In this document: positions 1 through 64,000 of the stretch, in pieces | How positions within the stretch are numbered: position 1 is the first letter of the stretch | Layout: every line of letters begins with the position of its first letter | Assembly (NCBI GenBank): GCA_028694805.1 | Contig: JAQVKD010000001.1 | Span: forward strand, 25,549-89,548 | Origin: Candidatus Dojkabacteria bacterium | Lineage (GTDB): Bacteria > Patescibacteriota > Dojkabacteria > SC72 | Direction of reading: 5' to 3' | DNA: 64,000 nt | Made by a program: the position numbers and the translations under genes | Notes under the pieces: model-generated | The model's input: only the letters and a program-made list of their open reading frames with translations | Databases searched by the model: none | What the model was told of the DNA's origin: nothing

Positions 1-5
1 TTGAT

Positions 6-149
6 TCAATTAACTAATGGCATTCCTTTTTCTATAATTTCATTCATCATTTGTGTCATAGATATTGTAGTTTTTCTTTTGGAAATTAATTCTACTTGTT
101 TATCACACAATAATTTATATACTTCTTTAGATACACCAACTGTTGGCAT
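6..149 (-). CDS. small ribbon-helix-helix-like protein (47 aa), not in ORF track
   Basis: Own translation: MPTVGVSKEVYKLLCDKQVELISKRKTTISMTQMMNEIIEKGMPLVN. The beta-strand/helix/helix pattern resembles CopG/Arc RHH proteins. Confidence 0.3.
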   Translation of the reverse strand: MPTVGVSKEVYKLLCDKQVELISKRKTTISMTQMMNEIIEKGMPLVN

Positions 150-267
150 CGTTATTACCTGCTGCAGTCTTTGAAAATTAAAAAGTTTAGTGGTTAATAA
201 ACTTAAAAGTATATAAACTTTTCTCTTTGAATCTAAAAAAGTTTAGAACTAAAAAGATAAGTCATAC

Positions 268-609
268 TTACGCCATATTAAAGAATTGTTGCCTTTTTCT
301 AGCATCTTCCCTGCTCTCCATTCTCTGAGCTTTCATAAGAGGTTGATGTGACTGAGACGAACTTGATTGTATTTTGTGTTTACTAAATTGTATCAATCCT
401 TCTAGCTGTTCTTGGTTTTGTGATAATTGGTTCTGTATAGATTGCATTTTTTCTTCTAACTGAGATATCTTTGGTGTTATATTGTTGGATAATGAAGCTG
501 TTTGACTTTTGTTCTGATACTTATAAAATATATATCCTATAAGCATTAATCCTGCTCCAGCTAGTATGTATTTCATTACCTTATCATAATTTAAACATTC
601 ATCTGGCAT
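268..609 (-). CDS. small membrane protein with N-terminal TM and Q-rich coiled coil
   Basis: TM segment ILAGAGLMLIGYIFY, then heptad-like Q/L repeats. C-terminus RKRQQFFNMA resembles the R-Q-R-x-F/Y-G repeats of the YGMR family. Confidence 0.5.
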   Translation of the reverse strand: MPDECLNYDKVMKYILAGAGLMLIGYIFYKYQNKSQTASLSNNITPKISQLEEKMQSIQNQLSQNQEQLEGLIQFSKHKIQSSSSQSHQPLMKAQRMESREDARKRQQFFNMA

Positions 610-610
610 A

Positions 611-925
611 TTATATCAATCCCTTTTGTTTTGCTATATTTAGAGAATATAAATCTATCCCTTCTACATTTTCTAATGAAAATTGTTGTGATTGTGCAGT
701 AGTTCTTCCTTTGATATATACAAAAAGAATTGCTGCTCCTAATGCTCCTGAGATCGCCCAGAACCACCAATCTTCTTCTTTAAAGAAACCTTTTGGTTCT
801 TCTGGTATTATTCCTAAACGTCTTTCTGTTTCAAGTTTTTTAAGAGCTTCTGACGGAAGAAATCCTTTTTTCTGTAATTCTTCGAATCTTCGTTTCTCTG
901 ATTTTGTAGGATTTTCTAGAACCAT
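611..925 (-). CDS. small TM protein, GIDLxSL C-terminal-motif family (paralog 1 of 3)
   Basis: C-terminus NVEGIDLYSLNIAKQKGLI matches the C-termini of the ORFs at 32640..32846 and 32430..32603. Confidence 0.55.
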   Translation of the reverse strand: MVLENPTKSEKRRFEELQKKGFLPSEALKKLETERRLGIIPEEPKGFFKEEDWWFWAISGALGAAILFVYIKGRTTAQSQQFSLENVEGIDLYSLNIAKQKGLI

Positions 926-928
926 GAT

Positions 929-1648
929 TTACCTCGTTGTTAGCATAACATATTCCTCAAGGTCAGGTCTGTATAATTCTAATTTTGGAATTTTCTTTTC
1001 TGTGAGTTGTTCAGTAGTTAATGATTTTATTGGTTTAAATATATATGATTTATTTGTTTCAACATTATGGTATAGAAAATGATATTTTGGCAGATAATAT
1101 ATTTCATCTGCTGCTGTTCCTACTTGTTGACGAATTTTTATTATGTCAGTCTCTAAGCTGAGTGAAAATATAAGTAAGTGCTCTGATTCAGATATTAGAG
1201 TATTATGAATATCTCTTGGTCTCTGACTTACGTTTATAATTCCAACATTATATGAACGTCCTTGTGTTGCTATTACTTTATGCCAATACTGTATCTTAGA
1301 AGGTGTTGTTATTAAAGCTGCTTCGTCGACATATAATGAGTTATCTTTCGAGTCAAAAATTATTTCACAGATACTATTAAAATCTCTGTCAGTAAGGTCA
1401 TCAGGCTGGTAAAGGATTTTATTGTATTTGGTTATGTTCTTTTTTAGTTCTCTTGGAGTATTTATTACTATATCATGTTCTACATCTGTATTTTCATGTT
1501 TAATATCCCAAAACACATATTTATCATAGTGCGGCAACAACCAATTTTTTGCTAAATGTGTCTTTCCTGAACCAGTTCTTCCAAATATTGCTACACGGTC
1601 ATTTGTTCTTATTCTTAAGTTATCTATTATAGTGAAATCAGTTACCAT
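929..1648 (-). CDS. P-loop ATPase, candidate genome-packaging ATPase (FtsK/HerA or A32-like)
   Basis: Walker A IFGRTGSGKTHLA near the N-terminus, Walker B LYVDEAALI about 85 aa downstream, and a QRPRD motif. The 239-aa size is typical of PRD1/A32-type packaging ATPases. Confidence 0.55.
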   Translation of the reverse strand: MVTDFTIIDNLRIRTNDRVAIFGRTGSGKTHLAKNWLLPHYDKYVFWDIKHENTDVEHDIVINTPRELKKNITKYNKILYQPDDLTDRDFNSICEIIFDSKDNSLYVDEAALITTPSKIQYWHKVIATQGRSYNVGIINVSQRPRDIHNTLISESEHLLIFSLSLETDIIKIRQQVGTAADEIYYLPKYHFLYHNVETNKSYIFKPIKSLTTEQLTEKKIPKLELYRPDLEEYVMLTTR

Positions 1649-1672
1649 TATATCAGCTCTATTGTTTGTGTG

Positions 1673-2923
1673 TTATTGTACTGATAAACTAATAGAAAGT
1701 GTTGGACATCCTGCTGTAACATACTCAAGTGCTCCTATGTCATATGCAGAACCTTGTGGTCGTGTTTTATTATCATAATCAAATCCTGGAACAAATTGAG
1801 TTGATGATCCTGCATTTATTGCAGGAGAGTTAGATTGTAAATGAAAATCTGCAGTTGATGGATTGACAAAGTTTGGATTTGTTCCTATAAGATTGTGATC
1901 CTGGGTTGTATTTCCATTTGGCATTAAGTTCCCTCCACTTCCACTATTATTATAACTAATATTGTTTCTTACTATTATGCCTGTGGCACTTCCATATTCA
2001 ATACGAATGCCACCACCCCAATCAGTGTCCAAACCGCAGTTATATACAGTATTATTAACAACTACAATATCACTTATTGTACCAACTGAATATGATGTTG
2101 ATGCTACAATTCCAGCTGCTCCTGTTTTGTTCAATATATTATTATAAATCTTACAGTGCTGTAAACTTCCTGAAACTTCTACAGCATAAGCAATGCCTCT
2201 GACGCCATATCCTCCTCCAGTAACATAATTATTATAAGTATCAATATATGACATTGATTGACCTTGAGAGTCAATGTATATTCCTGCTGACATGTTTGCA
2301 ACAACAGTATTATGATGTATTGTTCCGTTTCCTCCGCCCTGTTTTACATCAATACTCTCGAAATTATCTGTGTCGTGTATATAGTTATTTTTTATTTCAA
2401 AATTAGATACGTTAATCATATTGACGTTCTCATTTTGCTGGTCATTTCCAGAACCAAATCCTGCTATTTGAGTATTGTAAACATTGTTTCCGTCATATGT
2501 TATATAACTTGAATTTTGAGCATATAATCCACTTCGCTGTATTGCATGAACGGTGCAACCTTTTATAATTACATTATTACATGTATGAACCCATATTCCA
2601 CACCAATATGAATTAACAACATTGAATCCTATAAATTGTATATAACCACAATTAGTTATATATACTCCACCTTCCCACTTAGGAACTTTACTGTTGACAT
2701 CTATAGTAACACTTTCTCCGGTATATGGTTGAAAAGTAATGTATCCAGTAGACGATCCTGATCTTGATATTCTAACTTGTTCATAGTAAGTTCCTCCTCT
2801 AACATAAACTATGTCTCCTGCAGATACTATGTTCGCAGCTCTTTGGATATTTCTCCAAGGTGATGAGGTTGATGTTCCAGAGTTACTGTCGTTTCCTGAT
2901 GTTGATACATAATATGTTGTCAT
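1673..2923 (-). CDS. right-handed parallel beta-helix protein (pectate-lyase fold)
   Basis: N-terminus SGNDSNSGTSTSSPWRNIQRAANIVSAGDIVYVRGGTY is the classic pectin-lyase-fold start. Followed by repeated N-x-[IV]-x-x-N turns. Confidence 0.65.
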   Translation of the reverse strand: MTTYYVSTSGNDSNSGTSTSSPWRNIQRAANIVSAGDIVYVRGGTYYEQVRISRSGSSTGYITFQPYTGESVTIDVNSKVPKWEGGVYITNCGYIQFIGFNVVNSYWCGIWVHTCNNVIIKGCTVHAIQRSGLYAQNSSYITYDGNNVYNTQIAGFGSGNDQQNENVNMINVSNFEIKNNYIHDTDNFESIDVKQGGGNGTIHHNTVVANMSAGIYIDSQGQSMSYIDTYNNYVTGGGYGVRGIAYAVEVSGSLQHCKIYNNILNKTGAAGIVASTSYSVGTISDIVVVNNTVYNCGLDTDWGGGIRIEYGSATGIIVRNNISYNNSGSGGNLMPNGNTTQDHNLIGTNPNFVNPSTADFHLQSNSPAINAGSSTQFVPGFDYDNKTRPQGSAYDIGALEYVTAGCPTLSISLSVQ

Positions 2924-2926
2924 ACT

Positions 2927-3733
2927 TTATTTCCCGAATCTTTCGATTCCAATTTTATACCTTTCACAATTCTTTGATTTTGGAAAAAATCTGCATTTTA
3001 TTCTATCACTACCTAGATGTATTCCAGGTGCATTATGTTTATATATAACTTTTCCATATTTTGATAAACGTTTCCCAAATCCCAGTTCTTCTTCTTGTAC
3101 CATCTGTTTCACATCGGTTTGATTAATAGATGTGTTAAACTGACCAGATAAATAGAAAAGATGTTTATAATATGAACAGTTTCCTCCCATCATTCTTTGT
3201 GGATAAACTATAGTTCTTCCCAATGTAGCACCTAGTATGTATAGTGGTTTTGGAACTCCTGGATAATTGTTATCTATGATACTTCCTGATACTGCAACTG
3301 TATCAGGATTATTAAATGGTTTTAATAAAGTATTTAGCCAGTGATATGGAAACTCTATATCTGCATCTACTGCAACTATTATATTTCCTTTTGAGTAAAG
3401 TGTTCCAATATTTCGTGCTGTCAATTTTCCTTTTGGTGATACTATAATTTTATCTACATAAGAGGTTGCTAATTTTATTGTATTGTCTCGTGATCCATTG
3501 TCAACTAATATATATTCAAAGTACTGTGGATATTGTAAGGCAATTGACTGATTTCTTAAGCTCTTTAAACATCTCTCTATATAAAGTTCTTCGTTCAATG
3601 CAGGAATTATTATACTTACTGTATCAGGTGGACTGGATACAATAGAATCTGTACTTAGCATTTTATATTCCATAACTTTGGACGAAAATAATGCTGATGT
3701 TATAATTCCTGATGTATATTGAATTGCTGACAT
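2927..3733 (-). CDS. family 2 glycosyltransferase (GT-A)
   Basis: SIIIPALNEE...YEYILVDNGSRDNT followed by a VDADIEF DxD motif. Confidence 0.7.
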   Translation of the reverse strand: MSAIQYTSGIITSALFSSKVMEYKMLSTDSIVSSPPDTVSIIIPALNEELYIERCLKSLRNQSIALQYPQYFEYILVDNGSRDNTIKLATSYVDKIIVSPKGKLTARNIGTLYSKGNIIVAVDADIEFPYHWLNTLLKPFNNPDTVAVSGSIIDNNYPGVPKPLYILGATLGRTIVYPQRMMGGNCSYYKHLFYLSGQFNTSINQTDVKQMVQEEELGFGKRLSKYGKVIYKHNAPGIHLGSDRIKCRFFPKSKNCERYKIGIERFGK

Positions 3734-3987
3734 ATGTTTGTGTAACGGAAAGTTATATTATTCTAATCTTCCAGAATAAATGTAATATCCTATTCCTATT
3801 CTTAGAAGTCTTCCTAACTGAGATGTAGAAGATTTGCATCCACTGAATATTATTGATGCAGCTCCTTCTATCATTAGAAATCCTCCTACATATTCTTCTG
3901 TTGTTGTATCCACTTATAAACCTCCATCATTTTAGTGATAATTTTGTATAATCTTTATTTCTAATTATATGATTTAATTAACATTAA

Positions 3988-4119
3988 TTATTCATCTTCA
4001 GTTTTAATAAAGCATAGTCCTTCGTTTGCTGCTTCACCTTTGTCTTTATGATTTTTCATTATGTATAGAGATTCGTACCACACATCAAAATATTGTCTTA
4101 AGTATTTATCTTCATTCAT
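3988..4119 (-). CDS. hypothetical small protein (43 aa), not in ORF track
   Basis: ATG preceded by GGAGGT at -8. Translation: MNEDKYLRQYFDVWYESLYIMKNHKDKGEAANEGLCFIKTEDE. Confidence 0.3.
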   Translation of the reverse strand: MNEDKYLRQYFDVWYESLYIMKNHKDKGEAANEGLCFIKTEDE

Positions 4120-4153
4120 ACACTAACCTCCAGATTGACTTATTATTTAGTTC

Positions 4154-4336
4154 TTAACCATTTGTAATGGTGTCGCTCATTTTTATTTCGACTCGAAAAT
4201 TTGTGTCGTACCATTCTTCAAAGTTGTATTTCTTGTTTTTTAATCTTTGTTGTTGATTATTTATATTAATGTAATTATGACATTGAATCCACATTTTACA
4301 AGGACACTTTCGTTCTTTACACCCATTAATTGACAC
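4154..4336 (-). CDS. small Cys-rich (zinc-finger-like) protein
   Basis: CKERKCPCKMWIQCH cluster with 4 Cys plus His in a 60-aa protein. Confidence 0.4.
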   Translation of the reverse strand: MSINGCKERKCPCKMWIQCHNYININNQQQRLKNKKYNFEEWYDTNFRVEIKMSDTITNG

Positions 4337-4360
4337 TTCACCTCTTTTTATAGTTAATTA

Positions 4361-4672
4361 TTAATCGTTATTTTTTCCTATACAGTCTAATTTATCTATA
4401 TCTACAGTTTTTAAAAATTTCTTTAGATATTTTCCTTGTGACGGGTCTTGCTTTATTAAAGCACATGTCAGTTCTGCTACATGTTCTTTTTCTTCATTCA
4501 TTACATGTGTAATTATTTTCTTAGATTCTTCATTATCAATGTTTTCAATTTGAGATTGATATAAATTAATTGCATCTAACTCTGCTATTATACCTGATCT
4601 CAGTAATTCTTGATTTGTAAATTTTTGATTGAGTTTATCAGATTTTTCCTTTGTTAAATTTACACATGTCAT
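4361..4672 (-). CDS. ferritin-like/rubrerythrin-like small protein
   Basis: DAINLYQ...EEKEHVAEL carries the E-x2-H di-iron-type motif of ferritin-like four-helix bundles. Confidence 0.4.
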   Translation of the reverse strand: MTCVNLTKEKSDKLNQKFTNQELLRSGIIAELDAINLYQSQIENIDNEESKKIITHVMNEEKEHVAELTCALIKQDPSQGKYLKKFLKTVDIDKLDCIGKNND

Positions 4673-4683
4673 TGATATTCCTT

Positions 4684-4896
4684 CTATTCTTTTCCTTGTA
4701 CGTGATTAAAAATTCTTGCAAATGTATAACCTATGAATGATCCCATTATAGTTCCAAATAATGTTTCACTTAGTTTTCCGGACATTAATGCTGTAGTAAG
4801 TGCTATTATAAATACAGAAATTATCATTCCTTCGTATTTTCCAATATCTTCCATAACACCGTGTTTTTTTGTGTTTGATTCTTCCATATTTACCAT
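4684..4896 (-). CDS. small membrane protein
   Basis: Two hydrophobic helices in 70 aa. Confidence 0.4.
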   Translation of the reverse strand: MVNMEESNTKKHGVMEDIGKYEGMIISVFIIALTTALMSGKLSETLFGTIMGSFIGYTFARIFNHVQGKE

Positions 4897-4929
4897 TTCG
4901 CCCCAATATCATGTAATACATAGATATTT

Positions 4930-5364
4930 TTAGTTCTCTTTTATCTCAGATATTTCATTTTTAAGTATAATTTCTACATCATCTGTTCTAAAAATTCCAT
5001 CAAAAGATGAGTCAAAAAAACTATCAGTTTTTCTATGTGCTTCTACAATAGAATTTATTTCTTCTTCTGAATTTCCATAGAAAGTATGTCTTACTACTGG
5101 ATGCCAATCGTTGTCATAATATTCACAAGTTGTTATTTTTAATTTTAAAGGTGGTTTTGTTACAATATTATTCATTCCTCCTGTTTTATTATATTGATTT
5201 TGTTGTCTGTAGTATAAACTCAATGTTTGTTGACGTTTTTTAATTATGTCATTATAAACATATAATCCAGCTATTGTTCCTATTATTATAACTGCAAGTG
5301 AACCTAATAAGAACTTAAAATCTCTTGTTGAAAGATTTTCTGATTGAGATTGAGATAATGGCAT
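4930..5364 (-). CDS. hypothetical membrane-anchored protein
   Basis: N-terminal TM FLLGSLAVIIIGTIAGLYVY. Confidence 0.45.
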   Translation of the reverse strand: MPLSQSQSENLSTRDFKFLLGSLAVIIIGTIAGLYVYNDIIKKRQQTLSLYYRQQNQYNKTGGMNNIVTKPPLKLKITTCEYYDNDWHPVVRHTFYGNSEEEINSIVEAHRKTDSFFDSSFDGIFRTDDVEIILKNEISEIKEN

Positions 5365-5381
5365 GATTGTTATTTTATTTC

Positions 5382-5672
5382 CTAACCATTTTTAATTACT
5401 TGATGTATATAACTTAGTTGTTTGTCAGATAAAGGATTCCATCTATTTAGTAGACTATCTGTATATTCACTTGATAAAACTCCAGATTTTTCTCTGTATT
5501 CTGTAACTGCTGCAGCAGCAGTTTTTGGTATTAAATATTTTTGAACTATGTACAAGGTTGTTATACTGGAGAACATACTCATAAGACTTCCAAGAATGAT
5601 ATTTCTTGTATCTCTGGCAAGAAGTTCTCTCTCTTTCTTTTCTTCTGCTTCTGTCATTCCTTTCTCAGCCAT
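5382..5672 (-). CDS. small TM protein, WxPLSxxEL-motif family
   Basis: C-terminus LLNRWNPLSDKQLSYIHQVIKNG. Confidence 0.5.
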   Translation of the reverse strand: MAEKGMTEAEEKKERELLARDTRNIILGSLMSMFSSITTLYIVQKYLIPKTAAAAVTEYREKSGVLSSEYTDSLLNRWNPLSDKQLSYIHQVIKNG

Positions 5673-5692
5673 AGTTACTCCTTGGGAATTTA

Positions 5693-6109
5693 TTATCTCA
5701 TTCCAAATAAATCTCTTGTTGTTCTCCTTATGTCAAGTAATGATGGAATTGCTGGTTGTGTATGTGATAGAGTTTTTAGTGATACTGTTTGTCTATCCTG
5801 CTGATTCTGATGAGAAGTCTGAATATTTTGATTTATTTGTGTTGATTTTACAAGACTATCAACTTTATTCTCAAGTTGTGATAGTTTTTGTTGTATTGTC
5901 TGAAGCTCTGTAGACGATTGCGATTGAAGTTGTTGATGATATAAATATTGTGGTGGGATTTCATCAACCATAAATCCATAACGTCTTCGTGCATCATATT
6001 GTGGTTCTATTGTGCTTTTGAAAATTAAGTAACCAAAGAAAATTATAGCTCCTAATCCAAATCCACATATAATTAGTTTTGTTATTTCATCTCTAGTGTC
6101 ATCTGCCAT
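5693..6109 (-). CDS. TM plus coiled-coil protein ending in GMR (YGMR-family-related)
   Basis: C-terminus RDLFGMR. Q-rich coiled coil and N-terminal TM. Confidence 0.5.
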   Translation of the reverse strand: MADDTRDEITKLIICGFGLGAIIFFGYLIFKSTIEPQYDARRRYGFMVDEIPPQYLYHQQLQSQSSTELQTIQQKLSQLENKVDSLVKSTQINQNIQTSHQNQQDRQTVSLKTLSHTQPAIPSLLDIRRTTRDLFGMR

Positions 6110-6149
6110 GATTATTGTTTAAACCTCCTCATGTTTTTAGTTATTATAA

Positions 6150-6320
6150 TTACTGTATCATTGCTTTTATGTTCTGTAATTCATCATTTGAAAGTGGTTT
6201 CCATTTACTCAGTAAAGTGTTGGTCTCTAGATATTCCTTAGATTCTTCATCACTTGCTCTTAAAGTTTCAAATAGTGTATGAAAGAGCATATACTCAATT
6301 GATAACATCAGTAATGACAT
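6150..6320 (-). CDS. small protein with KWKPLSNDELQNIK tail (56 aa), not in ORF track
   Basis: Own translation ends ...LLSKWKPLSNDELQNIKAMIQ. No clear SD, so the start is uncertain. Confidence 0.35.
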   Translation of the reverse strand: MSLLMLSIEYMLFHTLFETLRASDEESKEYLETNTLLSKWKPLSNDELQNIKAMIQ

Positions 6321-6342
6321 AATAGATCATTTAATGAATAAT

Positions 6343-6789
6343 TTATTTTTCACTCACAAATTCAAATGACTTATAAGTTGTGATATTTCTTATTTTGTTT
6401 ATTTCTTGTTCTGATAGTGGTTTCCATGTTGATATATCAATATTATATGTCGAATCCATTTTGTTTATTGAATCTAATTTCTCTGGTTTCTTTCCATTAC
6501 CCCCCATCATATACGGAGCAACATTTGGATTACATCTGAGCTTAAGATAGTATGCTGCATATAATGCTACTCCTGTTGCTACTGCTGCTATTGCTGCAGA
6601 TTTTCCCTTTTCATGATATACAAGATAGACTCCTGCACCAGTTGCTATAGCAGTTGCCAATCCAAGATCCATTGCAAGCTTAGCATTTTTATATTTAGGT
6701 TCATCATCTACGAATGTACTTGCTGTGAATAAAGATGAATTCCATGCACTCCATGCTCCAAATACTGCTGATGATGTTAGAACTGCCAA
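6343..6789 (-). CDS. TM protein, WKPLSxxEIN-motif family
   Basis: C-terminus ISTWKPLSEQEINKIRNITTYKSFEFVSEK. Ala/Gly-rich TM helices. Confidence 0.5.
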   Translation of the reverse strand: MAVLTSSAVFGAWSAWNSSLFTASTFVDDEPKYKNAKLAMDLGLATAIATGAGVYLVYHEKGKSAAIAAVATGVALYAAYYLKLRCNPNVAPYMMGGNGKKPEKLDSINKMDSTYNIDISTWKPLSEQEINKIRNITTYKSFEFVSEK

Positions 6790-6872
6790 ACCTAAATCTT
6801 GCTTTGTTTCTACAATAGTAATTCCTCCTTATTATTTTTTATTGATTTTTATCTATTATGATGATACATATA

Positions 6873-7253
6873 TTAGTTATTTTTAGATATAAATATTGAT
6901 GCTAACTTTTCAAGATACCACCTTGCAGTAAGCCCAGATACTATTGAAAGAACTGCTGCTCCTTCTAATCCCAGTCCTGTTTGATTTATTGCTGTCCATA
7001 CAACTGCTATTCCTGCAAGAAGTCCTGCTATTAGAGGCTGTCTCACATGTTCAAATTCATATACATTTTGTAACTCTTCATCTGTTACATCTGGGTTCTT
7101 TTCTTTCTCTTTCTTTCTTAGTGATTCATCTGCCATCTGATCTGCCCACCATGATGCTATTGTAGATAATATCGGTGATAAAATATACGATAAATAAAGA
7201 TATGTATCTGGTCCAATTAACAATTCTAATGTTATTCTTCCTGGTTCTATCAT
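6873..7253 (-). CDS. small polytopic membrane protein
   Basis: Three predicted TM helices. Confidence 0.45.
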   Translation of the reverse strand: MIEPGRITLELLIGPDTYLYLSYILSPILSTIASWWADQMADESLRKKEKEKNPDVTDEELQNVYEFEHVRQPLIAGLLAGIAVVWTAINQTGLGLEGAAVLSIVSGLTARWYLEKLASIFISKNN

Positions 7254-7292
7254 GTTATACTACCTCCTTTATATTGTTTATATCTCATACAC

Positions 7293-7985
7293 TTATTTAG
7301 CTTTAGATATTATTTGTTTTATTTTATTAATCTCATTAATCGAAAGCGGAGTCCATTCTAAATAAGTGTTTTTATTATTTGACGATTCACCTTTAATGTT
7401 ACTCAAGTTCCTTGAATTTAAATAGAATTTTCTTATTATATTTTGTCTTTCTAATTCTTCTTGTCTCTTTAGTTCCAGTTCTTCTTGTCTCTTTAGTTCC
7501 AGTTCTTCTTGTCTCTTTAGTTCCAGTTCTTCTTGTCTCTTTAGTTCCAGTTCTTCCTGTCTTTTTATTTCCATTTCCAGATATCTTTGTCTTCTTTTAA
7601 ATCTTCTCTTTCTATAGTATTCCATTTCTGAATAATCATCATACATTGATGAATTGTATACTGATAAAGGAGCTGAACTAGAACCTCCTGTTAGAATACT
7701 TGGTAGATTTATGTCTAATTGTCGTCCTTGCGGATAGTTTGTTAAGTCTATTGTTGTAGTTCCTGTTCCTCCGTTAGCTGTTATTTGTATAGAATCACCA
7801 TCTGTATATCCACTTGGAAAATTTGCACAATCTAGTGTATATGTTGAATCTGATTCTGATGTAACTGTTATCTGTTCAGATGTTGATAGATTTGTTGCTG
7901 TTACTGTAACTCCTGCTGAGCTTGCAATATTTATAGTTCCGTATATTGGATATGGAACATATGGAAACGGCACGTTATTATCCAC
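7293..7985 (-). CDS. protein with ELELKRQE x5 tandem coiled-coil repeat and WTPLSINEINKI tail
   Basis: Perfect 24-nt tandem repeat in the DNA. C-terminus LEWTPLSINEINKIKQIISKAK. Confidence 0.55.
   Translation of the reverse strand: MDNNVPFPYVPYPIYGTINIASSAGVTVTATNLSTSEQITVTSESDSTYTLDCANFPSGYTDGDSIQITANGGTGTTTIDLTNYPQGRQLDINLPSILTGGSSSAPLSVYNSSMYDDYSEMEYYRKRRFKRRQRYLEMEIKRQEELELKRQEELELKRQEELELKRQEELELKRQEELERQNIIRKFYLNSRNLSNIKGESSNNKNTYLEWTPLSINEINKIKQIISKAK
7455..7574 (-). repeat. 24-bp tandem repeat x5 (4 perfect plus 1 degenerate), in-frame coding repeat
   Basis: Unit ttcttcttgtctctttagttccag. Confidence 0.9.
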
Positions 7986-10900
7986 TCCATTGCGTTGGAT
8001 TGGTTACATATACAAAGAATGATTCGCCGACAGGAATAATTTCTGAACCTGTTGATACAAATGTTCTTGTTGTTTTATTGTAATGACTTGCTTGAGTTGC
8101 ACTTGCTCCTATATTTGATAATTCTTGAGATAATGTCATTGACTGATTTAAATTTCCTACTAGATTCCAGCCAGTGTTTAAAGTAATCGTTGGATTTGTT
8201 TCTATTACAAAATTAACTATAGTTGGGGCACTGAAATAATAATAATATCCTTGTTTTTGAGTCACGTTTACATTTTGATTCGGAGTAAATCCTGTTACAT
8301 GTGTTTCATATTTTTGCGTTGTACTGTTATATGTTCCTTGATTCAAATCTGTACTGAACATATTATCCAGTTGGAGAAGAGTTTTACTTGTATAATTCAT
8401 AGCTAAGAAACACCACCCTTTTGGACATGAAACTGTTGCTTCTAGATTTTGCTGGGTAATAACAGTATATCTAGAAGAATCAAATCCAGTGCTATTATAC
8501 GATATATATCCTGTAGTATTTGATAATGTATTAAAATCTTGAAATAATGTTCCATTATCCCAATAAACTTTCACACTATAATTTGAATTTATTTGCCTAT
8601 CACCTATTGTATATTGAACAGTGTTTGATGTATTTGTTGATGATTCATTAAATTGGACTTTATAATCACCTGTAGTATTCCATACTGTAATATTTACTGT
8701 AATATTATCTGATGATGGTGTAACAGTCATATTTATTGTATGATATCCGTTTGGTTCTAATGTATCATTATAAAGTTGAAGATATGTTGTTCCGTTAGAA
8801 AACACAGTTTGATTTTTGTTTAAACTAAATGTCGTTCCATTCCCATAAAAATAAAAGTCATAAGGAATATCTGTCATGTTTATTACACTACCATTTTTGT
8901 AAACCTTATAACTCCAAGGACGTATAGAAAAGTTGTTTCTCTCTAATATATAATCATAAAAATGAATCCACGCAGTACCATTAGCAGAATTTCCGTCCTG
9001 ATAAAAAGCATATGGTTCTTGATTTATGTTAGATATTATTCTATGAGGTGGGGTATAATACGAATAAGTTTTATTAACTGGTGTAACAACAGAAGTCACA
9101 TTAGTAAAGTTATTAGAAAAATAATATCTATTAATTCCTGTTAATCTTGGAAAATTATATGAAATTAGCCAATAATTAGTTAAATCTTGAGAAAAATTAT
9201 TCTCATTGTCTGTCCTTACTAAAACACTAACGTTCGGACCAAACAAATTGCTACTTATCGAAACATTATGTGACTCAAGAGATGAAATGATTGAGTAATT
9301 ATCATACTCTCCAACATAACCGTATCCTTTGGCTAATTTAGTAATTGATATACCTGATGGAGGAGATGTCCAATCATTGGTTATAGTAGAACTGTTTTTT
9401 ATTGTAACATTCATCAAATCAATGTAGTTTTCTGCTATTGTAATATTAGTTGCGTTAGTTATACGAAACCCAGATGTTCCTATATCTGTTAAATTGTTAT
9501 TCGAAATTGTTATATTATCTGAATTTAATATTGCTATCCCATAATCATACCCATCAGTATTATACGTAGTGTTAGAAATATTATTTTTAGTGATTGTGAT
9601 ATTTTTACTATACGTAGACATAATACCTACGTCAGTACCACTTATATTATTTTCAGTGATCAATATATTGTTGCCAGCAGTATTAAACGATACACCATAA
9701 AATTGGGAATTTAATATAGTGTTATTCCTTACAGTAATATTACTACTTGGGTTATCAGTTTCAACCTCTATTCCAAAGCAGTTTCCATAAAAGGTGTTAT
9801 TTTCAATAAGAGCACTTTTTGGTGAAGCATAACCTAAAATGAATATACCAGCATAATCAGAATAATTAATTATACTATTTTTTATGTTAAGATAAGGTAT
9901 AGTATACCGAATACCTGGTCTACTAGTACACGCATCTGCATAAGTACCAAAACTAGTGTATGGCATACCAGTAGAACTATTCCAAGAAGTTAATGTTGAA
10001 TTTGTGATATTAATAAATCCATATGTTATAAGACCGCTACCAAAAAGTATGTTATCATCATATTTAAGCGTTGTATTTGATATTTCAAGATGAGTATTAT
10101 TATAAATAGTAGGACTATTCTTTAATAAAATGCTATTATTATTTAATGTTAGTGTACCATTATATAAAACGAAATAATCATTAAGAGTAAAGTTTAAATC
10201 AGAACATGTTTTATCTGCTGTAACATTCCATACATCATAAACTGAACCACTTGGACAATAACTTGAACTTGTATTAACTGTAAAGTTTACCATACTTGAG
10301 TTAGTCATATCAGTTAGAGATTTTCCCCATACAGTAACATTATGAGCACCCTGTGATAAACCTGTTAATAAAGAACTATTACTTACACAATTACTACATA
10401 AAGTCGCATTTGGTGCACCGTCAAGAGAGTAGTTCATACCATTAGAACTTTGCTTATTAGTAATAGATACGTTCAAATATACAGAAGTGTTAAGATAGGT
10501 TCCGTTTTGTGGTGAAGAAATACTTATAATTGGTGGAAGAATAACAACCGTAAATGTATATTCTCCAGTTGAATTAACAAATCCAGTTTGATTTTGTACA
10601 TAAGCAGTTGCAGTATAATTAGTATCATCTGATAATCCTGTAAAATTGTTGGATATTGAATAATTTCCTGCATCAAAAGAAGCATTTATTTCAGTACTAT
10701 TTAGTTCTCTATTATACAGTCTAACTTCATCCATTTTACCTGAAAACCTATAAAACGTAGATAACCAAGCCCCGATATATTTTACACGATTAGTAGATGG
10801 AAACACCATATTATCTGTTGTTTGAGATGAAAATTCATCTCCATTTCTATACACAGTTACAGATTTATTTGTATAATTAGCCACAACAACCGTATGTATC

Positions 10901-11538
10901 CATGTATTGTCCAATCCTTGAAAATAATCAGAAAACGTCATTGCTTTTGTAGAGGTTCCATTCGCATACTGAAGTACAAGATCATTAGTATTAGCTGCTC
11001 TGTATATCCAATAATATCCTACTGTAGCACTTGCTGGACCATCTGATATAAACGTTTTAATTGTTGATGATAAAGATGAATTTGTCCAGGATTCATATGT
11101 TATAGCTCCATTCGTATTTGTAAAAGCAAAACTTGGTAAGGATACATTATCATCTACTCCATCAAATGCAAGTGCATTACCATATTTCCCTGAACTATTC
11201 CAGCCACTTGGACCATTATCAAGTCCAGCATTAAAATTCCTCAAAGTTCCATTTCTATTACTCCCAGAAAAATCTTGTGCTACTGTTCCTGAAACTTCGT
11301 TTAGCCTCCACCAACCAATAAGAGAATTGTTCCAATTAAGAAGAGCAGTTCCATTAGGCGCATTAGAAACAGAAGTATTTATAAATATGTATCCGGTTGA
11401 ATTTATACTATTATTATCTGGTGTTGGAGGTGTAAAAGAGGTAGTAGGATCAGTAGCTCTAACAACTTGTGTCACACCAACAGTTATTACTAATATGGTC
11501 ATTAAAACTAATCTTTTAATAGATCTCATATAATTCAT
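7978..11538 (-). CDS. giant secreted protein: signal peptide, LamG/ConA-like lectin domain, then right-handed beta-helix repeats
   Basis: LamG region WWRLNEVSGTVAQDFSGSNRNGTL...GKYGNALAFDGVDDNVSLPS. Later NNTILNSQFYGVSF, NNISGTDVGIMS and NNLTDIGTSGF beta-helix turns. Extremely dense in N-x-S/T. Start ambiguous among TTG 11550 and ATG 11538/11528. Confidence 0.7.
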   Translation of the reverse strand: MNYMRSIKRLVLMTILVITVGVTQVVRATDPTTSFTPPTPDNNSINSTGYIFINTSVSNAPNGTALLNWNNSLIGWWRLNEVSGTVAQDFSGSNRNGTLRNFNAGLDNGPSGWNSSGKYGNALAFDGVDDNVSLPSFAFTNTNGAITYESWTNSSLSSTIKTFISDGPASATVGYYWIYRAANTNDLVLQYANGTSTKAMTFSDYFQGLDNTWIHTVVVANYTNKSVTVYRNGDEFSSQTTDNMVFPSTNRVKYIGAWLSTFYRFSGKMDEVRLYNRELNSTEINASFDAGNYSISNNFTGLSDDTNYTATAYVQNQTGFVNSTGEYTFTVVILPPIISISSPQNGTYLNTSVYLNVSITNKQSSNGMNYSLDGAPNATLCSNCVSNSSLLTGLSQGAHNVTVWGKSLTDMTNSSMVNFTVNTSSSYCPSGSVYDVWNVTADKTCSDLNFTLNDYFVLYNGTLTLNNNSILLKNSPTIYNNTHLEISNTTLKYDDNILFGSGLITYGFINITNSTLTSWNSSTGMPYTSFGTYADACTSRPGIRYTIPYLNIKNSIINYSDYAGIFILGYASPKSALIENNTFYGNCFGIEVETDNPSSNITVRNNTILNSQFYGVSFNTAGNNILITENNISGTDVGIMSTYSKNITITKNNISNTTYNTDGYDYGIAILNSDNITISNNNLTDIGTSGFRITNATNITIAENYIDLMNVTIKNSSTITNDWTSPPSGISITKLAKGYGYVGEYDNYSIISSLESHNVSISSNLFGPNVSVLVRTDNENNFSQDLTNYWLISYNFPRLTGINRYYFSNNFTNVTSVVTPVNKTYSYYTPPHRIISNINQEPYAFYQDGNSANGTAWIHFYDYILERNNFSIRPWSYKVYKNGSVINMTDIPYDFYFYGNGTTFSLNKNQTVFSNGTTYLQLYNDTLEPNGYHTINMTVTPSSDNITVNITVWNTTGDYKVQFNESSTNTSNTVQYTIGDRQINSNYSVKVYWDNGTLFQDFNTLSNTTGYISYNSTGFDSSRYTVITQQNLEATVSCPKGWCFLAMNYTSKTLLQLDNMFSTDLNQGTYNSTTQKYETHVTGFTPNQNVNVTQKQGYYYYFSAPTIVNFVIETNPTITLNTGWNLVGNLNQSMTLSQELSNIGASATQASHYNKTTRTFVSTGSEIIPVGESFFVYVTNPTQWSG

Positions 11539-11571
11539 CTTTGTTCTCAATATTCTAATTTATTAATTTCA

Positions 11572-13662
11572 TCACAAAGGAACATGTCTTGTAAATGTCT
11601 TTATTATCGGTACTACTGTAATTATACTCGATGAAAAATCTACTGCATTTCCATTACCAGTAGGTAATGTTGCAGGATTAGCGTACTTAGCTCCGAATCC
11701 TACTCCTGTTGTCCAGGGATAGACTGATATAAACGGAGAAGCTACATGACCTACAGCTATATCTCTATTAGATAGAGAAAATGATATACCAAGTCCAGTA
11801 CTCGCAGGTAGTGTAGCAGGATCAGCATACTTAACACCAAATCCTACGCCATTGGTCCACGGATATACTGTTACAAACGGTGAATTGACATGACCTACAG
11901 CTATATCATTACCTGAATGTGAAAATATTGTCTCTACACTAATACCTGTAGGTAATGTTGCAGGATCAGCATACTTAACACCAAAACCAACTCCCGTGGT
12001 CCAGGGATATACTTGAATAAAGGGCGAGTTGTTACTAGCTACTGCTATGTCATTACCAGATGGTGAGAAATCTACTTCAAATCCTGTACTTGCAGGTAAT
12101 GTGGCTGGATTAGCATACTTTGCTCCAAATCCTACACCATTAGTCCAAGGATATGCACTTATAAATGGACTTGTTGTATGTGCTACAGCTATGTCATTAC
12201 CAGAAGGTAAAAAAGACACACCATTTCCTTGTCCTGTAGGTAATGTAGCAGGATTAGCATACTTAACTCCAAATCCTACACCATTAGTCCAGGGATAAAC
12301 TGATATAAATGGAGAACCCGCATGAGTTACAGCTATATCACTTCCTGATGGAGAAAATGTTACTCCGTTACCAGTACTTGCTGGTAATGTAGCAGGATTA
12401 GCATACTTAACGCCAAATCCAACTCCTGTTGTCCAGGGATAGGCTGTAACGAAAGGAGAACCTACATGACATATAGCTATATCACCGCCTGATGGAGAAA
12501 ACGATATGCCATTTCCTATTCCTGCAGGTAACGTAGTCGGATTGGCATACTTAGCTCCGAATCCAACTCCTGTAGTCCAGGGGTATGCTGTTATAAATGG
12601 CGAGTTATTATGTGCTACAGCTATATCTGTCAGCACAACTACCTTATTTAAATCTGATGACATATCTACACCAAGTCCATTACCTGCTGGTAATGTACTT
12701 GGATTAGAATATTTAGCACCAAATCCTACTCCTGATGTCCAAGGATATACATTGACAGCAGGAGGACTATTATATGATACAGCTATATCAGTTCCTGTAT
12801 GTGTGAATGATACTCCAGTTCCAGAAGCAGTGGGTAATGTAGCAGGATTAGCATACTTTGCTCCAAATCCTACACCTGATGTCCAGGGATAAACTGATAT
12901 AAATGGAGAACTGTTATGTGTTATAGCAATATCATTTCCTGATGGCGGAAATGAAATTCTGTGTCCATTTCCAGGAGGTAATGTAGCAGGATCAGCGTAT
13001 TTTGCTCCAAATCCTACACCTGATGTCCAGGGATAAACTGATATAAATGGTGATATTCCATGTCCAACAGCAATGTCATTTCCTGATGGAGAGAATGTTA
13101 CTCCGAAACCAGCTCCTGCAGGTAAAGTAGCAGGATCAGCATATTTTGTTCCGAAACCAACTCCTGACGTCCAGGGGTATGCTGTTACGAAAGGAGAATT
13201 TAAGTGTGATAATGCAATATCTGTTCCAGACGGGTTAAAATCTATTCCAAATCCAGTACCTGTAGGTAGTATACCAGGATTAGGATACTTTGCTCCAAAA
13301 CCTGCTCCAGATTTCCACGGATAAACTGAGATAAATGGTGAGTTAGCATGTCCTAATGCTATATCATTTCCAGACGGTGAAAATTTTACATCGAATCCAT
13401 CACCTGCAGGTAATGTTACAGGATTAGAATACTTAACTCCAAATCCTACTCCTGTATTCCAAGGATATACACTGATAAATGGAGAAGTTACATGAGATAC
13501 AGCAATGTCTGCTCCTGATGTTGAAAACATGACACTTTCACCAATACCAGTAGGTAGTGTAGCAGGATTGGTATACTTAGGTCCAAATCCTGTTCCTATT
13601 CCCCATGAATAAGCTGTGACAAACGGTGATGTGTCGTGTACTACAGCAATATCTACTGTCAT
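11572..13662 (-). CDS. repeat protein with about 16 copies of a 42-aa unit (likely two 8-blade beta-propellers); no signal peptide
   Basis: Unit DIAVxHxxSPFISVYPWTxGVGFGAKYANPATLPxGxGxGVxFSPSGN repeated across the whole ORF. Confidence 0.65.
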   Translation of the reverse strand: MTVDIAVVHDTSPFVTAYSWGIGTGFGPKYTNPATLPTGIGESVMFSTSGADIAVSHVTSPFISVYPWNTGVGFGVKYSNPVTLPAGDGFDVKFSPSGNDIALGHANSPFISVYPWKSGAGFGAKYPNPGILPTGTGFGIDFNPSGTDIALSHLNSPFVTAYPWTSGVGFGTKYADPATLPAGAGFGVTFSPSGNDIAVGHGISPFISVYPWTSGVGFGAKYADPATLPPGNGHRISFPPSGNDIAITHNSSPFISVYPWTSGVGFGAKYANPATLPTASGTGVSFTHTGTDIAVSYNSPPAVNVYPWTSGVGFGAKYSNPSTLPAGNGLGVDMSSDLNKVVVLTDIAVAHNNSPFITAYPWTTGVGFGAKYANPTTLPAGIGNGISFSPSGGDIAICHVGSPFVTAYPWTTGVGFGVKYANPATLPASTGNGVTFSPSGSDIAVTHAGSPFISVYPWTNGVGFGVKYANPATLPTGQGNGVSFLPSGNDIAVAHTTSPFISAYPWTNGVGFGAKYANPATLPASTGFEVDFSPSGNDIAVASNNSPFIQVYPWTTGVGFGVKYADPATLPTGISVETIFSHSGNDIAVGHVNSPFVTVYPWTNGVGFGVKYADPATLPASTGLGISFSLSNRDIAVGHVASPFISVYPWTTGVGFGAKYANPATLPTGNGNAVDFSSSIITVVPIIKTFTRHVPL

Positions 13663-13664
13663 AA

Positions 13665-13982
13665 TTAACTTTTTCTGGTTAACTCTTTATTTTTTTCGTT
13701 CATTCTTACAATAGCAGATTCTATTCTTTCCTGAGATGGTAACTGACTTTTCGTGTTTTCTATTATTCTTTCAACTTCGGTAATTCTACTTTCCAATTCT
13801 TTCATTAGATTCTGTATATTTTCCTTAAATGTTCCCTCAGGAAGTTTATTATCACTAAGCAACTTTTCGTATCTTTCTTTATTTATTGAATGACAATAAT
13901 GATCAATTTCTTGTTGATGAAGAAAACTTACTATAACATCATCTTTCTCGTCTTGTGTTAATGTTTTATATTGTATTGACAT
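13665..13982 (-). CDS. small coiled-coil protein
   Basis: 105 aa, charged and helical. Sits between the two fibre/propeller modules. Confidence 0.4.
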   Translation of the reverse strand: MSIQYKTLTQDEKDDVIVSFLHQQEIDHYCHSINKERYEKLLSDNKLPEGTFKENIQNLMKELESRITEVERIIENTKSQLPSQERIESAIVRMNEKNKELTRKS

Positions 13983-13987
13983 TTTAT

Positions 13988-14818
13988 TTACTCCGTATAG
14001 TATAATACAAATCCAGATACTTGAATATTTCCATTGAGATTGATTATAAATGCTTGATTTGCATTCATTTGTAACGGATTAAAATCTCCATTAAATCCCA
14101 TTCCAGAATTACCTGCAAACGACATTACACCAGTAAGATTGTTTGCTCCTGATTTTAATATAACACCGACAGCTGATGCTGCAATAAAGAATAAATTTAC
14201 TATTCTAATTCTCTGTCCAGAAGTAGCAGGTGCTGCTATTATTGTATTATCTCCAGATGTGTTTATATTAATAACAGCTCTAGTTGGATTTCCCCTTGCA
14301 GCAAATACACTACCCGCAAACATTGTTCCTGATGATGTTCCTGATGATGTAAGAGAGTTACCTGTACAGCATATAGGATACTCCGATACTCTATACGGAA
14401 GTGATGCTGTCGGACTTCTTAGTCTTAGTTCATATACATTATAATAAATTTTATTTTCTCCTGGATATACTGGTCTTTCTCTTGACCATTGCATTTCTCC
14501 ACCATGAGAAACAATTACAAATAATGTATCTGTACCGTCGTTTGATACTATTACCTGCTCAGCATTTCTCTCTACAGAAACAAATATCCGTTCTCTGTTA
14601 TATGTATTAACATCTGGATCATTAGGATTGGTAGCTTGAGCTAATGTTATTGTACTGTTATTATCATAGTAGTTCTTAAATTTCCTTGTCTCTATATTTC
14701 CTTCAGGAATAGCCTTTTCACTTCTTGATCTTTTTTGTTGACTGTTCTGAGCTTGTTTGAAGAATTCTTCTCTTTCTTTAATGAAAAGCTCATCTGCTTC
14801 TTTCATTCTATCGACCAT
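13988..14818 (-). CDS. hypothetical protein with YNVYELRLRSP domain (paralog of the central domain of 18650..19867)
   Basis: VIVSNDGTDTLFVIVSHGGEMQ...YYNVYELRLRSP aligns with VVNDGSTNLYIVISHDGKV...FYNIYELRIRGP. Confidence 0.5.
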   Translation of the reverse strand: MVDRMKEADELFIKEREEFFKQAQNSQQKRSRSEKAIPEGNIETRKFKNYYDNNSTITLAQATNPNDPDVNTYNRERIFVSVERNAEQVIVSNDGTDTLFVIVSHGGEMQWSRERPVYPGENKIYYNVYELRLRSPTASLPYRVSEYPICCTGNSLTSSGTSSGTMFAGSVFAARGNPTRAVININTSGDNTIIAAPATSGQRIRIVNLFFIAASAVGVILKSGANNLTGVMSFAGNSGMGFNGDFNPLQMNANQAFIINLNGNIQVSGFVLYYTE

Positions 14819-14864
14819 AAGTTATTCCCTCTTTAAATTATTGAATTAATTCATTAATATTTGA

Positions 14865-15026
14865 TTAATTTTTAAGTTGTTCTAATTTCTGAAGTTCTTG
14901 AACTTTTTGACTTTTAAGATTCTGTAATTGATTAATTTGATTATTTAGAATTTCTTGTTGTCTTATTATATCAAATATCTCACATTTTAATTGAATTATT
15001 TTCTCTTTGATTGTAATTTCTTCCAT
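14865..15026 (-). CDS. small coiled-coil protein (53 aa), not in ORF track
   Basis: GGAGAT SD. Translation MEEITIKEKIIQLKCEIFDIIRQQEILNNQINQLQNLKSQKVQELQKLEQLKN. Confidence 0.4.
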   Translation of the reverse strand: MEEITIKEKIIQLKCEIFDIIRQQEILNNQINQLQNLKSQKVQELQKLEQLKN

Positions 15027-15042
15027 CTTTATCTCCTAATTA

Positions 15043-18000
15043 TTAAATTGCATTTAATCTGTTTCCTATCCAATCAGTTCCATTACTGATTATTTCCAGT
15101 GTTTGCCACTGTTGTGCTGTTGTTATGGTTTGAGTATTTGCAGCGTTTATGTTCTCTCCTGCTTGTGCTGCCACTGTTACTGTTCCGGCTCCAGTATCAA
15201 CTCTTTGAATTCTATAGATTCTTCCAGTTATTCCCACTGCAGTGGGTAGTGTAATTGTAATTCCTCCAGCACCTGCTGTTGCTGCTATGTGAAAATGTGT
15301 GATATCTAGGGTTAATCCAACAGCATCTGCTGTAACAGGAAGTGCTATTGAACCATTTATATCTAATCTTGACGTTGGTGTAACTGCTTTATTAATTGTA
15401 ACACCAGGTGTATTAAAATCTCCACCTATTAATGGTGTGGTTGTATTTGAGTTCGCTATATACAGCTTATTTGAATCGGTAGTGCTTTGTGATCCTGCTG
15501 CATAGCCTAAGAATACGTTCGCAGTTCCTGTTGTAGCCGCAAGACCTGCCTGACTTCCTATAAATGTATTTTGTGTTCCAGTACTTACTAATCCTGCTTC
15601 ATAACCAAAGAATGCACTATCTGCACTTGTAGTCATTGCACCACCTGCTTGATAACCTACAAATGTATTATTTGCTCCTGTTGTATTGGCATCTCCAGAT
15701 AATGAACCTATGAAAGTATTGAAATTTGCTGTGCTTAATAATCCAGCATCTTTTCCTATGAATGTGCAATCTGTATTAGTTACATTGGCTCCACCAGAAT
15801 TATAACCTACAAATGTATTCCTAGTTCCCGTCGTGTTTGCATCACCAGATGATGATCCTATGAACGTATTTTGAGCGGCTGTATTTGCTGAACCAGCTTG
15901 TGATCCAACAAAGGTGTTGTTACTACTTGTACCAGTATTTTGTCCTGCTTGATGTCCTATGAAAGTATTATCACTTCCAGTGTCACTAAAAAATCCTGTA
16001 TTGTAACCAACGAAAGCAAGACGAGTTCCAGATGTATTGTTGAATCCTGACTGGCTTCCTACAAAAGTATTCTGATTTCCTGAATTTCCAAATCCAGAGA
16101 ATAGACCTACAAAAGTGTTATCTGCTCCTGTAAATCCAGTTGATGAACCTACGTATGTATTTTGTGATTCAGTTGTATTTGAAACACCTGAAAAATCACC
16201 TATAAATACATTTCCAGTTCCTGATGTATTTGCAGCACCTGCTTGACTCCCTACAAATGTATTACTCCTTCCAGTATCAACAGCTCCTGCTTGATAACCT
16301 ATGAACGTATTGTCACTATTCGTTGTGACTGCACTTCCAGCTTGATATCCTACAAACACATGTCTTGCACCTGTTGTATTTGCATCACCTGCCTGACTTC
16401 CTATAAAAGTATTTGAAGCAGCTGTATCAACTAATCCTGCTTGATAACCAACAAAAGTACAATCTGAGTTAGTTGTTATAGCACTCCCTGATTGATAGCC
16501 TACAAATGTATGTCTTGTTCCTGATGTGTTTGCATCACCAGATAATGATCCTATAAATGTATTTTGAGCTGAAGTGCTTAATAATCCTGCATTATAACCT
16601 ACAAATGTACTGTTACTATTTGTTGTATTTGTAAATCCTGAAGAAACGCCTACGAATGTATTTTGAGTCCCTAATGTATTATTAAATCCTGATGCTTGAC
16701 CTACAAATGTGTTACTCGCTCCTGTTGATGTGTTCTGACCAGACTGGCTACCTAAGAATGTGTTATTTGATACCGTATTAAAAAATCCAGTAAATGTTCC
16801 TATAAATGTACATCCACTACCAGTAGAATTAGTAAATCCTGAGAGTTCTCCTACAAATGTATTTGATGATCCAGATGTATTAGTAGAACCTGCTCTATCG
16901 CCTAAGAAGGTGTTGTTACTAGCTATGTTATTAAGTCCTGATTGATAACCCAGGAAAGTATTGTTATTTGTTGTTGAATTTGCTCTACCTGATTGATAAC
17001 CTATGAATACATTATTTACTCCTGATGTATTCAGTTCTCCAGATTCATTTCCTATGAAAATGCTCTGACTTGATGTATTGAGTCTTCCTGATTCCCATCC
17101 AATAATAACATTAGATGCTCCACTATTCCCAGCAAGAGCACCTAAAATAGTGTTTTGACTGTGTGTAGTAATTCCTATTCCCGTAGTAAATCCTACAAGA
17201 GTATTTTCTCCGCCACTTGTGATATTTGAACCTGATTCAGCTCCTACTATAGTATTAAATCCATTTGGACCACTTAGAATTCCTGCATCCCATCCTACTA
17301 TTGTATCAAATTCAGAAGTTATTCCTATAAGTCTATTTGCTTCATCTAATTTAAATGCAATATCACTTCTCCATATATGACCATCTGATGTTCCAAATAA
17401 TACCACTCCGTTTGATGCATTTACCATTGATCTTATAGATGAAGGTGCTATAGCACCAAGGTCAGCCCATGTTACACTAAAATCTGTTGTTCTAATAATA
17501 TGTCCGTCACTTATTCCTAGTGTAGCTATTCCGTTTCCAAGATAAGCACTGGCTGTACAGAAATTACCTGCACCATAAACATTGCCTAAGTCTGTCCATG
17601 TACTTCCATTATCAGTGCTTCTAAATATATGTCCGTTTGCATCACAGGCTATTGTTGCTTGGTTTCTCATGTAAAGAATTGAATCAATAGATGCTCCTGA
17701 TATAGGATTTCCAGCAACTCCTGAGAATGTAGCTCCATCATCCGTACTTCTAAATATATTTCCTCCACTATCTCCAATTAGAACTACACCATTATCTAAG
17801 TATGCTGAAGAACTTAATATATTGGCTGAAAGAGGACTCCCTGCTATTTCAACCCACGTAACACCATAATCAGTACTTCTTGCAACTCTTCCAGCGCCAT
17901 CTCCTATTATAGATATTCCATTTCCAATGTAAACAGACGTGAATATATCAGTAAATCCTGCTAGAGGTGTTCCAACTACTGAAGTCCACGAAAAACCAAA

Positions 18001-18348
18001 GTCTAGACTTCTATATACTGTTCCCCCTACAGTTCCTATTATAGCAATTCCGCTTCCTAAATAGCTCATTGCTAATCCGCTATTTCCTATAGCGCTTGTA
18101 CTATTATACCAATTATTAAGACCGTAATCCGAGCTTCTGGTTATAGATGTTGATAAACCACATGCAACAACGATTCCTGCTCCACAATAAATTAATTTTC
18201 TATTAGCATAACCATTGATAAATGTATCAGTCCATACTACTCCAACATCGAATGGGAATTGATACGCTGGTCTATCTATACCAGCACTGCTAAAACTTGG
18301 AGGTGCTCCCCCACCTCCTGGTCTTTTATTTGGTACTATTTCTACCAT
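15043..18348 (-). CDS. fibre-like protein: N-terminal BNR/Asp-box propeller plus about 50 tail-fibre-like 14-aa repeats
   Basis: BNR motifs RSTDYGVTW, RSTDDGATF, RSTDNGSTW, RTTDFSVTW. Then NTF[VI]GxQ[AS]GxxNT[ST]G repeats, as in phage tail-fibre and trimeric beta-helix proteins. No signal peptide. Confidence 0.65.
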   Translation of the reverse strand: MVEIVPNKRPGGGGAPPSFSSAGIDRPAYQFPFDVGVVWTDTFINGYANRKLIYCGAGIVVACGLSTSITRSSDYGLNNWYNSTSAIGNSGLAMSYLGSGIAIIGTVGGTVYRSLDFGFSWTSVVGTPLAGFTDIFTSVYIGNGISIIGDGAGRVARSTDYGVTWVEIAGSPLSANILSSSAYLDNGVVLIGDSGGNIFRSTDDGATFSGVAGNPISGASIDSILYMRNQATIACDANGHIFRSTDNGSTWTDLGNVYGAGNFCTASAYLGNGIATLGISDGHIIRTTDFSVTWADLGAIAPSSIRSMVNASNGVVLFGTSDGHIWRSDIAFKLDEANRLIGITSEFDTIVGWDAGILSGPNGFNTIVGAESGSNITSGGENTLVGFTTGIGITTHSQNTILGALAGNSGASNVIIGWESGRLNTSSQSIFIGNESGELNTSGVNNVFIGYQSGRANSTTNNNTFLGYQSGLNNIASNNTFLGDRAGSTNTSGSSNTFVGELSGFTNSTGSGCTFIGTFTGFFNTVSNNTFLGSQSGQNTSTGASNTFVGQASGFNNTLGTQNTFVGVSSGFTNTTNSNSTFVGYNAGLLSTSAQNTFIGSLSGDANTSGTRHTFVGYQSGSAITTNSDCTFVGYQAGLVDTAASNTFIGSQAGDANTTGARHVFVGYQAGSAVTTNSDNTFIGYQAGAVDTGRSNTFVGSQAGAANTSGTGNVFIGDFSGVSNTTESQNTYVGSSTGFTGADNTFVGLFSGFGNSGNQNTFVGSQSGFNNTSGTRLAFVGYNTGFFSDTGSDNTFIGHQAGQNTGTSSNNTFVGSQAGSANTAAQNTFIGSSSGDANTTGTRNTFVGYNSGGANVTNTDCTFIGKDAGLLSTANFNTFIGSLSGDANTTGANNTFVGYQAGGAMTTSADSAFFGYEAGLVSTGTQNTFIGSQAGLAATTGTANVFLGYAAGSQSTTDSNKLYIANSNTTTPLIGGDFNTPGVTINKAVTPTSRLDINGSIALPVTADAVGLTLDITHFHIAATAGAGGITITLPTAVGITGRIYRIQRVDTGAGTVTVAAQAGENINAANTQTITTAQQWQTLEIISNGTDWIGNRLNAI

Positions 18349-18374
18349 TCTTTAATCCTCTATAATTAATAAAA

Positions 18375-18653
18375 TTAATTTGTATCATGAGCACTATTAT
18401 CTTTTTTTATCGATTCTTCAGAAATTTCCTTTTGTTTTGGCTGTCTTGGATTAGGTGGCTTATTCGAATCAGAAAGTTGCTTGAAATATACATGTGATAA
18501 TATTGCTCCTTGAATACTCTCAATCTCAACATGGTCTATTTTATCCTTGAGTTCTTCACTGTAGTTTTTAAATAGATACGATAACTTATGATCTTCCATT
18601 CTAACTCTATCAATTTTAACTCTTTCTTTTTTAGATGGCTTTTCTCTTCTCAT
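18375..18653 (-). CDS. small charged hypothetical protein
   Basis: 92 aa, 4-nt overlap with the downstream gene. Confidence 0.4.
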   Translation of the reverse strand: MRREKPSKKERVKIDRVRMEDHKLSYLFKNYSEELKDKIDHVEIESIQGAILSHVYFKQLSDSNKPPNPRQPKQKEISEESIKKDNSAHDTN

Positions 18654-19867
18654 ACTAAATCAGTCTCTGTTGTTGCTTCGATTGCCTGACCTGGTGAATT
18701 TCCAGCAAAATTTATTTGCATTCCCCTTGTTCCGTTCACTATTAACACATCTCCAGGAGCAAGAATTCCTCTTTGTGCATCATTTGTTATATCTTGTCCT
18801 GCTGATGCATAATAAATGTTATCAGTATTTGTCACTCTTGATCTAAATGCTGATGTTAAGTTTATTATATCTCCTACAATTGTAAATGTTGTAAATCCAA
18901 CTCCTATTGCAAGGACAGGAGCCGCTGTTGCCACAGCAATAGCTGATTTATTTACATTGAAAAAATCAAATCTTGATGGATATTCTGTTGCTCTATATAA
19001 TCCTCCTGGTTGTTCTCCAACATCTGGATCTAAATTACCTACTGCTGGTCCCCTTATTCTTAATTCATAAATATTGTAGAAATGCTTAATTTCACCTCTC
19101 ATTAAGGTAACTTCTGATGTACTAAATACTTTTCCATCATGTGATATAACTATATATAGATTTGTCGAACCATCATTAACTACCGCTACATCAGGAGACC
19201 TTCTTAACATTGCATCAAATATCGCAATTCTATCATAACCTGTTGTTGGAGGAGTTGTATTTGGATCAGCTACGATGTCTGATGTTTCTGGTTTATTAGG
19301 TGTAGCTACTCTTATTGCAAGTTCTCCTGTAGTAAAGTATCTTCTTTCAAGATTATATCCTGATGTTTCCATTTCATGTTCACTTAATAAGTTAATTCCC
19401 TTATTTAACTCTGTAAGTATTTCATTATTTTTATTTAATATTTCATTCATTTCTGATAAATGTTCAGATAATACAGAGTTTTGTGATTCGTTTATCAGAA
19501 TAGATTCTTTTAAGGGCTGAGAGTTTTCTGTGAACTGTTTGTCTTGCTCAGATTTTTCTTCTATTCTTTGGTGTTGATTTTCATTACTTTTTTCTTGTTT
19601 ATCTTCTACACTATCATTATTAGAGGACGGAATTTCAATGTAATCCTTAAATATTGAATTTACAATAAAATTTGCTGATATTAAAGTTATTTTTCCAGGA
19701 TAAACATCTAACTTTCCTAAATATTCATGTTTTTCTTTTCTTAACTCGTATGAGTAATCACCAGGTATAACATCAGTAATATCTAATGGTGTTAATCCTA
19801 CATATTTTCCATTTAAACTGACTTCCACGTTAGATGGTGAACTATCAAATCTTATTGTTCCATTCAT
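18650..19867 (-). CDS. PEGA-domain protein with coiled coil and YNIYELRIRGP domain
   Basis: N-terminus VEVSLNGKYVGLTPLDITDVIPGDYSYELRK is a PEGA-type fold. C-terminal half is paralogous to 13988..14818. Confidence 0.5.
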   Translation of the reverse strand: MNGTIRFDSSPSNVEVSLNGKYVGLTPLDITDVIPGDYSYELRKEKHEYLGKLDVYPGKITLISANFIVNSIFKDYIEIPSSNNDSVEDKQEKSNENQHQRIEEKSEQDKQFTENSQPLKESILINESQNSVLSEHLSEMNEILNKNNEILTELNKGINLLSEHEMETSGYNLERRYFTTGELAIRVATPNKPETSDIVADPNTTPPTTGYDRIAIFDAMLRRSPDVAVVNDGSTNLYIVISHDGKVFSTSEVTLMRGEIKHFYNIYELRIRGPAVGNLDPDVGEQPGGLYRATEYPSRFDFFNVNKSAIAVATAAPVLAIGVGFTTFTIVGDIINLTSAFRSRVTNTDNIYYASAGQDITNDAQRGILAPGDVLIVNGTRGMQINFAGNSPGQAIEATTETDLV

Positions 19868-19912
19868 AACAATCTTGAACTTCTAAATCATATAGAGATT
19901 ATTTATTAATAC

Positions 19913-20947
19913 TTAAATTGACATACTGGTATCTAATTTTGGACATACTATTTCTACCTTACCATTTTTTATAGTTGTAGAAATGCTATGAAGTACTAAT
20001 ACATACGGACAACCACCAATACTGTTGTAATAACATTCACATGTATTTTGTTGACACTCTGGTGATGTCCCGTTTTGAACATTAGCATATGACACCTTCA
20101 CGTTTATTAAACTAATTGTTGTATTTCCTTTTTCTTTTGTGCTTATATGCACATATGCAATTACTCCTTTTTTATTTGTTGATGGAGGATTTGAAGCATA
20201 ACTATCAAATGTTGATACTGTTGAAGGAGCTGTTGTTATTCTTAAGTTAGATATAGTTCCTTGTAAATTATCTATAGAACCAACTGTAATTCCTCCTCTA
20301 GTATTTTCTGGCATTTTAAACAACTCGCCCATCTCAATACTATCGACAGTAAATACAGTAGCGTTCCATGATAAATTTAATCTAACATCATTTATATACG
20401 AACCTTGGGGATCAACTTCAATTGGAAATGCATAATAACTAACCTTCGGAGGCAGACTTGCTGTTGTTCCATATATCGAGCTTACAATAACAGGTGGTGC
20501 TTGTTTTGGTGTTGAAGATATAGATGGAACTGACTTGTCAAAAGACCAACTACCTGATGGAGTGTCACTTTTTATGTCACCACCTCCTGTGTAAGTCCTT
20601 CCACTTTGAGTTGGATATGTTGATGTTATACCTGGTTGACCTGATGCACAGTATGTCCCTATCCAATCTCCTTGTTGTACTTGTATATTACACGGAAGAT
20701 TTGATGTTGTTCCCGCAGAAACATTTTGTAGTGCTGACTCACCAATAAATTTTATTGTAGCTGTTCCATCTGGGTTTGTGACATATCTAAACACTTTTAA
20801 TTTTACAGAACTTGCAACTGGTGAATCAACACACCATGTTGTTAATGTTCCGCTACTTTCACATGGATTAGCATAATCTAATATAGTTCGTCCGCATGAC
20901 GCTGTTCCGGTTTGTGTTCCACATCCAATTCCTGCCATAATGTTCAA
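19913..20947 (-). CDS. Cys-rich hypothetical protein
   Basis: 344 aa with paired Cys near the N-terminus and a CxC C-terminal region. No signal peptide and no TM. Confidence 0.4.
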   Translation of the reverse strand: MNIMAGIGCGTQTGTASCGRTILDYANPCESSGTLTTWCVDSPVASSVKLKVFRYVTNPDGTATIKFIGESALQNVSAGTTSNLPCNIQVQQGDWIGTYCASGQPGITSTYPTQSGRTYTGGGDIKSDTPSGSWSFDKSVPSISSTPKQAPPVIVSSIYGTTASLPPKVSYYAFPIEVDPQGSYINDVRLNLSWNATVFTVDSIEMGELFKMPENTRGGITVGSIDNLQGTISNLRITTAPSTVSTFDSYASNPPSTNKKGVIAYVHISTKEKGNTTISLINVKVSYANVQNGTSPECQQNTCECYYNSIGGCPYVLVLHSISTTIKNGKVEIVCPKLDTSMSI

Positions 20948-21002
20948 TTCTCCATATTTAATTTCGTTTACACATCAGTATGTACTTAACTAATTTCATT
21001 AT

Positions 21003-22094
21003 TCAACCTGATATTATCATTAGACCAACAAGTGCTGCTCCGCCTAATAATAGGACTGCTTTATTTGTACATCCAAAAACAGGAATATATACATCACTTG
21101 ATAATGGACAAGTACCACCAAACAATCCTCCACTAAATTTGTTTAATATTAAATTTGGTAATTCTATATGTGTACCATTAAATCCAAGTGCCCATATTCC
21201 TATTCCAGCAAGATTTTTTTGATTAACTACATCATATTTTAATGATAATGACTGAGCATCATCATACCATCCTTGACCTGTTCCTGTAAGGTAATATGGT
21301 GATGACCATGTAGAGTTCCATTGTCTTCCGTATATTCCTGCTCTTATTAGTGCATTATTATAAGTGACAGATATACCAGAACCTATCGTTGGTGAATCTG
21401 GTTGTTGAGTTTGTGTTGTCCACTCATATCCGTAGTACGGAACTCCTAATAATAATTTAGAGTTCGGTATTGATTGTAGATATGTATTAATGCTATTTAT
21501 AACAGATGGTAATGGTGCAACTGCTCCTGCTGTCGGACCAGAAGCCCAGTGATAATCGTACCCCATCAGCATGAAATAATTTACATATGGTGATAAAGCA
21601 CTTGTATCAAATACATTTTCCCAATCTACTGGTGGAATATCTACTGATATTTTATAGTTACTATTTATTGAATGAAGTGCATTACTTAAAGATGTCATGA
21701 AAGTTGTAAACAATGTTCTATTTGATTGACCATTTACTGGATTAGTAGTTGGAAATCCTTCAAAATCAATATCTACTCCATCAAACCCATGTGTTTGTAC
21801 TTCGTATACTAGATTATTTATAAGAGTACTCTGGAGACCAGGAGATGATAGTATTGTATTTATAACAGGCGCTCCCCATCCAGGATTAACTGAAACTACC
21901 ACTCTTGTTCCTCTTGAATGAGCATAATTAATAAGATTTGTTGGAGGATATGATGTTTTAATTAACGAACCATCAGAATTCACTCCAAGAAAAGACCATG
22001 CTATCGTTGTTAATGTATTGTAATTTAAAGTTAGATAAAGATCTGATGACAACCAATTAGGATAGAATCCCATTACTTCTTTTGATAACGCCAT
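21003..22094 (-). CDS. GH18 chitinase-like glycoside hydrolase with C-terminal TM anchor
   Basis: FDGVDIDFE matches the GH18 active-site signature [LIVMFY]-[DN]-G-[LIVMF]-[DN]-[LIVMF]-[DN]-x-E. LMGYDYHW also present. C-terminal LLLGGAALVGLMIISG. Confidence 0.75.
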   Translation of the reverse strand: MALSKEVMGFYPNWLSSDLYLTLNYNTLTTIAWSFLGVNSDGSLIKTSYPPTNLINYAHSRGTRVVVSVNPGWGAPVINTILSSPGLQSTLINNLVYEVQTHGFDGVDIDFEGFPTTNPVNGQSNRTLFTTFMTSLSNALHSINSNYKISVDIPPVDWENVFDTSALSPYVNYFMLMGYDYHWASGPTAGAVAPLPSVINSINTYLQSIPNSKLLLGVPYYGYEWTTQTQQPDSPTIGSGISVTYNNALIRAGIYGRQWNSTWSSPYYLTGTGQGWYDDAQSLSLKYDVVNQKNLAGIGIWALGFNGTHIELPNLILNKFSGGLFGGTCPLSSDVYIPVFGCTNKAVLLLGGAALVGLMIISG

Positions 22095-22142
22095 TTACTT
22101 TCTACCTACTTTTATTAATTTTATTTATTTATAGTTCTTATA

Positions 22143-23540
22143 TCATCTTATTGCAATAAGTACTAGAAATATTCCTATTGTTGCAAACATGTAAGTTTCT
22201 TTCTTTATACATGTTCCAAAGAAATTTATATCGTTCGGTGAACATAATGTTAGTGGTGGTGTAATACATGCTGTTTGACATTCCTGAAGAGTTGAATATT
22301 GACCAGACGTTCCCTGTACTTGTACGCATTGATTGTTTATACAATTATAAGTTATTGTTGGGCATTGTACTCCAACAGTTGTACATTCATTAGTTCCAGG
22401 TCCAGAAACTTGAGCACATATATTATTTTGGCATATGTTATGATATTGACTAGGGGTACATATTTCTCCGCATGTATTTTCTGTGAAGCAACCTACAATT
22501 CCAGGAATACATATTGATGGAGTACAAATGTTATTTATACATTGATATGTTTGTATAGATTCACCAGAAAATTTATTTATAATTAAATTTGATAATTCTG
22601 TATGTGGAACATCATATCCCAAAGCCCATATTCCAATTCCTGCAAGTTGTTTTTGATTAACAAGATCATACTTAAAATTTAGGGATTCGGCATCTTCATA
22701 CCATCCTTGGTGCCACTGATTTCCTGTCTTATAAGTGTAATATGGCGATTTCCATGTAGAGTTCCACAGTCTTGTGTATTGTTGAATCTTTGTAACTGCT
22801 TGTGAATACATGAATGATGTTCCTGTTCCTATCGTTGGTGAATCTGGTTGTTGAGTTTGTGTTGTCCATTCATATCCATAATATGGAACTCCTAACAACA
22901 ATTTAGTTTTTGGTATTGACTGTAGATATGTATTAACGCTATCTACGACAGATTGTAATGGTGCGACAGCTCCTGCTGTTGGACCAGATGCCCAGTGATA
23001 ATCGTAACCCATCAGCATGAAATAATTTACATATGGTGATAAAGCACTTGTGTCAAATACATTTTCCCAATCTACTGGGGGAAGATTGATTGACAATCTA
23101 TAATTAGGATTTGCATTCCAGAATGTATTGCTGAGTTTTATTATAAAATTGGTGAATAAACTTCTGTTATTAGAACCATTTACCGTATTTATAGCTGGAA
23201 ATCCTTCTAAATCGATATCTACACCATCAAATCCATTTGTGCTTACTTCATATAATAAGTTATTTATAACTACATTTTGAATTGATGCACTTGCAAGGAT
23301 ATTATCTATTATTGGTGATCCCCATCCTGGATTTATAGAAACTACTACTTTCTTTCCTTTTGAATGTGCATAGTTAATGAGATTTGTCGGAGGATATGAT
23401 TGTTTAACAAGAGAACCATCTGACTGCACACCAAGGAAAGCCCATGCTATTGTTGTAATAGAGTCATAATTTAAATCTAGATATACATCTGGATTTAACC
23501 AGTTTGGAAGAAAACCAATAACTTCTTTTGATAATACCAT
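22143..23540 (-). CDS. GH18 chitinase-like glycoside hydrolase, Cys-rich knot region plus C-terminal TM anchor
   Basis: FDGVDIDLE signature. About 200 nt is identical to 21003..22094. A 90-aa Cys-rich segment, then FATIGIFLVLIAIR. Confidence 0.75.
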   Translation of the reverse strand: MVLSKEVIGFLPNWLNPDVYLDLNYDSITTIAWAFLGVQSDGSLVKQSYPPTNLINYAHSKGKKVVVSINPGWGSPIIDNILASASIQNVVINNLLYEVSTNGFDGVDIDLEGFPAINTVNGSNNRSLFTNFIIKLSNTFWNANPNYRLSINLPPVDWENVFDTSALSPYVNYFMLMGYDYHWASGPTAGAVAPLQSVVDSVNTYLQSIPKTKLLLGVPYYGYEWTTQTQQPDSPTIGTGTSFMYSQAVTKIQQYTRLWNSTWKSPYYTYKTGNQWHQGWYEDAESLNFKYDLVNQKQLAGIGIWALGYDVPHTELSNLIINKFSGESIQTYQCINNICTPSICIPGIVGCFTENTCGEICTPSQYHNICQNNICAQVSGPGTNECTTVGVQCPTITYNCINNQCVQVQGTSGQYSTLQECQTACITPPLTLCSPNDINFFGTCIKKETYMFATIGIFLVLIAIR

Positions 23541-23562
23541 GTACCATCTCTCTATCTATTTC

Positions 23563-24549
23563 TTATTTCTTGAACATTGATAACATAAACAACGCTAAGA
23601 ATCCAATTCCCCCGTACTTTACATAGTTCTTAGGAACACACGTACCAAATACACAATAATTCGTGTCAGATGGACATGTAACCGGATCGCATGTAGCTCC
23701 TCCTCCACCACCTCCACCTGTCGGAACGCATGTACCTGTTGATGAACAATAATATCCTGATGGACATACTCCTGTTAGACATGTGGGTGAGCATGGTGTG
23801 ACTCCTGGTGTACATCCTCCTCCTGACGGAACACATGTACCTGTTGATGAACAATAATATCCTGACGGACATACTCCTGTTAAACATGTAGGTGAGCATG
23901 GTGTGACTCCTGGTGTACATCCTCCTCCACCACCTGATGTAAGTGTTATATCATCAAATACAACAGTTCCAGAACCATATAAGAATAAAATTACATTCAC
24001 TGATGCAGCATTTGATGGTGCTGTACTTGATACTGTCATCTGCGACCAATCAGAGGTCCCTGTTTTTGGAGTCGATGTAGATGCACTTCCTGATATATAT
24101 TGATTACTCGAATCAAACCAATCTAATTCAAGAAAGGCACCTGTTCCAGCTACTGATGTTGTTTTTACATAACCTGTTAAAGTGTATGATGTTGATGGTG
24201 ATACTCCTGAAATTCTCTGTCCCCAATAATTTCTTCCACTAGCCGATGCAACTATTGCTGCTCCTTTTCCTGTTCTTCCAGGAAGATCTGAAGGACTGTT
24301 ATATGGAAATGATGCTAGTGCTCCTCCTGCTGGATCATAATCACTCCACCAATTAGCAGGTTGGTATTGAGCAGTTGGACTTACAGTTTCAAATCCAGGA
24401 TTCTGAACTAAATTCGCTTGTAAACTTTTGATTGATTTACTGGATGATGAACATTGACCCTGAGCCTTAATTATTGCTTTCTGTCTTTCGTTTGGTGTTG
24501 AGTACCATATACGAAAATTTTCTCCATTTAATGATATTATCTCATTCAT
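23563..24549 (-). CDS. CBM-like (CBM4/9-type start) protein with 2x 38-aa Cys repeat and CVPKNY-TM C-terminal module
   Basis: LVQNPGFETV...WW resembles a carbohydrate-binding-module start. Exact duplicated GGGCTPGVTPCSPTCLTGVCPSGYYCSSTGTCVP. C-terminus TCDPVTCPSDTNYCVFGTCVPKNYVKYGGIGFLALFMLSMFKK. Confidence 0.55.
   Translation of the reverse strand: MNEIISLNGENFRIWYSTPNERQKAIIKAQGQCSSSSKSIKSLQANLVQNPGFETVSPTAQYQPANWWSDYDPAGGALASFPYNSPSDLPGRTGKGAAIVASASGRNYWGQRISGVSPSTSYTLTGYVKTTSVAGTGAFLELDWFDSSNQYISGSASTSTPKTGTSDWSQMTVSSTAPSNAASVNVILFLYGSGTVVFDDITLTSGGGGGCTPGVTPCSPTCLTGVCPSGYYCSSTGTCVPSGGGCTPGVTPCSPTCLTGVCPSGYYCSSTGTCVPTGGGGGGGATCDPVTCPSDTNYCVFGTCVPKNYVKYGGIGFLALFMLSMFKK
23718..23937 (-). 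repeat. Two tandem copies of a roughly 110-114 bp unit (coding, Cys-rich module)
   Basis: Near-identical DNA copies encoding GGGCTPGVTPCSPTCLTGVCPSGYYCSSTGTCVP. Confidence 0.85.
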
Positions 24550-24648
24550 ATACTTAATCCTCCATTAATAACTTGCTATGTTCTATATGTTCACCACGCA
24601 GTAAATCATTCTATATTTTACTTTTCTTTCTTTTCCTCTTTTTCCCTT

Positions 24649-25119
24649 TTACGTTACACTGAGATTAGCAACTGGTGCAGTGCATGGTGCCATTACATTA
24701 ACATAACATGATTCTTCATTTTGTAAAGACCCTGTTGGACAACTATCTGCTACTATCACACCTACCTTGAGTTGACCATCAACATTTGTTATGTCCTGAG
24801 TAACTGTTGTATAAGTTAGAGTGTTTGACGCTTGATTTTGTGTTCCTAACCATATAGGAGTTGTTGATCCTGGAATCATCTTGTAGAACGAATAATTATA
24901 TGGTGATGTTCCGCTTGTAGGATTTGAAGTAAGTGTTAAAGTTTGTCCAACGACTTTTGACCCGACACATGTCGGTGCCATAGATAGTATTATATCATTT
25001 GATCTATTTCCACACGCCGAGCACTGACTCTGTGCTTCTTGCAATGCATATTGTCTTTCGCTTGGGGTTGAGTACCATATACGAAAATTCTTTCCGTTTA
25101 GCGATACTATTTCATTCAT
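24649..25119 (-). CDS. hypothetical Cys-containing protein, N-terminal paralog of 23563..24549
   Basis: MNEIVSLNGKNFRIWYSTPSERQ versus MNEIISLNGENFRIWYSTPNERQ. About 70 nt are nearly identical at the DNA level. Confidence 0.5.
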   Translation of the reverse strand: MNEIVSLNGKNFRIWYSTPSERQYALQEAQSQCSACGNRSNDIILSMAPTCVGSKVVGQTLTLTSNPTSGTSPYNYSFYKMIPGSTTPIWLGTQNQASNTLTYTTVTQDITNVDGQLKVGVIVADSCPTGSLQNEESCYVNVMAPCTAPVANLSVT

Positions 25120-25173
25120 AATGTTATGTCCTCCTTCTTTAAATTTTTCCTTTCTTGATTTTAATTTTATATT

Positions 25174-26298
25174 TTAACTCGAACTTAGTGTCATTAATAC
25201 AACAATGCCTAGTCCTGCTGCTAATATCACATAAGGCGAGCTAAAAACACTAGGAAGTGTTGTAGGTTGTGAATTACAGCTTAGAACTGATGCAGATTGT
25301 TCAAATCCAAATTTAACACATAACTGCTTCTCTATATTTGTTGCTTTGCATGCTATTGATGTTGTTCCATTGTCATTTCCAGCAAAATTTAGTCCCACTG
25401 CATTATTCATATTTGATGTTACCCACATACTTCCAGAATCTCCTGGTTGTGATACTGGTATTGTTGGATTTGGATTTGAAATAACTAAAACATCATCAAA
25501 TGGAATCACTAATGTTGTTCCGCCAACTGTATATTCAACATCAAAAGATGAATTTGTAGATTCTACAATTCCGTCCATACATCCAGTAGTTCTTCCTGCT
25601 TTTTTAACTTTCATTCCTATGCTTGATGTAACACTTTTGTTGGTATATAAGTTACAAATATTTGGTTCTGAAATTGCTATTGAATTTATATCTGCAGTAG
25701 GTGCAGCATAAGCAGCGTCAATAGTATTTTTAGTGAGTAGCAAACGAACCGACTTTTCTAATGTGCCTGCTAAATTACTGATGTTTCCTCCATCAATATT
25801 TCCTGGTTGTATTATTGGCTCTCCTTTTAATCCTTTATATGGCATTGATTCAATGTCCCATGCTAATACATGATTATTTGATAGTATAACAGTTCTTCCT
25901 ATATTATCTCTGACAAAACATCCAAGAGTTCCAGTGATACTTAACTGACTTCCGTATAAGCCTCCGCTGATTCCTCCTAATATTGGTCTATGTTTGTCTT
26001 TGAACTGTAAAGTTTTCATTGAGTTCCTTGAATCATTATTTAATTTTGATCTGTCTCTCACTTCTACGAACGCACGCATTTCTGTTTTTCCTGTTATTTT
26101 ATATACTATTGGTATTCCATAAATAGATCTTGGAATAAGGTTTTGTAGTATTGGTGTTTTATCTTTTAAGTATACAACTATTTGATGTTCATTTCCAAGT
26201 CCTGTAACTGAACTATGTGTTAATCCGACACCTACAACTCCAGGAATCTTCTTTAGCTCTGATTTAGCCTTTTCAAATGCATCCTGATTATAGGACAT
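25174..26298 (-). CDS. trypsin-like (S1-family-like) serine protease with C-terminal TM anchor
   Basis: ILSNNHVLA (His) and QPGDSGSMWV (GDSG-type Ser). C-terminal PYVILAAGLGIVVLMTLSSS. Confidence 0.55.
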   Translation of the reverse strand: MSYNQDAFEKAKSELKKIPGVVGVGLTHSSVTGLGNEHQIVVYLKDKTPILQNLIPRSIYGIPIVYKITGKTEMRAFVEVRDRSKLNNDSRNSMKTLQFKDKHRPILGGISGGLYGSQLSITGTLGCFVRDNIGRTVILSNNHVLAWDIESMPYKGLKGEPIIQPGNIDGGNISNLAGTLEKSVRLLLTKNTIDAAYAAPTADINSIAISEPNICNLYTNKSVTSSIGMKVKKAGRTTGCMDGIVESTNSSFDVEYTVGGTTLVIPFDDVLVISNPNPTIPVSQPGDSGSMWVTSNMNNAVGLNFAGNDNGTTSIACKATNIEKQLCVKFGFEQSASVLSCNSQPTTLPSVFSSPYVILAAGLGIVVLMTLSSS

Positions 26299-26338
26299 AT
26301 TACCTGACGTATGTAGAAGTTAACGTATATTATTATTC

Positions 26339-28183
26339 TTATATTGAGCTATTGAAATATATTTTATAATCTGTTCCTGTCACGATTGAATATAATTTAT
26401 TATTGAATACAGCAAGACCTGGTGATGTATAGGATTTTCCTCCTATTGAAGTGTTCCATCCCTTCCATACTCCATTGGTTCCCATGCTATTAATGTATAT
26501 ATCATAAGGTGAGCCCTTTCCACTTACTACTGCATATAATCTATTATTGAAAGATGCCAATCTCGGACTATCGTATGAACCTCCTCCTATTAAATTACTC
26601 CATCCTGACCATATTCCATTTGTTCCCATACTAGCAGTCCATATCTTATAATCTATTCCCGATGTAATTGCATATAATCTATTATTGAATACAGCAAGAC
26701 CTGGTGATGTATAGGATTTTCCACCTATTGAAGTGTTCCATCCTGACCATACTCCATCTGTTCCCATACTATTAATATATATGTCATTAGGATAACCCTT
26801 TCCGCTTACTACTGCATATAATCTATTATTAAAGACCACTAAATTTGGACTGTTATACGAACCTCCTCCCATTGAACTACTCCATCCTGACCACAATCCA
26901 TTTATATTCATACTAGCAAGCCATATTCTATAATCTGTTCCTGCTACAATTGCATATAATCTATTATTGAATACAGCAAGACCTGGTGATGTATTAGCAT
27001 ATCCACCTATTGAAGTATTCCATCCTGACCATACTCCATTTGTTCCCATACTATTAATGAATAATGCATAAGGTGAACCTTTTCCACTTACTACTGTATA
27101 TAATCTATTATTAAAGACCACCAAATTTGGACTGTCGTATGAACCTCCACCTATTGAACTGCTCCATCCTGACCACTGCAATGGAGTTACGTTTACTGAA
27201 ATAACATTTGAATAAATACCTGTAACTGAATCATATGGTCTTACATTAAGACTTCCTTCCTCATTTCCTTTAACATTCCCAGTACTATAAAGGTCTACAC
27301 AACAATTACTGCTTCTTGACCATGATAATGATGGACACGATATAACTGATCCAGAACTATTCTTACATACCACTCCAGCACTCCTTGTCTGTCCGACACT
27401 AATAGTTAGAGATGGCGGAGCAGTCATTGATGCCAAAGCTGATGGTTGAGTAACTGTCACTGTACAAACATTCCCTTGTGAACCAGAAACTGAATCATAT
27501 GGTCTAACAGTTAATGATCCTACTGCTACACCTTCGACAGTTCCATCAGTATATAAATTTACACAACATGAACTACTTCTTGACCATGATATTGATGGAC
27601 ACGTTACATTAGAACCAGCACTATTCTTACAAACAACTAAATTTACTTTCTGTCCAACACTGACTGATAAACTTGGTGGTATTGAAATCGATGATACTGT
27701 TGCTGTAGGAGCTGTTACATTTATAAAACATTTCTGTTCTTCAGGGACTTGTCGTGCTGTACATGAATCTCCTACAAGTAACTGAAACGTATGACTTCCT
27801 ACTGCATCATTAAATGTTCTACTCCATGATTGAGGTGATGTTGAACTATTACTCCATGTTCTTTCAGTTACTGCGTCTACTATAAATTCAAATTTATAGG
27901 GAGGTGTTCCACCGGATGCTTGAACTGTGATTGTCTTCGTTGTTCCTTGTACTATTGATGATGGGCACGACGCCAGTGATTCCACAAAAGAGAAACTGTT
28001 GGAGTCATTAACATTTGATATATTTTGAGAAGAAATGATATCATTTAAGTCGGTAACAGATATAAAATCCTTGTACATAGAACTTATATCTTCAAGCTTA
28101 TAACCATTTCTGACAGCCTCAATTAAAACGTCAGTTGATAAGTTTACTATATCTTCTACCTTCAATACTTTATCTATGCTCAT
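26339..28183 (-). CDS. multidomain protein: He_PIG-like Ig domain, 2x Big-like domains, 6-blade lectin-like beta-propeller
   Basis: SGGTPPYKFEF Ig motif. Two CKNSxGSxxxCPSxSWSRSS modules. Six repeats of WSGWxxxIGGxSYxSPxLxVFNNRLYA. Confidence 0.6.
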   Translation of the reverse strand: MSIDKVLKVEDIVNLSTDVLIEAVRNGYKLEDISSMYKDFISVTDLNDIISSQNISNVNDSNSFSFVESLASCPSSIVQGTTKTITVQASGGTPPYKFEFIVDAVTERTWSNSSTSPQSWSRTFNDAVGSHTFQLLVGDSCTARQVPEEQKCFINVTAPTATVSSISIPPSLSVSVGQKVNLVVCKNSAGSNVTCPSISWSRSSSCCVNLYTDGTVEGVAVGSLTVRPYDSVSGSQGNVCTVTVTQPSALASMTAPPSLTISVGQTRSAGVVCKNSSGSVISCPSLSWSRSSNCCVDLYSTGNVKGNEEGSLNVRPYDSVTGIYSNVISVNVTPLQWSGWSSSIGGGSYDSPNLVVFNNRLYTVVSGKGSPYALFINSMGTNGVWSGWNTSIGGYANTSPGLAVFNNRLYAIVAGTDYRIWLASMNINGLWSGWSSSMGGGSYNSPNLVVFNNRLYAVVSGKGYPNDIYINSMGTDGVWSGWNTSIGGKSYTSPGLAVFNNRLYAITSGIDYKIWTASMGTNGIWSGWSNLIGGGSYDSPRLASFNNRLYAVVSGKGSPYDIYINSMGTNGVWKGWNTSIGGKSYTSPGLAVFNNKLYSIVTGTDYKIYFNSSI

Positions 28184-28202
28184 ATGTTCTCCTCTTTATT
28201 AA

Positions 28203-28880
28203 TTATTTTAACAACGATAACAGAGTAATTGCAGTAAGTCCTAATCCAGCATATACTACATACGTTTTTGGAATACAATTTCCTGCTACACAATAATTTT
28301 TAGTGAGGTCACATTCTGGAGGACAATCACTTATTATAACAGGACATCCTGTATCACATGATGCTAAATCTGGATATTGACCAGTAGTTCCTGATGGTGC
28401 AGGCTGACAGTTTCCTGGACTTATACAATTATATCCTCCACCTGGTACTGGAGTAACATTTATAATGCAAGAATCTGTATTACTTGTTTTTGAACCTGAT
28501 GAACATGAATCTGTTACATATACAGAAACAACATAATTCCCTAGTAAAGAAAATGTATATGGTATTGATGATCCTGTTAATGATGTATCAATTACTCCTC
28601 CTGGTTTTGTTATTGACCAGTGATAAGTATAAGGAGGAGTTCCTGATGATGCTGATGCCGTTAAAGTTTTTATAGTGTTTTGTAAAAGTGAAGATGGACA
28701 TGCTGCAAGACTTTTTACTGATACTTGTTTGTTTATTTCATTTACATTATATGATTCATTTAATCTATAACCTTCTCTGTATAGCTTCTCCACTGATTCT
28801 ATTGATGAATTAGTTATGTCTTCTACACCAAGAGATTTAAATTCAATGTTCATAATATTATTATAGTTATTTTCCTGCAA
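28203..28880 (-). CDS. Ig-like (SGTPPYTYHW) protein with CxPK-TM C-terminal module
   Basis: N-terminus is paralogous to 26339..28183. C-terminus CPPECDLTKNYCVAGNCIPKTYVVYAGLGLTAITLLSLLK. Confidence 0.55.
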   Translation of the reverse strand: MQENNYNNIMNIEFKSLGVEDITNSSIESVEKLYREGYRLNESYNVNEINKQVSVKSLAACPSSLLQNTIKTLTASASSGTPPYTYHWSITKPGGVIDTSLTGSSIPYTFSLLGNYVVSVYVTDSCSSGSKTSNTDSCIINVTPVPGGGYNCISPGNCQPAPSGTTGQYPDLASCDTGCPVIISDCPPECDLTKNYCVAGNCIPKTYVVYAGLGLTAITLLSLLK

Positions 28881-29271
28881 AGTTATACTGTCTCAGTCTT
28901 CCTCTTCCAGTTCTAGCTTCAAAACTGCTATCTTTGTATAGATTTGCATTTAAATCACTGGTCTGACTGTCAACACTCATATTATTTAATTCTTGTTCTG
29001 AAAGAGGTTTCCATGTTCTAATATCACTACTTAAATGTGCAGATGGAGCAGATATACAACAACATTTTGGCGTTAATATACCACAATCTAAATATCCTGG
29101 AGCACAACTCTCGAAATATCCTCTAGAATACTCCGGACCTTTAGGACATTCTGGAGTACATACACTAGGAGAACATGGTTCAGTTATTATTCCCATTGAT
29201 TTTAGTATATAGTATGATAATACAATTCCTCCTCCGTAAAGGATAATTGTTCCTGTATCACTTCTTGCCAT
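28867..29271 (-). CDS. TM protein, WKPLSEQELN-motif family, Cys-rich
   Basis: ...SSDIRTWKPLSEQELNNM... internal motif. N-terminal TM. Confidence 0.5.
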   Translation of the reverse strand: MARSDTGTIILYGGGIVLSYYILKSMGIITEPCSPSVCTPECPKGPEYSRGYFESCAPGYLDCGILTPKCCCISAPSAHLSSDIRTWKPLSEQELNNMSVDSQTSDLNANLYKDSSFEARTGRGRLRQYNFAGK

Positions 29272-29272
29272 A

Positions 29273-30148
29273 TTAATCTCTCCCTCCCATCATCATTAAT
29301 AAAAGAAATCCTGCAGCTCCTATAAATAAATAATTTTTAGGAACACAGTTTCCAAGTATACATAAATTTTTATCTGAAGGACAAGTTGCCGGATCGCATC
29401 CACCTCCGGATGGTGGTATTGTTTCTTGTACTTTTACAATTACAGTATTTGGTAAGTCAGAATCAGAAGTCAAACAATGTTCAGCACCTGACCATGCACA
29501 ACACCATCTACAAACAAGTGTATATGTTCCTATAACATTAAGGACAAACGATGTTGATCCACATCCATTTGCATCAAATACATGCACACCATTATCAACT
29601 CTTATGTCTCCAACTCCTATTGGATTTCCAGATATTGCAACTATTCTCCACTTTGGTGTTATTCCCAAACAATATGCGGTAGTTGACCTTACAGATGCTG
29701 TTAGTAAATCACCAGGTTTTACTATGAGAGAAGACTTTCCGTTCACTAAAAATGAGTTATCTTGTTGTGTACATGTCTGAGAAGTTGTTGCTGTAATAGA
29801 TTTACATCCAGTACCAGATTGACCGTTTGAACTACATATAGTATTTCCGCTTGCATTATATATTACAAACCACACTATGGTATATGTTCCTGCAGGAACA
29901 GGTTTAATAAATGGTTCTGATATAAATGTTCCTGATGTCTGACCGATTACAGTGGTCATTAAAGGTGTGAAGAAACTAAAATAAGCTCCAGTTGGCAATT
30001 GAATTTTTAGTTCTGCCTTATACGAAATTCCTCCTTCCCCTGCAGAAAATGAAACATCACATGCAACATTAACAGTATCATTTGAACCAGCATTGCATGT
30101 ATTTCTATTTCCATTTACTGTAAAATAACCTGATGTTATGTTACACAT
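29273..30148 (-). CDS. Cys-rich protein with CVPKNY-TM C-terminal module
   Basis: C-terminus GGGCDPATCPSDKNLCILGNCVPKNYLFIGAAGFLLLMMMGGRD. Confidence 0.55.
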   Translation of the reverse strand: MCNITSGYFTVNGNRNTCNAGSNDTVNVACDVSFSAGEGGISYKAELKIQLPTGAYFSFFTPLMTTVIGQTSGTFISEPFIKPVPAGTYTIVWFVIYNASGNTICSSNGQSGTGCKSITATTSQTCTQQDNSFLVNGKSSLIVKPGDLLTASVRSTTAYCLGITPKWRIVAISGNPIGVGDIRVDNGVHVFDANGCGSTSFVLNVIGTYTLVCRWCCAWSGAEHCLTSDSDLPNTVIVKVQETIPPSGGGCDPATCPSDKNLCILGNCVPKNYLFIGAAGFLLLMMMGGRD

Positions 30149-30167
30149 TTTGTTTACCTCTTATATT

Positions 30168-30938
30168 TCATTTAATCATTTTCAATAAAAATAATGCTAC
30201 AATTCCTGCTCCTGCGTATACAACATATGTTTTTGGAACACAGCTTCCTAATACACAGAAATTTTTGTCAGATGGACATGTAACTGGATCGCACGTAGTT
30301 CCTCCTCCACCTCCTCCTCCTGTCGGAACGCATGTTGTTCCTTGACATATATAACCGGCTGGACACGGTGGAACACATCCTCCTCCACCACTTGACGTGA
30401 AAATAGCGTATAAATTTCCTGATGGCTGTGTTACTGTTCCTGTGAACGGATTTCCTGTTGTACTTTGAGAGCAACTTGCATCTGTACAGTATTTACTAAA
30501 GCTATATCCTGATGAAGGTTTTGCTACAAAGCTAAATACATCATTTATAAAGAAATTGATTGTCTGTGATGTTGTTACTGTTGTTACTTTTCTTGTATTT
30601 CTGTATACATCTACTGTTCCACCTACATTATTTTGAATATATACAGTTATTGTTGCTTGCGTTCCACTGAAATAAACACCTAGATAACCATCTTGTGATA
30701 TTGTTCCACTAAAAGGATTAGAGGTTGTAGATAAAGAACATCCAGTATCAGCACAGAACTTATTAAATGAAAACCCTAGTTGAGTATCAGGATATGCATA
30801 AAAAAAGAACGTATCTCCTACATTGTATTGAACTGGAACTATTCCGTCTCCTGGATTAACTACAGCAACAATACTTCCGTTACGACTTGCTTGAAGAGTT
30901 CCACGTCCTTCAACTATTTCAATGTTTACTGTGACCAT
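30168..30938 (-). CDS. protein with two tandem beta-sandwich-like domains plus CVPKTY-TM C-terminal module
   Basis: Internal duplication: FSFNKFCADTGCSLSTTSNPFSGTISQDG versus YSFSKYCTDASCSQSTTGNPFTGTVTQPSG. C-terminus TCDPVTCPSDKNFCVLGSCVPKTYVVYAGAGIVALFLLKMIK. Confidence 0.55.
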   Translation of the reverse strand: MVTVNIEIVEGRGTLQASRNGSIVAVVNPGDGIVPVQYNVGDTFFFYAYPDTQLGFSFNKFCADTGCSLSTTSNPFSGTISQDGYLGVYFSGTQATITVYIQNNVGGTVDVYRNTRKVTTVTTSQTINFFINDVFSFVAKPSSGYSFSKYCTDASCSQSTTGNPFTGTVTQPSGNLYAIFTSSGGGGCVPPCPAGYICQGTTCVPTGGGGGGGTTCDPVTCPSDKNFCVLGSCVPKTYVVYAGAGIVALFLLKMIK

Positions 30939-30947
30939 TTATCCATC

Positions 30948-31472
30948 CTATATTTTATTTGTTACATATAATTCTAACGACTTTATATATAAAGGTGTGC
31001 TTCCTTTGTATACATAAGTGTAGTTATATACACCATTCCCTTTTACATCATCGGTGTCCCATACCGTTGTAAATACTGTTCCATAATTTGGACAGGAAGG
31101 AAATCCTACATAAATAGGGATTTCGTTATTTACTATTCCTATTGTTGGAAGTGCTGATTGATTATTCACATATGCATATATTTTTCCATAACCTTCGGAT
31201 GTGCTACATACATTATGAAATCGTATATCTACTATATCAATTGTTTTATCAATAGGAAGATTAAATGTTATGTTTAGATTTATAGACTCACCATCATTTA
31301 GAACTAACATATAGGAACGAGACTCTATGAATTGCCAGTGCTTACATATTAATGAATTTACACTTAAAGTATATGTATATTTACTTGATTGAGGTATTTG
31401 TGATGCTGATTTATTCATTAATAGTATGGCACCTAAACCTATAAATCCTGCAATGATCCAATTTTTGTCCAT
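30948..31472 (-). CDS. N-terminally anchored hypothetical protein
   Basis: N-terminal TM or signal sequence IIAGFIGLGAILLM. Confidence 0.45.
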   Translation of the reverse strand: MDKNWIIAGFIGLGAILLMNKSASQIPQSSKYTYTLSVNSLICKHWQFIESRSYMLVLNDGESINLNITFNLPIDKTIDIVDIRFHNVCSTSEGYGKIYAYVNNQSALPTIGIVNNEIPIYVGFPSCPNYGTVFTTVWDTDDVKGNGVYNYTYVYKGSTPLYIKSLELYVTNKI

Positions 31473-31500
31473 TTGATATCATTTATTTTGTTAAGTTTCT

Positions 31501-32355
31501 TTATCGTTTTATTAACATCATTAATAAAAGAAATCCTGCAGCTCCATAAACATATGTCTTAGGTTGACAACCAAATCCTATGAATGATAAACAAAATTCT
31601 TTGGTTGGATCACATGATGGAACGCATCCTTGTGCTCCATCACCTCCTCCTGTACATAAATTATTACAGTTTGATGTCGTATATATACCAGATCCATCAC
31701 AGTTATCTGATATACATTGCGTTCCTATACATTTATATTTTGGAGTTGTACATGAAGGATTACAAACATTATTACAATTTGATGTCGTATATATACCAGA
31801 TCCATCACAGTTATCTGATATGCACTGTGTTCCCGTACATTTATATTTCGGGGTAGTACATGAAACACAAGATCCGTTCTGACATATATTAGTCGATGGA
31901 CATGCGTTACATCCGTATGTGCATGCAGGTTCTCCTAACCACTTGCATATTGTTTTATTATCTGCGCAGTATGTTTGACCACTTGTAGGTTGACATGGTT
32001 GAAATGAACCTACATTAAGTGATCTGCATGAATTAGGCGTTCCTGACGCTTCGCAGTACAGCGGAACTACCTGTACAAGATCAATGAAATAGTTTCCCAC
32101 TGAAGAGAGATAACCTATCACTGCATCAAATATATATGTTCCAGAGGAAGATACGTTCACACTATTACTGTTGACTGATGCATAAGTTCCGTCAGGTTTT
32201 TTATACCTGAACCATACATGAATAGAACCATATGCAGAGTCTGAATATAATCTTGCCTTACATCCAATCAAATCAGAACCAGATGCACTACACGAACTTC
32301 CTGATAACATGACTCCGCTTTTTGTGAATCCATAATCCTGTATTGTACAACCCAT
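31501..32355 (-). CDS. Cys-rich protein with duplicated TTPKYKC(T/I)GTQCISDNCDGSGIYTTSNCNN module and CQPKTY-TM C-terminus
   Basis: Exact 33-aa duplication. C-terminus EFCLSFIGFGCQPKTYVYGAAGFLLLMMLIKR. Confidence 0.55.
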   Translation of the reverse strand: MGCTIQDYGFTKSGVMLSGSSCSASGSDLIGCKARLYSDSAYGSIHVWFRYKKPDGTYASVNSNSVNVSSSGTYIFDAVIGYLSSVGNYFIDLVQVVPLYCEASGTPNSCRSLNVGSFQPCQPTSGQTYCADNKTICKWLGEPACTYGCNACPSTNICQNGSCVSCTTPKYKCTGTQCISDNCDGSGIYTTSNCNNVCNPSCTTPKYKCIGTQCISDNCDGSGIYTTSNCNNLCTGGGDGAQGCVPSCDPTKEFCLSFIGFGCQPKTYVYGAAGFLLLMMLIKR

Positions 32356-32429
32356 ATTTAGTTCCTAATTAGACAGCCAATCTTAGATTAACTTTCTTTG
32401 TCAAATATCTCATTTGACATATTAAATTC

Positions 32430-32603
32430 TTATATTATTCCTTTTTCTCTTACTATTTTCAAAGATTGTAAATCTATCCCTTCGATATCTTCAAGACTTA
32501 TTAATTCAGAACTTCCTAGCTGTCTTAGTACTGGAATCTGATGACTTAATACTATAAATCCTACAGCACCTACCAATACAAGCAACCAGTCTCTGCTTAC
32601 CAT
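32430..32603 (-). CDS. small TM protein, GIDLxSL family (paralog 3; 57 aa), not in ORF track
   Basis: Own translation MVSRDWLLVLVGAVGFIVLSHQIPVLRQLGSSELISLEDIEGIDLQSLKIVREKGII. Confidence 0.45.
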   Translation of the reverse strand: MVSRDWLLVLVGAVGFIVLSHQIPVLRQLGSSELISLEDIEGIDLQSLKIVREKGII

Positions 32604-32639
32604 AATATATTTCCTGTTATTAGTTGTTAATTTTCTCTA

Positions 32640-32846
32640 TTATATAAATCCTTTTTGTCTTGCTACATGTAAAGAAACAAGGTCAATTCCTTGAATATTT
32701 TCAAGCTTAATAGTAGATAAAGAATGAGATGTTGACAATGTAGCCGATAGCGAAGAAGCTCTTACCATCCCAGGTGAATATGCTGCGAGTAATACAGCTC
32801 CTAGTATTCCTACTCCAATAAGAATTGCGTCTGTTTTAGTTGGCAC
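32640..32846 (-). CDS. small TM protein, GIDLxSL family (paralog 2)
   Basis: C-terminus LENIQGIDLVSLHVARQKGFI. Confidence 0.5.
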   Translation of the reverse strand: MPTKTDAILIGVGILGAVLLAAYSPGMVRASSLSATLSTSHSLSTIKLENIQGIDLVSLHVARQKGFI

Positions 32847-32869
32847 TTATTTCACTTCCTTTGTTCTTA

Positions 32870-33097
32870 TCAGCTTGGGGGTTCTCCTATCCAATAATCA
32901 GGGTCACCTGGTTTTCTCTCATCTATTCCTGGAATGTGAAATCCGTAAGGATTTTCTACATCTTCTGTATCATTAGAACTGTTCTGCAAAGACATTGATG
33001 AAGATACAGGTCTAAATGCAGAGAAACGAGACATCAAGTATAGACCTGCAAACAGTCCAACTCCTACATAGAGTGCACTTCGTTCGATGTCTGCCAT
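32870..33097 (-). CDS. small TM protein
   Basis: TM YVGVGLFAGLYLM, acidic C-terminus. Confidence 0.4.
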   Translation of the reverse strand: MADIERSALYVGVGLFAGLYLMSRFSAFRPVSSSMSLQNSSNDTEDVENPYGFHIPGIDERKPGDPDYWIGEPPS

Positions 33098-33104
33098 GAC
33101 CTAA

Positions 33105-33737
33105 TCATCTCATTCCGTACATCTTATAGATAGGCGAATCTGCCTTGTCCGTTGCCATTTGACCGTAATATACCTGCCTTCTTATTCTCTGGTAATAATC
33201 TTCTGCAGGTAATATTGAAGGTGCTGCGTTAATTCTGTCTATTGAATTAACTTGTGCCATCGATTGCTGATGTGGGATTGCACCATAAGTTCTGTTAGAT
33301 GACTGGTTAGCCTGCTGTAATTGTTGTAATTGTAGTTGTGATTGTTCTTGCTGCATCTGAAGTTGTGATTGTGTTTGAGATAATTTCTGTTGCAATATTC
33401 TGTACTCTTTGCCTTGTAATGTTATGTTTACATTTGCTGGATTAACTCCTTTGTTTGTTAATCTAATAAGAACATCATACCCTACACTTCCTATTGCTGC
33501 TGCAGCTGCTCCATCAAGACCCATCTTAGTAAATAGATAATACAATCCAAGTTTTGGAGCATTATTAGCAGCTCCTGCTATTATTTTATCAGATGTAGCT
33601 GCAGTGTCTGGTAAGTTTGGTTTTATCTGTTGTTCTACATAACGACCGGAAAATCCACTTACTATGAATCCTCCGCCTATTACAGCCATGTCCTTTGCCA
33701 TTTCTGTATATCTTATTCGTTCTCTATATTCTGCCAT
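33105..33737 (-). CDS. YGMR-family protein (Gly-rich N-terminus, Q-rich coiled coil, C-terminal YKMYGMR)
   Basis: MAEYRER...GGGFIVSGFSGR...VLIRLTNKGVNPANV...YKMYGMR. Paralog of 38012..39055. Confidence 0.55.
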   Translation of the reverse strand: MAEYRERIRYTEMAKDMAVIGGGFIVSGFSGRYVEQQIKPNLPDTAATSDKIIAGAANNAPKLGLYYLFTKMGLDGAAAAAIGSVGYDVLIRLTNKGVNPANVNITLQGKEYRILQQKLSQTQSQLQMQQEQSQLQLQQLQQANQSSNRTYGAIPHQQSMAQVNSIDRINAAPSILPAEDYYQRIRRQVYYGQMATDKADSPIYKMYGMR

Positions 33738-33791
33738 GTTTTAATTTCCTCCTATTAGTATCATTTATTAATGCTTCTATTCAATATGTTG

Positions 33792-33938
33792 TCTATCTTC
33801 CTCTTTTTCTCCTCTCTTCTTTCTTCGTAGTTGCTCGCCTTTGTGATGGCGTCATTTTTCTATACCACACAGAACCACACACTGCACCAGGATCTCGAAC
33901 TTTTCCCTTTTTTTTAACCTGGTTAATGCAACTTCTCA
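33792..33938 (-). CDS. small basic protein (48 aa from the internal ATG; possibly longer), not in ORF track
   Basis: MRSCINQVKKKGKVRDPGAVCGSVWYRKMTPSQRRATTKKEERRKRGR. An upstream SD-preceded ATG at 33964-33966 is out of frame by 1 nt in a C4 run. Confidence 0.35.
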
Positions 33939-33985
33939 TCCATCTTTTAGGTGGACGCTTGGGCATAAATTCCTCTCTGTAAAAC

Positions 33986-34174
33986 TTAAATTACAAAGTA
34001 TTTCATCAATTCATATGTACTTGGTGAAGGGCATGTTGCTTGGAATGATGCCATTTTAGTATTAAATGCTGCTGTATCAGCACACATTTTACTTCCTGCT
34101 CTCATTGATGCAAGGTACATTCCTCCGACTACTGCCGCTGCTGCTATAATAGCTGTTGTTTTCGTATCAGGCAT
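33986..34174 (-). CDS. small TM protein
   Basis: AIIAAAAVVGGMYLA helix. Confidence 0.35.
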   Translation of the reverse strand: MPDTKTTAIIAAAAVVGGMYLASMRAGSKMCADTAAFNTKMASFQATCPSPSTYELMKYFVI

Positions 34175-34256
34175 ATTTTATTTCCTCCTATATTTTATTA
34201 CTTGTTATTTAAATTATTCTTTAATGTAACTAATGTTATATGATTTTAATTATTTA

Positions 34257-34997
34257 TTAAAACATCCTTGCATTTTTGTTACCCAATACATTTCTATGTA
34301 ACTTATTCCAAAGTGCTGGAAGTGAAACGTATTTAGTTTTCTTATAAAATTTTATCACTGCATCTTCATATCTATTCATGTCGTATTCTGCTTCTCCTAC
34401 AGTCTTACCTTCTAATAATGCCTTCAGAAACACTAAATGTATGTCACGAAATATATCTTGAGAATGTATACTATCTACAGGAAATAACATTAAATCTGTA
34501 TATCCACTGTAAACTTCAGCTCCATAACGTATAGCACATTTTCCTAATTGACTTGCGCTATAACATGCTACAGTAAACACTATTGTATCTTTTAATAAGT
34601 TGACATTTGTTTCGTTCATACACAATGGATTACAAATATCAGGCATTGCTAAACATGTGTTTACACACCCAGATGAATATATTAAAGGTTTAATTATTTC
34701 ACGTAAATTTGGCATGTTTAGTAACTCATCTATATCAAACTTTCTTGTTATTACACATTCGCTCTGTCCTTGAATGCTAGATGGACATCCATGAGAAAAT
34801 GTAACTACGAGTCTTGGTCTGTAATATTGCAAAGATTTTGTTACATTGTTATATGTGACTTCGTTTTTCTTTATGTCGATAACAGTGTAACCATAGCTTT
34901 TCATCATCTTGTATGCTTTCTCAGCCCAGTCATATGTATGAATTGTTGGATCGTTTTCCTTTCTAGGTCTTAAAAGAACTATTGTTGAATTATTCAT
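34257..34997 (-). CDS. putative caspase-like (clan CD) cysteine peptidase
   Basis: VVTFSHGCPSS (His-Gly) and VFTVACYSAS (Ala-Cys) resemble the clan CD catalytic dyad context. The fold assignment is inferred. Confidence 0.3.
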   Translation of the reverse strand: MNNSTIVLLRPRKENDPTIHTYDWAEKAYKMMKSYGYTVIDIKKNEVTYNNVTKSLQYYRPRLVVTFSHGCPSSIQGQSECVITRKFDIDELLNMPNLREIIKPLIYSSGCVNTCLAMPDICNPLCMNETNVNLLKDTIVFTVACYSASQLGKCAIRYGAEVYSGYTDLMLFPVDSIHSQDIFRDIHLVFLKALLEGKTVGEAEYDMNRYEDAVIKFYKKTKYVSLPALWNKLHRNVLGNKNARMF

Positions 34998-35016
34998 GTA
35001 TTTTCGTGAGTTTAGT

Positions 35017-35556
35017 TTATTTCAGCTTCAATTCTTCTTTCCTAAAGTTTTCATTTATTACTTTATCTACATTTAAGTATAACTCCTCTTCGTCTCCTTC
35101 ATTTTTTTCAATTAAGATATTTTCAATATCAACAAATTGTTTAGCTTTATGTTGACAATTTGTTCCAGGATTGTTTTTTATCATACAAGTTACTTTTCCG
35201 TCCTTCGGTGAACCTATACAACTAACATCGTTTTGTTCATGGCAGTTACTGAATATGTCTAGTGCACTTGGTTCATCTGATGATGTTGTAACATGACTAT
35301 GAAATGTACCAACGGGTTTTTTTCCTCTTTCTCTGCATTCTGACTGAAATTTTATGTATCTTTCTTCACTATGAGAACTCTGAGAATGTTCTTGACCAGG
35401 ATATATCTTACTAGTTTTTTCATCAAGACATAAAGTAAAACCGTGTTCTTTATCAGTATCTTGAGTCTTTTCTATTAGCTTACTCATCTTTAATACTGTA
35501 GTGTCAGAAAAGACATATTTTCCAATTCGTTGATCTCTATGTTTGTTAGTTTTCAT
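35017..35556 (-). CDS. JAB/MPN+ (JAMM) metalloprotease-domain protein
   Basis: EHGFTLCLDE ... HSHVTTSSDEPSALD (E...HxHx8Sx2D). Confidence 0.6.
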   Translation of the reverse strand: MKTNKHRDQRIGKYVFSDTTVLKMSKLIEKTQDTDKEHGFTLCLDEKTSKIYPGQEHSQSSHSEERYIKFQSECRERGKKPVGTFHSHVTTSSDEPSALDIFSNCHEQNDVSCIGSPKDGKVTCMIKNNPGTNCQHKAKQFVDIENILIEKNEGDEEELYLNVDKVINENFRKEELKLK

Positions 35557-35559
35557 ATA

Positions 35560-36105
35560 TTAAAGTATCTTCTTACTCTTAAACTTCTTCTCTGTGAAAT
35601 TATCAACAGCGTTTAATAATGCAGTTTTCACTGTTTCTCTGTCTACAGGATCGATATATACATAAGTATCTTCGATGTCAACAAATGGTTTAGCTTCATC
35701 TTGACACGACTTACCTTGATTTCTTTTAATGTAGCACTCTATTTCTCCTTTTTTATTCATTCCTACACAATCAATTTTTGATTCTTCATCACAACTGCTA
35801 AGCAAGTCCATTGCTGAAAATCGAGTTTCTGATGGTCGTGGATGAGTGTGATAACTTCCAATATATTTATCATGCTTTCCTTTACAAGTTTCAGGAACCA
35901 TTATGCTTACATAATCCCCAACCGATGACTTCCCAGGAACCACCTTTCTATCCTCACTTAAACATAAAGCCATTCCATGTTCTTTTCCATTTACAGCAGT
36001 TTTATGATTAAGTTCATTCATCTCTCTAATTGTTTCTTTTGGAATGAAGAACGAATTAACTATTTCGTCGCCTGTCTTTTTAGTATGTTTAGTTCCCTTA
36101 TGCAT
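35560..36105 (-). CDS. JAB/MPN+ (JAMM) metalloprotease-domain protein
   Basis: EHGMALCLSE ... YHTHPRPSETRFSAMD is the canonical E...HxHx7Sx2D JAMM motif. Tandem paralog of 35017..35556. Confidence 0.7.
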   Translation of the reverse strand: MHKGTKHTKKTGDEIVNSFFIPKETIREMNELNHKTAVNGKEHGMALCLSEDRKVVPGKSSVGDYVSIMVPETCKGKHDKYIGSYHTHPRPSETRFSAMDLLSSCDEESKIDCVGMNKKGEIECYIKRNQGKSCQDEAKPFVDIEDTYVYIDPVDRETVKTALLNAVDNFTEKKFKSKKIL

Positions 36106-36152
36106 AACATTTGATATTCTTTAGAAAAACATAATTTTTCTGACTTAGATAT

Positions 36153-36617
36153 TTATTTTTTACCCATCATCAATAAAGCTAATACTCCACCACCGACTAT
36201 TAAATACTTATTTTGAACTCCTGCAGTACAACCATTCCATATTCCTGTTCCGCATTCAGTAGCTGCTGTTGGGAAAGAAGATATAGCACTATCTACTACA
36301 GGTTGAGGAAGCGTGTTATCAGATGCAGGTGTTCCATCCTTATTTGTCTTTTCTATTGTAATTCCATTACAATCTATTGTAATCCCAGGAGTTTTCACTA
36401 CTGTTATCAAATAATTATAATTTGGATCTGACTTATTTACATATGCAAGTATATATACTGCAAAAACCGAAACCTCATACCATCCATCACCAACGTATAT
36501 ATTTATATGAGGGAGACTTACTACAAGCTTTGAATCTATTGTTTTATTTTTAATAGCATCAATAATTTGTTGCTCTCGTGGAGTACATGTCTGCAGAGAA
36601 TTATATTTATAGTTCAT
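36153..36617 (-). CDS. hypothetical protein with C-terminal TM anchor plus KK
   Basis: C-terminus YLIVGGGVLALLMMGKK. ATG at 36615-36617; the track start is TTG. Confidence 0.5.
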   Translation of the reverse strand: MNYKYNSLQTCTPREQQIIDAIKNKTIDSKLVVSLPHINIYVGDGWYEVSVFAVYILAYVNKSDPNYNYLITVVKTPGITIDCNGITIEKTNKDGTPASDNTLPQPVVDSAISSFPTAATECGTGIWNGCTAGVQNKYLIVGGGVLALLMMGKK

Positions 36618-36778
36618 CAATATTCCTCCTGTAAAATTTTCTCAATACTCTTTAACTTTTTTCCTATTTCACTATCTGCTTCTATTTCTTCTTCTAGTTG
36701 ATCTACAGTTAAAGTAGTTGCTCCTGCACATATCTTCGTGTTCTCTAAATCATCACGTGTCAACTTTTCGTACTTCAT
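36617..36778 (-). CDS. small acidic protein (53 aa), not in ORF track
   Basis: AAGGAG SD. MKYEKLTRDDLENTKICAGATTLTVDQLEEEIEADSEIGKKLKSIEKILQEEY. The stop overlaps the downstream start (ATGA). Confidence 0.4.
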   Translation of the reverse strand: MKYEKLTRDDLENTKICAGATTLTVDQLEEEIEADSEIGKKLKSIEKILQEEY

Positions 36779-36797
36779 GATACATATCTCCTTACTG

Positions 36798-37097
36798 TTA
36801 CTCCATTCTTCTACTAATGTTCACTGTTGTATTCGCAAAAACATCAACATGTCCTGATGCATCTTTATAACCTTGTAATTTAAATACAAAATTTCTTCTT
36901 CCTTCTGTTAGAGGAACTGCTGTTGGTGTTCTCTGAATTTCTTCAGTATACGGATTTGTAAGTATTCTTCCGTCTATATATATTGTTGCACCTTGAGGAT
37001 CCGAATTAAAATGAACTATTCCTGTTCCTCTTTCTAGATATTTTATTCCTTGTGATACATCGAGTGATTTATTTTTGTTACATGAACTACATGCCAT
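36798..37097 (-). CDS. PEGA-domain protein
   Basis: HFNSDPQGATIYIDGRILTNPYTEEIQRTPTAVPL carries the PEGA signature. Confidence 0.55.
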   Translation of the reverse strand: MACSSCNKNKSLDVSQGIKYLERGTGIVHFNSDPQGATIYIDGRILTNPYTEEIQRTPTAVPLTEGRRNFVFKLQGYKDASGHVDVFANTTVNISRRME

Positions 37098-37283
37098 TTT
37101 AATCCATCCTTTCTGATGTTATGACATTTAATTATTTGTGATATTTTTAAAATATTGAAGAATAGAAGACAGGATTTGGTAGAGTGATAAAGACCAATCC
37201 TGCCATTTTATAAATATTATATATTTACACCATCCACTCCATTATACCATAATGCAGTTAACCCCTAATCAAATAAAAAATTC

Positions 37284-37316
37284 TATAGAGATATTGTATC
37301 CACAACAATATCTCTA
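37284..37316 (-). terminator. 13-bp perfect inverted repeat (7-nt loop) followed by a T-run on the minus strand
   Basis: atagagatattgt-atccaca-acaatatctctat. The minus strand then reads agaattttttatttg. Lies just downstream of 37336..37950. Confidence 0.5.
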
Positions 37317-37335
37317 TTTGCAAGTTATTATTGAT

Positions 37336-37950
37336 CTAACTTGTCCAGAGGTCAACTTCAAGAGCAAACTTGATATGGGTAGTGTCTATCTGTATATCAG
37401 GTAATATAGGTCCACCTGTTGGACTTTCACCGACTACATACAAGAACCAGTGCTCTTCACCATTCAACTCAATTCCTTGAGTGAATCTGTAATATTCACT
37501 ACTGGTCTTAAACTGGTGACCAAGCTGAGTACCGACTGCTGCTATTCTCTGTTTAGTTATTGACACATCCTGGTAGAATGGTCTTGCTAACTGAACAAGG
37601 TCTTCAGTTGTTTTCTCTTTGGTGATTCGTATTTTTGTCAGTGGACTGATTTCCTGATCTGTTGTGCCTGCAAGTCTGACTCTCAGTGCATGCGCAGTGT
37701 TGAAATCCTGTCCTGCAGGTACTTGCTGAGTACCCATAATTGACATCTTCTGCCCAGCTGGACATCTCACATCAATAACAGCAGTTGTATTTCCTACTGG
37801 TCCACCTGTCAAAGTTACTATTCTTGTGTTCTTTTCATCAAGAACAATCTGTGATCTTCTCCATCCCAAGCTTTCCAGATACTCCACATAAGAAGTATAG
37901 TCCGGTTTAGCACTTCTTCCGTAAGCCTGCATTGAATTTATTTCTGCCAT
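37336..37950 (-). CDS. putative structural protein, PLTKIRITK family (paralog 1 of 3)
   Basis: VIDVRCPAGQKMSIMGTQQVPAG...PLTKIRITKEKT...GPILPDIQIDTTHIKFALEVDLW aligns along its whole length with 43332..43976 and 42530..43090. Confidence 0.55.
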   Translation of the reverse strand: MAEINSMQAYGRSAKPDYTSYVEYLESLGWRRSQIVLDEKNTRIVTLTGGPVGNTTAVIDVRCPAGQKMSIMGTQQVPAGQDFNTAHALRVRLAGTTDQEISPLTKIRITKEKTTEDLVQLARPFYQDVSITKQRIAAVGTQLGHQFKTSSEYYRFTQGIELNGEEHWFLYVVGESPTGGPILPDIQIDTTHIKFALEVDLWTS

Positions 37951-38011
37951 ATTTTTCCTCCTATTAATTTATGTTTGTCATTTATTTATTTTAATTTTCT
38001 TAATCTCTTTT

Positions 38012-39055
38012 CTACCTCATTCCGTACATGTCGTACATTACTCCAAGACCCTTGTCCTGCATTTGACCAAAGAATCTCTGACGTTCTGTCTTTTCAGTGT
38101 GCTGCTCAAATGGCATTGCACCATACGGCATCGAACCGAATTTTCTTTCTCTTTCTACAACCTGAGGACTCTGTTCAAATGGCATTGTGCCATATCTTCT
38201 CTGTCTCTCCATTACATCTGGAGTCCAGGGAAGCTGGTTTATTGGACCGATCTGCTGTGTAGCTCCTGGAGTATATCCTGTTTCAGGAAGCCACGGAATT
38301 CCTGCAGAATTTGGATTTGGCATTGCACCATATTCTCTCTGCCTTTGCTGAACTGCAGGACTTGCATCCCCAGCATACCTAAAATCTGCAGATGAATCTG
38401 CTCTGTAAGGTGTCTGTCTTACATAAGACCGATAGTCTTGCCACTCACGAGTAGCTGTCGGTGGTGTTGGAGCAGGTGGGTTCTGAATTATTGTTCCAGG
38501 TTCTGCTAATCCCTGTCCAGGAAATCTTCCAGGTGGTATTTCAGTTCCAGGCATTGAAGGAGATGGTGGATATGTTCCAGGTCCAGCTAATTTCTGAAGA
38601 GCTTTATTTAACTCTGTTCTCAGAATACTATTTTCTTGAACAAGCTTCTGTACAGTAGCTGGATTCATTCCATTTCCAAGTACTCTATATCCTGCCATTC
38701 TAACATCATAAGGATTAACTCCTTTATTTGCCAATCTCAGGACTGAGTCATACACAACAGAACCCGCAAGAGACTCTGCTGCCTTCTTTGCCATTGGATG
38801 CTTCGCATCAAATTTCTTTGCTAAGACATACGCACCAGCTTTGGCACCATTGTTAGCCGCCCATGCAAGAACTTTTTTAGTAGCAGATGATGTTTCATCA
38901 ACCTGTCCTGATGCAGTGGCTGAATCCTTAACAAGAGAAGTTTCTATTGCTCTTCCTATTGCACCGCCTACTATAAAGCCGCCACCTATTCCTATACCAT
39001 CGCCAGCAACTTCATTAGCAAATGCCTTTAAATCTCTTTCTCTATAATAAGCCAT
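38012..39055 (-). CDS. YGMR-family protein (Gly-rich N-terminus; RQRRYG/MPFEQ repeats; C-terminal MYDMYGMR)
   Basis: MAYYRER...GGGFIVGGAIGR...SVLRLANKGVNPYDV. Repeats ERQRRYGTMPFEQ, ERERKFGSMPYGAMPFEQ, ERQRFFGQMQ. Confidence 0.55.
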   Translation of the reverse strand: MAYYRERDLKAFANEVAGDGIGIGGGFIVGGAIGRAIETSLVKDSATASGQVDETSSATKKVLAWAANNGAKAGAYVLAKKFDAKHPMAKKAAESLAGSVVYDSVLRLANKGVNPYDVRMAGYRVLGNGMNPATVQKLVQENSILRTELNKALQKLAGPGTYPPSPSMPGTEIPPGRFPGQGLAEPGTIIQNPPAPTPPTATREWQDYRSYVRQTPYRADSSADFRYAGDASPAVQQRQREYGAMPNPNSAGIPWLPETGYTPGATQQIGPINQLPWTPDVMERQRRYGTMPFEQSPQVVERERKFGSMPYGAMPFEQHTEKTERQRFFGQMQDKGLGVMYDMYGMR

Positions 39056-39110
39056 ATTTTATCACCTTCATTGTTTTATTTATTTTATTGGCTTTATTAA
39101 TGTTCTATTC

Positions 39111-39221
39111 TTACTTGCACGCACGAACTGCTTTCTTGAAAGCAGTTTTGCCGCCTCTTTTTCCTTTCAAGTGACGTGCCATGCAAGATTGAAATTTAGT
39201 TCTTCTTCGATGTCTTGCCAT
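39111..39221 (-). CDS. tiny Arg/Lys-rich protein P1 (36 aa), not in ORF track
   Basis: GGAGAT SD. MARHRRRTKFQSCMARHLKGKRGGKTAFKKAVRACK. Confidence 0.45.
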   Translation of the reverse strand: MARHRRRTKFQSCMARHLKGKRGGKTAFKKAVRACK

Positions 39222-39224
39222 CAA

Positions 39225-39326
39225 TTATCTCCTTCTAGATGAAAAGTCAGCACATCTTTTTCCGGCTCTTGTCCTTTTCATCCTAATACATCTTGAGCCT
39301 TTCTTCATTCCCTTCTTTCTTGCCAT
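39225..39326 (-). CDS. tiny Arg/Lys-rich protein P2 (33 aa), not in ORF track
   Basis: AAGGAT SD. MARKKGMKKGSRCIRMKRTRAGKRCADFSSRRR. Confidence 0.45.
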   Translation of the reverse strand: MARKKGMKKGSRCIRMKRTRAGKRCADFSSRRR

Positions 39327-39343
39327 CTTCGATCCTTAATTTT

Positions 39344-39415
39344 TTAGTATTTCTTTCTGCGCTTTCTGCACTTATCTTTTCCTTTTACTTTTCCGTATTT
39401 ACATCCTTTTGCCAT
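39344..39415 (-). CDS. tiny Lys-rich protein P3 (23 aa), not in ORF track
   Basis: GGAGGT SD. MAKGCKYGKVKGKDKCRKRRKKY. Confidence 0.35.
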   Translation of the reverse strand: MAKGCKYGKVKGKDKCRKRRKKY

Positions 39416-39417
39416 TG

Positions 39418-39516
39418 TTACCTCCTCTTTCTTCTTCCACCAACGAAATCAGCACACCGTCTTCCGACACCACGTACACGCTTATATCTAACACACTCTG
39501 CACCTTTCTTTGCCAT
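39418..39516 (-). CDS. tiny Arg/Lys-rich protein P4 (32 aa), not in ORF track
   Basis: GGAGGA SD 6 nt upstream. MAKKGAECVRYKRVRGVGRRCADFVGGRRKRR shares the RRCADF motif with P2. Confidence 0.45.
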   Translation of the reverse strand: MAKKGAECVRYKRVRGVGRRCADFVGGRRKRR

Positions 39517-39615
39517 ATCATTCCTCCTACATTGTTTATATTTGATTTATTTAAATCAATATTATTTATCTTTCAGAAAGGTCGTTTTTATCAATATAGT
39601 ATCACTGGAGAATTG

Positions 39616-39984
39616 TCATCTTATTTTTACCATATGGTGCTCCTCCCATTCTTGAATTGGGTGTAATACTATAAAAAGTTCTTTTTTCTTACATTTCATT
39701 TTCTTACCGTCAGTCTCAACATGACAACCTGCAACGACAATATGCTCAGCTACATCATATTTCTTCGTATAAGCATCTTCTGGATCTTGAAAAAGAACAG
39801 CCATATATTTATGTCTCTTACCATCAAACCCCTCTTCTTCAATCTCTTCAAATTCAGGAACGTCTATTTCCCCATCTACATCTTCAATGTAATCTCTAGG
39901 AAATGCTATATACTCTATTTCATCATTATCACGTTTATCTGTAATCCACAATGGATACTTGCACGGACAAGTTATGATTACCAC
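39616..39984 (-). CDS. hypothetical acidic protein
   Basis: 122 aa, CPC plus two His, acidic repeats. Confidence 0.4.
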   Translation of the reverse strand: MVIITCPCKYPLWITDKRDNDEIEYIAFPRDYIEDVDGEIDVPEFEEIEEEGFDGKRHKYMAVLFQDPEDAYTKKYDVAEHIVVAGCHVETDGKKMKCKKKELFIVLHPIQEWEEHHMVKIR

Positions 39985-40439
39985 TCCATCTTGAATGTTG
40001 ATGCTAAAGAAAGGCTGTTAACATTTTCATCATACCATTCCACAACTTTCATGTTTATTTCTTTCATCCCTTTGCTATTAAACATGTTATGTTGATTACA
40101 TTTATGTATCTCTTCTGGTATGTACATCACATGCATATTATCTATATGATGTCTTACTGAACCTTCAAATTTGTAATCAAGATATACATTAGTACTGTCT
40201 CTTATTCTAAGAATGTTACGCCTTCTCTTATGATGTTTTCTTGTCTTTTTTAACTTACTGTCATAAAACATATTAATTAATGGAATATACTCTTCCAGGA
40301 CACTATATCTATTATAATCATTTTCAAATTTTAAAAGAGATGGAATTAAATTAAAATAAATCCACAAATCATATAAGGCACTAATGCCAAGAGGCAAACT
40401 CAATCTCTTTTCAACTTCCGGATTATGTCGTAAATTCAT
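39978..40439 (-). CDS. hypothetical protein
   Basis: 153 aa with a basic KKTRKHHKRRRN patch. Confidence 0.4.
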   Translation of the reverse strand: MNLRHNPEVEKRLSLPLGISALYDLWIYFNLIPSLLKFENDYNRYSVLEEYIPLINMFYDSKLKKTRKHHKRRRNILRIRDSTNVYLDYKFEGSVRHHIDNMHVMYIPEEIHKCNQHNMFNSKGMKEINMKVVEWYDENVNSLSLASTFKMEW

Positions 40440-40546
40440 GTTCGAACTTTTAATTTAAGCTTTAATATCTTAATAGACGGTAAACTATATAAAGGGTTAG
40501 ATTTGGGACAATTGATACGTTTTTAAAAAAAATTAGAAAGTTAGAC

Positions 40547-41074
40547 TTACCACTGATATGACTGACATGTTTTATGTTCTATAAAATCGTTAATACACGA
40601 CTTAAATCCTTGAGTAATTGTAATATTGAGTGTATCACATCTAGAAATAAACTCTTTCCACAGTTTATATTCGACACTCAAACTCAAACGATATTCCTTT
40701 TCACAATAAATCTTTCTCGCCTTATAAAAAAATTTACTCATTTCCGAGTCCATGTCATATAACCACAACTTCAGAATTTTATTATTTAATGAAATACATA
40801 TATCTCTGTTGCTACATACATAATGAAGAATTTTAATATTTTTTCTTGTGTCGTAATCAGACCATATTCTTACATCAACAATACTGTCATTATCTATATA
40901 TCTAACAGTATTTGAGTAATCATTTTCATGTTTATATTCCTTTTTTTCGTCTACCTTAATTAACATCTCTTCTATTTCATTATAATTTCCAGATTTTCTG
41001 AGAGATACTAATCTGTCCAAAAATTCAGTGATTAATTCATTTTTCTCATCAACATTATTTTCACTTTGATTCAT
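40547..41074 (-). CDS. hypothetical protein
   Basis: 175 aa, no recognised domain. Confidence 0.4.
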   Translation of the reverse strand: MNQSENNVDEKNELITEFLDRLVSLRKSGNYNEIEEMLIKVDEKKEYKHENDYSNTVRYIDNDSIVDVRIWSDYDTRKNIKILHYVCSNRDICISLNNKILKLWLYDMDSEMSKFFYKARKIYCEKEYRLSLSVEYKLWKEFISRCDTLNITITQGFKSCINDFIEHKTCQSYQW

Positions 41075-41104
41075 TAATGTATTACATCAATTTATCTAAA
41101 CAAG

Positions 41105-42487
41105 TCATAACTTCTCAAACACCTCAACCCATTTATCCACGATCTTAGACCATGTATAATTATAAGAAAACTTGATACATTCATCTTTAATTTTTTTATC
41201 TTCCTTATCCCAATAAGAATGCATTTCTATCATAGCTTCAGATAATTTCTTTTCATTTATTAAACCCCTATAAATTCCATCAGGAAGCATTTGCAATTCA
41301 CAATCTACAAGTATTCCTCTTTTTTTATCTTTTCCTATTAATTCAGGAAACGAACAAATGTTTGTTCCTATATTTGGAACACCACATGCCATGCTTTCTA
41401 ATGTAGGCAAGTTAAACCCTTCCCCGCTACTACTACTTATGTGACAATCAAATATGTTATATAATCTACAAAGAGCCTGTTCAGACCATCCAGTTCCTCT
41501 TCCTCCACTATATGAAAATATTACATTTTTCTCTATTCCTAACTTTTGAACTATTCTCATTAGATTTAATCCAACATTACTAATTGGAACTGTATGTAAC
41601 CATAAAACTGTTCTATCAGTTAATCTTCTATCATCTTTTATCGTTAACTGATAAGCCTTCAACAATCTTTCAATTCTTTTTCTTATTCCAAAATTAGCTC
41701 CTACAAAACCAAAAACATATCTACCTTTTACAATTTTCCTTAATAGACTAACTAGATAATATCCATATATAAATCTTTTTTCAACATCATCCCACTTCAT
41801 TATTCCAACTTCTTCTTCAATGGACTCAACACATAATTCATGATTATCACAGCAAGTCCAGCAACAATTTTCAAATAAAAAATCAGGATTTATTTCTGTC
41901 TTTCCTTCATTTATCATATACCAGCAGTAATCAGCACTATCTAATTCACTATCAGTTAATTTTTTAAATATTTTTTCATTATATCCATGATATACAGTAT
42001 CAAGTACATCAATGCCATTCTTCATTAATTGAGTTGCTCCCCAATTACATTGAGCAACTACTTTCCCCCCACTGTCAGTAAATCTCTTTAATGATTTAAA
42101 ACTTCCAATTCCTAATCCTAATCCATCAACTGGAACATACCATATTCTTTTTGTTATTCCAGCTTGCAAAGGAATATCCAACAGAAAATCCATATCACCT
42201 GTATCACTACCGAATAAATTAAATACTATATCAGGCTTTATTTCCATTAAAGTAGCAAAATATGACGCTTCTTCTCCAATGTGTTCATTTGCAATAGGAT
42301 AACACTCAATTCCATAGTCCCACGTCTTCATATATCCGGAATTGAGACCTGTCATTGTACATTCATAACCTCTCTTTTTTAATTCCAAGATTATGTTCTT
42401 AGTTACATTAGAGAATCCACTATTTCTTTGAAGTGTGTCTGATAGAAAGTGAATTCTTAGATTTTTTGTCATTATTTTTTTACCCAC
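41105..42487 (-). CDS. GT-B glycosyltransferase (GT4-like)
   Basis: SGEGFNLPTLESMACGVPNIGT contains the E-x7-E motif of retaining GT4 enzymes. Confidence 0.65.
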   Translation of the reverse strand: MGKKIMTKNLRIHFLSDTLQRNSGFSNVTKNIILELKKRGYECTMTGLNSGYMKTWDYGIECYPIANEHIGEEASYFATLMEIKPDIVFNLFGSDTGDMDFLLDIPLQAGITKRIWYVPVDGLGLGIGSFKSLKRFTDSGGKVVAQCNWGATQLMKNGIDVLDTVYHGYNEKIFKKLTDSELDSADYCWYMINEGKTEINPDFLFENCCWTCCDNHELCVESIEEEVGIMKWDDVEKRFIYGYYLVSLLRKIVKGRYVFGFVGANFGIRKRIERLLKAYQLTIKDDRRLTDRTVLWLHTVPISNVGLNLMRIVQKLGIEKNVIFSYSGGRGTGWSEQALCRLYNIFDCHISSSSGEGFNLPTLESMACGVPNIGTNICSFPELIGKDKKRGILVDCELQMLPDGIYRGLINEKKLSEAMIEMHSYWDKEDKKIKDECIKFSYNYTWSKIVDKWVEVFEKL

Positions 42488-42529
42488 TTTATTTTTGTAT
42501 AAATATGTTTTATTTATTTTATCACTTCT

Positions 42530-43090
42530 TTACGGTAATTCCCACATATCTAAATCAAGGGTAAATTTAATTTTATTTACATTTATATCTACACTTGGTT
42601 CTATTGCATATATAACTAAATGGTCTTCATTTTTAAGTTCACAACTTTGTTCAAACCTATACAATTGAGCATTGTTCTTAAATTTTGGTTTTGTATCCAC
42701 ATGATTTTTAATGTTAATATCAGAATATTGCATCTTTCCAACTAAAATAATCGTTTCAGATGCTCTTTCTTTTTTTATATGTATTTTAGTAGTTAAATCA
42801 ATTTCATTATCATTATTGTCTAAAAGAATAACTTTTAACGAATGTGCAGCCTTTGGATCAGTGCCCTTTGGAACTTGTCCAACGCCATATACACTTATTT
42901 TCCATCCACATGGACATCTTATATCTATAACAGGTCCAGTACAGCCTTTACTTAAACCTGAAAGAGTTACCAGTCTTTTGTTGGCTTCATCAAGACATAT
43001 CTGATTTCTTATGCAATTATTACTTTCCATATATCTTATATATTCATCATATGTCCTGAAATTTGAATAAGTTTTCATCTTTACCTCCAT
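42530..43090 (-). CDS. putative structural protein, PLTKIRITK family (paralog 2)
   Basis: VIDIRCPCGWKISVYGVGQVPKG...LTTKIHIKKER...NKIKFTLDLDMWE. Confidence 0.5.
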   Translation of the reverse strand: MEVKMKTYSNFRTYDEYIRYMESNNCIRNQICLDEANKRLVTLSGLSKGCTGPVIDIRCPCGWKISVYGVGQVPKGTDPKAAHSLKVILLDNNDNEIDLTTKIHIKKERASETIILVGKMQYSDINIKNHVDTKPKFKNNAQLYRFEQSCELKNEDHLVIYAIEPSVDINVNKIKFTLDLDMWELP

Positions 43091-43344
43091 TAAAAATCAT
43101 CTACACGTCGAGCTATCTTAGATGGTTCAGTTTTAATATCTTTAGCTAGATATTTTATTTCATCAAGTTGTTTTTTTAATTTATTGTCTTTATACTTTTC
43201 AAGCAATGTCGAGTCTTCAGCCAGTTTTATTTTTAAGATTGCTCTTATTGCATTATCATCTAATAGAGACATTCTTCTAATATACTTTATATGGTTTTCT
43301 ATGAATTCGATTTCAGTGTCTTGTTCTGAGTTCATTTTTTCCAC
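43090..43344 (-). CDS. small helical hypothetical protein
   Basis: 84 aa, charged. Confidence 0.35.
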   Translation of the reverse strand: MEKMNSEQDTEIEFIENHIKYIRRMSLLDDNAIRAILKIKLAEDSTLLEKYKDNKLKKQLDEIKYLAKDIKTEPSKIARRVDDF

Positions 43345-43976
43345 CTATCTATTTCTAATGAGAATTTTATATGGTTAGAATCTATTTCTATGTCTGGTAA
43401 AATAATTCCTTCTTCACGAGTTTCACCTACAACAAAAATAAACAGATGATATTCTCCACATAGTTCAACGATTTCATTAAATCTATACCATCTTGAAACA
43501 TCTTTAGATTTTCCATTTTCATTGATACTAACATCAAAATAGCGTAGACTATCTAGTTGAACAATATCATCATATGCTGTCGCTTTGGTGATACGTATTT
43601 TTGTCAGCGGATGTACTTCAAATCCTTCTGTATTACATAATTCAATTCCAAGAGGATATGCTGTTCTTTGATCATCTCCCATTAGAACGTCTTGAGTTCC
43701 CATGATTGAATATATTTCTCCTGGAGGACAATAAAAATCGACAACACATGAAGTAATTCCAATGTGACAATCTCTAATGACAGCGTCCTTTTCAGTGAGA
43801 GTTTTATGAGTCATTATCCGACCCATACATTCCATATAATCAATGTAATTATTATAATTAATTTTATTTTCTTTCACAACTTCTCTTTTAATATCACATG
43901 GAAGTGTTTCTTTCTTGCCTACATATTTTTTGTACTCTATATAATCTTCCTCGGTTTCTATTCTTTTATTGAACAT
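43332..43976 (-). CDS. putative structural protein, PLTKIRITK family (paralog 3)
   Basis: VVDFYCPPGEIYSIMGTQDVLMG...PLTKIRITKATA...GIILPDIEIDSNHIKFSLEIDRW. Confidence 0.55.
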   Translation of the reverse strand: MFNKRIETEEDYIEYKKYVGKKETLPCDIKREVVKENKINYNNYIDYMECMGRIMTHKTLTEKDAVIRDCHIGITSCVVDFYCPPGEIYSIMGTQDVLMGDDQRTAYPLGIELCNTEGFEVHPLTKIRITKATAYDDIVQLDSLRYFDVSINENGKSKDVSRWYRFNEIVELCGEYHLFIFVVGETREEGIILPDIEIDSNHIKFSLEIDRWKK

Positions 43977-44055
43977 ATTATTGTCTCCTTGATTCTGATT
44001 CTTTATTTTATTTAGTTATATATCATTAGTATATTCAATCAGTTAAAGTTCTACA

Positions 44056-44415
44056 TTATATTCTTTCTAATACCATCCTAACTTTAGGATTAAACTTCTC
44101 CCTGCTCATTTCAAAATCAAGTTTGACAACTTTTATTCCAGTCTTCCATTCAAATCTTTTTATTGCTTCATATATTTCAGTTTCAGATCTTAATTTTTCT
44201 GCTCTAACTCTATCAAGAGAAACCTTTACTTGATTTGTTAGTTCATCGGTTCCCCACTTAAAGTCCCTGCTTATTTTTACATGCTTGGCATCTTCTTTCT
44301 TCTCATTTTCTTCTATTTTTTTAACCACTTCTTCTTTTTTCAGAGGTTGCTCCTTTGATTCTTCTTTCGCTTCATTTTCTACCATATTCTCACCTTTGTT
44401 ACAACTTCTCTTCAA
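44056..44415 (-). CDS. KE-rich hypothetical protein
   Basis: 119 aa. Confidence 0.4.
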   Translation of the reverse strand: MKRSCNKGENMVENEAKEESKEQPLKKEEVVKKIEENEKKEDAKHVKISRDFKWGTDELTNQVKVSLDRVRAEKLRSETEIYEAIKRFEWKTGIKVVKLDFEMSREKFNPKVRMVLERI

Positions 44416-44465
44416 TTTATTCTTAATCTATTCTTATGTTTTTAGTAATGATATATAACTATCAT

Positions 44466-44735
44466 CTAAAACCTATTTATTAACGGAGCAAGTTTTTCTC
44501 TCTTTTTCATAATATTTTCTATGCCATCAAGTAGTTCTTTAAGATCGTGGTCATACATATTACTTACATATTCTGCAGTTGAATTGATGGTCGATTCTCT
44601 AACAGATGCCTGTAATAATCCTTTTGTAAAACCATTTATTCTTATTTTTGATCTGTCGTGTTCCAGACATTTTCTGTATTCTCTAAATATAAACTTTATA
44701 ACTTCAGATGAAATTTGTGCATCATTGTTTACCAT
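44466..44735 (-). CDS. hypothetical protein
   Basis: 89 aa. Confidence 0.35.
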   Translation of the reverse strand: MVNNDAQISSEVIKFIFREYRKCLEHDRSKIRINGFTKGLLQASVRESTINSTAEYVSNMYDHDLKELLDGIENIMKKREKLAPLINRF

Positions 44736-44771
44736 ACTATCACTTTTTTATAGTTTGGAATATTTCTTTGA

Positions 44772-45332
44772 TTATTTCTTCTTGTTCTTGTTCACTATTT
44801 TATCCCAGTTGTATTTCACAAAAGTCTTTGAATTACAGTAAGGACATTTATCATCTGGATTATCTTCTGTTGGTTTCTTTTTAGGAAGACCACAGTCAGT
44901 ACATTTATAAGTTGCATCTTTTGGTACAAGTAGATATTCAGTATTACATCCTTCACCTGTACACTTCAGAGTTCCACTATCAGTCTTTTTTAATAGATGC
45001 TTATGTTCATGTTTAGCTCCTGAACATGTAGGACAATATACCTCGCTTTCTTCTTTTTCTTTTTGTAGTTTCTCTCTTTCTTTATCCAGTTCCATCCTTT
45101 CTTTTTTCTTAACTTCCTCTAGACTTTCATTTTCTTCTTCTTTTTCTTTATCTTTTTCGGAAGTTGCTTTCTTTAGAATTTGCGATACTTTACTGCCTTT
45201 CACGCCAGAACCAGGACTTTCAAGAATTGTCTTTCTCAATGTTTCAGCAGTTTTCTCTGCAGCTTGTTTTGCTGTTTCTTCAATCAATTCTCTATTAATT
45301 TCTTCGCTTGTCTTTGTTACTATTCTTGACAC
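44772..45332 (-). CDS. KE-rich protein with C-terminal Zn-ribbon
   Basis: CPTCSGAKHEHKH...CTGEGC...CTDCG...CPYCNS. Confidence 0.45.
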   Translation of the reverse strand: MSRIVTKTSEEINRELIEETAKQAAEKTAETLRKTILESPGSGVKGSKVSQILKKATSEKDKEKEEENESLEEVKKKERMELDKEREKLQKEKEESEVYCPTCSGAKHEHKHLLKKTDSGTLKCTGEGCNTEYLLVPKDATYKCTDCGLPKKKPTEDNPDDKCPYCNSKTFVKYNWDKIVNKNKKK

Positions 45333-45341
45333 TTTATCACC

Positions 45342-47396
45342 CTATTTCTTTCTAATTATAAACTTCTTTTGCTCTTTCTCCTTTAGTTCTATAATATTAT
45401 GCTCTTTCTCAACATCACTATTTAACAAATCTTTTCTATCACTCCACCAATCAATTCCTTCATTAGATTTAGAGTGTATTCTTCTTAATTGGAACTCGCC
45501 TTCTTTAACCTCGTTTTCAGGTTCTGAAGTCTCATTTTCAATCTCTTCTTTCTCTTTTGTACTTCCACGTGCAGCTTCGTCATCATCAATAGAAACTGTA
45601 GAAATGTCATTCTCAATATTCACCTCAGGTTCTTTTATTACTTCATTAAAACTTACTATTTTTGGAGACTTGTTTATTAAATCATCAATATTGACATTCT
45701 CTTGTAGGATGTTTTCTTCGTCATATGGAATATCAGAATAGACAATATCCTTTATTTCGTTAGAAGATTTCTCTTTTAAAACAACAATTTCATTTTCAAG
45801 TAGTTCTATTTTCTTTTCCATCTGAGTTACTACTGTCATTACATTCTCAGTATTTTTATCAAGGTTCTGGATTGCTGATAATATAACATTTAAACTTTCG
45901 TTTGGTTGTTGAGCATTTGACTGTTGAGTACTTGGTTGTTGAGTATTTGACTGCTGAGTATCCGGCTTATTTTCTTGTTTGTTATCTTTTCCAAGTCCAA
46001 TCTCTTCATAGAATTCACTTTTTTTCATTATTGTTCCATCATTACCCTCTGTTTGATTTCCAAGTACTTCAGACATAGATGACATTTTAGCTTTTGTTTC
46101 TTCGATAGGTTTCCCGATATCTTTTTCACTCCAACTAAAATTTCTTGATTCTTGTTTGATTTGATCTTGCGCAGGGTTTATAGGATTAGATAACTTTCCT
46201 GACAATTCTCTTTGTTCTTTCATTAACATCTTTTTAACAATACTTTGTTCAACTCCTGTAATTCCTCTTAATGACATGTATTGGTGAATTGATGAAGGTT
46301 CATCTGGATTAAGTGAAAGTATCATTTCTTCTGGTGTTTGTTGAAGGCTTGTACCTGAACTTACTGAACCACCTCCTCCGAAAAAGTCATTTGATGGAGT
46401 TTGAAAGTTATTTTGTTGATATTGTTGACTTCTTTGATTATATTGATCTGGATTATCGTATCTATCTATTAAGTCTCTATTCATGTCAGATGGTCTTCTC
46501 TTAGATCTGTCTCTTACATTTTCATTTGGAATAGAGTTTTCTTGTGATTGTTCTTGAGATTTTTTAGAAAGACCCCTGTTTTGAAGTATTCTATCTTGTT
46601 CTGCAAGTAAAGTTCTTTGTGCATCATATAGATTCTTCATGCCTGTTTTTTGCATAAATACATTCATATCGTCAATACTGGTAGAATCAAGTCCCATTAT
46701 TATTTTTTCTATTTCTTTTTGCTGCTCTTCGGGACTTGCCTGATGTTCTTGACCCTGTCCTTGTTGCTGGTTTTGAGGAACTTTTCCAGAATATGCATCC
46801 ATCATTGCGCCAATTCTATCAGCTCCAAACATTTTCACTAACTCAGTTGCTTTATCTCCGAACTTTTCTCCTAATGCATATCCCATCTTAGTATCGGCAA
46901 TATCAAGAAATGCTCCTATAATTCCACTGTGAGATTTCTTTACTTCTCCTACCGGACTTCCTCCTCTAAATATATTACCAACTAAATTTCCAATTACTTC
47001 ATCATTGAGTTTTTGATTCAATGCTTCTTCAAATCTTCTCCCTAAAGAAATTACATTTCCTGCTCCATCTCCTCCAACACGTTCTCTTGCATCTCTCATC
47101 AACCTTTCATATTCTTGCTGACTAATAGTAACCCCTTTTCTATCGATGATATTTAGATTGTTGGATTCTTGTCTATTTGATGTGATATAAGAAGAAATTG
47201 CACGACTAGCTGCTTCATCCGCTACTTTAGGAACGATTTCATTTACAACTTTGTGTGTCGCTTTTGACGTTGCTTCATCTATTAATTTTTGTGCATAGTC
47301 CACTGGAACAGAATTTTGTAAAGATGGTTGATGAACTTCCTGACTTCCATATGATGAAAGTTCTTTCTTTTCTGTTATTATTGGAATATTACCCAT
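45342..47396 (-). CDS. large low-complexity Q/N/E-rich protein (scaffold or tegument-like)
   Basis: 684 aa. QQQGQGQEHQ and TQQSNTQQPSTQQSNAQQP low-complexity stretches. Coiled-coil segments. Confidence 0.5.
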   Translation of the reverse strand: MGNIPIITEKKELSSYGSQEVHQPSLQNSVPVDYAQKLIDEATSKATHKVVNEIVPKVADEAASRAISSYITSNRQESNNLNIIDRKGVTISQQEYERLMRDARERVGGDGAGNVISLGRRFEEALNQKLNDEVIGNLVGNIFRGGSPVGEVKKSHSGIIGAFLDIADTKMGYALGEKFGDKATELVKMFGADRIGAMMDAYSGKVPQNQQQGQGQEHQASPEEQQKEIEKIIMGLDSTSIDDMNVFMQKTGMKNLYDAQRTLLAEQDRILQNRGLSKKSQEQSQENSIPNENVRDRSKRRPSDMNRDLIDRYDNPDQYNQRSQQYQQNNFQTPSNDFFGGGGSVSSGTSLQQTPEEMILSLNPDEPSSIHQYMSLRGITGVEQSIVKKMLMKEQRELSGKLSNPINPAQDQIKQESRNFSWSEKDIGKPIEETKAKMSSMSEVLGNQTEGNDGTIMKKSEFYEEIGLGKDNKQENKPDTQQSNTQQPSTQQSNAQQPNESLNVILSAIQNLDKNTENVMTVVTQMEKKIELLENEIVVLKEKSSNEIKDIVYSDIPYDEENILQENVNIDDLINKSPKIVSFNEVIKEPEVNIENDISTVSIDDDEAARGSTKEKEEIENETSEPENEVKEGEFQLRRIHSKSNEGIDWWSDRKDLLNSDVEKEHNIIELKEKEQKKFIIRKK

Positions 47397-47551
47397 CTCC
47401 TTTATTTTTATCCTTTATCAATGAACATTATAAATTTATCTGTAGACACACTGGATGATGTCTGAACTATGTGTATTCCCACAAGAAGTTGATGTATCTA
47501 CTTTAGACTCTATAATGTTCTATTGCTATTTCTGGTAATAATCTTAGAGAT

Positions 47552-48547
47552 TTATTTTACATTACGCAATTTATAAGGCTTCCAATCAAGTTTATTTCCA
47601 TGAACATCTGTCCATTCCTTTATTTCAAGACCACAATTAGGACAATATGAACTAGATTCTTCTATTCCTTGGTTACATATTGGACAATTTTCTTTTTTTG
47701 GTATTTTTTTATCTATATTGCCAATACTTCCCTTCATATCTTCGAAATACTTCTTCAGTTCTCCAACTTCGTTTCTTAGACATTTTCCATCTTCACATAT
47801 AGTATCGATCTTTTCTAATTTGCCTTTTATCGTGTCTACTTCAGTTTTCAAACATTTACCATCCTCACAGAACTGATTTACTTTACCGTTCATTTCTCTA
47901 AAAGTTTTGTTGAACTCTTCCTGCTCACGTAATTTTCTACTTATTCTTTCTACTTTTTCTTCTATGTTTACAGGATTTGTAACATACTGTTCTTCGTCGC
48001 TCACTCTTTTCACCTTCTGTATTTTAAACTTCGGTTTTATTCTTGATACAACTGCCTTTTGTTCTTTATTTTCATCCTTATTCTGTTCACTTACTTTAGA
48101 ATTTATAGTTTTCTCGACCCTATTCAGAAGTAAATTGTCCAATCTATTCATGTCTTCTGATTGATTTTTCTCCGACGTTAAAGTAGAATTGTCTTTTTTG
48201 ATATCAATCTCAGACAATTCTTTATTTACAATTGATGAATTCGATCCTGACAAAGTTTTTGGTCGTTCAATTTTCTTACTTTTTTTTTCGTTAATTTCCT
48301 TGTCCAAATTGACAATTTGATCACCAACTAATTCATTTAAAATATTAGCTCCGCCAACTTTATCTTCAAGTTGTTTAATAGACAAATCCCTTAGTTCAGA
48401 ACTGCTGTTTTCTGGGATTTCTCTTTCTATCGCTTTTTCTAGCTCTAATCTGATAAAAGCACTTTTAGACATTCCCTTCTTTTTTGAAACAGAGTATAAT
48501 TTGTCATCAAAATTATCATCCGTTTTCAACGAAAGGTTTCTAACCAT
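47552..48547 (-). CDS. RHH (CopG-like) DNA-binding protein with coiled coil and C-terminal Zn-ribbon
   Basis: N-terminus KKGMSKSAFIRLELEKAI. Duplicated CEDGKCL, then CPICN...CPNCG. Confidence 0.5.
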   Translation of the reverse strand: MVRNLSLKTDDNFDDKLYSVSKKKGMSKSAFIRLELEKAIEREIPENSSSELRDLSIKQLEDKVGGANILNELVGDQIVNLDKEINEKKSKKIERPKTLSGSNSSIVNKELSEIDIKKDNSTLTSEKNQSEDMNRLDNLLLNRVEKTINSKVSEQNKDENKEQKAVVSRIKPKFKIQKVKRVSDEEQYVTNPVNIEEKVERISRKLREQEEFNKTFREMNGKVNQFCEDGKCLKTEVDTIKGKLEKIDTICEDGKCLRNEVGELKKYFEDMKGSIGNIDKKIPKKENCPICNQGIEESSSYCPNCGLEIKEWTDVHGNKLDWKPYKLRNVK

Positions 48548-49037
48548 TTAATCTGCCTCACCAGTAGCTTACCAGTTAATCTGTATAATCTGTGATTAAA
48601 TAATCCTATTCATACAGAGAGTTTTAAAATTATATACTACTCCTTATAGTATTAACTAGTATATAAGCTTTTCGGTTTTTTTTATCACTTCCTTAAAAAA
48701 AAAACGGTTTTTCACTTTATTAAAATACCCGTATCCAAATATCCACTTATGTTCCAACTTATTATTTTTCCTATAGCCTTCTATCTACTACTTTATATAT
48801 AATTCTTTATAGGCTAAAAGTAGGAGAAAAAAAGGAGATATCTATTCTATCTTTTAGGAAGTATAAAAGTGAGAGACAAAAAGAGGGCAGCCGTATCGTA
48901 TAGAGTTAAAATATAAAAATATCTCTATATCCACTTACAAAAATCAATAGTATCCTATTACTTTGAAAAGATATAAATAAAGTTAGTTCTGTCCTAAACA
49001 TGGAAACATTTCCCACTTATATCACTAAGATATAATC
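48548..49037. promoter_or_regulatory. 490-bp AT-rich non-coding region with three CCACTTA(T/C) iterons; candidate origin or promoter hub next to the primase-helicase gene
   Basis: atatccacttat (48741-48750), tatatccacttac (about 48927-48938), tttcccacttat (49011-49020). An A10 run and phased A/T tracts. Confidence 0.35.
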
Positions 49038-50453
49038 CTAGTGTTTACCATTCTCTATCTGTAACTTCACACTTTTTTCTTTTAGTTTGACATTGATAAA
49101 AACTTTTTCTTGTTTTCCAGAAGAACCTCTTTTAACCAGTTCCACATTCTGATATTTTGTCATTAAACGAGTAAATTTAGCCTTTGTGAACGATTTATCC
49201 CCATTATTACTAATATACAAATCATATAACTTGTCTCTTGATATAACATTATCTTGACCTACCTGAAGATCAAAGATTTTTTCTTTAAAAATGTCTAATT
49301 CGTTTTCTTTTTCACTACTACTGTAATCATCCCATCTTTCTTTTGTCATATCATGATCATATGAAAACTTTCCTTTTGTCAGAAGTCTTTTTAACCCTAT
49401 AACTGCAAAATTTAAGAATCCTTCCATCTCTTCTTCTGTTGTTAATATGTTCATTATATCATGTGAATCACTTGAAAAATCAGTGGAAAAATTAAGTAAT
49501 ATTACCTTTTTCCACCATGCATCCGTATCATCACTAATTATAGGAAGACTATTGCATGAAAACATCAATTTAGCTTTATTTACAAATTGAAATTGCCTTT
49601 CGTGTTTTCTCTGAGCAGTGATATAGTCAAAACCTAAAAGTCTTTTAACTTCACCTGTTAAGTCAATCTTTTCAGAAGTTATGTCACTACATATATTAGC
49701 TTTCTTTCCATATAACATTGAACACTCGAATCTATCTTTTGACAATGATTGTAAACTTGACGATGATACATTATCAGAGCCACCAAGCATTTTTGTTATC
49801 AAACTAAATACTTTACTTTTTCTATTATGTCCACCTTCACCATGTATTATAACAAATTTATCATATTTATATTCAGGATATAGTGTATATCCTATGTATT
49901 CTTGAAGACATAAAAAGTCTTCATCATTTTCAACTGCTTCTCTTATGAATTTTTTAATCTCAGGACAGTTTGCACATTCGTTATAATTTATGTTAATCTT
50001 ATATAAAAAATTATAATCTGGATTATGAGGTTCCAATTTTAAGGTGTTTATGTCAAGAACTCCATTTTTAAGGTTTATTTTGTTGTTTGGTTCTATAAAG
50101 AACTTTCTCGGTAGAGTCTGAGGCTTTACCTTATCGAGAATAGATTTCCATATAACTCCGTTATAATGCTTTCCAAATATTTTGTCACACATTGATCTTA
50201 TATATTTATCTCCGTTTTCATGATAGTATCCATCAAAATATACAAACATTTCATCATTGTCCATCATGGTTTTAGAGTAGAATTTTGTTCTTATATGTAT
50301 GACAATATTATCAATCAAATTTTTAATGAATTCATTTCTATTTTTACTATCTAAATTGCTTATTTCTTCTTCGTAGCTTTTTATATTTTCCAAGAATATG
50401 CTTATATTATTAGATTCCATCAAAATCAGATATCCTCCATAACAATATGTCAC
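49038..50453 (-). CDS. D5/P4-family primase-helicase-like protein (SF3 helicase C-terminal domain)
   Basis: FVIIHGEGGHNRKS (degenerate Walker A), ICSDI (Walker B), LKRLLGFDYITAQRKHERQFQFVNKAKLMFSCNSLP (motif C Asn), DTDAWWKKVILLNFS. Confidence 0.6.
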   Translation of the reverse strand: MTYCYGGYLILMESNNISIFLENIKSYEEEISNLDSKNRNEFIKNLIDNIVIHIRTKFYSKTMMDNDEMFVYFDGYYHENGDKYIRSMCDKIFGKHYNGVIWKSILDKVKPQTLPRKFFIEPNNKINLKNGVLDINTLKLEPHNPDYNFLYKININYNECANCPEIKKFIREAVENDEDFLCLQEYIGYTLYPEYKYDKFVIIHGEGGHNRKSKVFSLITKMLGGSDNVSSSSLQSLSKDRFECSMLYGKKANICSDITSEKIDLTGEVKRLLGFDYITAQRKHERQFQFVNKAKLMFSCNSLPIISDDTDAWWKKVILLNFSTDFSSDSHDIMNILTTEEEMEGFLNFAVIGLKRLLTKGKFSYDHDMTKERWDDYSSSEKENELDIFKEKIFDLQVGQDNVISRDKLYDLYISNNGDKSFTKAKFTRLMTKYQNVELVKRGSSGKQEKVFINVKLKEKSVKLQIENGKH

Positions 50454-50467
50454 CTCCTTTTTCTATC

Positions 50468-51286
50468 TTAAAAATCAGTAATTAAAGTTTGATTTTCCAT
50501 AATTTTTGACATTTCCACTACTTCTATATATTCTGGGCATTCAATCCAATTATGATTCCAACAAATTATCATATCACATTTATCGATAGGATGTTCATGT
50601 ATCAAAAAATCATAAGATGTTCTTTCTATTTCTATATTAACTTTTGATGTTATATTGTTTCTTTTCCTTAGTGCCACTATATCTGGAAACTTATGAGGAT
50701 TTATTTCTGTAATAGATACTAAGCCAAGATTTTGAGAAATTTCACTCCACATTACTCCAATTATAAATAACATTTCCATTTCATAAAGATTGTCGGTAAT
50801 TTTCATTTTTTTATTTGTGATATATTCTTCTATGAATGCTCTTACATTATAGCTTCTGTTTTTTGTGTCTTTGAAAATATTTTCCATTATTCTATATACC
50901 ACGCTATTGTTTTTGTATATAAGCGAGTTGAAATATTCTTCTATTTTGTTGTTTACTTCATATCTATCAAGATAAATGTCTTTCTTCTTTGTAGAATTCA
51001 TTTTCAGTACTTTTAAAAGTATTTTTAAGTCATTTATAAAATCAGTGTCATCTCTCTCAGATTTGAGATTAAATAATGATACTTTCATTATTTCATATGC
51101 ACATCTTCCACATATTCTAAGACAATCCTCATCAGAGAATATTTTAGGATTTGATTTGTTATTATATACCCTCTTTTTAAGTTTATCTGAATAAACATCC
51201 CAAATATCTACGTTATAATCACTTCTATTACCACATAAATCACATTTGTCGTGAGATGAATGATATAATCCGTACATTTTAATCAC
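50468..51286 (-). CDS. Zn-ribbon plus possible PD-(D/E)xK nuclease-fold protein
   Basis: CDLCG...CGRCA near the N-terminus. C-terminal PDIVAL...NIEIER could be a D...ExK-type motif. Confidence 0.3.
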   Translation of the reverse strand: MIKMYGLYHSSHDKCDLCGNRSDYNVDIWDVYSDKLKKRVYNNKSNPKIFSDEDCLRICGRCAYEIMKVSLFNLKSERDDTDFINDLKILLKVLKMNSTKKKDIYLDRYEVNNKIEEYFNSLIYKNNSVVYRIMENIFKDTKNRSYNVRAFIEEYITNKKMKITDNLYEMEMLFIIGVMWSEISQNLGLVSITEINPHKFPDIVALRKRNNITSKVNIEIERTSYDFLIHEHPIDKCDMIICWNHNWIECPEYIEVVEMSKIMENQTLITDF

Positions 51287-51307
51287 TCTTTTAGCACTCT
51301 CTTGAAT

Positions 51308-51511
51308 CTATTCCACCTTTATTTTGTCTATCCCTTCCATTATAGCCATGTTAGCTATTTCTTGCATAGGTTTTCTGATACCTCTAAGAAGAAATTCAGC
51401 TTGTTTTCTCATAATGAGATTATGAGCATCATCGCTAACTATCACATGCTTATCTAACTTCTTATTATCATTATTTCCATTATTATTTACATTATCAATA
51501 TTATTTAACAT
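51308..51511 (-). CDS. small hypothetical protein (possible DNA-binding)
   Basis: 67 aa, N-terminal Asn-rich tail, then a helical region. Confidence 0.3.
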   Translation of the reverse strand: MLNNIDNVNNNGNNDNKKLDKHVIVSDDAHNLIMRKQAEFLLRGIRKPMQEIANMAIMEGIDKIKVE

Positions 51512-52123
51512 AGGTCACCTCCACTAATTTAATTTGATTAAAGCTTAAATACTCTTAAAACTATTTAAGGCTTGCGTTATTTTCATGTTCATTATATATA
51601 TATAATAGAGGTGGATAATAACAACGAGGTTTCTTGTTTTCCGGCGGGTTAGCGGTTAGAGTCAAATTAATAGCTCCATAGGCTTTGGATATAGGATGCA
51701 CTTAGTTTTGAAGACAGATTCTGACAACGTTTAGCCTATTTTTGAGTAACCCGTTACAAAGGCTTTAATAAAATATACTTTATATATTATTTAAATAAGT
51801 AAGATAGAACTCTATTCACTTGAGGAACCTGTTCTCACCTGTTATTCTCTTTGGAATACCATTTTCATTTATCATTTGATTACATAGAAATGTTCCAGTA
51901 CTTAGATATATTTTTCTAGTGTACATCTTTCTATACGGACTCATGCCAAAATATCGTGTTGAATATGTCATTTTTTCACTCTCTCTTTTATTCTCTTTTT
52001 TTCACACACTTTACTTCTTTATATTGGCAGATGAAATAGTTGGACGAGTGGGGATTCAAAAAAGAAACCATTTCATCTTTTGCCATAAAAAAATAAAGAA
52101 TTGAATGCAATATATTTATGATA

Positions 52124-52495
52124 CTATTCCTTTTTTTCTTTGATTGTTTTCTTCACATCTTTTACGAATTCTTTTACACAGGAATCTAACAATCCAAATT
52201 TAGATGTATCTGATGTTGAAAACACAACTACTGATTCCTGAGACGAAGCAAGGTCTAGACCACATATTATAAATTTGCTGACATTAGAATATGCAAAATA
52301 TACATCAATTCCTCGAATTATAGCTTTAGCAACATGTCTTTCTAATATATCCGGACTGATCTCTCGATGTTCGGATGAAGATAGATGTATCACATATTCA
52401 CGATCATCTATCTTTACAAATTCATCGTTTTCGTCCATTTCTATCATTTCTGTGTTCTTTGTATCATTTATAAACAGACTTCTTGTTATCTTCAT
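52124..52495 (-). CDS. hypothetical protein
   Basis: 123 aa. Confidence 0.4.
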   Translation of the reverse strand: MKITRSLFINDTKNTEMIEMDENDEFVKIDDREYVIHLSSSEHREISPDILERHVAKAIIRGIDVYFAYSNVSKFIICGLDLASSQESVVVFSTSDTSKFGLLDSCVKEFVKDVKKTIKEKKE

Positions 52496-52549
52496 TGTTG
52501 ATCACCTCACATTGAATTTTTCTGCGACGACTTGATGATATTTTCCCTT

Positions 52550-52951
52550 TTATTTTGCTTTTATATCTAATAGCCATTTGTTCATTAAATCACATGTTCC
52601 AGGATCACAATCCATAACACACCCAGTGCACGGTGAAAATCTTCCACTATCTGAAAGCAGTGCATAGAATTTTGTTTGATTGACAAATTTACTGTTGTTA
52701 ATGTCACACTTTTCAACCATATATGTTCCCCCTTTGACTTTTCTTCTTTTTATAAGTCCGTTGTCTTCAAGGACTTTCATTAATTCAGAACAGTATCTTC
52801 TTTTGATTCCTAGTTCTTTCCAAATATTACTCTGAAGAGCAGGTAGCATTATTAATAGCTTTTCTTCTAAATCAGCTTTAATTCTTTTTCTGTCAGCTTT
52901 CGAAACGTTGCATGCTCCTTTCTTCGGTTTTGGAATCCTTGTTTTTTTCAT
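52550..52951 (-). CDS. winged-helix transcription regulator with C-terminal Cys cluster
   Basis: NIWKELGIKRRYCSELMKVLEDNGLIKRRKVKGGTYMVE is a winged-helix HTH. CTGCVMDCDPGTCD. Confidence 0.5.
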   Translation of the reverse strand: MKKTRIPKPKKGACNVSKADRKRIKADLEEKLLIMLPALQSNIWKELGIKRRYCSELMKVLEDNGLIKRRKVKGGTYMVEKCDINNSKFVNQTKFYALLSDSGRFSPCTGCVMDCDPGTCDLMNKWLLDIKAK

Positions 52952-53115
52952 TATTTTTATTTTCTCCTTATTTTTTTATTTTATATTTTTCATTTTTTAT
53001 TGTAATGTTTGCATTTACTACTTTTAGTTATTTCGCTTATATTGTTACAGTTTACGCATTTATATTTACACATAAAATTCTCCTTCAAAAATATAGAATG
53101 GAGTTTAGAACTCCA

Positions 53116-54915
53116 TCATTTTTGAGAATCTATTCTCTTCAGCTCATCACACATCTGAGTACATGCTGTTTTCAAATCTACCCCGTCAAACGGAGTTACA
53201 GCCGCAACCACTCCAATGCTTCCTATTGATACTACACGATACTTTTTATTACTTGGTGGAGATTGAGTTACAGTTATCGTGAATATATTACTTGTGATTG
53301 ATTTGTCTAGGTTCGAGCATGTAATATTCGCAGTTCCCACGCCATTTCCAGTAACTACTCCATTAGTAACCGATGCTATGTTAGTATTATCACTGTTCCA
53401 TGCTAATGAAGGACATTTCATCACAACATCATTTGTGTTTTTACATGTAGGTGTAAGGGTAATCGTATTTCCAATCACTACTGATCCCTCACTTGGAATT
53501 GATATTGACTTCAGGACTGGTGGTAGTGGAGCTGCTGTTACTGTTACAGAACATATATTACTTGTGATTATATTACTTGAGTTCGAACATGTTATATTAG
53601 CAATTCCTTCAGTATTCCCAGTGACAACACCATTTAAAACCGATGCTATACTTGTATTATCACTTTTCCATGTCAATGAAGGACAATTCATTATACTATT
53701 ATTGCTATCTTTACATGTTGCTGTTAAGTTAACAGTTAATCCTGCTTGAACATTTGCACTGGAAGGTATTGTTATTGATGATAACACTGGAGCTGGATTA
53801 TCTCCAACTGCGTTTACTGCATCTATTCTTCCATATCCATAGAAAACATCTCTTCCTGTCTGTCCAAGATCTATTGAAGTAGTACTTAATATTGTCTTTA
53901 CATCGTTAGGACTTAGTGTTGGATTGGCTTTTAGCATCAAAGCAACCATTCCTGACACATGAGGTGTTGCCATTGATGTTCCATTTAGAGTATTATATCC
54001 TGACGGATTACATAATGGACACGTTCCCTTTGGAACAGTTGACAAAACATTGGAACCTGGAGCAGCTACCCACAACTCTTGACCTGTACTTGAAAACGAA
54101 CTTCTATTATCGTTTACATCTGTAGATGCAACTGCTATTACACTGTCATATTTGGCTGGATATCCGATAGTATTCTGAGTTCCGTTTCCATCAGAATTTC
54201 CTGCTGCAGCTACTAATACTATTCCCGCATTCTTAGCAGCATCACATATATCTTTAAGAGCTTGACTGTAAGTTCCACCACCAAAGCTCATGCTTATGAT
54301 TTGAGCGTTGTTATCTATAGCCCACTGTATTCCTGCTACAATCCAGTCATAACTTCCTGAACCATTATTATCAAGAACTTTTCCTATTATTAAATCTGCT
54401 TCAGGAGCTACACCAATAACTCCCACAGAATTGTCTTCTGCTGCTATAGTTCCCGCAACATGTGTTCCATGCCCATATCCATCGAATGGATTGTTTGATC
54501 CATCTACAAAATTACGTCCAAATTTGTAATTGTTTTTCAAGTCTTCATGGTTGTAATCTATTCCAGTGTCTAGAATACACACCTTTATTCCAGATCCTTT
54601 ATTTCCATTTTCCTGGACTTGGAGTGCTCGAATCTTACTTATTCCCCACGGAATCGTCTGAGATGATGGAGATACTGAAAGAGTCATGTCACTTTCAAAC
54701 CCCAACACATGAACATCATCTGGTGTTGTGACCTCTACATATTCCATTTGAGAATTTTTCTTTAATTGCTCGATTTTATTTTTATCTACTACGATGGTCA
54801 ATGCATCAATAGATTCATGCACCATCACAATAGATGCACCTACATCACCAACTATGTTTTCACATACAGCCATTCCACTTTTACATTTTACAATTGCTTT
54901 TACTGTTTCTGCCAT
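53116..54915 (-). CDS. subtilisin-like serine protease (S8) with two C-terminal Big_2-like domains
   Basis: Catalytic triad contexts VCILDTGID, HGTHVAGTIAA, GTSMATPHVSG. Two 80-aa repeats IxIPSxxxVxxGxTxxLTxTCKxxNxxxMxCPSLxW. Confidence 0.85.
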   Translation of the reverse strand: MAETVKAIVKCKSGMAVCENIVGDVGASIVMVHESIDALTIVVDKNKIEQLKKNSQMEYVEVTTPDDVHVLGFESDMTLSVSPSSQTIPWGISKIRALQVQENGNKGSGIKVCILDTGIDYNHEDLKNNYKFGRNFVDGSNNPFDGYGHGTHVAGTIAAEDNSVGVIGVAPEADLIIGKVLDNNGSGSYDWIVAGIQWAIDNNAQIISMSFGGGTYSQALKDICDAAKNAGIVLVAAAGNSDGNGTQNTIGYPAKYDSVIAVASTDVNDNRSSFSSTGQELWVAAPGSNVLSTVPKGTCPLCNPSGYNTLNGTSMATPHVSGMVALMLKANPTLSPNDVKTILSTTSIDLGQTGRDVFYGYGRIDAVNAVGDNPAPVLSSITIPSSANVQAGLTVNLTATCKDSNNSIMNCPSLTWKSDNTSIASVLNGVVTGNTEGIANITCSNSSNIITSNICSVTVTAAPLPPVLKSISIPSEGSVVIGNTITLTPTCKNTNDVVMKCPSLAWNSDNTNIASVTNGVVTGNGVGTANITCSNLDKSITSNIFTITVTQSPPSNKKYRVVSIGSIGVVAAVTPFDGVDLKTACTQMCDELKRIDSQK

Positions 54916-54933
54916 TTAATTTCCTCCTTCTAT

Positions 54934-55193
54934 TTAATTAGACCTTGATGAACTTCCGCCCTTTCTTCCTATTCTTTGATAGAATTCTCTTCCATACCTT
55001 ATTTTAGTTACTTCACCACCTTTATGTCCATTAATAGACAGCTTTTCATGTAGTTCATCAGAAATTCCATACTTTCGAAGATTCTTAGCACGTGTATTTC
55101 CTCCTTTTTTTCCTATCTCTCTAAAGAATTCACTATCGTGCGTATCTCTTGTTTTTTCTCCGCCTTTTTTCCTGCTTCTTGTACTGTTATCAT
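54934..55193 (-). pseudogene. GsiB/KGG-repeat stress-protein homolog interrupted by a -1 frameshift at an A6 run (A_AAA_AAG)
   Basis: 0-frame gives MITVQEAGKKAEKKQEIRTIVNSLER*. The -1 frame continues KKGGEKTRDTHDSEFFREIGKKGGNTRAKN...GHKGGEVT...GRKGGSSSRSN, which is the HDxEF..EIGxKGG repeat of GsiB. Confidence 0.55.
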
Positions 55194-55228
55194 TTCTTTT
55201 AGGTTCCTCCTTTGGTTAATTTATCGAT

Positions 55229-55765
55229 TCATTTTTCATCATTTAATTTGAAAATTTTGTCAAGTCTTCTGTTAAGATCTTCTTTACCTTTCAATTCATC
55301 ATAAGTTTCGTTCTTTTTCGTTGAATCAATCGTAATCGATGGTTTCTTAATATCTATCTCTGTTTTATCTCTTTTGTATTTTATTTCGAAATTGCTTATT
55401 AAATCAGTAACTTCTTCTTTTGTTACATATTTATTATCAATATCACCGATTACTTCTTCGTAAATAGCTTTTATGACAGAATTGTTATTTGACTTGACCA
55501 TCATGTTTAGTCTTTGCTCTGTTTTTTGTTCTAAGTCTTTTATAATTTCACTTTTTATTCTGTCAATATATTCATTTGCCATTTCTTCAATTTTCTTACT
55601 AATAATTTCATCAATTTCAGACTTATTTTTTGTTCTATGTTTCCAACCTAATATAATTTGATTAACTAAATCACTTTTTGTTGTTCCTGTGTAATTTGCC
55701 TCCATTTCTAATATTCTATTTGTTTCATCATCTGTTCTAAACCTAATTACACTTTCTTTTGTCAT
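55229..55765 (-). CDS. RHH-like DNA-binding protein with charged helical C-terminal region
   Basis: VIRFRTDDETNRILEMEANYTGTTKSDLVNQIIL has RHH topology. Confidence 0.4.
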   Translation of the reverse strand: MTKESVIRFRTDDETNRILEMEANYTGTTKSDLVNQIILGWKHRTKNKSEIDEIISKKIEEMANEYIDRIKSEIIKDLEQKTEQRLNMMVKSNNNSVIKAIYEEVIGDIDNKYVTKEEVTDLISNFEIKYKRDKTEIDIKKPSITIDSTKKNETYDELKGKEDLNRRLDKIFKLNDEK

Positions 55766-55799
55766 TTTAATTTCCTATTTTTATAACTTTGTAAAAATC

Positions 55800-55890
55800 T
55801 TTTAGACCACGAAAGGCTACAAACGTGGTTTATCAGACCACAAACGTAGACAATCGTCTACGTTCTTTTTTAAATTTTTTAGACTTTATT
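55800..55890. promoter_or_regulatory. palindromes and direct repeats (ACAAACGTGG / ACAAACGTAG; acgtagac-aat-gtctacgt) upstream of the RHH gene
   Basis: accacgaaaggctacaaacgtggt hairpin, direct repeat cacaaacgt x2, and an 8-bp perfect IR followed by a plus-strand T-run. Confidence 0.35.
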
Positions 55891-56026
55891 TTTTCTATAT
55901 TGTAATGTCATCTGCGCTATTTTCCATCCCAAATAACTTCCTATTCCTGCTGAGATAGAAATCCACAACAGGAATAAGATATATGAAACTTGTTCATTCA
56001 TACTTTCTTCTTTAGTAATACTGTAT

Positions 56027-56548
56027 TTATATTATGCTTATATTTGAACTGGCGAATGCTGTTGCACTTGAGTTTCCACTAGTTGATACACTCGAAGAAT
56101 TCATTCTTTCTATTGTTTTATTTTGGTTGAAGTAATAGTTTGTAGTTGTATTCGTATCGTTGTTTGATTGAACTGATTTTGCATAGCATAATGATGCATT
56201 TACACTGCTTTCCATAACCAAGCCTTGAATAATCAACTGCTTTCCAGATACTGTTATCTTTTCACCTGGAACACACCAACCAGGACTTGCAGGAATTAAT
56301 GCTTCTGAACTTTTATTGTTCTCTGTGGATGTAGACAGATTAGAGCTAGTATTGGATTTATATGTAGCGTTTTGACTTATTTTAGTTACTGGAAGTGAAT
56401 CATTCACTAATTCTTTTGTTGTCACAGTCGATACTGGAGTACTTGTAATAACAAGACTATTATTCTTCGCATTATTATCTACACATCCTGACAAGAGTAA
56501 TAATCCTGCTACCAACAGTGCCGTGGCTATTATGGTTTTATTTTTCAT
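56027..56548 (-). CDS. secreted Ser/Thr-rich lipoprotein-like protein
   Basis: Signal peptide with lipobox-like LLLSGC. AAGGAGG SD. Confidence 0.6.
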   Translation of the reverse strand: MKNKTIIATALLVAGLLLLSGCVDNNAKNNSLVITSTPVSTVTTKELVNDSLPVTKISQNATYKSNTSSNLSTSTENNKSSEALIPASPGWCVPGEKITVSGKQLIIQGLVMESSVNASLCYAKSVQSNNDTNTTTNYYFNQNKTIERMNSSSVSTSGNSSATAFASSNISII

Positions 56549-56563
56549 GTTTTTAATTCCTCC

Positions 56564-56812
56564 TTATTTAAATTTTAATTTATATTGAAGCTTTAATCTT
56601 CTATTTTCAATTTTTGTTGTTATTAATAATGCAGCTATTAAGTTTATTGGACCAAATAATGCAAAAAATATACTGTCTCTCATGTCCTGTTTGTAGTGTT
56701 CTTCTGCAAGCCTTGGATATTTATATTGAAAGTATCCAAAGTACATTCCATGAGATAGTATCCCTGATGCTATCCATATTATTGCTATTACAATCAAGAT
56801 TAGAGTGTTCAC
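56564..56812 (-). CDS. small membrane protein
   Basis: Two TM helices. Confidence 0.45.
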   Translation of the reverse strand: MNTLILIVIAIIWIASGILSHGMYFGYFQYKYPRLAEEHYKQDMRDSIFFALFGPINLIAALLITTKIENRRLKLQYKLKFK

Positions 56813-56831
56813 TTTATCTCCTCCCTATTTG

Positions 56832-57317
56832 TTATTCTTCTTGTTTCCTCATTATTCTCTTTACCGTTTTTATCAATAGGAAAATTACAAATGCAATGAT
56901 TATTATTACCGTACCAAGACCGACCATTTGAATTGTTGATATGTCTCTTTGAATAGATGTTGAACTTTTGTCTTCAGCATACCACGTATATAATATAGTC
57001 CTTCCGTCAAGAGTTGCTATTGCCAGAACTTTGGATTCGGGATATCGATTTCCATTGCTATCTAATGGTCTTATTATAGTGAAAGTGATTTTTGAATTGT
57101 TTATTACTCCATCAAAGTATATTCTTCCCTGGTCTAATGTTAGGTTATTATTACTGTCAACTGTATAATATTGTTCTGTATATATTAAACGACCAGTTTG
57201 TCCTTTAGTATCGAGATATATATCTTTTTGTTGTGGCTCTATTGCTGTTACCATTATTGGAATCAACAGTAACACTGTCATTGCTGTTAATATATTGATC
57301 CTCGTCCTATTAATCAT
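56832..57317 (-). CDS. membrane protein with N- and C-terminal TM segments
   Basis: N-terminal signal or anchor, C-terminal TM plus a basic tail KTVKRIMRKQEE. Confidence 0.5.
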   Translation of the reverse strand: MINRTRINILTAMTVLLLIPIMVTAIEPQQKDIYLDTKGQTGRLIYTEQYYTVDSNNNLTLDQGRIYFDGVINNSKITFTIIRPLDSNGNRYPESKVLAIATLDGRTILYTWYAEDKSSTSIQRDISTIQMVGLGTVIIIIAFVIFLLIKTVKRIMRKQEE

Positions 57318-57475
57318 TTTTCAATCACTCCTTTATTTTCCTATTATTTATGCTTTAAAATGTATTTATCAAGTAAATAATAACCTACTGCTGTTAAAAG
57401 AATGACAATAATCCCAACAAAATACGGAAATGCTGAACTTTCTGTTATTGATGCCATTGTTTAATTTCTCCTTAT

Positions 57476-58147
57476 CTATAGATGAAGGAAATCCAATACC
57501 ATCTGTATTAATGATGGTGATTTACTTGATTCATCTAAAGATATTCCATAATCCATATCTGAACTGTTTGATGCTGAGATAGTTTCATTAATTTTTTGTA
57601 TATTTATTGATTCATTTACATTGACTAATACACTGCTAATGTTAGAGAAATTACTGAAATTGAGAGATTGTATTGATGTTCCGTTGACATCCATATTTTC
57701 ATTGTATGTTTGAGGTGTTCCATGAACGACTATTGTCTGAATTCCAGAAGGTAATTTATTTAGCTCGTTTAACGTAGAAGTAAAGAAATTATTGGTGTTG
57801 ATATTTTGTGTGTTAGTCGACGATGTTGTAACACCGTTCACTGTAGTTGTTTTAACTACATTGCCTGGTGATTGTGAAACTGCATTTGAATTTGATATTA
57901 TTGTTTCACCTTTTTTAGCATTGCTTGAGCTTTCTGATATTGCTACTCCGCCTTTAGTAGAGTCAGCATTTGAATTTGAAATTGCCACACCATCACCAGT
58001 AGCCCGTGAGCTAGAAATTGCTATTGATGTTCCTCCGTTTGAAGAAGATGCTGTAGAACTTGAACTCGAACTTGCTGCTATTGCTACTGATATTGTTACT
58101 AACATCACAACAGCTATAGATGTTAAATACATTTTTATTTTATTCAT
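57476..58147 (-). CDS. secreted Ser-rich protein
   Basis: Start MNKIKMYLTSIAVVMLV (signal peptide) with GGAGGA SD. The track start at 58189 looks like an extension. Confidence 0.55.
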   Translation of the reverse strand: MNKIKMYLTSIAVVMLVTISVAIAASSSSSSTASSSNGGTSIAISSSRATGDGVAISNSNADSTKGGVAISESSSNAKKGETIISNSNAVSQSPGNVVKTTTVNGVTTSSTNTQNINTNNFFTSTLNELNKLPSGIQTIVVHGTPQTYNENMDVNGTSIQSLNFSNFSNISSVLVNVNESINIQKINETISASNSSDMDYGISLDESSKSPSLIQMVLDFLHL

Positions 58148-58178
58148 TTTATGTTCCTCCCTTATTATGTTGTCTTGT

Positions 58179-59795
58179 TCAATATTCAATAATTTCTAGT
58201 TTTTTTCTCAACCTTTTTATTACCTTTCTTATCGCAATTGATACCACTATTATAGGAATCAATACAGCAATAAATCCAATTATTTGAAGATTTTTATTAT
58301 TAGGAATTCCACTATTTGGAACAGATTGAAGTACTGCTGTCGTATTATTTCCTATATTAGCTATTGAATTATTTACATCATTCGTAATTGTTGCATCTGT
58401 ATTATTCATTGATTGAACATTATCTTTCAGTCCACTTATTGCGTATACAGATGGTGTTGGCGACGATGCTTGATAATATGTATATATTCCATCAGTATTT
58501 ATAATCTTAGTATTTAACTTCCACCAATTTCCAGTATACTTCAATAATTTAACATCTTCTTTATTTAAATTATTTTCTTTAATCCAGGTATTCAACACCT
58601 TAAATTTTATTGTAATGTAGCTAATTCTCTTACTATTTATCCATATATTTTCATTAGAGTAAATTATTCCTGCAGGAATCTTATCAGCCGTGAGTGAAAG
58701 TCCTTTCAAATGTTCCAACCTTACAGTAACATCATTATCACTTAAATTCCCAATAACATCTATCTCATATATAGAGAAATTAGGTAATTCAAATAAATAT
58801 GCTACCGATTTTCCTGCAAGCATATCATTACTCTTAGTTATAAACTTCTCTATGTTATAATATGACTCAGGACTTGTTGTTCCTCCGCCACCGCCTCCGC
58901 CACCACTACTTGAACCGCTACTGCCACTAGAACCGCTACTTCCTCCACCAGACGAAGAAGATGGTTTTTTATTTACACTCCATATAATTGTCCACGTCTT
59001 CGAATCACAACCACTTTTAGCAACTGCAGTAACATTCCATTGTCCTTGTGTTGGATTTGTAATTGTGTATGTACTTACTACAGTTATACCAGATTCATTA
59101 AATACTTCTGCGCTATTTATATACCACTTAACGTACCACGATTTATTGGTATCTGATAAGTTCCCTGTTCCAAAAGTTGTTTTATCTCCAACATAACTTG
59201 AAAATGTTTGGGATGGATATGTAGTATTTTCACATAATGGTGTTGTAGGAGTTTGTGTAGGAGTTGGTGTTGCATTGTCAGGTATTGGAGTTGAATTATC
59301 AGGTATTGGAGTTGAATTATCAGGTATTGGAGTTGAATTATCAGGTATCGGTGTAGGATCGTCAGGTATTGGAATAACATCAGATGATGTAACTGGAATT
59401 ATAATCATTGCATTACTATATCCATTTTTGCTTGCTGTTGCAATTACAGCTCCTAATGATGTTGCATTTACTGGAATTGTAACTTGTCCACTTTCATCAG
59501 TTATTCCATTTCCTAAAGCCGAACCACTGAGAGATACTGTTACATCCTTTGCAGGTAACATTGGTGATGGATATACAGCTGCACATGCTTCATCTGGCTC
59601 AGAACCACATGGACGAGTAACTGTAAATGTAACATCTTTCTCAATACCTGTTGTTAAGAATTGAGTATCTGATGTAATTGTCAGATTTTCATTTGCTGCA
59701 TATGCTATTGGTATCAACAAAATTATGAGTGTCATTACTCCAAATACAGCAATTAAAGAAATCTTATCTATTGTCATTTTTCTTACTACTTTCAT
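58179..59795 (-). CDS. secreted protein: Ig-like/CarboxypepD_reg-like N-terminal domain, (IPDNSTP)x5 repeat, G/S linker, C-terminal TM anchor
   Basis: Signal peptide. 21-bp tandem repeat. GGGGSSGSSGSSG linker. C-terminal TM plus RKVIKRLRKK. Confidence 0.6.
   Translation of the reverse strand: MKVVRKMTIDKISLIAVFGVMTLIILLIPIAYAANENLTITSDTQFLTTGIEKDVTFTVTRPCGSEPDEACAAVYPSPMLPAKDVTVSLSGSALGNGITDESGQVTIPVNATSLGAVIATASKNGYSNAMIIIPVTSSDVIPIPDDPTPIPDNSTPIPDNSTPIPDNSTPIPDNATPTPTQTPTTPLCENTTYPSQTFSSYVGDKTTFGTGNLSDTNKSWYVKWYINSAEVFNESGITVVSTYTITNPTQGQWNVTAVAKSGCDSKTWTIIWSVNKKPSSSSGGGSSGSSGSSGSSSGGGGGGGGTTSPESYYNIEKFITKSNDMLAGKSVAYLFELPNFSIYEIDVIGNLSDNDVTVRLEHLKGLSLTADKIPAGIIYSNENIWINSKRISYITIKFKVLNTWIKENNLNKEDVKLLKYTGNWWKLNTKIINTDGIYTYYQASSPTPSVYAISGLKDNVQSMNNTDATITNDVNNSIANIGNNTTAVLQSVPNSGIPNNKNLQIIGFIAVLIPIIVVSIAIRKVIKRLRKKLEIIEY
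59277..59381 (-). repeat. 21-bp tandem repeat of about 5 copies (coding, IPDNSTP)
   Basis: Unit tcaggtattggagttgaattat. Confidence 0.85.
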
Positions 59796-59995
59796 TTTAA
59801 TCACTCCATTTTATTAGATAAGTTCATTACAAACTTATTTTGATGGAACGGAAGCTTGGTTAAGGGTACGTGTATGGAGACCAACTTGGCGTTCTTTCAT
59901 CATAGTATTGTAATTGTAACTAGATAAAAATAAAAAAATGAAATGCATATATCTGTATAGATACACGCACTTCAGATCGGGATTTAGTTGTTGTT

Positions 59996-61675
59996 CTACG
60001 GTATATTTGGCATTACCACTACACCAATAACAGTGTTTGGATAGCCATCTTTACTTGCCGTTACAGTTATTATTCCTGCGGTCGATGCTACCACATCTTC
60101 TATAACAGCATTTCCATTTTCATCTGTTGTTGCATGTCCAGATGCTGCACCGGTTAAGTCAATATTTACATTTTCTATTCCAACATTGTTCACTTTCACT
60201 ATGAAAGTTAGATCAGTAGGAACTCCTACTTTTATAATTGATGGTTCTTCTTTGACATCCAAAGTTGGGGTAGAAGTTCCACCATTGCCATTACCACCAT
60301 TTTCACATGGATTAGCTGGTTGCTGGCATGGCTGAGGTGTTGGTGTTGGTTCGTTGCACGTGTTCGGACATGGGGTCGGTGTTGGTGTTGGTTCGTTGCA
60401 CGTGTTCGGACATGGGGTCGGTGTTGGTGTTGGTTCGTTGCATGTGTTTGGACATGGGGTCGGTGTTGGTGTTGGTTCGTTGCATGTGTTTGGACATGGG
60501 GTCGGTGTTGGTGTTGGTTCGTTGCATGTGTTTGGACATGGTGGTGGCGGTGGTGTGCACGGATTTCCGCAAGGAGGTACTGGTGGCGGGTTAGGTGTAT
60601 TAGCTGTTGCTATTCCTGATACTGATGCATGACTGTGAAGAATCTCACATGCATTATCGTATGCTGTTACAACTACTCCACCGACATAAGTAAGGGTATA
60701 TCCTCCAGGAATGTTAGCTATTGCCAGTGAAAGCGAATTTCCATTTGCTGTTGCATGATCATCTGCAGCAGCTATTATTCCACTGTTAGCTACTGCACCA
60801 GATCCGACTGCTACTGATGTTGCAGTTCCAACCGATGAACTTGCCGTGTTTGCTTGTGCATTTGCTGACGAAGATGCAGTACCTCCATTAATTCCATAAC
60901 TCACTGCTGCTGCATTAGCATTTGCATTATTGGTTGCAGTGGATGTTGTCACTGAATTTGCGTTTCCATTATTAACACCTACTGATGCAGATGTTGATGT
61001 TGCAACACTTCCAGTGTGAGCATCTGATGCTGACACAGAGTTAGCTGTTGATCCGTAAGATGCTTCGGATGTACTTACAGACGTTGCATGACCTTTCGTA
61101 TCAGCATTTGCATTCGAAGCAGAGTTTGCATTGCTAAGATGTGTTGCAGATGCAATTGACTGAGCATTTGCAGTTGTAGCGATTCCATTTGCACTGGCAA
61201 TTGAATTCGCATTTGCTGAAGACCAGTCACTTGCTGTTGCTGCTGATGCTGCATTTGATGCTGCCTTATTTGCAGCAGTTGTTAAAGCATCTGATGTTGC
61301 AATGCTATTCTTAATTGCTGACGACGCAGCACTTGATGTTGATGTTCCACCGTTAACAGTAGTTGCTCCTGCATTTGATGTAGCTACTGAGCTGTCTACT
61401 GCTATTGATGTTGCTGATGCATCAGATGTTCCGCTATTAACTGTATTTGCATTCGCATCTGCTGTTGCTACACTTCCATGATTTGACGTAGCCTGTGCAT
61501 CAGAATGTGAAACACCACTTCCAGTTGCCTGAGAACCAGAGGTAACAGCCGACGTCGAGCCATCAGAGGCTATTGCCGTTCCTGTTGATGTTGAAGATGC
61601 TGCAAGTGCAAACGGAGATGCTACTAAAAGCAACACCATTGCAAACACAGCAATTTGTACACTGTTTTTATTCAT
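59996..61675 (-). CDS. secreted Ala/Ser/Thr-rich protein with (TPTPTPCPNTCNEP)x5 repeat and C-terminal Ig-like domain
   Basis: Signal peptide MNKNSVQIAVFAMVLLLVASPFALA. 39-bp tandem repeat. The C-terminal domain is similar to the N-terminal domain of 58179..59795. Confidence 0.6.
   Translation of the reverse strand: MNKNSVQIAVFAMVLLLVASPFALAASSTSTGTAIASDGSTSAVTSGSQATGSGVSHSDAQATSNHGSVATADANANTVNSGTSDASATSIAVDSSVATSNAGATTVNGGTSTSSAASSAIKNSIATSDALTTAANKAASNAASAATASDWSSANANSIASANGIATTANAQSIASATHLSNANSASNANADTKGHATSVSTSEASYGSTANSVSASDAHTGSVATSTSASVGVNNGNANSVTTSTATNNANANAAAVSYGINGGTASSSANAQANTASSSVGTATSVAVGSGAVANSGIIAAADDHATANGNSLSLAIANIPGGYTLTYVGGVVVTAYDNACEILHSHASVSGIATANTPNPPPVPPCGNPCTPPPPPCPNTCNEPTPTPTPCPNTCNEPTPTPTPCPNTCNEPTPTPTPCPNTCNEPTPTPTPCPNTCNEPTPTPQPCQQPANPCENGGNGNGGTSTPTLDVKEEPSIIKVGVPTDLTFIVKVNNVGIENVNIDLTGAASGHATTDENGNAVIEDVVASTAGIITVTASKDGYPNTVIGVVVMPNIP
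60336..60535 (-). repeat. 39-bp tandem repeat x5 (coding)
   Basis: Unit tgttggtgttggttcgttgca(c/t)gtgtt(c/t)ggacatggggtcgg. Confidence 0.85.
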
Positions 61676-61861
61676 ATCTTATCTCCTAATTTTGTTTCTT
61701 TAACTTTAGCTGTTTAGCACTTAACCAGGTTGCTACCCTACCATAATGATGCTATGACTGCCAGAGATTTGCATCCTTCGTCATGATGATGTTTCTCTTC
61801 ACTGTACATAGCTTTTATGACCACAATCCTTTTATTAAATATCAGGTTACATCATTTATTG

Positions 61862-61947
61862 TGACAAACAGAAGATAAAAAAAGTTCCTTTTCAGGACTC
61901 TTACTATGGGGGTGGTGGTGTAGTTAAATATCTTCTGTTTTTTGTCA
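61862..61947. other. imperfect 15-18 bp inverted repeat enclosing a roughly 50-nt G-rich loop, in a 557-bp intergenic gap
   Basis: tgacaaacagaagata ... tatcttctgttttttgtca. Confidence 0.3.
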
Positions 61948-62232
61948 TAAATGATATAACCTTTTTCAATATCAATTTGTAATTATTAAAGGTCTTGAAA
62001 CACGTATTGACAGATGGAAAGCCAAAAAAGCACTGGGTGGAATTTGGTTTTAATGGTGGTTAGTTTCCCATCTTTTGCCATATGTATCAAGACCTCATTT
62101 GTTAATTCCAATATTCATAGTGACAAGCAAGAGAACAAAAAAGAAGCTAAGTATGGAATGGGTCGTATAGTGTCGAATTCTCTTGCCTTTTATCATGAAC
62201 ATTGGAATCAATCCTTTTTTAATTCTCTGCCT

Positions 62233-62802
62233 TTATTGTGATGTTTGATGTCTTTTTTTCTGTTGTTCGTATATATTATTAGCCTCATTTTCAGGATTAA
62301 AAGCATCAATGAATTCGTCTGTATTTAAATTTGGTCTTTTGCATAGCAAATCGCTACACATTATTTCCATCAAACTCATTTTTATGTCATACTTCTCGTA
62401 TAATATGTTTGATGTCACTTTAAGCTTTTTATGAACCTTGTCAGGAATTTCCATTACATGTTGTCCACTTCCAGGAAATAAATCACGCTTATTAATTTTA
62501 GGTTTTATATCCTTTATGAGAATCTTTTCAAGCAACCTTGCATCAAAATCATTTTCTGTTAAGTATATACAAATAAACTTAATCTGATACTTATCGTCAA
62601 AGTTTTTGTGATGATGATATAATCTACTTCTGATTGATTTTGCTGAACCAACATACTTTTCTTCGGAAGAAAATGTTATTACATATGCACCACAGCTAAT
62701 AGGTGTTAAATATATGTCTTCTGGTGATATATTATCTATTACAGATTTAATGTTAATATCACAATTAATATGTGTTTTTAGTTCATTGCTTTCCATAATC
62801 AC
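62233..62802 (-). CDS. GIY-YIG nuclease-domain protein
   Basis: GAYVITFSSEEKYVGSAKSIRSRLYHHH is a GIY...YIG...R...H core. Confidence 0.65.
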   Translation of the reverse strand: MIMESNELKTHINCDINIKSVIDNISPEDIYLTPISCGAYVITFSSEEKYVGSAKSIRSRLYHHHKNFDDKYQIKFICIYLTENDFDARLLEKILIKDIKPKINKRDLFPGSGQHVMEIPDKVHKKLKVTSNILYEKYDIKMSLMEIMCSDLLCKRPNLNTDEFIDAFNPENEANNIYEQQKKRHQTSQ

Positions 62803-63350
62803 TCACTCAAAACTAACTCCTTTTTTTTATCTTTCTCCTCTTTTTCTGCTTTTATAGAATCACTTAACCACTCTGTTATATTTTCTTGTTCTTTAGCTTT
62901 TTCGATAAAAATCTTTACTATGTTACCAATAGTAACACGTATATCATATTCTGAATATAATGATGCCTGTATTTTCTTAATTTCATCATATAAATCCTTC
63001 GATATTTTTACAACTTCACTTTCTTGTACAGGAAACAAATCACGCTTATTAACTTCAGGTTTTATGTCTTTTATAAGAATCTTCTCAAGTATTCTTGAAT
63101 CAAACACATCTTCTACTAAGTATACACGAATTAATTTAATTTGATACTCTCCATTGAAACTTTCACGATGATAATTCAATCTAGTTCTTAAAGTCTTTGT
63201 TGAACCGACATATTTCCTACCACATAAAAATGTTATTATATATACACCACATTCATCAGGCAACATATCTATATCTTCTAGTGGTATGTTATCTATCACC
63301 GATGTAACACTAATATCGTAATTAATATGTGTTTTTGATTCGTTATTCAT
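62799..63350 (-). CDS. GIY-YIG nuclease-domain protein (tandem paralog)
   Basis: GVYIITFLCGRKYVGSTKTLRTRLNYHRE. 4-nt overlap with the downstream paralog. Confidence 0.65.
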   Translation of the reverse strand: MNNESKTHINYDISVTSVIDNIPLEDIDMLPDECGVYIITFLCGRKYVGSTKTLRTRLNYHRESFNGEYQIKLIRVYLVEDVFDSRILEKILIKDIKPEVNKRDLFPVQESEVVKISKDLYDEIKKIQASLYSEYDIRVTIGNIVKIFIEKAKEQENITEWLSDSIKAEKEEKDKKKELVLSE

Positions 63351-63367
63351 CTTATATCACACCTTCT

Positions 63368-63658
63368 CTAATTTGAAACAATTTTTCTTGACTCTAAATC
63401 TTCAGCATAGCACTGAACTATAGCATTTTTATGCTTCTTTAAACCAAAAGATTCAAGCATTCTGTTTAGGAGTGATTCATTCTCAATTATGTTTGTATCA
63501 TACATCTTCTTTATTATCACTATTCCATTTCCTATATATTCCACTTTCACAACATCACCAACACTTAGACCTGCTTTTTTTGAAGATATGTTTACATATA
63601 TACTATCATCGTCTTTCTTCTTTTGCTGAATTATTCGTGTGTCTGTTATTGATGTCAT
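63368..63658 (-). CDS. AbrB/MazE/SpoVT-type swapped-hairpin DNA-binding protein
   Basis: VNISSKKAGLSVGDVVKVEYIGNGIVIIKK. Confidence 0.5.
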   Translation of the reverse strand: MTSITDTRIIQQKKKDDDSIYVNISSKKAGLSVGDVVKVEYIGNGIVIIKKMYDTNIIENESLLNRMLESFGLKKHKNAIVQCYAEDLESRKIVSN

Positions 63659-63686
63659 GTTAACCTTTTTCGATTTTAATAAAGGG

Positions 63687-63729
63687 TCTTTGAGGGTACT
63701 ATACTCTAAAAGGTCTCAAAGATATATAA
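63687..63729 (-). promoter_or_regulatory. 8-bp inverted repeat (tctttgag...ctcaaaga) plus TTATATAT box upstream of the AbrB-like gene
   Basis: Seen in sequence. The spacing to the start codon is compatible with an archaeal TATA or bacterial -10/-35 plus operator. Confidence 0.25.
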
Positions 63730-63781
63730 GTCTTTTGGTATACCCAAAAAGTCTAAAATATTTAAAAAGGTAGATAAAAAT

Positions 63782-63943
63782 CTACTCTTCTTCACCTCTT
63801 TCATACTTATTCACATCTCTCTTTCCCTTATAAAATTTGTTCCCTACTCTTAAATCCTTTGTTTTTATGAAATAACCGCACTTATGACATTTTAATCCGC
63901 CATCACCAGCATATAAAACAACTCTACATCTAGGACATCTCAT
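63782..63943 (-). CDS. small Zn-ribbon protein (53 aa), not in ORF track
   Basis: MRCPRCRVVLYAGDGGLKCHKCGYFIKTKDL... has CPRC-x14-CHKC. Confidence 0.4.
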   Translation of the reverse strand: MRCPRCRVVLYAGDGGLKCHKCGYFIKTKDLRVGNKFYKGKRDVNKYERGEEE

Positions 63944-64000
63944 ATTCAAATCTCTTTTATTTTGTTCATCATAATCAATTTACTGCTAACCTGTTATTCT

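Follow-up and report, generated by a model that had tools for sequence, protein, structure and literature searches.

The window analysed here (the whole stretch of DNA, 64,000 nucleotides) encodes two full-length members of a protein family named for its C-terminal end, the FGM-x-tail family, the first of which lies between a series of tiny basic proteins and a viral capsid gene. The features at this locus, and two short ORFs elsewhere in the window, are as follows.

39111..39516, minus strand: series of four tiny ORFs, basic and with Cys, all of which have a GGAGG-like (Shine-Dalgarno-like) site in front
39075..39086, minus strand: exact AAAATAAATAAA element, a 12-mer upstream of member 1
38012..39055, minus strand: family member 1, full-length (347 aa); the identical NCBI MAG protein is PHP08_00430
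38702..39055, minus strand: putative N-terminal anchor domain of member 1, aa 1-118, with MAYYRER, the Gly-rich helix GIGIGGGFIVGGAIG, AANNGAK and DSVLRLANKGVNP
38585..38653, minus strand: most conserved family helix, VQKLVQENSILRTELNKALQKLA, aa 135-157, with a pLDDT peak of 91 in a 10-residue block
38366..38584, minus strand: Pro-rich variable linker, predicted to be disordered
38057..38365, minus strand: repeats, with five cores of the type [YF]-G-x-M (RQREYGAM, RQRRYGTM, RERKFGSM, YGAM and RQRFFGQM)
38015..38026, minus strand: tail YGMR at the C-terminus; across the family the logo reads [IV]-A-x-M-F-[GN]-M-x, its Met being invariant
37336..37950, minus strand: major capsid protein, vertical single jelly-roll, 61 nt downstream of member 1
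37285..37317, minus strand: terminator-like site just past the capsid gene stop, a 13-bp hairpin with a T-run just beyond
33793..33966, minus strand: 57-aa basic protein, net charge +18, directly upstream of member 2
33105..33737, minus strand: full-length family member 2, 210 aa, with an N-domain as in member 1 and a YGMR tail
5693..6109, minus strand: motif-level candidate short form with a transmembrane helix, one RRRYGFM, a Q-rich helix and an LFGMR tail
268..609, minus strand: probable short-form member that ends in QQFFNMA and has a Q-rich helix besides its single transmembrane helix

The preliminary description had placed two clear paralogs at 38012..39055 and 33105..33737, and both ORFs are present there on the minus strand. 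Their kinship is borne out by BLASTP, which aligned two collinear segments, namely the N-domain (E 3e-8) and the C-terminal repeats plus tail (E 7e-9). All of the short motifs quoted at the time were recovered: the N-terminus reads MAYYRER in member 1 and MAEYRER in member 2, the glycine zipper GGGFIVGG and GGGFIVSG, and the DxxLRLxNKGVNP-type motif DSVLRLANKGVNP and DVLIRLTNKGVNP, respectively, and both proteins carry the repeats and end in MYGMR. The family profile matches member 1 with an E-value of 3e-102 and member 2 with 1e-52, and the N-domain motifs GGF[IL]xGG, NNxPK and [YF]DxxLRxxNxGxNP are found in both. The Q-rich coiled coil that had been ascribed to the two paralogs is present in the 210-aa protein (33312..33392), whereas in the 347-aa protein the conserved helix VQKLVQENSILRTELNKALQKLA stands in its place. 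Among the window proteins this helix is restricted to member 1, since Q-rich helices replace it in 33105..33737, 5693..6109 and 268..609. Member 2 has two degenerate repeats (NRTYGAI and RQVYYGQM), is not adjoined by a capsid gene, and belongs to an orthologous subgroup that includes P0035 and L004:15376-16041.

The two paralogs belong to a real, previously undescribed family of an uncultured large virus. Their relatives were found in metagenomes only (44 close ones, and 121 clusters at 50% identity). That the family is unknown, as had been stated, was confirmed by the remote homology searches and structure prediction then proposed as a check: no match was obtained in Pfam, PHROGs, NCBIfam or PDB sequences, fold searches with a family model against BFVD and PDB folds gave nothing significant, and no well-characterised family emerged. 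In the alignment from which the family was defined (A3), mean column identity is approximately 25%. The long form comprises, in this order, a Gly-rich three-helix N-domain, the helix QENSxLRTELNKALQKLA, a variable linker (the motif PGTIIQNPP, at 38474..38500 on the minus strand, is common to P0042, P0044 and P0238), two to five copies per protein of the repeat E-R-[QE]-[RK]-[KR]-[YF]-G-x-M-P, and the terminal [FY]-[GN]-M-x. AlphaFold2 predicted three helices in the N-domain of member 1 (aa 9-41, 58-83 and 87-109). These long-form helices are weakly hydrophobic and contain the invariant polar residues N68, N69, K72, D103, R107 and N110, so that the domain may be peripheral or soluble.

In short variants a single transmembrane helix takes the place of the N-domain. 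At least 10 relatives have their N-domain exchanged for one Gly-rich transmembrane helix while retaining the conserved helix, the repeats and the tail; in P0265 the transmembrane helix is located at the opposite end; and in six clusters the same N-domain is fused to another C-terminal peptide, WxPL[ST]xxQIQEI. Together, these three rearrangements fit a design in which an anchor is combined with an exchangeable docking peptide. Genomes encode two to four family members. The count of three initially given for this window resolves into two certain members, one weak short form and one motif-level candidate. The weak form, 268..609, matches the short-variant profile with an E-value of 3.4e-5 (85 ORFs), mostly through its transmembrane helix, and has the related QQFFNMA end that had been noticed, with no tandem-repeat core, as compared with one in 5693..6109. 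The latter does end in LFGMR and has the RRRYGFM motif besides; it gave no significant match to either family profile (E of about 3), and a search for its database relatives returned none. The long-form N-domain is absent from both ORFs, which have the single transmembrane helix of the short variants. Another protein, L022:9716-10207, is built like 5693..6109.

The tail is enriched beyond chance among the ORFs of the window. Ends of the type [FY][GN]M-x occur in four of the 85 ORFs (YGMR, YGMR, FGMR and FNMA) against an expectation of 0.02, and none of 2000 shuffles gave three or more. Of the 155 database relatives, 101 end in [FY][GN]M plus up to two residues. The terminal Met is invariant in alignment A3, and Phe is 82% conserved in the tails gathered by the pattern [GN]M.$. 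The internal repeats were collected by the pattern [YF]G.M, so that their Gly and Met are fixed by this pattern; the remaining logo shows Arg at -4 (88%), [RK] at -2 (87%), [KR] at -1 (68%) and Pro at +4 (43%). With a mean column identity as low as that given above, these values indicate strong constraint on the peptides. Apart from the basic positions, Glu, an aromatic residue, Gly, Met and Pro are conserved, which sets the repeats apart from simple stretches of Lys/Arg. AlphaFold2 predicted the repeats to form short helices in surroundings that are otherwise disordered, and in three of the five cores of member 1 the helix terminates at the Gly. Short helices of this kind within predicted disorder are what would be expected of binding motifs.

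The basic positions directly before [YF]-G also allow another reading, namely that the repeats are cleavage sites of a precursor, whose tail would be cut by a virus-encoded protease during maturation. R-x-[RK]-[KR] at this place matches the furin/kexin-type dibasic consensus, a match that could equally be coincidental, for example if the basic residues serve binding. Candidate proteases are encoded in the window: it has a Peptidase_S8 subtilase (53116..54915, E 7e-70) and JAMM proteins (35017..36105, with two Prok-JAB paralogs in the window), and one protein of the conserved module itself is highly conserved and has H-G-C and A-C as invariant motifs. However, the subtilase has no Pfam match to a kexin-type P-domain, and the putative Cys protease at 34257..34997 has no match in Pfam, NCBIfam or PDB. 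Processing, which may coexist with docking, is considered quite improbable. The ORF 34257..34997 is a further candidate for a protease cleaving the repeats.

Information on a possible function comes from the gene neighbourhood. The capsid protein encoded 61 nt downstream of member 1 has 170 relatives, with identities of up to 70% in BLASTP local alignments, and a family gene followed on the same strand by a capsid gene, at a distance of 11-92 nt, was found at 23 distinct loci (27 with duplicates). It is the main copy of the family that consistently takes this place before the major capsid protein gene. The earlier suggestion of an association with assembly is supported by this conserved adjacency. 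The 12-mer AAAATAAATAAA upstream of member 1 recurs upstream of the capsid gene (37981..37992) and of the GT1 gene (42509..42520), and the hairpin with its T-run suggests that the capsid gene is the last of a unit that starts with the basic ORFs and includes the family gene. The full length of ORF 929..1648 can be aligned with B204, the packaging NTPase of STIV, and the ORF matches phrog_2666 with an E-value of 9e-34. This context is a sphaerolipovirus-like virion module.

The interpretation that we tentatively favour, with a confidence falling just short of even, is that the family represents a membrane-anchored minor structural or assembly protein, i.e. a sub-capsomer organiser or linker, of an icosahedral virus with an internal membrane, and that its C-terminal peptides dock capsid proteins. 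The N-terminal module, either the Gly-rich three-helix domain or the single transmembrane helix, would hold the protein on the viral membrane, and the invariant helix QENSxLRTELNKALQKLA, which short variants also carry, may allow the protein to self-associate or to make a specific contact under the shell. The flexible C-terminal part would display two to five helix-capped repeats and the terminal peptide, which could dock multivalently on the bases of capsid proteins or capsomers. As a result, capsomers would be recruited and positioned on the membrane vesicle, as by the unassigned "GPS"/sub-capsomer organisers of HCIV-1, HHIV-2 and SH1. In PRD1-type assembly, capsid proteins assemble on the cytoplasmic side; in the short variants, the charge bias around the transmembrane helices is weak and speaks, if weakly, for a C-terminus on this side. 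In one clade (L026/L027 and P0216-218), an unrelated protein of 247-250 aa replaces the downstream gene, and the family protein lacks YGxM repeats and ends in PPVGTLGSL. Tail and downstream gene may have changed in a coupled manner, a correspondence seen in a single clade for which overall divergence might be explanation enough.

A membrane-active factor for egress or entry would be compatible with the small-xxx-small helices GIGIGGGFIVGGAIG and AIGAGxGL, which are Gly-rich: Gly-zipper helices might form pores like a holin, or the forms with a transmembrane helix and a coiled coil might bridge envelopes like a spanin. i-spanins combine a transmembrane helix with a coiled coil, as do the short forms of the family. 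No glycine-zipper, holin or spanin match was obtained at E<=1 in Pfam and NCBIfam or at E<=0.05 in PHROGs, and the fixed place between basic proteins and capsid gene, as well as the upstream element common to family and capsid genes, points to a virion component. Such a function would also leave the conserved multi-copy C-terminal peptides without a role, and we regard it as very unlikely.

Another possible link is that between the family and its small basic neighbours. The co-location reported previously holds for both paralogs: the four tiny ORFs (32 aa at 39418..39516, 23 at 39344..39415, 33 at 39225..39326 and 36 at 39111..39221) precede member 1, and the 57-aa protein precedes member 2. 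Other loci have related tiny ORFs in this place, and the 57-aa protein is kept in L001, L004 and L007, some of these genomes lacking a second paralog of the family. One could imagine that the Arg-rich repeats, with two to three Arg/Lys residues each, bind DNA, or DNA condensed by the tiny basic proteins, and thereby attach it to the viral membrane on its inner side; in the window, as in many other loci, a family gene directly follows the array of tiny, very basic proteins, and the second paralog follows the +18 protein. However, the full-length members have a low net charge, +7 (347 aa) and +6 (210 aa), and their Lys/Arg content and charge are not protamine-like in either case. The residues other than Arg and Lys that are conserved in the repeats, from Glu to Pro as listed above, are atypical for non-specific DNA binding. 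In L001 and L007 the 57-aa gene occurs without the paralog, so the adjacency is not obligatory, and the predicted topology of the short forms weakly places the tail on the cytoplasmic, capsid-facing side. A genome or nucleoid linker, which is what the nucleoprotein idea proposed at first amounts to, is unlikely. For this family a nucleoprotein role is not supported, because the net charge is low, the repeats are not Lys/Arg runs, and the tiny basic proteins, with net charges of +7 to +24 over 20-59 aa, are far better candidates for condensing DNA.

Among known systems, vertical single-barrel capsids are organised by membrane-proximal helical proteins under the capsomers (PMC6414509, PMC6441041). 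The VP10, VP12 and GPS proteins of the sphaerolipoviruses HCIV-1, HHIV-2 and SH1 (GPS-II/III) resemble the family: they are small, mostly helical and associated with the membrane, they occur in viruses whose capsid proteins are vertical single jelly-rolls, and their proposed role is to place capsomers on the membrane vesicle (PMC6414509, PMC6441041). In HCIV-1 the VP12 gene directly precedes that of the small capsid protein VP7, as the family gene precedes its capsid gene, and more than one type of these proteins is present per virion, comparable to the two to four members per genome here. The family gene adjoins a vertical single-jelly-roll capsid gene in a virus that also encodes an FtsK/HerA-type packaging ATPase. 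The family may be analogous to these proteins, a view to which we give almost even weight, rather than homologous: hhalign comparisons with HCIV-1 VP12 and with P23-77 VP15 and VP11 gave probabilities of 0.15-0.24%, so that no homology was detected. VP12, of 94 aa, lacks repeats and has two transmembrane helices, in VP10 a transmembrane helix lies at the C-terminus, and none of the VP10, VP12 or GPS proteins has ERQRxYGxMP repeats or an FGM-x terminus. P23-77 VP15, an annotated structural protein, is also encoded directly upstream of a small capsid gene (VP16), and VP11 is a basic minor capsid protein that reportedly binds lipid and assists capsid assembly; both differ from the family in length and composition and lack repeats and a conserved tail. 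Scaffolding and tape-measure proteins, such as the P22 scaffold, the C-termini of herpesvirus scaffolds and PRD1 P30, dock the coat protein through a short segment at the C-terminus. They share with the family an extended or disordered protein whose docking terminus organises shell assembly, but are soluble or without a membrane anchor, have one docking element rather than a tandem array, and show no homology to the family.

The protein assignment of the organiser densities in HCIV-1 and SH1 is itself tentative; in the cryo-EM maps of HCIV-1, HHIV-2 and SH1, which bear on how vertical single-jelly-roll capsids are laid out on a membrane vesicle, these densities lie beneath the capsomers, and their protein identities have been guessed (PMC6414509, PMC6441041). 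By analogy, the family would offer a sequence-defined candidate organiser with a simple mechanism, in which repeated peptides and a fixed tail bind the capsid protein encoded next door. Shared anchors carry at least three C-terminal peptides, namely FGM-x with ERQRxYGxMP repeats, WxPLSxxEIxxI and EGIDLxSLxxxxKGxI. It is conceivable, albeit with low probability, that the family is one arm of a combinatorial membrane-capsid interface built from anchors and exchangeable docking peptides, with dibasic repeats cut during maturation by virus-encoded proteases as in prohormones, in a hitherto unrecognised lineage of very large single-jelly-roll viruses that possibly have DPANN archaea as hosts. Contigs of this lineage of sphaerolipovirus type are unusually long (90-179 kb), as compared with genomes of 17-31 kb in the two reference viruses of that type, P23-77 and HCIV-1; should their status as viral genomes be confirmed, the realm to which these viruses belong would grow several-fold in its size range.

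Among the genes of the window, nearly all of whose real ORFs lie on the minus strand at about 33% G+C, two encode proteins of the FGM-x-tail family and a third encodes a major capsid protein with a vertical single jelly roll:

38012..39055, minus strand, first family member (347 aa)
33105..33737, minus strand, second family member (210 aa)
37336..37950, minus strand, capsid gene (204 aa), 61 nt downstream of the 347-aa family gene

The paralogy of the two family genes, proposed in the preliminary description, is confirmed by BLASTP, which aligns them in two collinear segments, namely the N-terminal domain (E 3e-8) and the C-terminal part (E 7e-9). All of the motifs quoted there were recovered: MA[YE]YRER, GGGFIV[GS]G, D(S)VL(I)RL[AT]NKGVNP, [YF]-G-x-M cores after Arg-rich segments, and the end MYGMR, identical in both proteins. 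A Q-rich coiled coil had been ascribed to both; the 210-aa protein has a Q-rich helix, but the 347-aa protein does not. Ends of the type [FY][GN]M-x occur in 4 of the 85 window ORFs against 0.02 expected, and in none of 2000 shuffles were there three or more. Two smaller proteins had been grouped with the pair on account of their ends:

268..609, transmembrane helix, Q-rich helix and the end QQFFNMA
5693..6109, transmembrane helix, RRRYGFM, Q-rich helix and the end LFGMR

The first matches the profile of the short variants, in which one transmembrane helix replaces the N-domain, at E 3.4e-5, largely via that helix. The second gave no significant match to the family profiles, and a database search with it returned solely the query itself. 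An ORF of the same build ending in RMFGMK (L022:9716-10207) is the only tail-bearing non-family ORF among the 1125 of the related loci.

An NCBI protein from a metagenome-assembled genome labelled Candidatus Dojkabacteria, on a contig of 128,474 bp, has exactly the sequence of the 347-aa protein. The latter has 44 relatives in a collection of 5.8 billion proteins, none with a Pfam domain, and the family profile retrieved 121 clusters from 1.84 billion cluster representatives, with E <= 1e-30 for 57. Neither the genomes of cultured phages and viruses (INPHARED, searched with tblastn and megablast) nor IMG/VR (scanned with the family profile) yielded a match. Searches of both paralogs against Pfam, PHROGs, and NCBIfam gave only sub-threshold noise (Tir, Csm1_N, DUF6809), and the profile met only generic coiled coils among PDB sequences (E >= 0.03). 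The structural model had no Foldseek match in BFVD or PDB at E <= 0.001; its weak top PDB matches are three-helix membrane proteins such as PsaL (E 0.6-5) and are unusable as evidence. Literature searches found no description of the virus lineage or the family. The remote-homology and structure searches brought up nothing similar among curated families, solved structures, or viral models. The family, which had been called unknown, is real, conserved, and undescribed.

Alignments A1 and A3 of the family define its architecture: an N-terminal domain, the helix QENSxLRTELNKALQKLA, which is the best-conserved element, a variable and often Pro-rich linker, two to five repeats, and a fixed C-terminus. 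The N-terminal domain combines a Gly-rich helix with the nearly invariant polar residues N68, N69, K72, D103, R107, N110, and N114. The repeat logo reads [DE]-V-x-E-R(88%)-[QE]-[RK](87%)-[KR](68%)-[YF]-G-[AFS]-M-P(43%)-F-E-Q; its 223 instances were gathered by the pattern [YF]G.M, so that Gly and Met are fixed by collection. In 104 proteins chosen for an end in [GN]M-x, the C-terminal logo reads [IV]-A-x-M-F(82%)-[GN]-M-[LQKR], and in alignment A3 the terminal Met never varies. AlphaFold2, run on a 45-sequence alignment (mean pLDDT 63.7), predicts helices at residues 9-41, 58-83, and 87-109, a confident helix at 132-157, and, within otherwise disordered sequence, short helices that stop at the Gly of three repeat cores. 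PGTIIQNPP occurs in the Pro-rich insert of the 347-aa protein (window 38474..38500) and returns as RPGTIIQxPPxxxP, behind an internal FGM[AS]DG, in three short-form relatives (P0042, P0044, P0238); it may be another short binding motif.

Anchors and C-terminal peptides are exchanged among relatives. Many short forms (P0235-P0239, P0244, P0253, P0266, P0042, P0044) lack the N-domain and begin with one Gly-rich transmembrane helix, AIGAGxGLxxYH[FY]xL, behind which come the same conserved helix, repeats, and tail; in P0265 the order is reversed, the repeats preceding a terminal transmembrane helix. Conversely, the N-domain is joined to a wholly different C-terminal peptide, WxPL[ST]xxQ[IM]QEI, in six clusters (P0228, P0232, P0249, P0255, P0270, P0275). 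The same tail type, a second tail family with the form W-x-PLS-x-x-E-[IL]-x-x-I, ends four small window proteins, and a third, [EQ]GIDLxSLxxxxxKG[FIL]I, ends small transmembrane proteins and is conserved in the related loci L001, L004, and L007:

5382..5672, 6150..6320, 6343..6789, and 7293..7985, minus strand, proteins sharing the W-x-PLS tail
611..925, 32430..32603, and 32640..32846, minus strand, proteins sharing the [EQ]GIDLxSL tail

An N-terminal motif, RFxELxxKGxLPxxALxK, is common to 611..925 and the N-domain carriers P0260 and P0251. Because anchors and tails occur in different combinations, the unit under selection looks like a membrane anchor plus an exchangeable short C-terminal peptide.

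Profiles of the family and of the capsid protein were used to scan the gene order of 33 loci from metagenomes and assemblies, and in 23 distinct loci (27 with duplicates) the capsid gene came next on the strand of the family gene, with a gap of 11-92 nt; L014, L016, L017, and L029 end too early for the following gene to be judged. In the sole exceptional clade, L026/L027, an unrelated gene for a protein of 247-250 aa takes the place of the jelly-roll capsid gene downstream, and the family protein (L026:8116-9528, L027:829-2331) has lost the YGxM repeats and ends in PPVGTLGSL. These downstream genes were also considered as divergent capsid proteins, a possibility for which profile, Pfam, and PHROG searches gave no support. 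The wider shared module runs from a 122-aa protein through basic ORFs to the family and capsid genes, and then through a 53-aa protein, one or more JAMM proteins, a 246-aa protein, a 62-aa transmembrane protein, and a 57-aa basic protein. The capsid protein, with 170 relatives up to 70% identical in BLASTP local alignments, is more conserved than the family. Further genes of viral type are as follows:

42530..43090 and 43332..43976, two capsid paralogs
929..1648, packaging NTPase, aligning end to end with STIV B204 (E 2.6e-4) and matching phrog_2666 (E 9e-34)
49038..50420, D5_N/DUF5906 primase-helicase
53116..54915, S8 subtilase

GH18/EndoS-like enzymes, PEGA and beta-helix proteins, and glycosyltransferases are also encoded, and many window proteins have C-terminal transmembrane anchors. 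Since there are three capsid paralogs, a STIV-B204-like packaging ATPase, and a D5-like primase-helicase, the gene set is, as judged from its sequence, that of a sphaerolipovirus-type virus with a membrane (Helvetiavirae, now Singelaviria). The whole window (1..64000) forms a one-strand block of virus-like genes, and no tRNAs were found in it. A similar C-terminal anchor, PKTYVxYxGxGxxxLxLL..., recurs in many proteins that have no obvious N-terminal signal peptide (minus strand, 21003..22094, 22143..23540, 25174..26298, 28203..32355, and others, two of them GH18/EndoS-like glycosidases); these look like tail-anchored virion membrane proteins.

The best-supported reading is that the family is a membrane-anchored capsid-organising or linker protein. 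It draws on the architecture, the interchangeable anchors, the strongly constrained C-terminal peptides, the capsid fold of the neighbour, and the near-universal gene adjacency. The anchor would sit in the viral membrane and the C-terminal part would face the capsid; in the short forms, the charges on either side of the transmembrane helix weakly favour a cytoplasmic C-terminus, and it is the cytoplasmic side that ends up facing the capsid in PRD1-type assembly. Repeats and tail would dock capsid subunits multivalently. One might speculate that each capsomer type has its own organiser, given two to four family members and three capsid paralogs. A precedent is provided by the cryo-EM maps of HCIV-1/HHIV-2 and SH1, in which VP10 and VP12 are candidates for organiser densities under the capsomers and several densities are unassigned (PMC6414509, PMC6441041). 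The gene of the membrane protein VP12 immediately precedes that of VP7 in HCIV-1, and the gene of the structural protein VP15 immediately precedes that of VP16 in P23-77, so that genomic position and proposed role resemble those of the family, whereas the sequences do not; hhalign comparisons with VP12 of HCIV-1 and with VP11 and VP15 of P23-77 showed no homology. The function is probably of a known kind, that of the minor capsid or assembly proteins that associate with the membrane in internal-membrane viruses, and the unusual device would be interchangeable anchors that bear tandem short peptides and a fixed C-terminal tail. A role like that of a holin or spanin is suggested by the Gly-rich helices and by nothing further.

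The co-location of both paralogs with tiny basic genes also holds, real ORFs being present upstream of each:

39111..39516, minus strand, four tiny ORFs of 23-36 aa, each preceded by a GGAGG-like site, upstream of the 347-aa gene

The 210-aa gene is preceded by a 57-aa ORF of net charge +18. Upstream of the family gene, most loci have between one and four tiny basic ORFs with Cys residues (20-59 aa, net +7 to +24), some recognisably related to those of the window; the "MDWE..." clade has in this slot proteins of about 100 aa with a related end, KACxGKRGCxFxxC. At least three very basic types (20-45 aa, two Cys each) recur there in the window and in L001, L004, L006, L007, and L022-L029, examples being C-x11-14-C 'MKRCKKGTHRSRKGRTCVRTVRR', '...RCADF...', and '...ARCVRK.MA.GKGK...R.C'. 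The 57-aa basic gene is followed by a second family paralog in the window and L004 only, and is present without it in L001 and L007. With basic genes adjoining the family gene and Arg-rich repeats, it is possible that the family tethers DNA or the nucleoid; however, the net charge of its proteins is modest, the repeats keep conserved non-basic residues, and topology provides a further, weak argument against it. Of the earlier suggestion of a nucleoprotein or assembly-associated family, the assembly part is supported by context and the nucleoprotein part is not, a nucleoprotein role fitting the tiny neighbouring proteins rather than the family.

Proteolytic processing of the tail, which is compatible with membrane-anchored docking, is a live idea, because the repeats match R-x-[KR]-R, the dibasic consensus of furin/kexin-type subtilases, and the virus encodes candidate proteases, namely the S8 subtilase and the following:

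35017..35556 and 35560..36105, minus strand, JAMM-like tandem paralogs with an H-x-H...S-x-x-D motif, conserved within the same module of L001, L004, and L007
34257..34997, minus strand, 246-aa protein, 47-63% identical across related loci

The JAMM-like paralogs match Prok-JAB at E 2e-5, 0.2 bits under the Pfam cut-off. The 246-aa protein has no match in Pfam, NCBIfam, or PDB; it has several conserved Cys and, after hydrophobic strands, invariant H-G-C and A-C[YFH][ST] motifs, the one feature by which it is possibly a Cys protease with a clan-CD-like dyad.

The contig carrying the window measures 128 kb and related contigs 90-179 kb, far longer than the P23-77 and HCIV-1 genomes of 17-31 kb. 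The lineage hosting the family appears to consist of sphaerolipovirus-like viruses with contigs of this length, which is more surprising than the family itself. Relatives of the capsid gene on the short contigs L036 and L037 (GTDB genomes) are binned as Candidatus Pacearchaeota and Candidatus Micrarchaeota, both DPANN archaea, in contrast to the label Candidatus Dojkabacteria, a CPR bacterium, of the window's contig; these host bins may reflect composition only.

Directly after the capsid stop codon, a perfect 13-bp hairpin followed by a T-run (37285..37317, minus strand) is likely, from its sequence, to mark the transcript end of the capsid operon. Promoters of the sigma-70 type show no enrichment around the locus (34 against 35.8 expected). 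The 12-mer AAAATAAATAAA has three exact copies in the window against 0.46 expected, each 20-45 nt upstream of a minus-strand start codon, and is a candidate shared promoter element:

37981..37992, minus strand, copy before the capsid gene
39075..39086, minus strand, copy before the family gene
42509..42520, minus strand, copy before the GT1 glycosyltransferase gene

The orthologue of this last gene (window 41105..42487) in L004 (4628-7240) contains an intein with a LAGLIDADG endonuclease domain, according to precomputed Pfam hits.

Follow-up and report, generated by a model that had tools for sequence, protein, structure and literature searches.

A tandem JAB/MPN+ gene pair beside a caspase-like protease gene in an element that looks like a very large tailless virus

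Results

Two JAB/MPN+ paralogs lie in tandem next to a caspase-like gene

The window, by which we mean the whole stretch of DNA analysed (64 kb, about half of a 128,474-bp contig), has a GC content of ~33% and a single direction of transcription. Two genes on its minus strand, JAB-A (35560..36105, 181 aa) and JAB-B (35017..35556, 179 aa), encode JAB/MPN+ proteins and are separated by 3 nt, and a gene for a 246-aa caspase-like protein (34257..34997) follows the end of JAB-B after 19 nt on the same strand. Before JAB-A lies the minus-strand gene for a 155-aa protein (36153..36620) that ends in a hydrophobic anchor (...YLIVGGGVLALLMMGKK), and before this the gene for S53, a conserved 53-aa protein (36617..36778, minus strand) whose gene stands ahead of the JAB/caspase-like genes at all related loci. 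The initial annotation had reported a tandem JAMM/MPN+ gene pair with a His/Cys protein upstream and a TM-anchored protein downstream. Both ORFs and the anchored neighbor are indeed present, and motif conservation, structure prediction and fold searches agree with the JAMM/MPN+ call; since all of these genes are on the minus strand, the two sides have to be exchanged, with the His/Cys protein 3' of the JAB pair and the anchored protein upstream of it.

JAB-A and JAB-B align over 177 residues with 33% identity (E 4e-30), which establishes them as paralogs, and neither has a hydrophobic N-terminal segment when read by eye. The JAMM residues of JAB-A are E42, H86-T-H88, S97 and D100, and JAB-B has an intact motif of its own (EHG...HSH-VTTSSDEP-S-AL-D). 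In both proteins 8 residues separate the second His from the Ser, compared with the canonical 7, and the pattern first read from the sequence, E...HxHx7-8Sx2D, occurs in each ORF with the x8 spacer.

A search of 5.8 billion proteins recovered 28 JAB-A-type homologs (51-100% identity, ~180 aa), all of them unannotated metagenomic proteins, and E42, H86, H88, S97, D100 and six cysteines are invariant in the alignment of these 28 family members. A protein 100% identical to JAB-A lies on the 128,474-bp contig of an NCBI MAG labelled Candidatus Dojkabacteria. Judged from such alignments, motif conservation in the JAB family is far above chance. JAB-B represents a rarer, faster-evolving clade with only three close homologs, and its orthologs are present at two related loci (L001 and L019). 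At the same two loci JAB-A is conserved at 66-69%, the caspase-like protein at 63-67% and the putative capsid protein at 57-58%; JAB-A conservation is about equal to that of core genes. The JAB-A homolog at locus L014 contains an apparent in-frame stop, for which stop-codon recoding was considered and rejected: this contig has a chimeric appearance, and where the TAA stands the family has a conserved Lys codon.

Predicted fold and motif place both proteins in the JAB superfamily

Prok-JAB (PF14464) was the best Pfam match of both proteins, with scores of 24.8 bits for JAB-B and 20.6 bits for JAB-A that fall below the gathering cut-off of 25, and PF01398 (JAB) matched neither. PF14464 was also matched at E<=0.01 by 15 of 49 relatives (best E 2.1e-5), and a more recent build of Pfam picks up JAB-B and two relatives. 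Cap3-type JAB models in PADLOC matched JAB-A at E 0.019-0.027 across ~25 residues and did not match JAB-B, while no family in PHROGs or NCBIfam matched either protein. NCBI labels JAB-B a "Mov34/MPN/PAD-1 family protein"; with the exception of this generic MPN-family label, the Cys-rich JAB family is unannotated and has no functional name in the sources searched.

An alignment-based AlphaFold (AF2) model of JAB-A (pLDDT 88.9, pTM 0.82) matched JAB/MPN structures exclusively when compared with the PDB using Foldseek at E<=1e-3, with TM scores of ~0.44 and 12-20% identity. These matches included AMSH/STAMBP, AMSH-LP, Sst2, Cap3 (9ild), the Prp8 Jab1 domain, Rpn11 and a Bil/bacterial Ubl-deubiquitinase (8tyx); Rpn8 was also among the MPN fold matches, and fold matches in BFVD included annotated JAB-domain proteins. 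At the sequence level, a broad family profile (A3) reached AMSH, Cap3 and MPN chains of the PDB at E 0.03-0.08, and in its alignment to AMSH-LP the E, HTHP, S and D superpose on the catalytic residues. Searches of the PDB with the single JABs and a close-family profile gave no significant match to any solved JAMM, JAMM1 included, and the matches that they did return (FixL, APP, PHO23) were spurious.

By predicted fold and motif, JAB-A and JAB-B are thus members of the JAB superfamily. The initial annotation had named HMM searches and structure prediction as checks on this assignment; structure prediction bore it out with a JAB/MPN fold, and the HMM searches barely registered it, with Prok-JAB just below its cut-off and PF01398 unmatched. 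It had also held that the absence of metal-binding residues upon proper alignment would refute the assignment, an objection that falls away because the metal ligands are in place on the catalytic residues of AMSH-LP.

The wider JAB family contains fused MPN-/MPN+ proteins

Searched exhaustively with a profile, a set of 1.84 billion representatives yielded 446 clusters at E<=1e-3, of which 86 reach E<=1e-10, for a family size of ~446 clusters counted at 50% identity. Typical members are 160-230 aa long and, as read by eye, begin directly with the domain and lack a signal peptide. One hit, P0196 (675 aa, SpaA-type repeats), was a false positive of the profile search. The E/H/H/D residues are kept in 151 of the 159 single-domain relatives. 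Across 159 members, which are not phylogenetically independent, Cys61/Cys66 and Cys105/Cys134 are gained or lost pairwise, a pattern in the sequences that suggests disulfides or paired metal ligands.

Five fused multi-domain members (P0108, P0165, P0205, P0166 and P0224) carry an N-terminal copy in which the HxH is replaced (HVL, HVY, RVY, RAY) and a C-terminal copy that retains HTH...S..D. Pairing of an MPN- pseudo-enzyme with an MPN+ enzyme is known from Rpn8-Rpn11 and related pairs. Because the fused relatives likewise pair MPN- with MPN+, their architecture suggests by analogy that a dimer of two MPN domains may be the working unit here too.

The neighboring gene encodes a conserved caspase-like protein

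The initial annotation had also proposed a His/Cys-dyad, clan-CD peptidase next to the JAB pair, and this proposal held up. Homologs of the caspase-like protein (n=70, 38-72% identity) share an invariant H69-G70-C71 and an invariant C145 ("VACYSA"), with A144-C145 invariant or near-invariant as a unit, and D16 and D175 are invariant as well; H69 and C145 form the putative dyad. An AF2 model (pLDDT 83.8) matched SAVED-CHAT (3.4e-5), caspase-1/-4/-11, CED-3, gingipain R and a C11 peptidase in Foldseek, while no model in Pfam, NCBIfam, PADLOC or PHROGs matched the protein. The predicted clan-CD fold together with the His-Gly and Ala-Cys motifs supports a clan-CD (CHAT-like) cysteine peptidase. 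A scan of IMG/VR with the caspase-like profile found no relatives, and within GTDB genomes a relative was present on a single 4.8-kb "uncultured bacterium" contig, which gives no clue to the host.

The JAB pair lies in a conserved block of putative virion genes

Upstream of S53 is the gene for a 204-aa putative major capsid protein (37336..37950, minus strand), assigned by position and conservation only. It has paralogs at 42530-43090 and 43332-43976, gave no match in the PDB or among phage proteins and showed no tie to the jelly-roll fold. A terminator-like hairpin (37285..37317, minus strand) with a 13-bp stem and a T run lies directly 3' of this gene, and the unit after the hairpin holds PEGA, S53, JAB-A, JAB-B and the caspase-like gene. 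No terminator-like site was found on the coding strand from the 37285 hairpin to ~32700, and therefore JAB-A, JAB-B and the caspase-like gene fall in one apparent unit; from this arrangement they are probably co-transcribed late genes.

A scan of JGI metagenomes with profile A1 returned five loci, and we read the gene context at 13 distinct loci in all, 11 from the close clade and two (L010 and L011) from the wider family. As marked with HMMs built in this analysis, the order P122-REP-putative capsid protein-S53-JAB(0-2)-caspase-like is kept in at least eight independent virus loci. The caspase-like gene, a core gene of the lineage, is single-copy at all loci, and JAB copy number varies. The A/B tandem is present in the window, L001, L019, L013, L014 and a 6.7-kb contig encoding P0003 and P0249, while a single JAB copy occurs at L003, L004, L015/L016, L017 and L006, the L006 copy being placed downstream of the caspase-like gene. 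No JAB gene is present within the 12.7 kb read at L008, and L011, a more distant contig, carries three or more JAB copies plus fragments in tandem duplications.

REP1 (38012..39055, minus strand) and its paralog REP2 (33105..33737, minus strand) flank the JAB-A/JAB-B/caspase-like trio, the terminator-free stretch extending past REP2. Both have a Gly-rich hydrophobic N-terminus, a helical stretch that by eye could form a coiled coil and two to four copies each of ERQR[RK]-[YF]G-[AS]MP, which in REP1 lie in the C-terminal part as ERQR[RK]YG[AS]MP. REP C-termini are conserved as ...M[FY]GM[QR], both window proteins ending in ...MYGMR. REP2 was seen only with the JAB tandem (the window, L001 and L019) and not in L003, L004, L006 or L008; because the three loci form one subclade, and perhaps a single evolutionary event, this link between REP2 and the tandem is weak. 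L008 keeps a REP protein with the motifs in the absence of a nearby JAB gene.

The element looks like a very large tailless virus

A packaging ATPase of the PRD1 P9/STIV B204 type (239 aa, 929..1648, minus strand) is encoded in the window; it matched PHROG 2666 at 9e-34 and STIV B204 at 2.6e-4, and its tblastn matches were the packaging ATPases of PRD1-like tectivirus and Haloarcula icosahedral virus. Neither a terminase nor a portal or HK97 capsid protein was found in the window. There was also no strong tail-module match in the window: a Phage_base_V match in 11572-13662 scored 16.9 bits, below the cut-off, and a "tail spike" PHROG match of 15043-18348 reflects a repeated domain matched in 8 stretches. 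Because a PRD1/STIV-type ATPase is present and terminase, portal and HK97 capsid genes were not found, the gene content suggests a very large tailless virus, one of the lineage with the PRD1/STIV type of packaging ATPase. Other products of the window include a D5-type primase-helicase, an S8 subtilase, two GH18 enzymes, beta-helix proteins, glycosyltransferases and GIY-YIG nucleases.

Related contigs measure 85, 92, 173 and 179 kb. INPHARED nucleotide and protein searches with the region, JAB-A and the putative capsid protein returned nothing, and the virus lineage is absent from both IMG/VR and INPHARED. Shine-Dalgarno analysis did not discriminate between a bacterial and an archaeal host. 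The JAB pair and the caspase-like gene are located among the particle-building genes of this large and undescribed virus of tailless appearance.

No ubiquitin-like system was found with the JAB genes in the window

The initial annotation had found no ubiquitin-like, GG-tailed ORF near the JAB genes, and this observation extends to the whole 64 kb, in which GG tails were confined to membrane anchors and antisense ORFs. The search that it suggested for beta-grasp Ubl proteins and an E1, carried out across the window with Pfam and GG tails, found neither; no ThiF/E1, E2 or ubiquitin-like Pfam match was present among the scanned window ORFs >200 aa, and the window contains no NlpC/P60 partner domain. 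Precomputed Pfam matches likewise revealed no Ubl, E1 or E2 gene within 10 kb in L001, L003, L004, L006, L008 and L019. The likenesses first suggested for the two proteins found no support: for archaeal JAMM1 (SAMP deconjugase), neither a specific sequence match to solved structures nor a Ubl or E1 in the window was found, and the likeness to phage tail-assembly JAB proteins meets an element with no NlpC/P60 or Ubl and a PRD1/STIV-type ATPase.

Discussion

The best explanation of JAB-A and JAB-B, from their residues and predicted fold, is that they are two putative zinc JAMM/MPN+ (iso)peptidases with intact catalytic motifs that form a virus-specific, Cys-rich branch of JAB proteins. JAMM/MPN+ enzymes are normally tied to ubiquitin-like systems, and this family, wherever we read its gene context, lies on virus-like contigs that showed no Ubl/E1 close by and, in one lineage, is locked beside a conserved caspase-like protease among virion genes. 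The bare JAB domain call is not new, given the Mov34/MPN/PAD-1 family label that JAB-B already has at NCBI; the new elements are the extent of the family and its Cys signature, MPN pairs in both tandem and fused form, the link to the caspase-like gene and the unusual carrier virus.

As to what these proteins do, we tentatively favor, at somewhat less than an even chance of being correct, a role in which a JAMM heterodimer and the caspase-like protease act on virion proteins during assembly, perhaps on the flanking repeat proteins. A heterodimer is the usual working unit of JAMM enzymes, and we infer that the paralogs JAB-A and JAB-B would pair in this way. The pair and the caspase-like protease together would then act on structural proteins that the virus encodes, either in the cytoplasm or inside particles under assembly, and process them. 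The best candidate substrates would be the membrane-anchored REP1 and REP2: their dibasic ERQR[RK]|YGxMP repeats would be fitting sites for a clan-CD enzyme with Arg/Lys specificity, and D16 and D175 of the caspase-like protein are compatible with a basic P1 pocket, while the conserved ...M[FY]G-M[QR] ends are similar to the short post-Gly tails removed by JAMM enzymes. Several points count against virion processing. Canonical JAMM enzymes cut isopeptide bonds after the Gly-Gly of a beta-grasp protein, and no beta-grasp protein was found in the window; the variable JAB copy number looks more like that of an accessory gene than of an essential maturation enzyme; no maturation protease is known from the prokaryotic PRD1-like viruses; and the capsid assignment is itself a putative one, made from position and conservation.

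The main rival to virion processing is that the JAB proteins are viral "DUBs", produced while particles assemble, that strip host Ubl, attached by Bil-type or Cap2-mediated CBASS type II defence, from virion proteins and so protect assembling particles. Cap3, a JAB isopeptidase that acts on conjugated cGAS (PMC10097602), is among the structural neighbors (9ild) together with the Ubl-deubiquitinase 8tyx. Both JAB-A and JAB-B have the full catalytic motif, expression with virion genes would match a virion-targeting defence, and copy number that varies among related viruses, with the tandem duplications and fragments of L011, is typical of arms-race genes. However, JAB-A is as conserved as the core genes, the JAB position is fixed beside the core protease in the structural block rather than in an early or accessory region, and the matches to PADLOC Cap3/JAB models are marginal (JAB-A E ~0.02; none for JAB-B), so that we regard counter-defence as possible but rather unlikely. 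Classical Ubl processing, as by lambda K/I, archaeal JAMM1-SAMP or CysO/Mec, takes up the likeness to JAMM1 or tail-assembly JAB proteins that the initial annotation had put forward, and the intact JAMM motif fits it; its Ubl, and perhaps an E1/E2, would have to be encoded elsewhere on the contig, of which ~64 kb lie outside the window. In known systems, though, the JAB gene adjoins the Ubl or E1, and the absence of a GG-tailed ORF from 64 kb, of ThiF/E1/E2/Ubl Pfam matches from the scanned ORFs >200 aa, of an NlpC/P60 fusion and of any such gene within 10 kb at six related loci makes this arrangement very unlikely.

Non-proteolytic roles, in which the MPN domains would serve as a scaffold in the virion or its assembly or a RadC-like JAB protein would act on nucleic acid, are the least probable, at a level marginally below classical Ubl processing. 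In their favor, MPN domains often act as scaffolds, the fold matches include Prp8 Jab1 and Rpn8, the fused relatives carry an inactive copy, and the conserved Cys pairs suggest a stabilized and possibly virion-borne protein; retention of E/H/H/D in 151/159 single-domain members and in both window copies nevertheless argues for catalysis, and the RadC Pfam model matches just one of 49 members, weakly.

Returning to virion processing, its broadest form is that the JAB pair and the caspase-like enzyme constitute a previously unknown capsid/core maturation system of two classes, a JAMM metalloenzyme and a clan-CD cysteine enzyme, and that the carrier lineage is undescribed, very large (85-179 kb or more), tailless, probably membrane-containing, equipped with a PRD1/STIV-type ATPase and missed by IMG/VR and INPHARED. 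The tandem MPN+/MPN+ and fused MPN-/MPN+ proteins would in that case capture, inside a single viral family, the path that leads to MPN heterodimers of enzyme and pseudo-enzyme. We consider this full combination unlikely. Processing of virion proteins, if it occurs, would give the PRD1-adenovirus lineage a maturation machinery of a new kind, and deconjugation, if that is the function, would make the proteins a new class of viral counter-defence, directed at ubiquitin-like immunity in bacteria; on either reading, the viruses that carry them look like an unrecognized group of unusually large tailless viruses.

Comparison with known systems indicates that the JABs are best described as a virus-specific variant within the JAB superfamily, and they fall outside the Cap3/Bil and lambda K types. 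They resemble the Prok-JAB/Cap3/Bil DUBs in being small, stand-alone JAB domains of prokaryotic type with E...HxH...S..D but differ in scoring below the cut-off, in the x8 spacer, the extra Cys pairs and the C-terminal helical extension, and in being virus-encoded within a structural block with no E1/E2, CD-NTase or Ubl neighbor. AMSH, AMSH-LP and Sst2 are the top structural matches (E 7e-5 to 1.4e-4) and share the size of ~180 aa, but at TM ~0.44 and 16-20% identity, and neither an MIT domain nor an ESCRT context goes with the window JABs. Their extra Cys pattern also departs from the His3Cys site at which AMSH binds its second zinc.

The paired MPN domains of Rpn11-Rpn8, CSN5-CSN6 and BRCC36-Abraxas have a parallel in the two adjacent paralogs of the window and in the MPN-/MPN+ fused relatives, although both window copies are MPN+ and no proteasome, CSN or BRISC partners accompany them. 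Like lambda K and I, the locus places a JAB-domain protein among the virion morphogenesis genes of a prokaryotic virus, but here the JABs are single-domain, lack NlpC/P60, a Ubl neighbor or tail genes and accompany a PRD1/STIV-type ATPase. HvJAMM1 and PfJAMM1 are likewise compact single-domain MPN+ enzymes, but no specific sequence relationship to them is detectable, and the window has neither SAMP nor UbaA.

For the caspase-like gene, the likeness to SAVED-CHAT, caspases and gingipain lies in the predicted caspase-type fold and the His-Gly and Ala-Cys motifs, while, in contrast with SAVED-CHAT, the protein is a stand-alone one of 246 aa with no SAVED sensor domain. A conserved cysteine protease beside capsid genes, the capsid gene being putative here, also recalls adenain of the adenoviruses and NCLDV-like viruses within the PRD1-adenovirus lineage. 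The adenain used by eukaryotic members of that lineage is an unrelated clan-CE enzyme, and since it belongs to clan CE and not CD, any maturation role of the caspase-like protein would be analogous rather than homologous.

Fused JAB proteins and paired cysteines

We found that five relatives of the paralogous JAB/MPN+ proteins JAB-A (35560-36105, minus strand) and JAB-B (35017-35556, minus strand), all encoded outside the window (P0108, P0165, P0205, P0166 and P0224), are multi-domain fused JAB proteins in which the HxH metal ligands are lost from the N-terminal copy and kept in the C-terminal copy. Judged from these ligand residues, the fused relatives are MPN-/MPN+ pairs within a single chain. 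Across the alignment of 159 family members, cysteines at positions 61/66 and 105/134 (JAB-A numbering) were gained and lost pairwise. Both Cys61 and Cys66 were present in 92 members, one in 8 and neither in 59, while for Cys105 and Cys134 the corresponding counts were 55, 23 and 81. Because these cysteines come and go in pairs, the pattern suggests that they form disulfides or paired metal ligands. A small thioredoxin is also encoded on the related locus L011.

At L014 (1543-3417), a related locus on another contig, the JAB-A homolog is continuous with an unrelated N-terminal region and carries an in-frame TAA where its relatives have a Lys codon. We considered stop-codon recoding at this locus, but since the contig appears chimeric and the TAA falls at the Lys codon of the relatives, an assembly or sequencing artefact is probably the better explanation.

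Neighboring repeat and Cys-rich proteins

The JAB pair and the adjoining caspase-like gene are flanked by paralogous repeat proteins (38012-39055 and 33105-33737), with further paralogs in the 92-kb relative L001 (6980-7771 and 12355-13020). In both contigs, these proteins combine a hydrophobic, Gly-rich N-terminus with tandem ERQR[RK]YG[AS]MP(FEQSP) repeats, and their conserved C-terminus reads ...M[FY]GM[QR]. In L001 the repeat is present as three near-exact copies. The proteins of a Cys-rich series (29273-32355 and 36153-36620) resemble one another at the C-terminus, where a C..C.P.C…FC..G.C.PK motif is followed by a hydrophobic anchor (…GAAGFLLLMM…K/R).

The carrier element

The 128-kb virus-like contig from which the window comes is binned in a MAG labelled 'Candidatus Dojkabacteria', and the window covers half of it. 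The window encodes a packaging ATPase of the PRD1-P9/STIV-B204 type (929-1648), and no tailed-phage hallmarks were found across positions 1-64000. Contigs bearing relatives span 85-179 kb, and searches of IMG/VR and INPHARED returned no relatives. The element may represent a lineage of tailless viruses of very large size that has so far not been described. A conserved putative capsid protein of ~200 aa occurs as three paralogs (37336-37950, 42530-43090 and 43332-43976) and had no sequence match among solved structures or phage records. A scan of 8.5 kb gave its strongest terminator-like site, a minus-strand hairpin with a 13-bp stem and T run (37285-37317), directly 3' of the putative capsid gene at 37336-37950.

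The element has several more hydrolases and proteases, since tandem pairs of GH18 glycosidase and GIY-YIG nuclease genes and a 599-aa S8 subtilase with Big_2 domains are present (jointly 21003-23540, 62233-63350 and 53116-54915). A GC-rich island (59996-61675; 42% versus ~32% GC) contains an orphan 559-aa ORF with no match in Pfam or PHROG. The glycosyltransferase of the window (41105-42487, 460 aa) lacks an intein, whereas its 870-aa L001 ortholog (1607-4219) contains intein-splicing and LAGLIDADG domains.

Follow-up and report, generated by a model that had tools for sequence, protein, structure and literature searches.

Three paralogs of predicted single-jelly-roll capsid type and a P9/A32/B204-type packaging ATPase in a Ceres-clade mini-Borg

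The paralogs and their gene neighborhood

The window analyzed here, i.e., the whole stretch of 64 kb, carries three genes (A, B and C; Table 1) that a first-pass annotation had described as aligning end to end and sharing the motifs VIDxRCPxG, SIMGTQ, (P)LTKIRITK and ILPDIxID..HIKFxLExDxW. Pairwise BLASTP confirmed that they are true paralogs, with nearly end-to-end alignments for A and C (42% identity, E 7e-50), A and B (39%, E 2e-47) and B and C (31%, E 8e-24), and all of these motifs are present in the three-way alignment, which has 49 invariant columns. When all six reading frames of the whole window were searched with a family HMM, only A, B and C were found (E 4e-95, 5e-80 and 4e-70); the next-best match had E = 0.03. 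All three proteins are single-domain (186-214 aa). The start of A follows a strong Shine-Dalgarno site (TAGGAGGAAAAAT-ATG) and that of C a Shine-Dalgarno site as well (AAGGAGACAATAAT-ATG), and the ATG of B overlaps the stop codon of the 84 aa ORF before it.

Table 1. Features of the window discussed in the text
Feature	Position	Strand	Length	Remarks
FtsK/HerA-type genome-packaging ATPase (PRD1 P9/A32/STIV B204 type)	929..1648	minus	239 aa	Walker A GRTGSGKT
Near-perfect in-gene tandem repeat	7455..7577			period 24
Small single-pass membrane proteins, basic protein and paralog of the 347 aa protein	32430..34174	minus	62, 75, 68, 57 aa; 57 aa; 210 aa	
Clan CD (gingipain/caspase-like) cysteine protease	34257..34997	minus	246 aa	counterpart of marker subfam7475, by position and fold
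Two tandem JAB/MPN-like genes	35017..36105	minus	181 and 179 aa	weak Prok-JAB matches (E 4e-4, 2e-5)
PEGA-domain protein	36798..37097	minus	99 aa	directly after A; Pfam PEGA E 6e-10; Ceres gene 90, at the equal position, is PEGA
Terminator-like hairpin	37285..37317	minus		13 bp stem then T-run, right after A stop codon; consensus match only
Paralog A	37336..37950	minus	204 aa	core single-jelly-roll (SJR) capsid-like protein
347 aa protein	38012..39055	minus	347 aa	directly upstream of A; position of Ceres gene 88
Four tandem mini-ORFs	39111..39516	minus	32, 23, 33, 36 aa	unannotated; read from sequence
122 aa protein	39616..39984	minus	122 aa	shared by most related loci ≥6 kb; position of Ceres gene 85
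GT4 glycosyltransferase (Glycos_transf_1)	41105..42487	minus		PF00534 E 5e-13; Ceres gene 83
Paralog B	42530..43090	minus	186 aa	accessory SJR paralog, immediately upstream of GT4
84 aa ORF, conserved	43090..43344	minus	84 aa	between C and B
Paralog C	43332..43976	minus	214 aa	accessory SJR paralog; N-terminal extension of ~20-30 aa
PGF-pre-PGF domain protein	58179..59804			TIGR04213, 95 bits vs cutoff 28
Near-perfect in-gene tandem repeat	59264..59373			period 21
Near-perfect in-gene tandem repeat	60336..60556			period 42

The first-pass annotation had also assigned the paralogs, speculatively, to capsid proteins and had named structure prediction as the check for a jelly-roll fold. The predicted fold is that of single-jelly-roll major capsid proteins, with HCIV-1 (6h9c) as the best structural match, and it resembles capsid proteins of membrane-containing icosahedral archaeal viruses, which supports that assignment; the models place A, B and C among vertical single-jelly-roll proteins of the sphaerolipovirus major-capsid-protein type. 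That the three have nothing to do with a capsid and are generic beta-sandwich proteins (e.g., lectins or discoidin-like carbohydrate-binding modules) is highly improbable. Searches with A, B and C gave no match in Pfam, PHROGs and NCBIfam, which hold no model for this family, in 50,697 phage genomes (tblastn) or in an IMG/VR scan; the family profile gave nothing significant against PDB sequences (best E 0.63), and Foldseek comparison of the models with the BFVD viral models returned mixed matches with low TM-scores. A second, divergent jelly-roll gene was sought in five neighbor families (hhalign against the SJR profile), with probabilities of at most 0.3%; the 246 aa neighbor considered as a candidate was rejected, being a protease.

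Fused double-jelly-roll relatives of the family also exist (P0198 and P0201, both with two domains in tandem). In a MAFFT alignment all single-domain members stack on the C-terminal half of P0198, and its N-terminal half consequently has almost no alignment depth.

The core gene of the lineage is A, with B and C as accessory paralogs. A lies in a block of conserved order, in which three to four tiny basic peptides are followed by a coiled-coil/repeat protein, the SJR gene as the last gene and a terminator-like hairpin; downstream of the block are small membrane proteins, two JAB-like proteins and the gingipain-like cysteine protease. Each of the four mini-ORFs upstream of A has 39-52% Lys+Arg, at least two Cys and its own Shine-Dalgarno site, and three-copy arrays occupy the equivalent position in three related loci (L001, L007 and L005); the peptides are candidates for DNA-condensing core peptides. 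The 347 aa protein, in which a hydrophobic N-terminal segment rich in Gly is followed by a coiled coil, a linker rich in Pro and, at the C-terminus, ERERKYGxMP repeats (as aligned with five relatives), precedes the core SJR gene in 23 of the 31 loci of at least 6 kb. It is a candidate membrane-anchored scaffold or size-determining protein and, by its position, the counterpart of subfam6838 (Black Borg 800). The 122 aa protein probably corresponds to subfam5340, a universal marker of Borgs and mini-Borgs; this marker was identified in the window by position only and subfam7475 by position and fold, in neither case by sequence comparison.

Downstream of A, the two JAB/MPN-like genes hold the position of Ceres genes 93 and 94 (subfam2087, PF14464). 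The 246 aa protein combines a caspase/gingipain fold and a catalytic dyad of the His-Gly ... Cys type, as is found in clan CD, and is a candidate maturation protease; Pfam scans of all 43 members of its family returned noise only. The run of small proteins beyond it, in which membrane segments were called by eye from hydrophobic stretches, is conserved in L001 and L007 and may supply internal-membrane and core components.

The accessory paralogs lie on the other side, next to the GT4 gene, whose presence the first-pass annotation had correctly reported. The 84 aa ORF between C and B has a counterpart in L001 (57% identity) that lacks SJR neighbors, and the arrangement SJR - 84 aa ORF - (SJR) - GT4 recurs in L033 and L060. 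Multiple SJR paralogs are not obligatory, as the syntenic region of some relatives (L001, L007 and the Ceres_115kb table) has only one SJR gene. One may ask whether A alone is a shell protein, with B and C as recent, fast-diverging duplicates that act elsewhere, e.g., as vertex or spike adaptors, glycan-binding decoration or anti-defense decoys. B and C retain only 45 and 39 of 69 family-conserved columns (63 of 69 in A), they are missing from the syntenic region of L001 and unflagged in the Ceres_115kb table, and they adjoin a glycosyltransferase outside the core block. Against this, both match A along the entire fold, are free of disrupting stops and carry their own translation signals; at least four orthologs of B (58-64% identity) are present among the matches listed (none of C among the 120 matches listed); extra SJR copies adjoin GT4 in six related contigs (L018, L033, L045, L051, L055 and L060), and such recurrence argues for a conserved role; and several jelly-roll species also share one shell in sphaerolipoviruses. 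We regard an A-only shell as rather doubtful.

The element and its packaging ATPase

The window belongs to a mini-Borg of the Ceres clade, i.e., to a type of extrachromosomal element that its describers assign to methane-oxidizing archaea. It is collinear with the Ceres_115kb annotation table over approx. 60 genes (71 to 134), and the Pfam and structure labels agree; they include a subtilisin (S8, Big_2, HL_N-beta), GT1, the HCIV-1-like SJR protein, PEGA, two JAB genes, the caspase-like marker, PKD, Big_2, two GH18 proteins, PEGA, a propeller protein, GT2, a beta-helix protein and a B204-like ATPase. Synteny identifies A as orthologous to gene 89 (subfam0191) of the Ceres mini-Borg and to the Black Borg 801 type; orthology to Borg and mini-Borg proteins was assigned from synteny, run accessions and matching element size. 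The source contig, with locus tags PHP08_00395 to PHP08_00465, has 128,474 bp, approx. half of which is covered by the window, and Table S3 gives Ceres_128kb_32_28_near_complete as 128,415 bp with 31.74% GC. The lineage is present in runs SRR22315504, SRR22315508 and SRR22315509, all of which are among the samples with detectable Borgs or mini-Borgs in Table S2, and related contigs have 173 and 179 kb, compared to 115-199 kb for the listed Ceres genomes.

Composition and coding direction also agree with those of mini-Borgs. The GC content of the window is 33.2% (32-33% for the element), i.e., within the mini-Borg range of 30-36%. Coding is unidirectional, with 55 of the 67 ORFs of at least 110 aa on the minus strand, most of the plus-strand ones overlapping minus-strand genes, and the cumulative GC skew declines nearly without reversal. 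Mini-Borg genomes are linear with inverted terminal repeats and have pervasive tandem repeats both within and between genes. In the 64-kb window, tandem repeats were seen inside genes, i.e., three near-perfect ones (Table 1) and longer, diverged ones, whereas clear intergenic arrays were not.

The mini-Borg describers assign Ceres-clade elements to Methanoperedens. The PGF-pre-PGF domain in the window supports an archaeal host but does not point directly to Methanoperedens; a homolog search with this domain gave no matches. Shine-Dalgarno sites, found in 25 of 60 genes, do not discriminate between bacteria and euryarchaea. Related contigs have ended up in Dojkabacteria, Pacearchaeota and Micrarchaeota bins, probably due to composition, and a DPANN or CPR host, as the bin labels would imply, was set aside once synteny with the Ceres mini-Borg had been found. 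The deposition of a mini-Borg contig within a "Candidatus Dojkabacteria" bacterial genome, with relatives in Pacearchaeota and Micrarchaeota bins, represents an annotation problem.

The A32-like ATPase invoked by the first-pass annotation proved genuine and is located approx. 36 kb from A; in related loci it is never found within 10 kb of an SJR gene. Its best PDB sequence match is STIV/STIV2 B204 (full length, E 2.6e-4), and for Ceres gene 134, which has the ATPase position, the best structural match is 4kft_C. A tblastn search against phage genomes matched 116 records; the 65 that were listed all belong to tailless viruses with a membrane, among them SH1, PH1, HCIV-1 and HHIV-2, with E values of 2e-11 to 2e-8 against the ATPases of these four. 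A match to a "terminase large subunit" PHROG is no sign of a tailed phage because this label covers PRD1 P9-type ATPases, and a tailed-phage reading was rejected as there was no HK97 capsid, portal or terminase match in the window. The window also encodes beta-helix, PKD, Big_2, GH18 and subtilase proteins as well as a 1101 aa protein that matches tail-spike and virion-structural PHROGs; these are candidate host-recognition or envelope-degrading proteins.

A putative particle

The central identification, i.e., a capsid-like gene and a packaging ATPase in mini-Borgs, is already in the literature. SJR capsid-like proteins of Borgs and mini-Borgs are described by Banfield et al. (10.1101/2024.11.05.622173; PMC12660748) and Shi et al. 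(10.64898/2026.05.22.727314); in these sources, the Ceres table gives HCIV-1 as the best match of the A ortholog and STIV2 B204 as that of the ATPase, extra SJR-like copies are reported for some mini-Borgs, a cluster of additional SJR-like proteins includes Black Borg 867, no particle is observed for any Borg or mini-Borg and viral status is left undecided. The value of the present analysis thus lies in confirmation and in a few new details; the mini-ORFs upstream of A, the gingipain-like fold of the ~250 aa marker and the fused double-jelly-roll relatives are absent from the accessible parts of the published accounts.

We propose, with a probability of roughly 0.72, that this Ceres mini-Borg uses A as its core shell protein, B and C as specialized shell paralogs and the P9/A32/B204-type ATPase for DNA packaging. 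A would build pseudo-hexameric capsomers over an internal membrane, and the ATPase would package the element DNA into the A shell. By analogy with the two capsid proteins and jelly-roll penton of sphaerolipoviruses, B and C would most likely take specialized lattice positions (hetero-capsomers, peripentonal or vertex sites), and they may be glycosylated. Several points weigh against the proposal: no particle is known for any Borg or mini-Borg, the three paralogs have no tower domain, the ATPase is distant from A, some relatives have a single SJR gene in the syntenic region, no penton protein was recognized in the window and the genome is large for this capsid type.

Alternatively, the SJR proteins could form a non-infectious shell or compartment that protects the DNA of the element, or a gene-transfer-agent-like particle, the mini-Borg being plasmid-like with domesticated capsid genes. 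[quoted passage not shown] A dedicated P9/A32-type packaging ATPase speaks against it, however, and an infectious particle would agree better with the numerous candidates for host recognition or envelope degradation that the window encodes. We consider this alternative unlikely.

Beyond the particle proposed for this mini-Borg, we put forward only tentatively that mini-Borgs are genuine viruses of Singelaviria-like type, and Borgs likewise by inheritance, with a sphaerolipovirus SJR shell scaled up to genomes of 115-200 kb and more. SJR paralogs would occupy different lattice positions, a membrane-anchored coiled-coil/repeat protein would act as scaffold or ruler, protamine-like mini-peptides would condense the DNA and a gingipain-like protease would mature the particle by cleaving after basic residues; P0198 and P0201 would represent an independent natural route from two single jelly rolls to a double-jelly-roll capsid protein. 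Whether Borgs and mini-Borgs are viruses or plasmid-like elements bears on gene acquisition by methane-oxidizing archaea. One Ceres mini-Borg window unites a candidate particle toolkit (shell protein, extra paralogs, ATPase, small membrane proteins, caspase-like protease and basic peptides), which tells proteomics and cryo-EM studies of particle fractions what to look for.

Comparison with known systems

As far as the accessible accounts go, the window resembles Borg and mini-Borg SJR systems in low GC and one-strand coding and, as regards in-gene arrays, in tandem repeats, in the gene order (subfam5340-like, subfam6838-like, SJR, PEGA, two JAB, subfam7475-like) and in the best matches of the SJR protein (HCIV-1, 6h9c) and the ATPase (STIV2 B204). 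It differs from the accessible Ceres_115kb data, in which one HCIV-1-like gene is flagged in the syntenic region, by two additional paralogs that flank the 84 aa gene upstream of GT4.

Compared to the capsid proteins of sphaerolipoviruses, A, B and C are only 11-15% identical, with no sequence-level match. Capsid proteins of this type include VP7 and VP4 of HCIV-1 and VP16 and VP17 of Thermus phage P23-77, viruses of the former kingdom Helvetiavirae, now realm Singelaviria. The large capsid protein of these viruses has a tower domain, which A, B and C do not have, and their ATPase gene adjoins the capsid genes, whereas here it is 36 kb away. Their genomes have approx. 16-31 kb, as compared to approx. 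128 kb here and 115-199 kb in relatives; genomes of 128-199 kb exceed that of any characterized virus with this capsid type by a factor of four to six. We know of no clan CD protease, tiny basic peptides or coiled-coil repeat protein in sphaerolipoviruses.

Adenoviruses, on the other hand, have a cysteine maturation protease (adenain, of clan CE like Ulp1) and basic core peptides. The window is similar in that it combines a jelly-roll capsid gene with genes for a cysteine protease and for several small proteins of very basic character, an association that, by analogy, suggests that the particle would mature by proteolysis and that the DNA would be condensed within the shell. As the protease fold is that of clan CD (gingipain/caspase) here and of clan CE in adenoviruses, the resemblance is one of functional analogy.

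Paralogy and predicted fold of A, B and C

The first-pass annotation had proposed that the three ORFs A, B and C are end-to-end paralogs and candidate capsid proteins. Pairwise alignments, nearly end to end, gave identities of 42% for A and C (E = 7e-50), 39% for A and B (E = 2e-47) and 31% for B and C (E = 8e-24), while the three-way alignment contains 49 invariant columns and all of the motifs that had been quoted as common to the three proteins. At the level of sequence, the paralogy of A, B and C is thus clear. They were also the only matches in the six-frame translation of the window to a family HMM built from 45 family members.

No match to A, B or C was found in Pfam, PHROGs, NCBIfam, PDB sequences, 50,697 phage genomes or the IMG/VR copy scanned. 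The single-jelly-roll (SJR) family is widespread in metagenomes; a word-indexed search recovered 188 proteins, none of them named, and an exhaustive HMMER search yielded 153 clusters at 50% identity (E <= 1e-3). As 114 of the 120 homologs among the matches listed are of type A, A is the core copy in this lineage. A check on its fold by AlphaFold2 (input alignment of 45 sequences) gave a confident model (pLDDT 89.4, pTM 0.83), in which a helix at the N-terminus precedes an all-beta domain. Both fold and context support the capsid-like interpretation of A, B and C.

Two relatives recovered by the exhaustive HMMER search, P0198 (379 aa) and P0201 (354 aa), are single polypeptides in which one complete SJR domain is fused in tandem to a second, and the N-terminal half of P0198 has single-domain relatives (P0211, 54% identity; P0216, 47%). 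These proteins would represent a natural double jelly-roll made from two sphaerolipovirus-type domains; as the P0198 contig is only 1.5 kb long, an assembly or gene-calling artefact is possible. In another subfamily (P0200, P0202, P0204-P0206, P0213 and others; 270-333 aa), the SJR domain is fused at its N-terminal side to a conserved domain of ~100 aa (33-73% identity between members), for which the window encodes no counterpart. The contig JAXAXG0106184081.1 (locus L010; 28,351 bp, 32.5% GC) encodes two very divergent SJR members (166 and 184 aa) ~3 kb apart as well as a TnpB/Cas12f-like gene, and possibly represents a smaller element related to this lineage.

Element identity and the conserved block around A

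The source contig (128,474 bp; locus tags PHP08_00395 to PHP08_00465) was deposited as 'Candidatus Dojkabacteria bacterium', whereas 'viral scaffolds' is the label given to related contigs, 173 and 179 kb long, that come from landfill metagenomes in the north-eastern US. Other related contigs were binned as Pacearchaeota, Micrarchaeota or 'uncultured bacterium'. In the supplement of Shi et al. (10.64898/2026.05.22.727314), Table S2, on samples with detectable Borgs or mini-Borgs, lists SRR22315504, SRR22315508 and SRR22315509, the runs in which the window's sequences and close relatives occur, Table S3 includes Ceres_128kb_32_28_near_complete (128,415 bp, 31.74% GC), and the annotation of the complete Ceres_115kb genome is collinear with the window (see table), including the order of PKD, Big_2, two GH18, PEGA, propeller, GT2 and beta-helix genes between Ceres genes 95 and 134. 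We therefore identify the window as Ceres-clade mini-Borg DNA, very probably from the 128 kb genome, and, given this synteny, the cellular placements almost certainly reflect misbinning caused by low GC.

The GC content of the window is 33.2%, its genes lie almost exclusively on a single strand, and some of them contain near-perfect tandem repeats. One repeat-bearing gene, for the 559 aa protein, sits in a locally GC-rich stretch (42%), and another, for the 696 aa protein, is the counterpart of the Ceres 'propeller' gene. The 541 aa predicted surface protein resembles a signal or anchor sequence at its N-terminus and ends in a transmembrane segment that bears a basic tail; it also contains PIPDNST and Ser/Gly-rich repeats and a PGF-pre-PGF domain (TIGR04213, 95 bits), and no literal PGF motif was found in it. 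Its PGF-pre-PGF domain fits an archaeal host. The GH18 pair and the S8 subtilase, candidate enzymes for degrading host envelope or glycans, are also present in the Ceres_115kb annotation.

Features of the window and their Ceres_115kb counterparts
Feature	Position	Strand	Description	Ceres gene
A	37336..37950	minus	204 aa	89 (subfam0191, best hit 6h9c, HCIV-1)
B	42530..43090	minus	186 aa	
C	43332..43976	minus	214 aa	
Mini-ORFs	39111..39516	minus	four, unannotated, tandem; 32, 23, 33, 36 aa	
347 aa protein	38012..39055	minus	Gly-rich hydrophobic N-terminus, coiled coil, Pro-rich linker, ERERKYGxMP repeats	88 (subfam6838, Black Borg 800)
210 aa paralog of 347 aa protein	33105..33737	minus		
Terminator-like hairpin			13 bp stem and T-run; follows A in the block	
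Universal marker	about 39616..39984			85 (subfam5340)
PEGA protein	36798..37097			90 (PEGA domain)
JAB-like genes	35017..36105			93, 94 (JAB)
246 aa protein	34257..34997		candidate clan CD cysteine protease	95 (subfam7475, universal 'caspase' marker)
GT4	41105..42487		glycosyltransferase	83 (Glycosyltransferase group 1)
ATPase	929..1648			134 (best hit 4kft, STIV2 B204)
S8 subtilase	53116..54915		with Big_2 domains	71 (Subtilisin; S8, Big_2, HL_N-beta)
GH18 pair	21003..23540		tandem EndoS/GH85-like glycosidases	
696 aa protein gene repeats	11572..13662		144 nt tandem units, six to seven copies in two blocks	
614 aa Big_2 protein gene repeats	26339..28183		138-282 nt tandem units	
559 aa protein gene repeat	60336..60556		near-perfect 42 nt repeat, 5.3 copies; gene unannotated	
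541 aa protein	58179..59804	minus	predicted surface protein	

A is the last gene of a conserved block, consisting in order of the mini-ORFs, the 347 aa protein, A and the hairpin. The mini-ORF stretch is intergenic in appearance; each ORF has 39-52% Lys+Arg, at least two Cys and its own Shine-Dalgarno site, and three-copy arrays occur at the same position in three related loci (L001, 8941-9221; L007, 8748-9069; L005, 51-341). These basic mini-ORFs may encode DNA-condensing core peptides and, by position, may be counterparts of Ceres genes 86 and 87 and of the highly expressed Black Borg gene 799.

The 347 aa protein and its 210 aa paralog resemble each other in their N-termini, which are hydrophobic and rich in Gly, and in a middle part that is coiled or Gln-rich; the C-terminal repeats of the former number two to five, the count differing between relatives. 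Either is a candidate for a role as scaffold or in size determination, and both are candidate protease substrates. The block is followed on its 3' side by the PEGA protein, a conserved 66 aa ORF, a 155 aa membrane protein, the two JAB-like genes and the 246 aa protein, beyond which lie small single-pass membrane proteins, a basic 57 aa protein and the 210 aa paralog. Since Arg and Lys are the residues after which gingipains and metacaspases cut, we propose that the 246 aa protease might act in particle maturation, with the basic repeats of the 347 and 210 aa proteins, or else the basic peptides, as its substrates.

Accessory copies beside the glycosyltransferase gene

B and C lie on either side of a conserved 84 aa ORF, immediately upstream of GT4. 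In L001 this ORF has no SJR neighbours, which indicates a gain of B and C within the lineage, or their loss elsewhere in it. Of the 31 related loci that span 6 kb or more, 12 showed two to five SJR matches within 10 kb, a count that takes in L010, of a more distant subfamily, and L045 to L048, each including one short fragment abutting the core gene. The extra copies adjoin GT4 in eight loci, i.e., after it in L018, L045, L046, L051 and L055, before it in L033 and L060, where the 84 aa gene is also present and the arrangement matches that of the window, and before it without this gene in L056. Orthologs of B elsewhere show 58-64% identity, and 63, 45 and 39 of the 69 family-conserved positions are kept in A, B and C, respectively. 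The recurrent placement beside GT4, the B orthologs and the fewer conserved positions in B and C than in A make a conserved accessory role likely. Our best guess is that B and C occupy specialised lattice positions and are possibly glycosylated; a role outside the shell is also conceivable.

Packaging ATPase and comparison with known systems

The ATPase is the only Walker-A protein in the window. Its top match among PDB sequences, over the full length, was the STIV/STIV2 B204 genome-packaging NTPase, with HerA proteins next. A tblastn search matched 116 phage and archaeal-virus records, and all 65 of the matches listed are tailless membrane-containing icosahedral viruses, including the PRD1-like 'DNA packaging ATPase' P9, Bam35, AP50, Vibrio NO16-like phages and GC1; sphaerolipovirus matches were PH1 (2e-11), SH1 (5e-11), HCIV-1 (1e-10) and HHIV-2 (2e-8). 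HK97 capsid, portal and tailed-phage terminase had no match in the ~40 window ORFs scanned, among them almost every ORF of 200 aa or longer.

In substance, this finding is not new. Banfield et al. (10.1101/2024.11.05.622173) describe multicopy HCIV-1 VP7-like 'capsid-like' SJR proteins in Borgs and mini-Borgs, predicted homohexamers, abundant de-ubiquitinase-like metalloproteases, a Black Borg gene 799-801 cluster accounting for 76% of Borg transcripts, and packaging ATPases in some mini-Borgs only. The window's module is a member of the mini-Borg backbone, and both A, as a capsid-like protein, and the B204-like ATPase are on record there, assigned in silico by those who described the mini-Borgs. 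The parts of the Borg and mini-Borg papers that were consulted do not contain the explicit three-paralog relationship, the repeated occurrence of accessory copies next to GT4, the basic mini-ORFs that lack annotation, the sequence-level tie of the ATPase to sphaerolipovirus ATPases, the subfamily with the ~100 aa N-terminal domain or the two tandem-fused SJR relatives. The SJR paralogs bear on the question of whether mini-Borgs and Borgs are viruses. Although A, B and C have no tower domain, the window's ATPase is not adjacent to the SJR genes and this element's genome is four to six times larger than those of sphaerolipoviruses, the module resembles the sphaerolipovirus capsid module in function, i.e., in its SJR shell proteins, P9/A32-type ATPase and small membrane proteins.

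Follow-up and report, generated by a model that had tools for sequence, protein, structure and literature searches.

Four consecutive ATG-initiated open reading frames (ORFs) lie on the minus strand between positions 39516 and 39111 of the window, by which we mean the whole 64-kb stretch of DNA that was analysed, in the order sA1, sB, sA2 and sC. The first, sA1 (39418-39516), encodes a 32-aa microprotein of family A, MAKKGAECVRYKRVRGVGRRCADFVGGRRKRR, with a net charge of +11, a pI of 11.7, cysteines at residues 8 and 21 and the module CVRYKRVRGVGRRCADF. It is followed by sB (39344-39415), a 23-aa microprotein of family B (C-x2-G-x7-C...), MAKGCKYGKVKGKDKCRKRRKKY, with a net charge of +11 and 52% Lys plus Arg. 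The second family A member, sA2 (39225-39326), encodes 33 aa, MARKKGMKKGSRCIRMKRTRAGKRCADFSSRRR, with a net charge of +14, a pI of 12.0, Cys13 and Cys25, and the module CIRMKRTRAGKRCADF. The final member of the array, sC (39111-39221), is 36 aa long counted from its ATG, MARHRRRTKFQSCMARHLKGKRGGKTAFKKAVRACK, carries a net charge of +14, a pI of 12.0, Cys13 and Cys35, and occupies the slot that is taken by family C in relatives.

All four peptides share a composition that is typical of protamine-like proteins, being tiny, Arg/Lys-rich, of pI above 10 and without a hydrophobic core. Net charges range from +11 to +14 (+50 for the four together), pI values from 10.4 to 12.0 and Lys plus Arg content from 39 to 52%; GRAVY lies between -1.1 and -1.9, the residues AILMFVWY account for 22-31%, and a hydrophobic segment is absent. 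Each peptide also contains exactly two cysteines, separated by 12 (sA1), 10 (sB), 11 (sA2) and 21 (sC) residues, a feature that the initial annotation of this DNA had overlooked. Its other observations were re-read in the sequence: the four minus-strand ORFs exist, all of them begin with MAK or MAR, and the common tails ascribed to two of them are found in sA1 and sA2, both of which have G[RK]RCADF and Arg-rich tails. The close head-to-tail packing also stands, with measured gaps of 2, 17 and 3 nt in place of the 1-18 nt claimed.

Strong Shine-Dalgarno (SD) sequences had been attributed to every ORF. Taking the length of the match to AGGAGGTGA as the measure of strength, this holds for sA1, sB and sC (6-, 7- and 5-mer) but not for sA2, for which AAGGA provides a weak 4-mer. 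The SD of sA1, AGGAGG (39528-39523, minus strand), lies 6 nt 5' of its ATG. The SD of sB (GAGGAGG) is formed by the terminal AGG AGG Arg codons of sA1, and that of sC (AAGGAG) by the terminal AGA AGG AGA Arg codons of sA2; this location of both SDs inside the last Arg codons of the preceding ORF implies translational coupling.

The microprotein array heads a gene order in which the gene for the YGMR protein comes second to last and a capsid gene last. Upstream of the array, the AT-rich intergenic leader (39517-39615, minus strand) is a candidate operon promoter and may act as such. It contains AGATAAATA at 39571-39563 and, inside a short AT palindrome, TTTAAATA at 39555-39548. In two related loci (L051 and L003), an element resembling AGATAAATA precedes the array by a comparable distance, and TTTAAATA recurs 39 nt upstream of a different ATG at 34213. 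A check for archaeal TATA elements returned strand counts of 17 versus 14 for TTTAWATA, that is, no strand bias; 7 of the 17 are intergenic compared to an intergenic share of 11%, in a genome that is AT-rich. Immediately upstream of the basic slot lies the gene for an acidic 4-Cys protein (39616-39984, minus strand; pI 4.86), a homolog of which precedes the basic genes in 31 loci. This protein has no match in Pfam or PHROG and, speculatively, could be a partner or chaperone of the basic peptides.

Downstream of the array, the YGMR protein (38012-39055, minus strand) combines a Gly-zipper N-terminal segment, a coiled coil and C-terminal ER.R+[YF]G.M repeats. It belongs to no Pfam or PHROG family, almost all loci have a homolog of it directly 5' of their capsid gene, and we regard it as a putative virion membrane-associated protein. 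Major capsid protein 1 (MCP; 37336-37950, minus strand) is a 204-aa vertical single jelly roll, for which the public gene call begins at a different start. A terminator-like hairpin (37285-37317, minus strand), made of a 13-bp stem followed by a T-run, closes the operon. The operon proposed in the initial annotation thus fits the sequence, with the YGMR and 204-aa genes 3' of the array on the same strand and the hairpin after them, and the array is probably co-transcribed with both genes. The downstream gene described there by its PLTKIRITK motif is structural as claimed, since its product is the single-jelly-roll major capsid protein. Two further capsid paralogs at 42530-43090 and 43332-43976 on the minus strand (hmmsearch with the MCP profile, E 7.6e-53 and 1.1e-43) place the array within a structural block. 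Small transmembrane (TM) proteins are grouped near the array.

On the minus strand of the whole window, nine small basic ORFs are present, five of which are preceded by an SD; the plus strand has none. Second-order Markov shuffles of the minus strand give a chance expectation of 1.6 small basic ORFs, and of 0.09 +/- 0.32 with an SD. The excess of five observed over 0.09 expected argues that the array is real and non-random. A plus-strand ORF of 120 aa (39293-39655) was rejected as an antisense shadow of the Lys/Arg codons.

Homologs of the 204-aa capsid protein number 170 at E <= 0.001, and 64 loci were gathered around such homologs. Syntenic arrays of one to seven tiny ORFs, each preceded by an SD and coding for a basic peptide with cysteines, are found in 11 of the 24 loci that have at least 2.5 kb upstream; closer relatives also carry such arrays at the equivalent slot, 5' of the genes for a YGMR-like protein and the 204-aa protein. 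Over 40 homologous pairs, differences are distributed 257/272/519 by codon position, and pN/pS is 0.34 in frame versus 1.45 and 0.87 in the shifted frames. The clearest pair shows a pS of 0.57 and a pN of 0.02, and sA2 shares 77% amino acid identity with its L003 homolog (pS 0.53, pN 0.16). Start, SD, stop and Cys positions are kept across independent assemblies, in which synonymous sites are saturated and pN is low. Lack of conservation of the reading frames had been named in the initial annotation as evidence against these genes; codon-position bias, pN/pS and the syntenic arrays show them to be clearly conserved. Judged by these patterns, the four ORFs are real genes on which purifying selection acts.

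About half of the related genomes have no tiny ORFs near the capsid gene, which implies that, in their present form, these ORFs are dispensable. In such array-less genomes, the equivalent slot holds two proteins of ~100 aa with four cysteines each, of pI 10.1-10.7 and 8.4-9.4. The more basic of the two ends in a tail (..KAKAMKAC-AGKKGC-EF.SC..RKACG) that is related to family F of the arrays (hhalign probability 92%, E 7e-7).

The four ORFs represent at least three unrelated sequence families according to hhalign, which the initial annotation had also overlooked. Family A (..GS.C[IV]R.K....G[KR]RCAD[FY]..) includes sA1 and sA2, and family B (20-27 aa, C-x2-G-x7-11-C) includes sB; in an alignment of 15 family B members the C, G and C are invariant. 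The remaining families are C (..LRKARCVR..MAKGKGK..ARRACGVK), D (46-54 aa with ..VGRPKGKK..), E (C.C....GKC) and F (MKCC...AAKACKGKKG.AFRKCVKA). No relationship was detected by hhalign between families A and B, or between family C and the tail of the more basic ~100-aa slot protein (the G tail), and these families are therefore handled as distinct. The sC peptide is placed poorly with family C by MAFFT and shows a weak similarity to family F (hhalign probability 55%, E 1e-4). The array appears to consist of several unrelated or very diverged mini-families that have charge, size and Cys pairs in common. Its make-up varies even between close relatives (C alone, B+C, B+B+C or B+A+C, compared to A-B-A-sC here), which indicates rapid duplication and loss.

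Public protein collections contain sA1 as an exact but unnamed sequence (P0122); sB, sA2 and sC are absent from all of them and unannotated. Pfam and PHROG scans of the five small ORFs of the window at E <= 10 identified no family, with two sub-threshold PHROG hits, and nothing usable came from the same scans of ten relatives, of the slot proteins of ~100 aa or of the multi-module proteins described below. Profiles of families A, B and C searched against all PDB chains at E <= 10 returned just two unrelated weak hits. An identity with ribosomal proteins (bL34, bL36, bS22 and similar) or other known small proteins was rejected on the basis of the PDB profile searches and Pfam. The idea that family B (C-x2-G-x-H-R-N-x-K-T-G-R-C) is an NCLDV 2-cysteine adaptor was without Pfam support and was dropped; for PF08793, hmmscan against Pfam-A gave no match for the window ORFs, their relatives or the multi-module proteins, in a search whose sensitivity is limited by very short queries.

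The family A peptides are built on a two-Cys module of ~16 residues, for which 20 instances give the consensus C-[VI]-R-[FY]-K-[RM]-T-x-[AG]-G-[RK]-R-C-A-x-[FY], in which C1, K5, G10, C13 and A14 are invariant and the cysteines have a C-x11-C spacing. A profile of sA2 and sA1 has only ten matches at E <= 0.001 among 1.84 billion representative proteins. Several of the ten are longer proteins with two to five tandem copies of the module: P0123 (298 aa) has five copies, P0128 (93 aa, pI 12) has three, and P0127 has three together with a family F/G motif. The module was also found using its back-translated pattern, which matches two contigs classed as viral by IMG/VR. One, of 81.5 kb, has three genes with two to three modules each; in the other, of 25.6 kb, the module is bordered by runs of 7-8 Arg. 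Both contigs are GC-rich, and their similarity to the window consists of the module and one 33-residue blastp match. For the genes next to those with the A module in L066 and L070, PDB sequence search, PHROGs and phage tblastn gave no identification. In IMG/VR UViG_3300005253_000051, genes with the A module have multi-copy neighbours of ~250 aa and ~130 aa.

An AF2 model of sA2, computed from a two-sequence alignment, predicts a beta-hairpin (residues 12-19 and 22-29) between disordered basic tails, with a mean pLDDT of 71.7 and ~82-85 in the core. Taken from the strand boundaries, not from coordinates, the predicted register would be one in which the two cysteines do not face each other.

The large ORFs of the window all lie on a single strand, the genome has a GC content of 33%, and no tRNA or Rfam/rRNA matches were found within the 64 kb. 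The recognisable genes are of viral type and encode a D5-like primase-helicase, an S8 protease, beta-helix tailspike-like proteins, a GH18 protein, glycosyltransferases and PEGA domains. These 64 kb of contiguous virus-like genes are part of a 128,474-bp contig, and relatives of the capsid gene are found on contigs of 128-179 kb, among them contigs of 173-179 kb. No packaging ATPase (FtsK/A32-type) was identified among the 40 ORFs scanned in the window, which covers about half of the 128-kb contig. Relatives were not found in IMG/VR, either by single-protein scans with the two neighbours or by an alignment scan with the MCP, and no INPHARED phage was matched by the 6-kb region in blastn. The bins in which the lineage occurs are inconsistent, and include Dojkabacteria, Pacearchaeota, Micrarchaeota and 'uncultured bacterium' (CPR bacteria and DPANN archaea).

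We conclude that the source is an undescribed lineage of large-genome, tailless viruses, presumably with an internal membrane. Vertical single-jelly-roll MCPs, of which there are at least two paralogs here, are a likeness to Sphaerolipoviridae, Simuloviridae and P23-77-like viruses, although three MCP paralogs are present here compared to two in those viruses. We know of no report of arrays of basic microproteins in these families. According to the ICTV profiles, known members with single-jelly-roll capsids have genomes of 16-31 kb, a range exceeded here, where the contiguous sequence comes to at least 64 kb.

We propose that the four peptides are virion microproteins that neutralise or condense the viral genome, and assign this reading a probability of about one half. 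In such a scheme, the four genes would be independently translated and translationally coupled, and one late operon would make the peptides together with the membrane-associated protein and the major capsid protein. The peptides would be packaged with the genome, where they would neutralise and bridge DNA phosphates in the manner of P6.9-type protamine-like proteins. The family A peptides would supply a short beta-hairpin module between disordered Lys/Arg tails, and the Cys pair could either stabilise the individual module or join peptides to one another by a disulfide or a shared metal. That the peptides bind DNA, are present in the virion and are highly expressed, and what role their cysteines play, are all parts of this scheme that we infer.

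The protamine-like or virion DNA-binding role suggested in the initial annotation is partly supported: it agrees with the charge, the position at the head of the operon, the GRPKG cores of a sister family, the poly-Arg multi-copy forms and the precedent of ascovirus P64, while the function itself stays inferential. The cores in question (..RKVGRPKGKK.., ..GRPKGSK..) resemble AT-hooks and belong to family D in the arrays of relatives. The 128,474 bp correspond to ~257,000 phosphate charges, and by our own arithmetic 10-100% of them would be neutralised if each peptide were present in a few hundred to a few thousand copies. The number of protein VII copies packed by adenovirus, 500-800 (PMC8156859), is of this order. 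The condensation reading is weakened by the general view that phages neutralise their DNA with cations and polyamines, not proteins (PMC3281028), and by the patchy presence of the array and its lack of a family match, to PF08793 or any other.

The closest architectural parallel known to us from the comparisons made is P64 of ascoviruses, an abundant virion protein that condenses genomic DNA and has one to six two-Cys motifs together with Arg-rich stretches (PMC6163548). Family A likewise has a two-Cys module, in one to five copies with Arg-rich linkers, and is encoded in a capsid operon. Unlike the 64-kDa P64 polyprotein, the window proteins are single modules of 23-36 aa encoded by separate genes, they have no Ser/Arg phospho-switch repeats, and the bins (CPR or DPANN) point to a prokaryotic host association. 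The capsid proteins of NCLDVs have a double jelly roll, in contrast to the single one found here. Given these differences and the absence of a PF08793 match, homology to P64 is unsupported, and the likeness would be architectural and possibly functional.

The protamine-like core proteins of adenovirus (mu and VII) and of baculovirus (P6.9) are similarly Arg/Lys-rich and are considered to condense or neutralise the viral genome. Mature mu, with ~19 residues, is comparable in size to the window peptides, and P6.9 is small (6.9 kDa). VII is larger, with a precursor of 198 residues (PMC8156859). None of the three has sequence similarity to the window peptides, which differ in their conserved Cys pair and mixed Lys/Arg content; VII and mu are moreover cut from precursors by a viral protease, whereas the window peptides are primary translation products. 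A likeness to AT-hook/HMGA proteins is confined to family D of relatives, with its K/R-flanked GRP cores, in genomes that are AT-rich. The HMGA hook is PRGRPKGSK. No GRP core is present in sA1, sB, sA2 or sC, and there is no Pfam AT_hook match; the family D cores may support DNA binding by association within the array.

Several other roles were weighed against genome condensation in the virion. The peptides could bind nucleic acid inside the infected cell without being virion parts, in compaction or silencing of the host nucleoid, binding of RNA or ribosomes, or late gene regulation. The charge arguments hold equally for such a role, a conserved acidic partner gene lies upstream, and small basic proteins starting with MAK or MAR resemble small ribosomal proteins in size and composition. 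We nevertheless consider it unlikely, as the array is located within a capsid operon that ends after the MCP, no similarity to ribosomal proteins is seen among PDB chains (family profiles, E <= 10) or in Pfam, and the multi-copy poly-Arg versions resemble bulk polycations, not specific regulators. Quite unlikely, in our assessment, is a function as assembly glue that connects an anionic internal membrane with either the DNA or the inside of the capsid, a function that overlaps with condensation and differs from it mainly in emphasis. VP11 of P23-77, a basic minor capsid protein, has a comparable role, the array is immediately 5' of the Gly-zipper membrane-type protein and the MCP, and small TM proteins are clustered nearby. 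An internal lipid membrane in known viruses of this single-jelly-roll capsid type, as given in the ICTV profiles, points in the same direction. The peptides nevertheless have no hydrophobic or amphipathic segment, and their rapid copy-number turnover and poly-Arg fusions are more in keeping with bulk electrostatics than with a fixed symmetric capsid site.

That the peptides are secreted or released as cationic antimicrobial or lysis peptides with a Cys-stabilised beta-hairpin is very improbable, even though antimicrobial peptides of this kind have a similar size and charge, two cysteines and a beta-hairpin. The resemblance in size, charge, cysteines and predicted hairpin (sA2 only) is superficial, and the one weak Pfam match to Ponericin, in a relative (E 0.034), is below threshold and spans 12 residues. 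A signal peptide, a hydrophobic face and an N-terminal hydrophobic segment are all absent, GRAVY is strongly negative, and the genes are in a capsid operon and not in a lysis cassette. Hardly credible is the reading of the ORFs as chance ORFs, remnants of a broken larger gene or regulatory uORFs. They are indeed very short, public protein collections contain only one of the four, and family matches are lacking; against this stand the five SD-preceded ORFs where 0.09 are expected and the conserved starts, SDs, stops and cysteines of independent assemblies with low pN at saturated synonymous sites. A regulatory uORF also leaves unexplained the occurrence of the module inside longer proteins. As far as sequence analysis goes, the non-gene reading is refuted.

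Beyond condensation by the four peptides themselves, a wider proposal is possible but doubtful, namely that small-cell, CPR/DPANN-rich anoxic communities harbour an unrecognised lineage of ~130-180 kb single-jelly-roll viruses that package their DNA as a peptide-DNA 'chromatin'. This chromatin would be made of rapidly diversifying two-Cys polycations of 20-60 residues, maybe cross-linked through their cysteines, and either convergent with or very anciently related to the P64-type core proteins found among eukaryotic relatives of giant viruses. Virus-encoded protamine-like core proteins are already known, whereas the sequence families, the modular two-Cys motif and the virus lineage are new. 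To our knowledge, protamine-like genome packaging is not established for viruses of prokaryotes, and the condensation of genomes by proteins is seen as a feature of eukaryotic viruses. If true, packaging with these peptides would offer a clear example of such condensation in prokaryote viruses and would challenge this divide between prokaryotic and eukaryotic viruses. It might also help explain how a capsid lineage reached genomes 4-6 times larger than those of its known members. The analysis brings to light microproteins missed by gene callers, defines a compact 16-residue two-Cys module that is directly synthesisable, and flags a whole virus lineage of which capsid-gene searches of IMG/VR had found none.

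A fifth basic ORF, which the initial annotation had placed at 33792-33938 and described as sharing the genomic context of the array, is real and lies directly upstream of the second YGMR paralog (33105-33737). Its limits were wrong, an internal Met having been taken as the start, and the corrected gene (orf5; 33793-33966, minus strand) encodes a 57-aa basic two-Cys protein, MPKRPPKRW...C...P..VCG..W. We keep orf5 apart from the array, as it represents a separate family (MPKRPPKRWW..C..P..VCG..W) whose members in relatives are less basic and have many acidic residues. It is annotated solely as a hypothetical protein (MDD3474343.1), and its homologs in L001, L003 and L008 are 45-51% identical.

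The window (1–64000) seems to belong to a large-genome virus that has not been described before. Three paralogs of a vertical single-jelly-roll capsid protein are encoded within it, all on the minus strand (37336–37950, 42530–43090 and 43332–43976). According to ICTV profiles, genomes of known viruses with this type of capsid are 16–31 kb, whereas the source contig here is 128 kb and contigs of relatives extend up to 179 kb. No member of the lineage was found when IMG/VR was searched with its capsid genes, and the bins holding the lineage are labelled as CPR or DPANN organisms. In the relative L004/L005, an intein-carrying (LAGLIDADG) glycosyltransferase gene and a TnpB/IS605-type gene (both within 1–3492) precede the capsid module by a few kb.

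In nearly all loci, the capsid gene is directly preceded by a homolog of the YGMR gene, two paralogs of which are found on the minus strand of the window (38012–39055 and 33105–33737). Their N-terminal segment is a Gly-zipper, followed by a conserved coiled coil (VQ.L.QENS.LR.ELNKA) and by C-terminal repeats of the form ER.R+[YF]G[AFS]M, with the C-terminus itself reading ..YGMR. The repeats might serve as sites for a protease or as motifs for binding the capsid.

In 31 loci, the position just upstream of the basic-protein slot is taken by a conserved acidic protein with four cysteines (in the window, 39616–39984, minus strand; pI 4.86; C6, C8, C87 and C98). This protein, which has no family match in Pfam or PHROG, could serve the polycations as a chaperone or partner. 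The 120-aa plus-strand ORF overlapping the array (39293–39655) was rejected as a gene, being a Leu/Ser/Phe-rich antisense shadow of Lys/Arg codons.

Short shared elements occur ahead of genes in the window and, in L004, L015, L017, L019, L027, L042 and L043, 5' of the first basic gene. TTTAAATA is present in the window at 39555–39548 and 34213–34206, in each case exactly 39 nt upstream of a start codon, and the two start codons also have the SD TAGGAGGAA in common. Close relatives also have AGATAAATA ahead of the array, and a conserved GGCAnTTATGCC-AAAGTAAAATA element precedes the SD in genomes where ~100-aa proteins occupy the slot. These elements are all candidates for late promoters or operators and might aid in telling an archaeal host from a bacterial one.

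A 246-aa ORF (34257–34997), without a match in Pfam, carries the motifs 'FSHGC' and 'VACYSA', which by eye we take to resemble the His/Cys dyad found in cysteine proteases of clan CD. It is adjoined by two tandem JAB-like ORFs (35017–35556 and 35560–36105; sub-threshold to Prok-JAB), and all three may be maturation proteases located within the structural block. Runs of ORFs of 57–75 aa with one hydrophobic segment each (32430–33097 and 33986–34174) encode candidate internal-membrane virion proteins. A 284-aa Cys-rich protein (31501–32355) has an internal duplication that is almost perfect (TTPKYKC.GTQCISDNCDGSGIYTTSNCNN.C) and carries a hydrophobic anchor at its C-terminus.

The two-Cys family A module also occurs in L070 (IMGVR_UViG_3300005253_000051, 3034–9170) and L066 (8001–11736), which are unrelated, GC-rich viral or mobile contigs. 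PDB sequence search, PHROGs and phage tblastn gave no identity for the neighbours of the module genes there. In both clusters, genes of two to three modules are interspersed with those for multi-copy acidic proteins of ~250 and ~130 aa, followed in L066 by a Gly-rich membrane protein, a layout that echoes the operon of the window.
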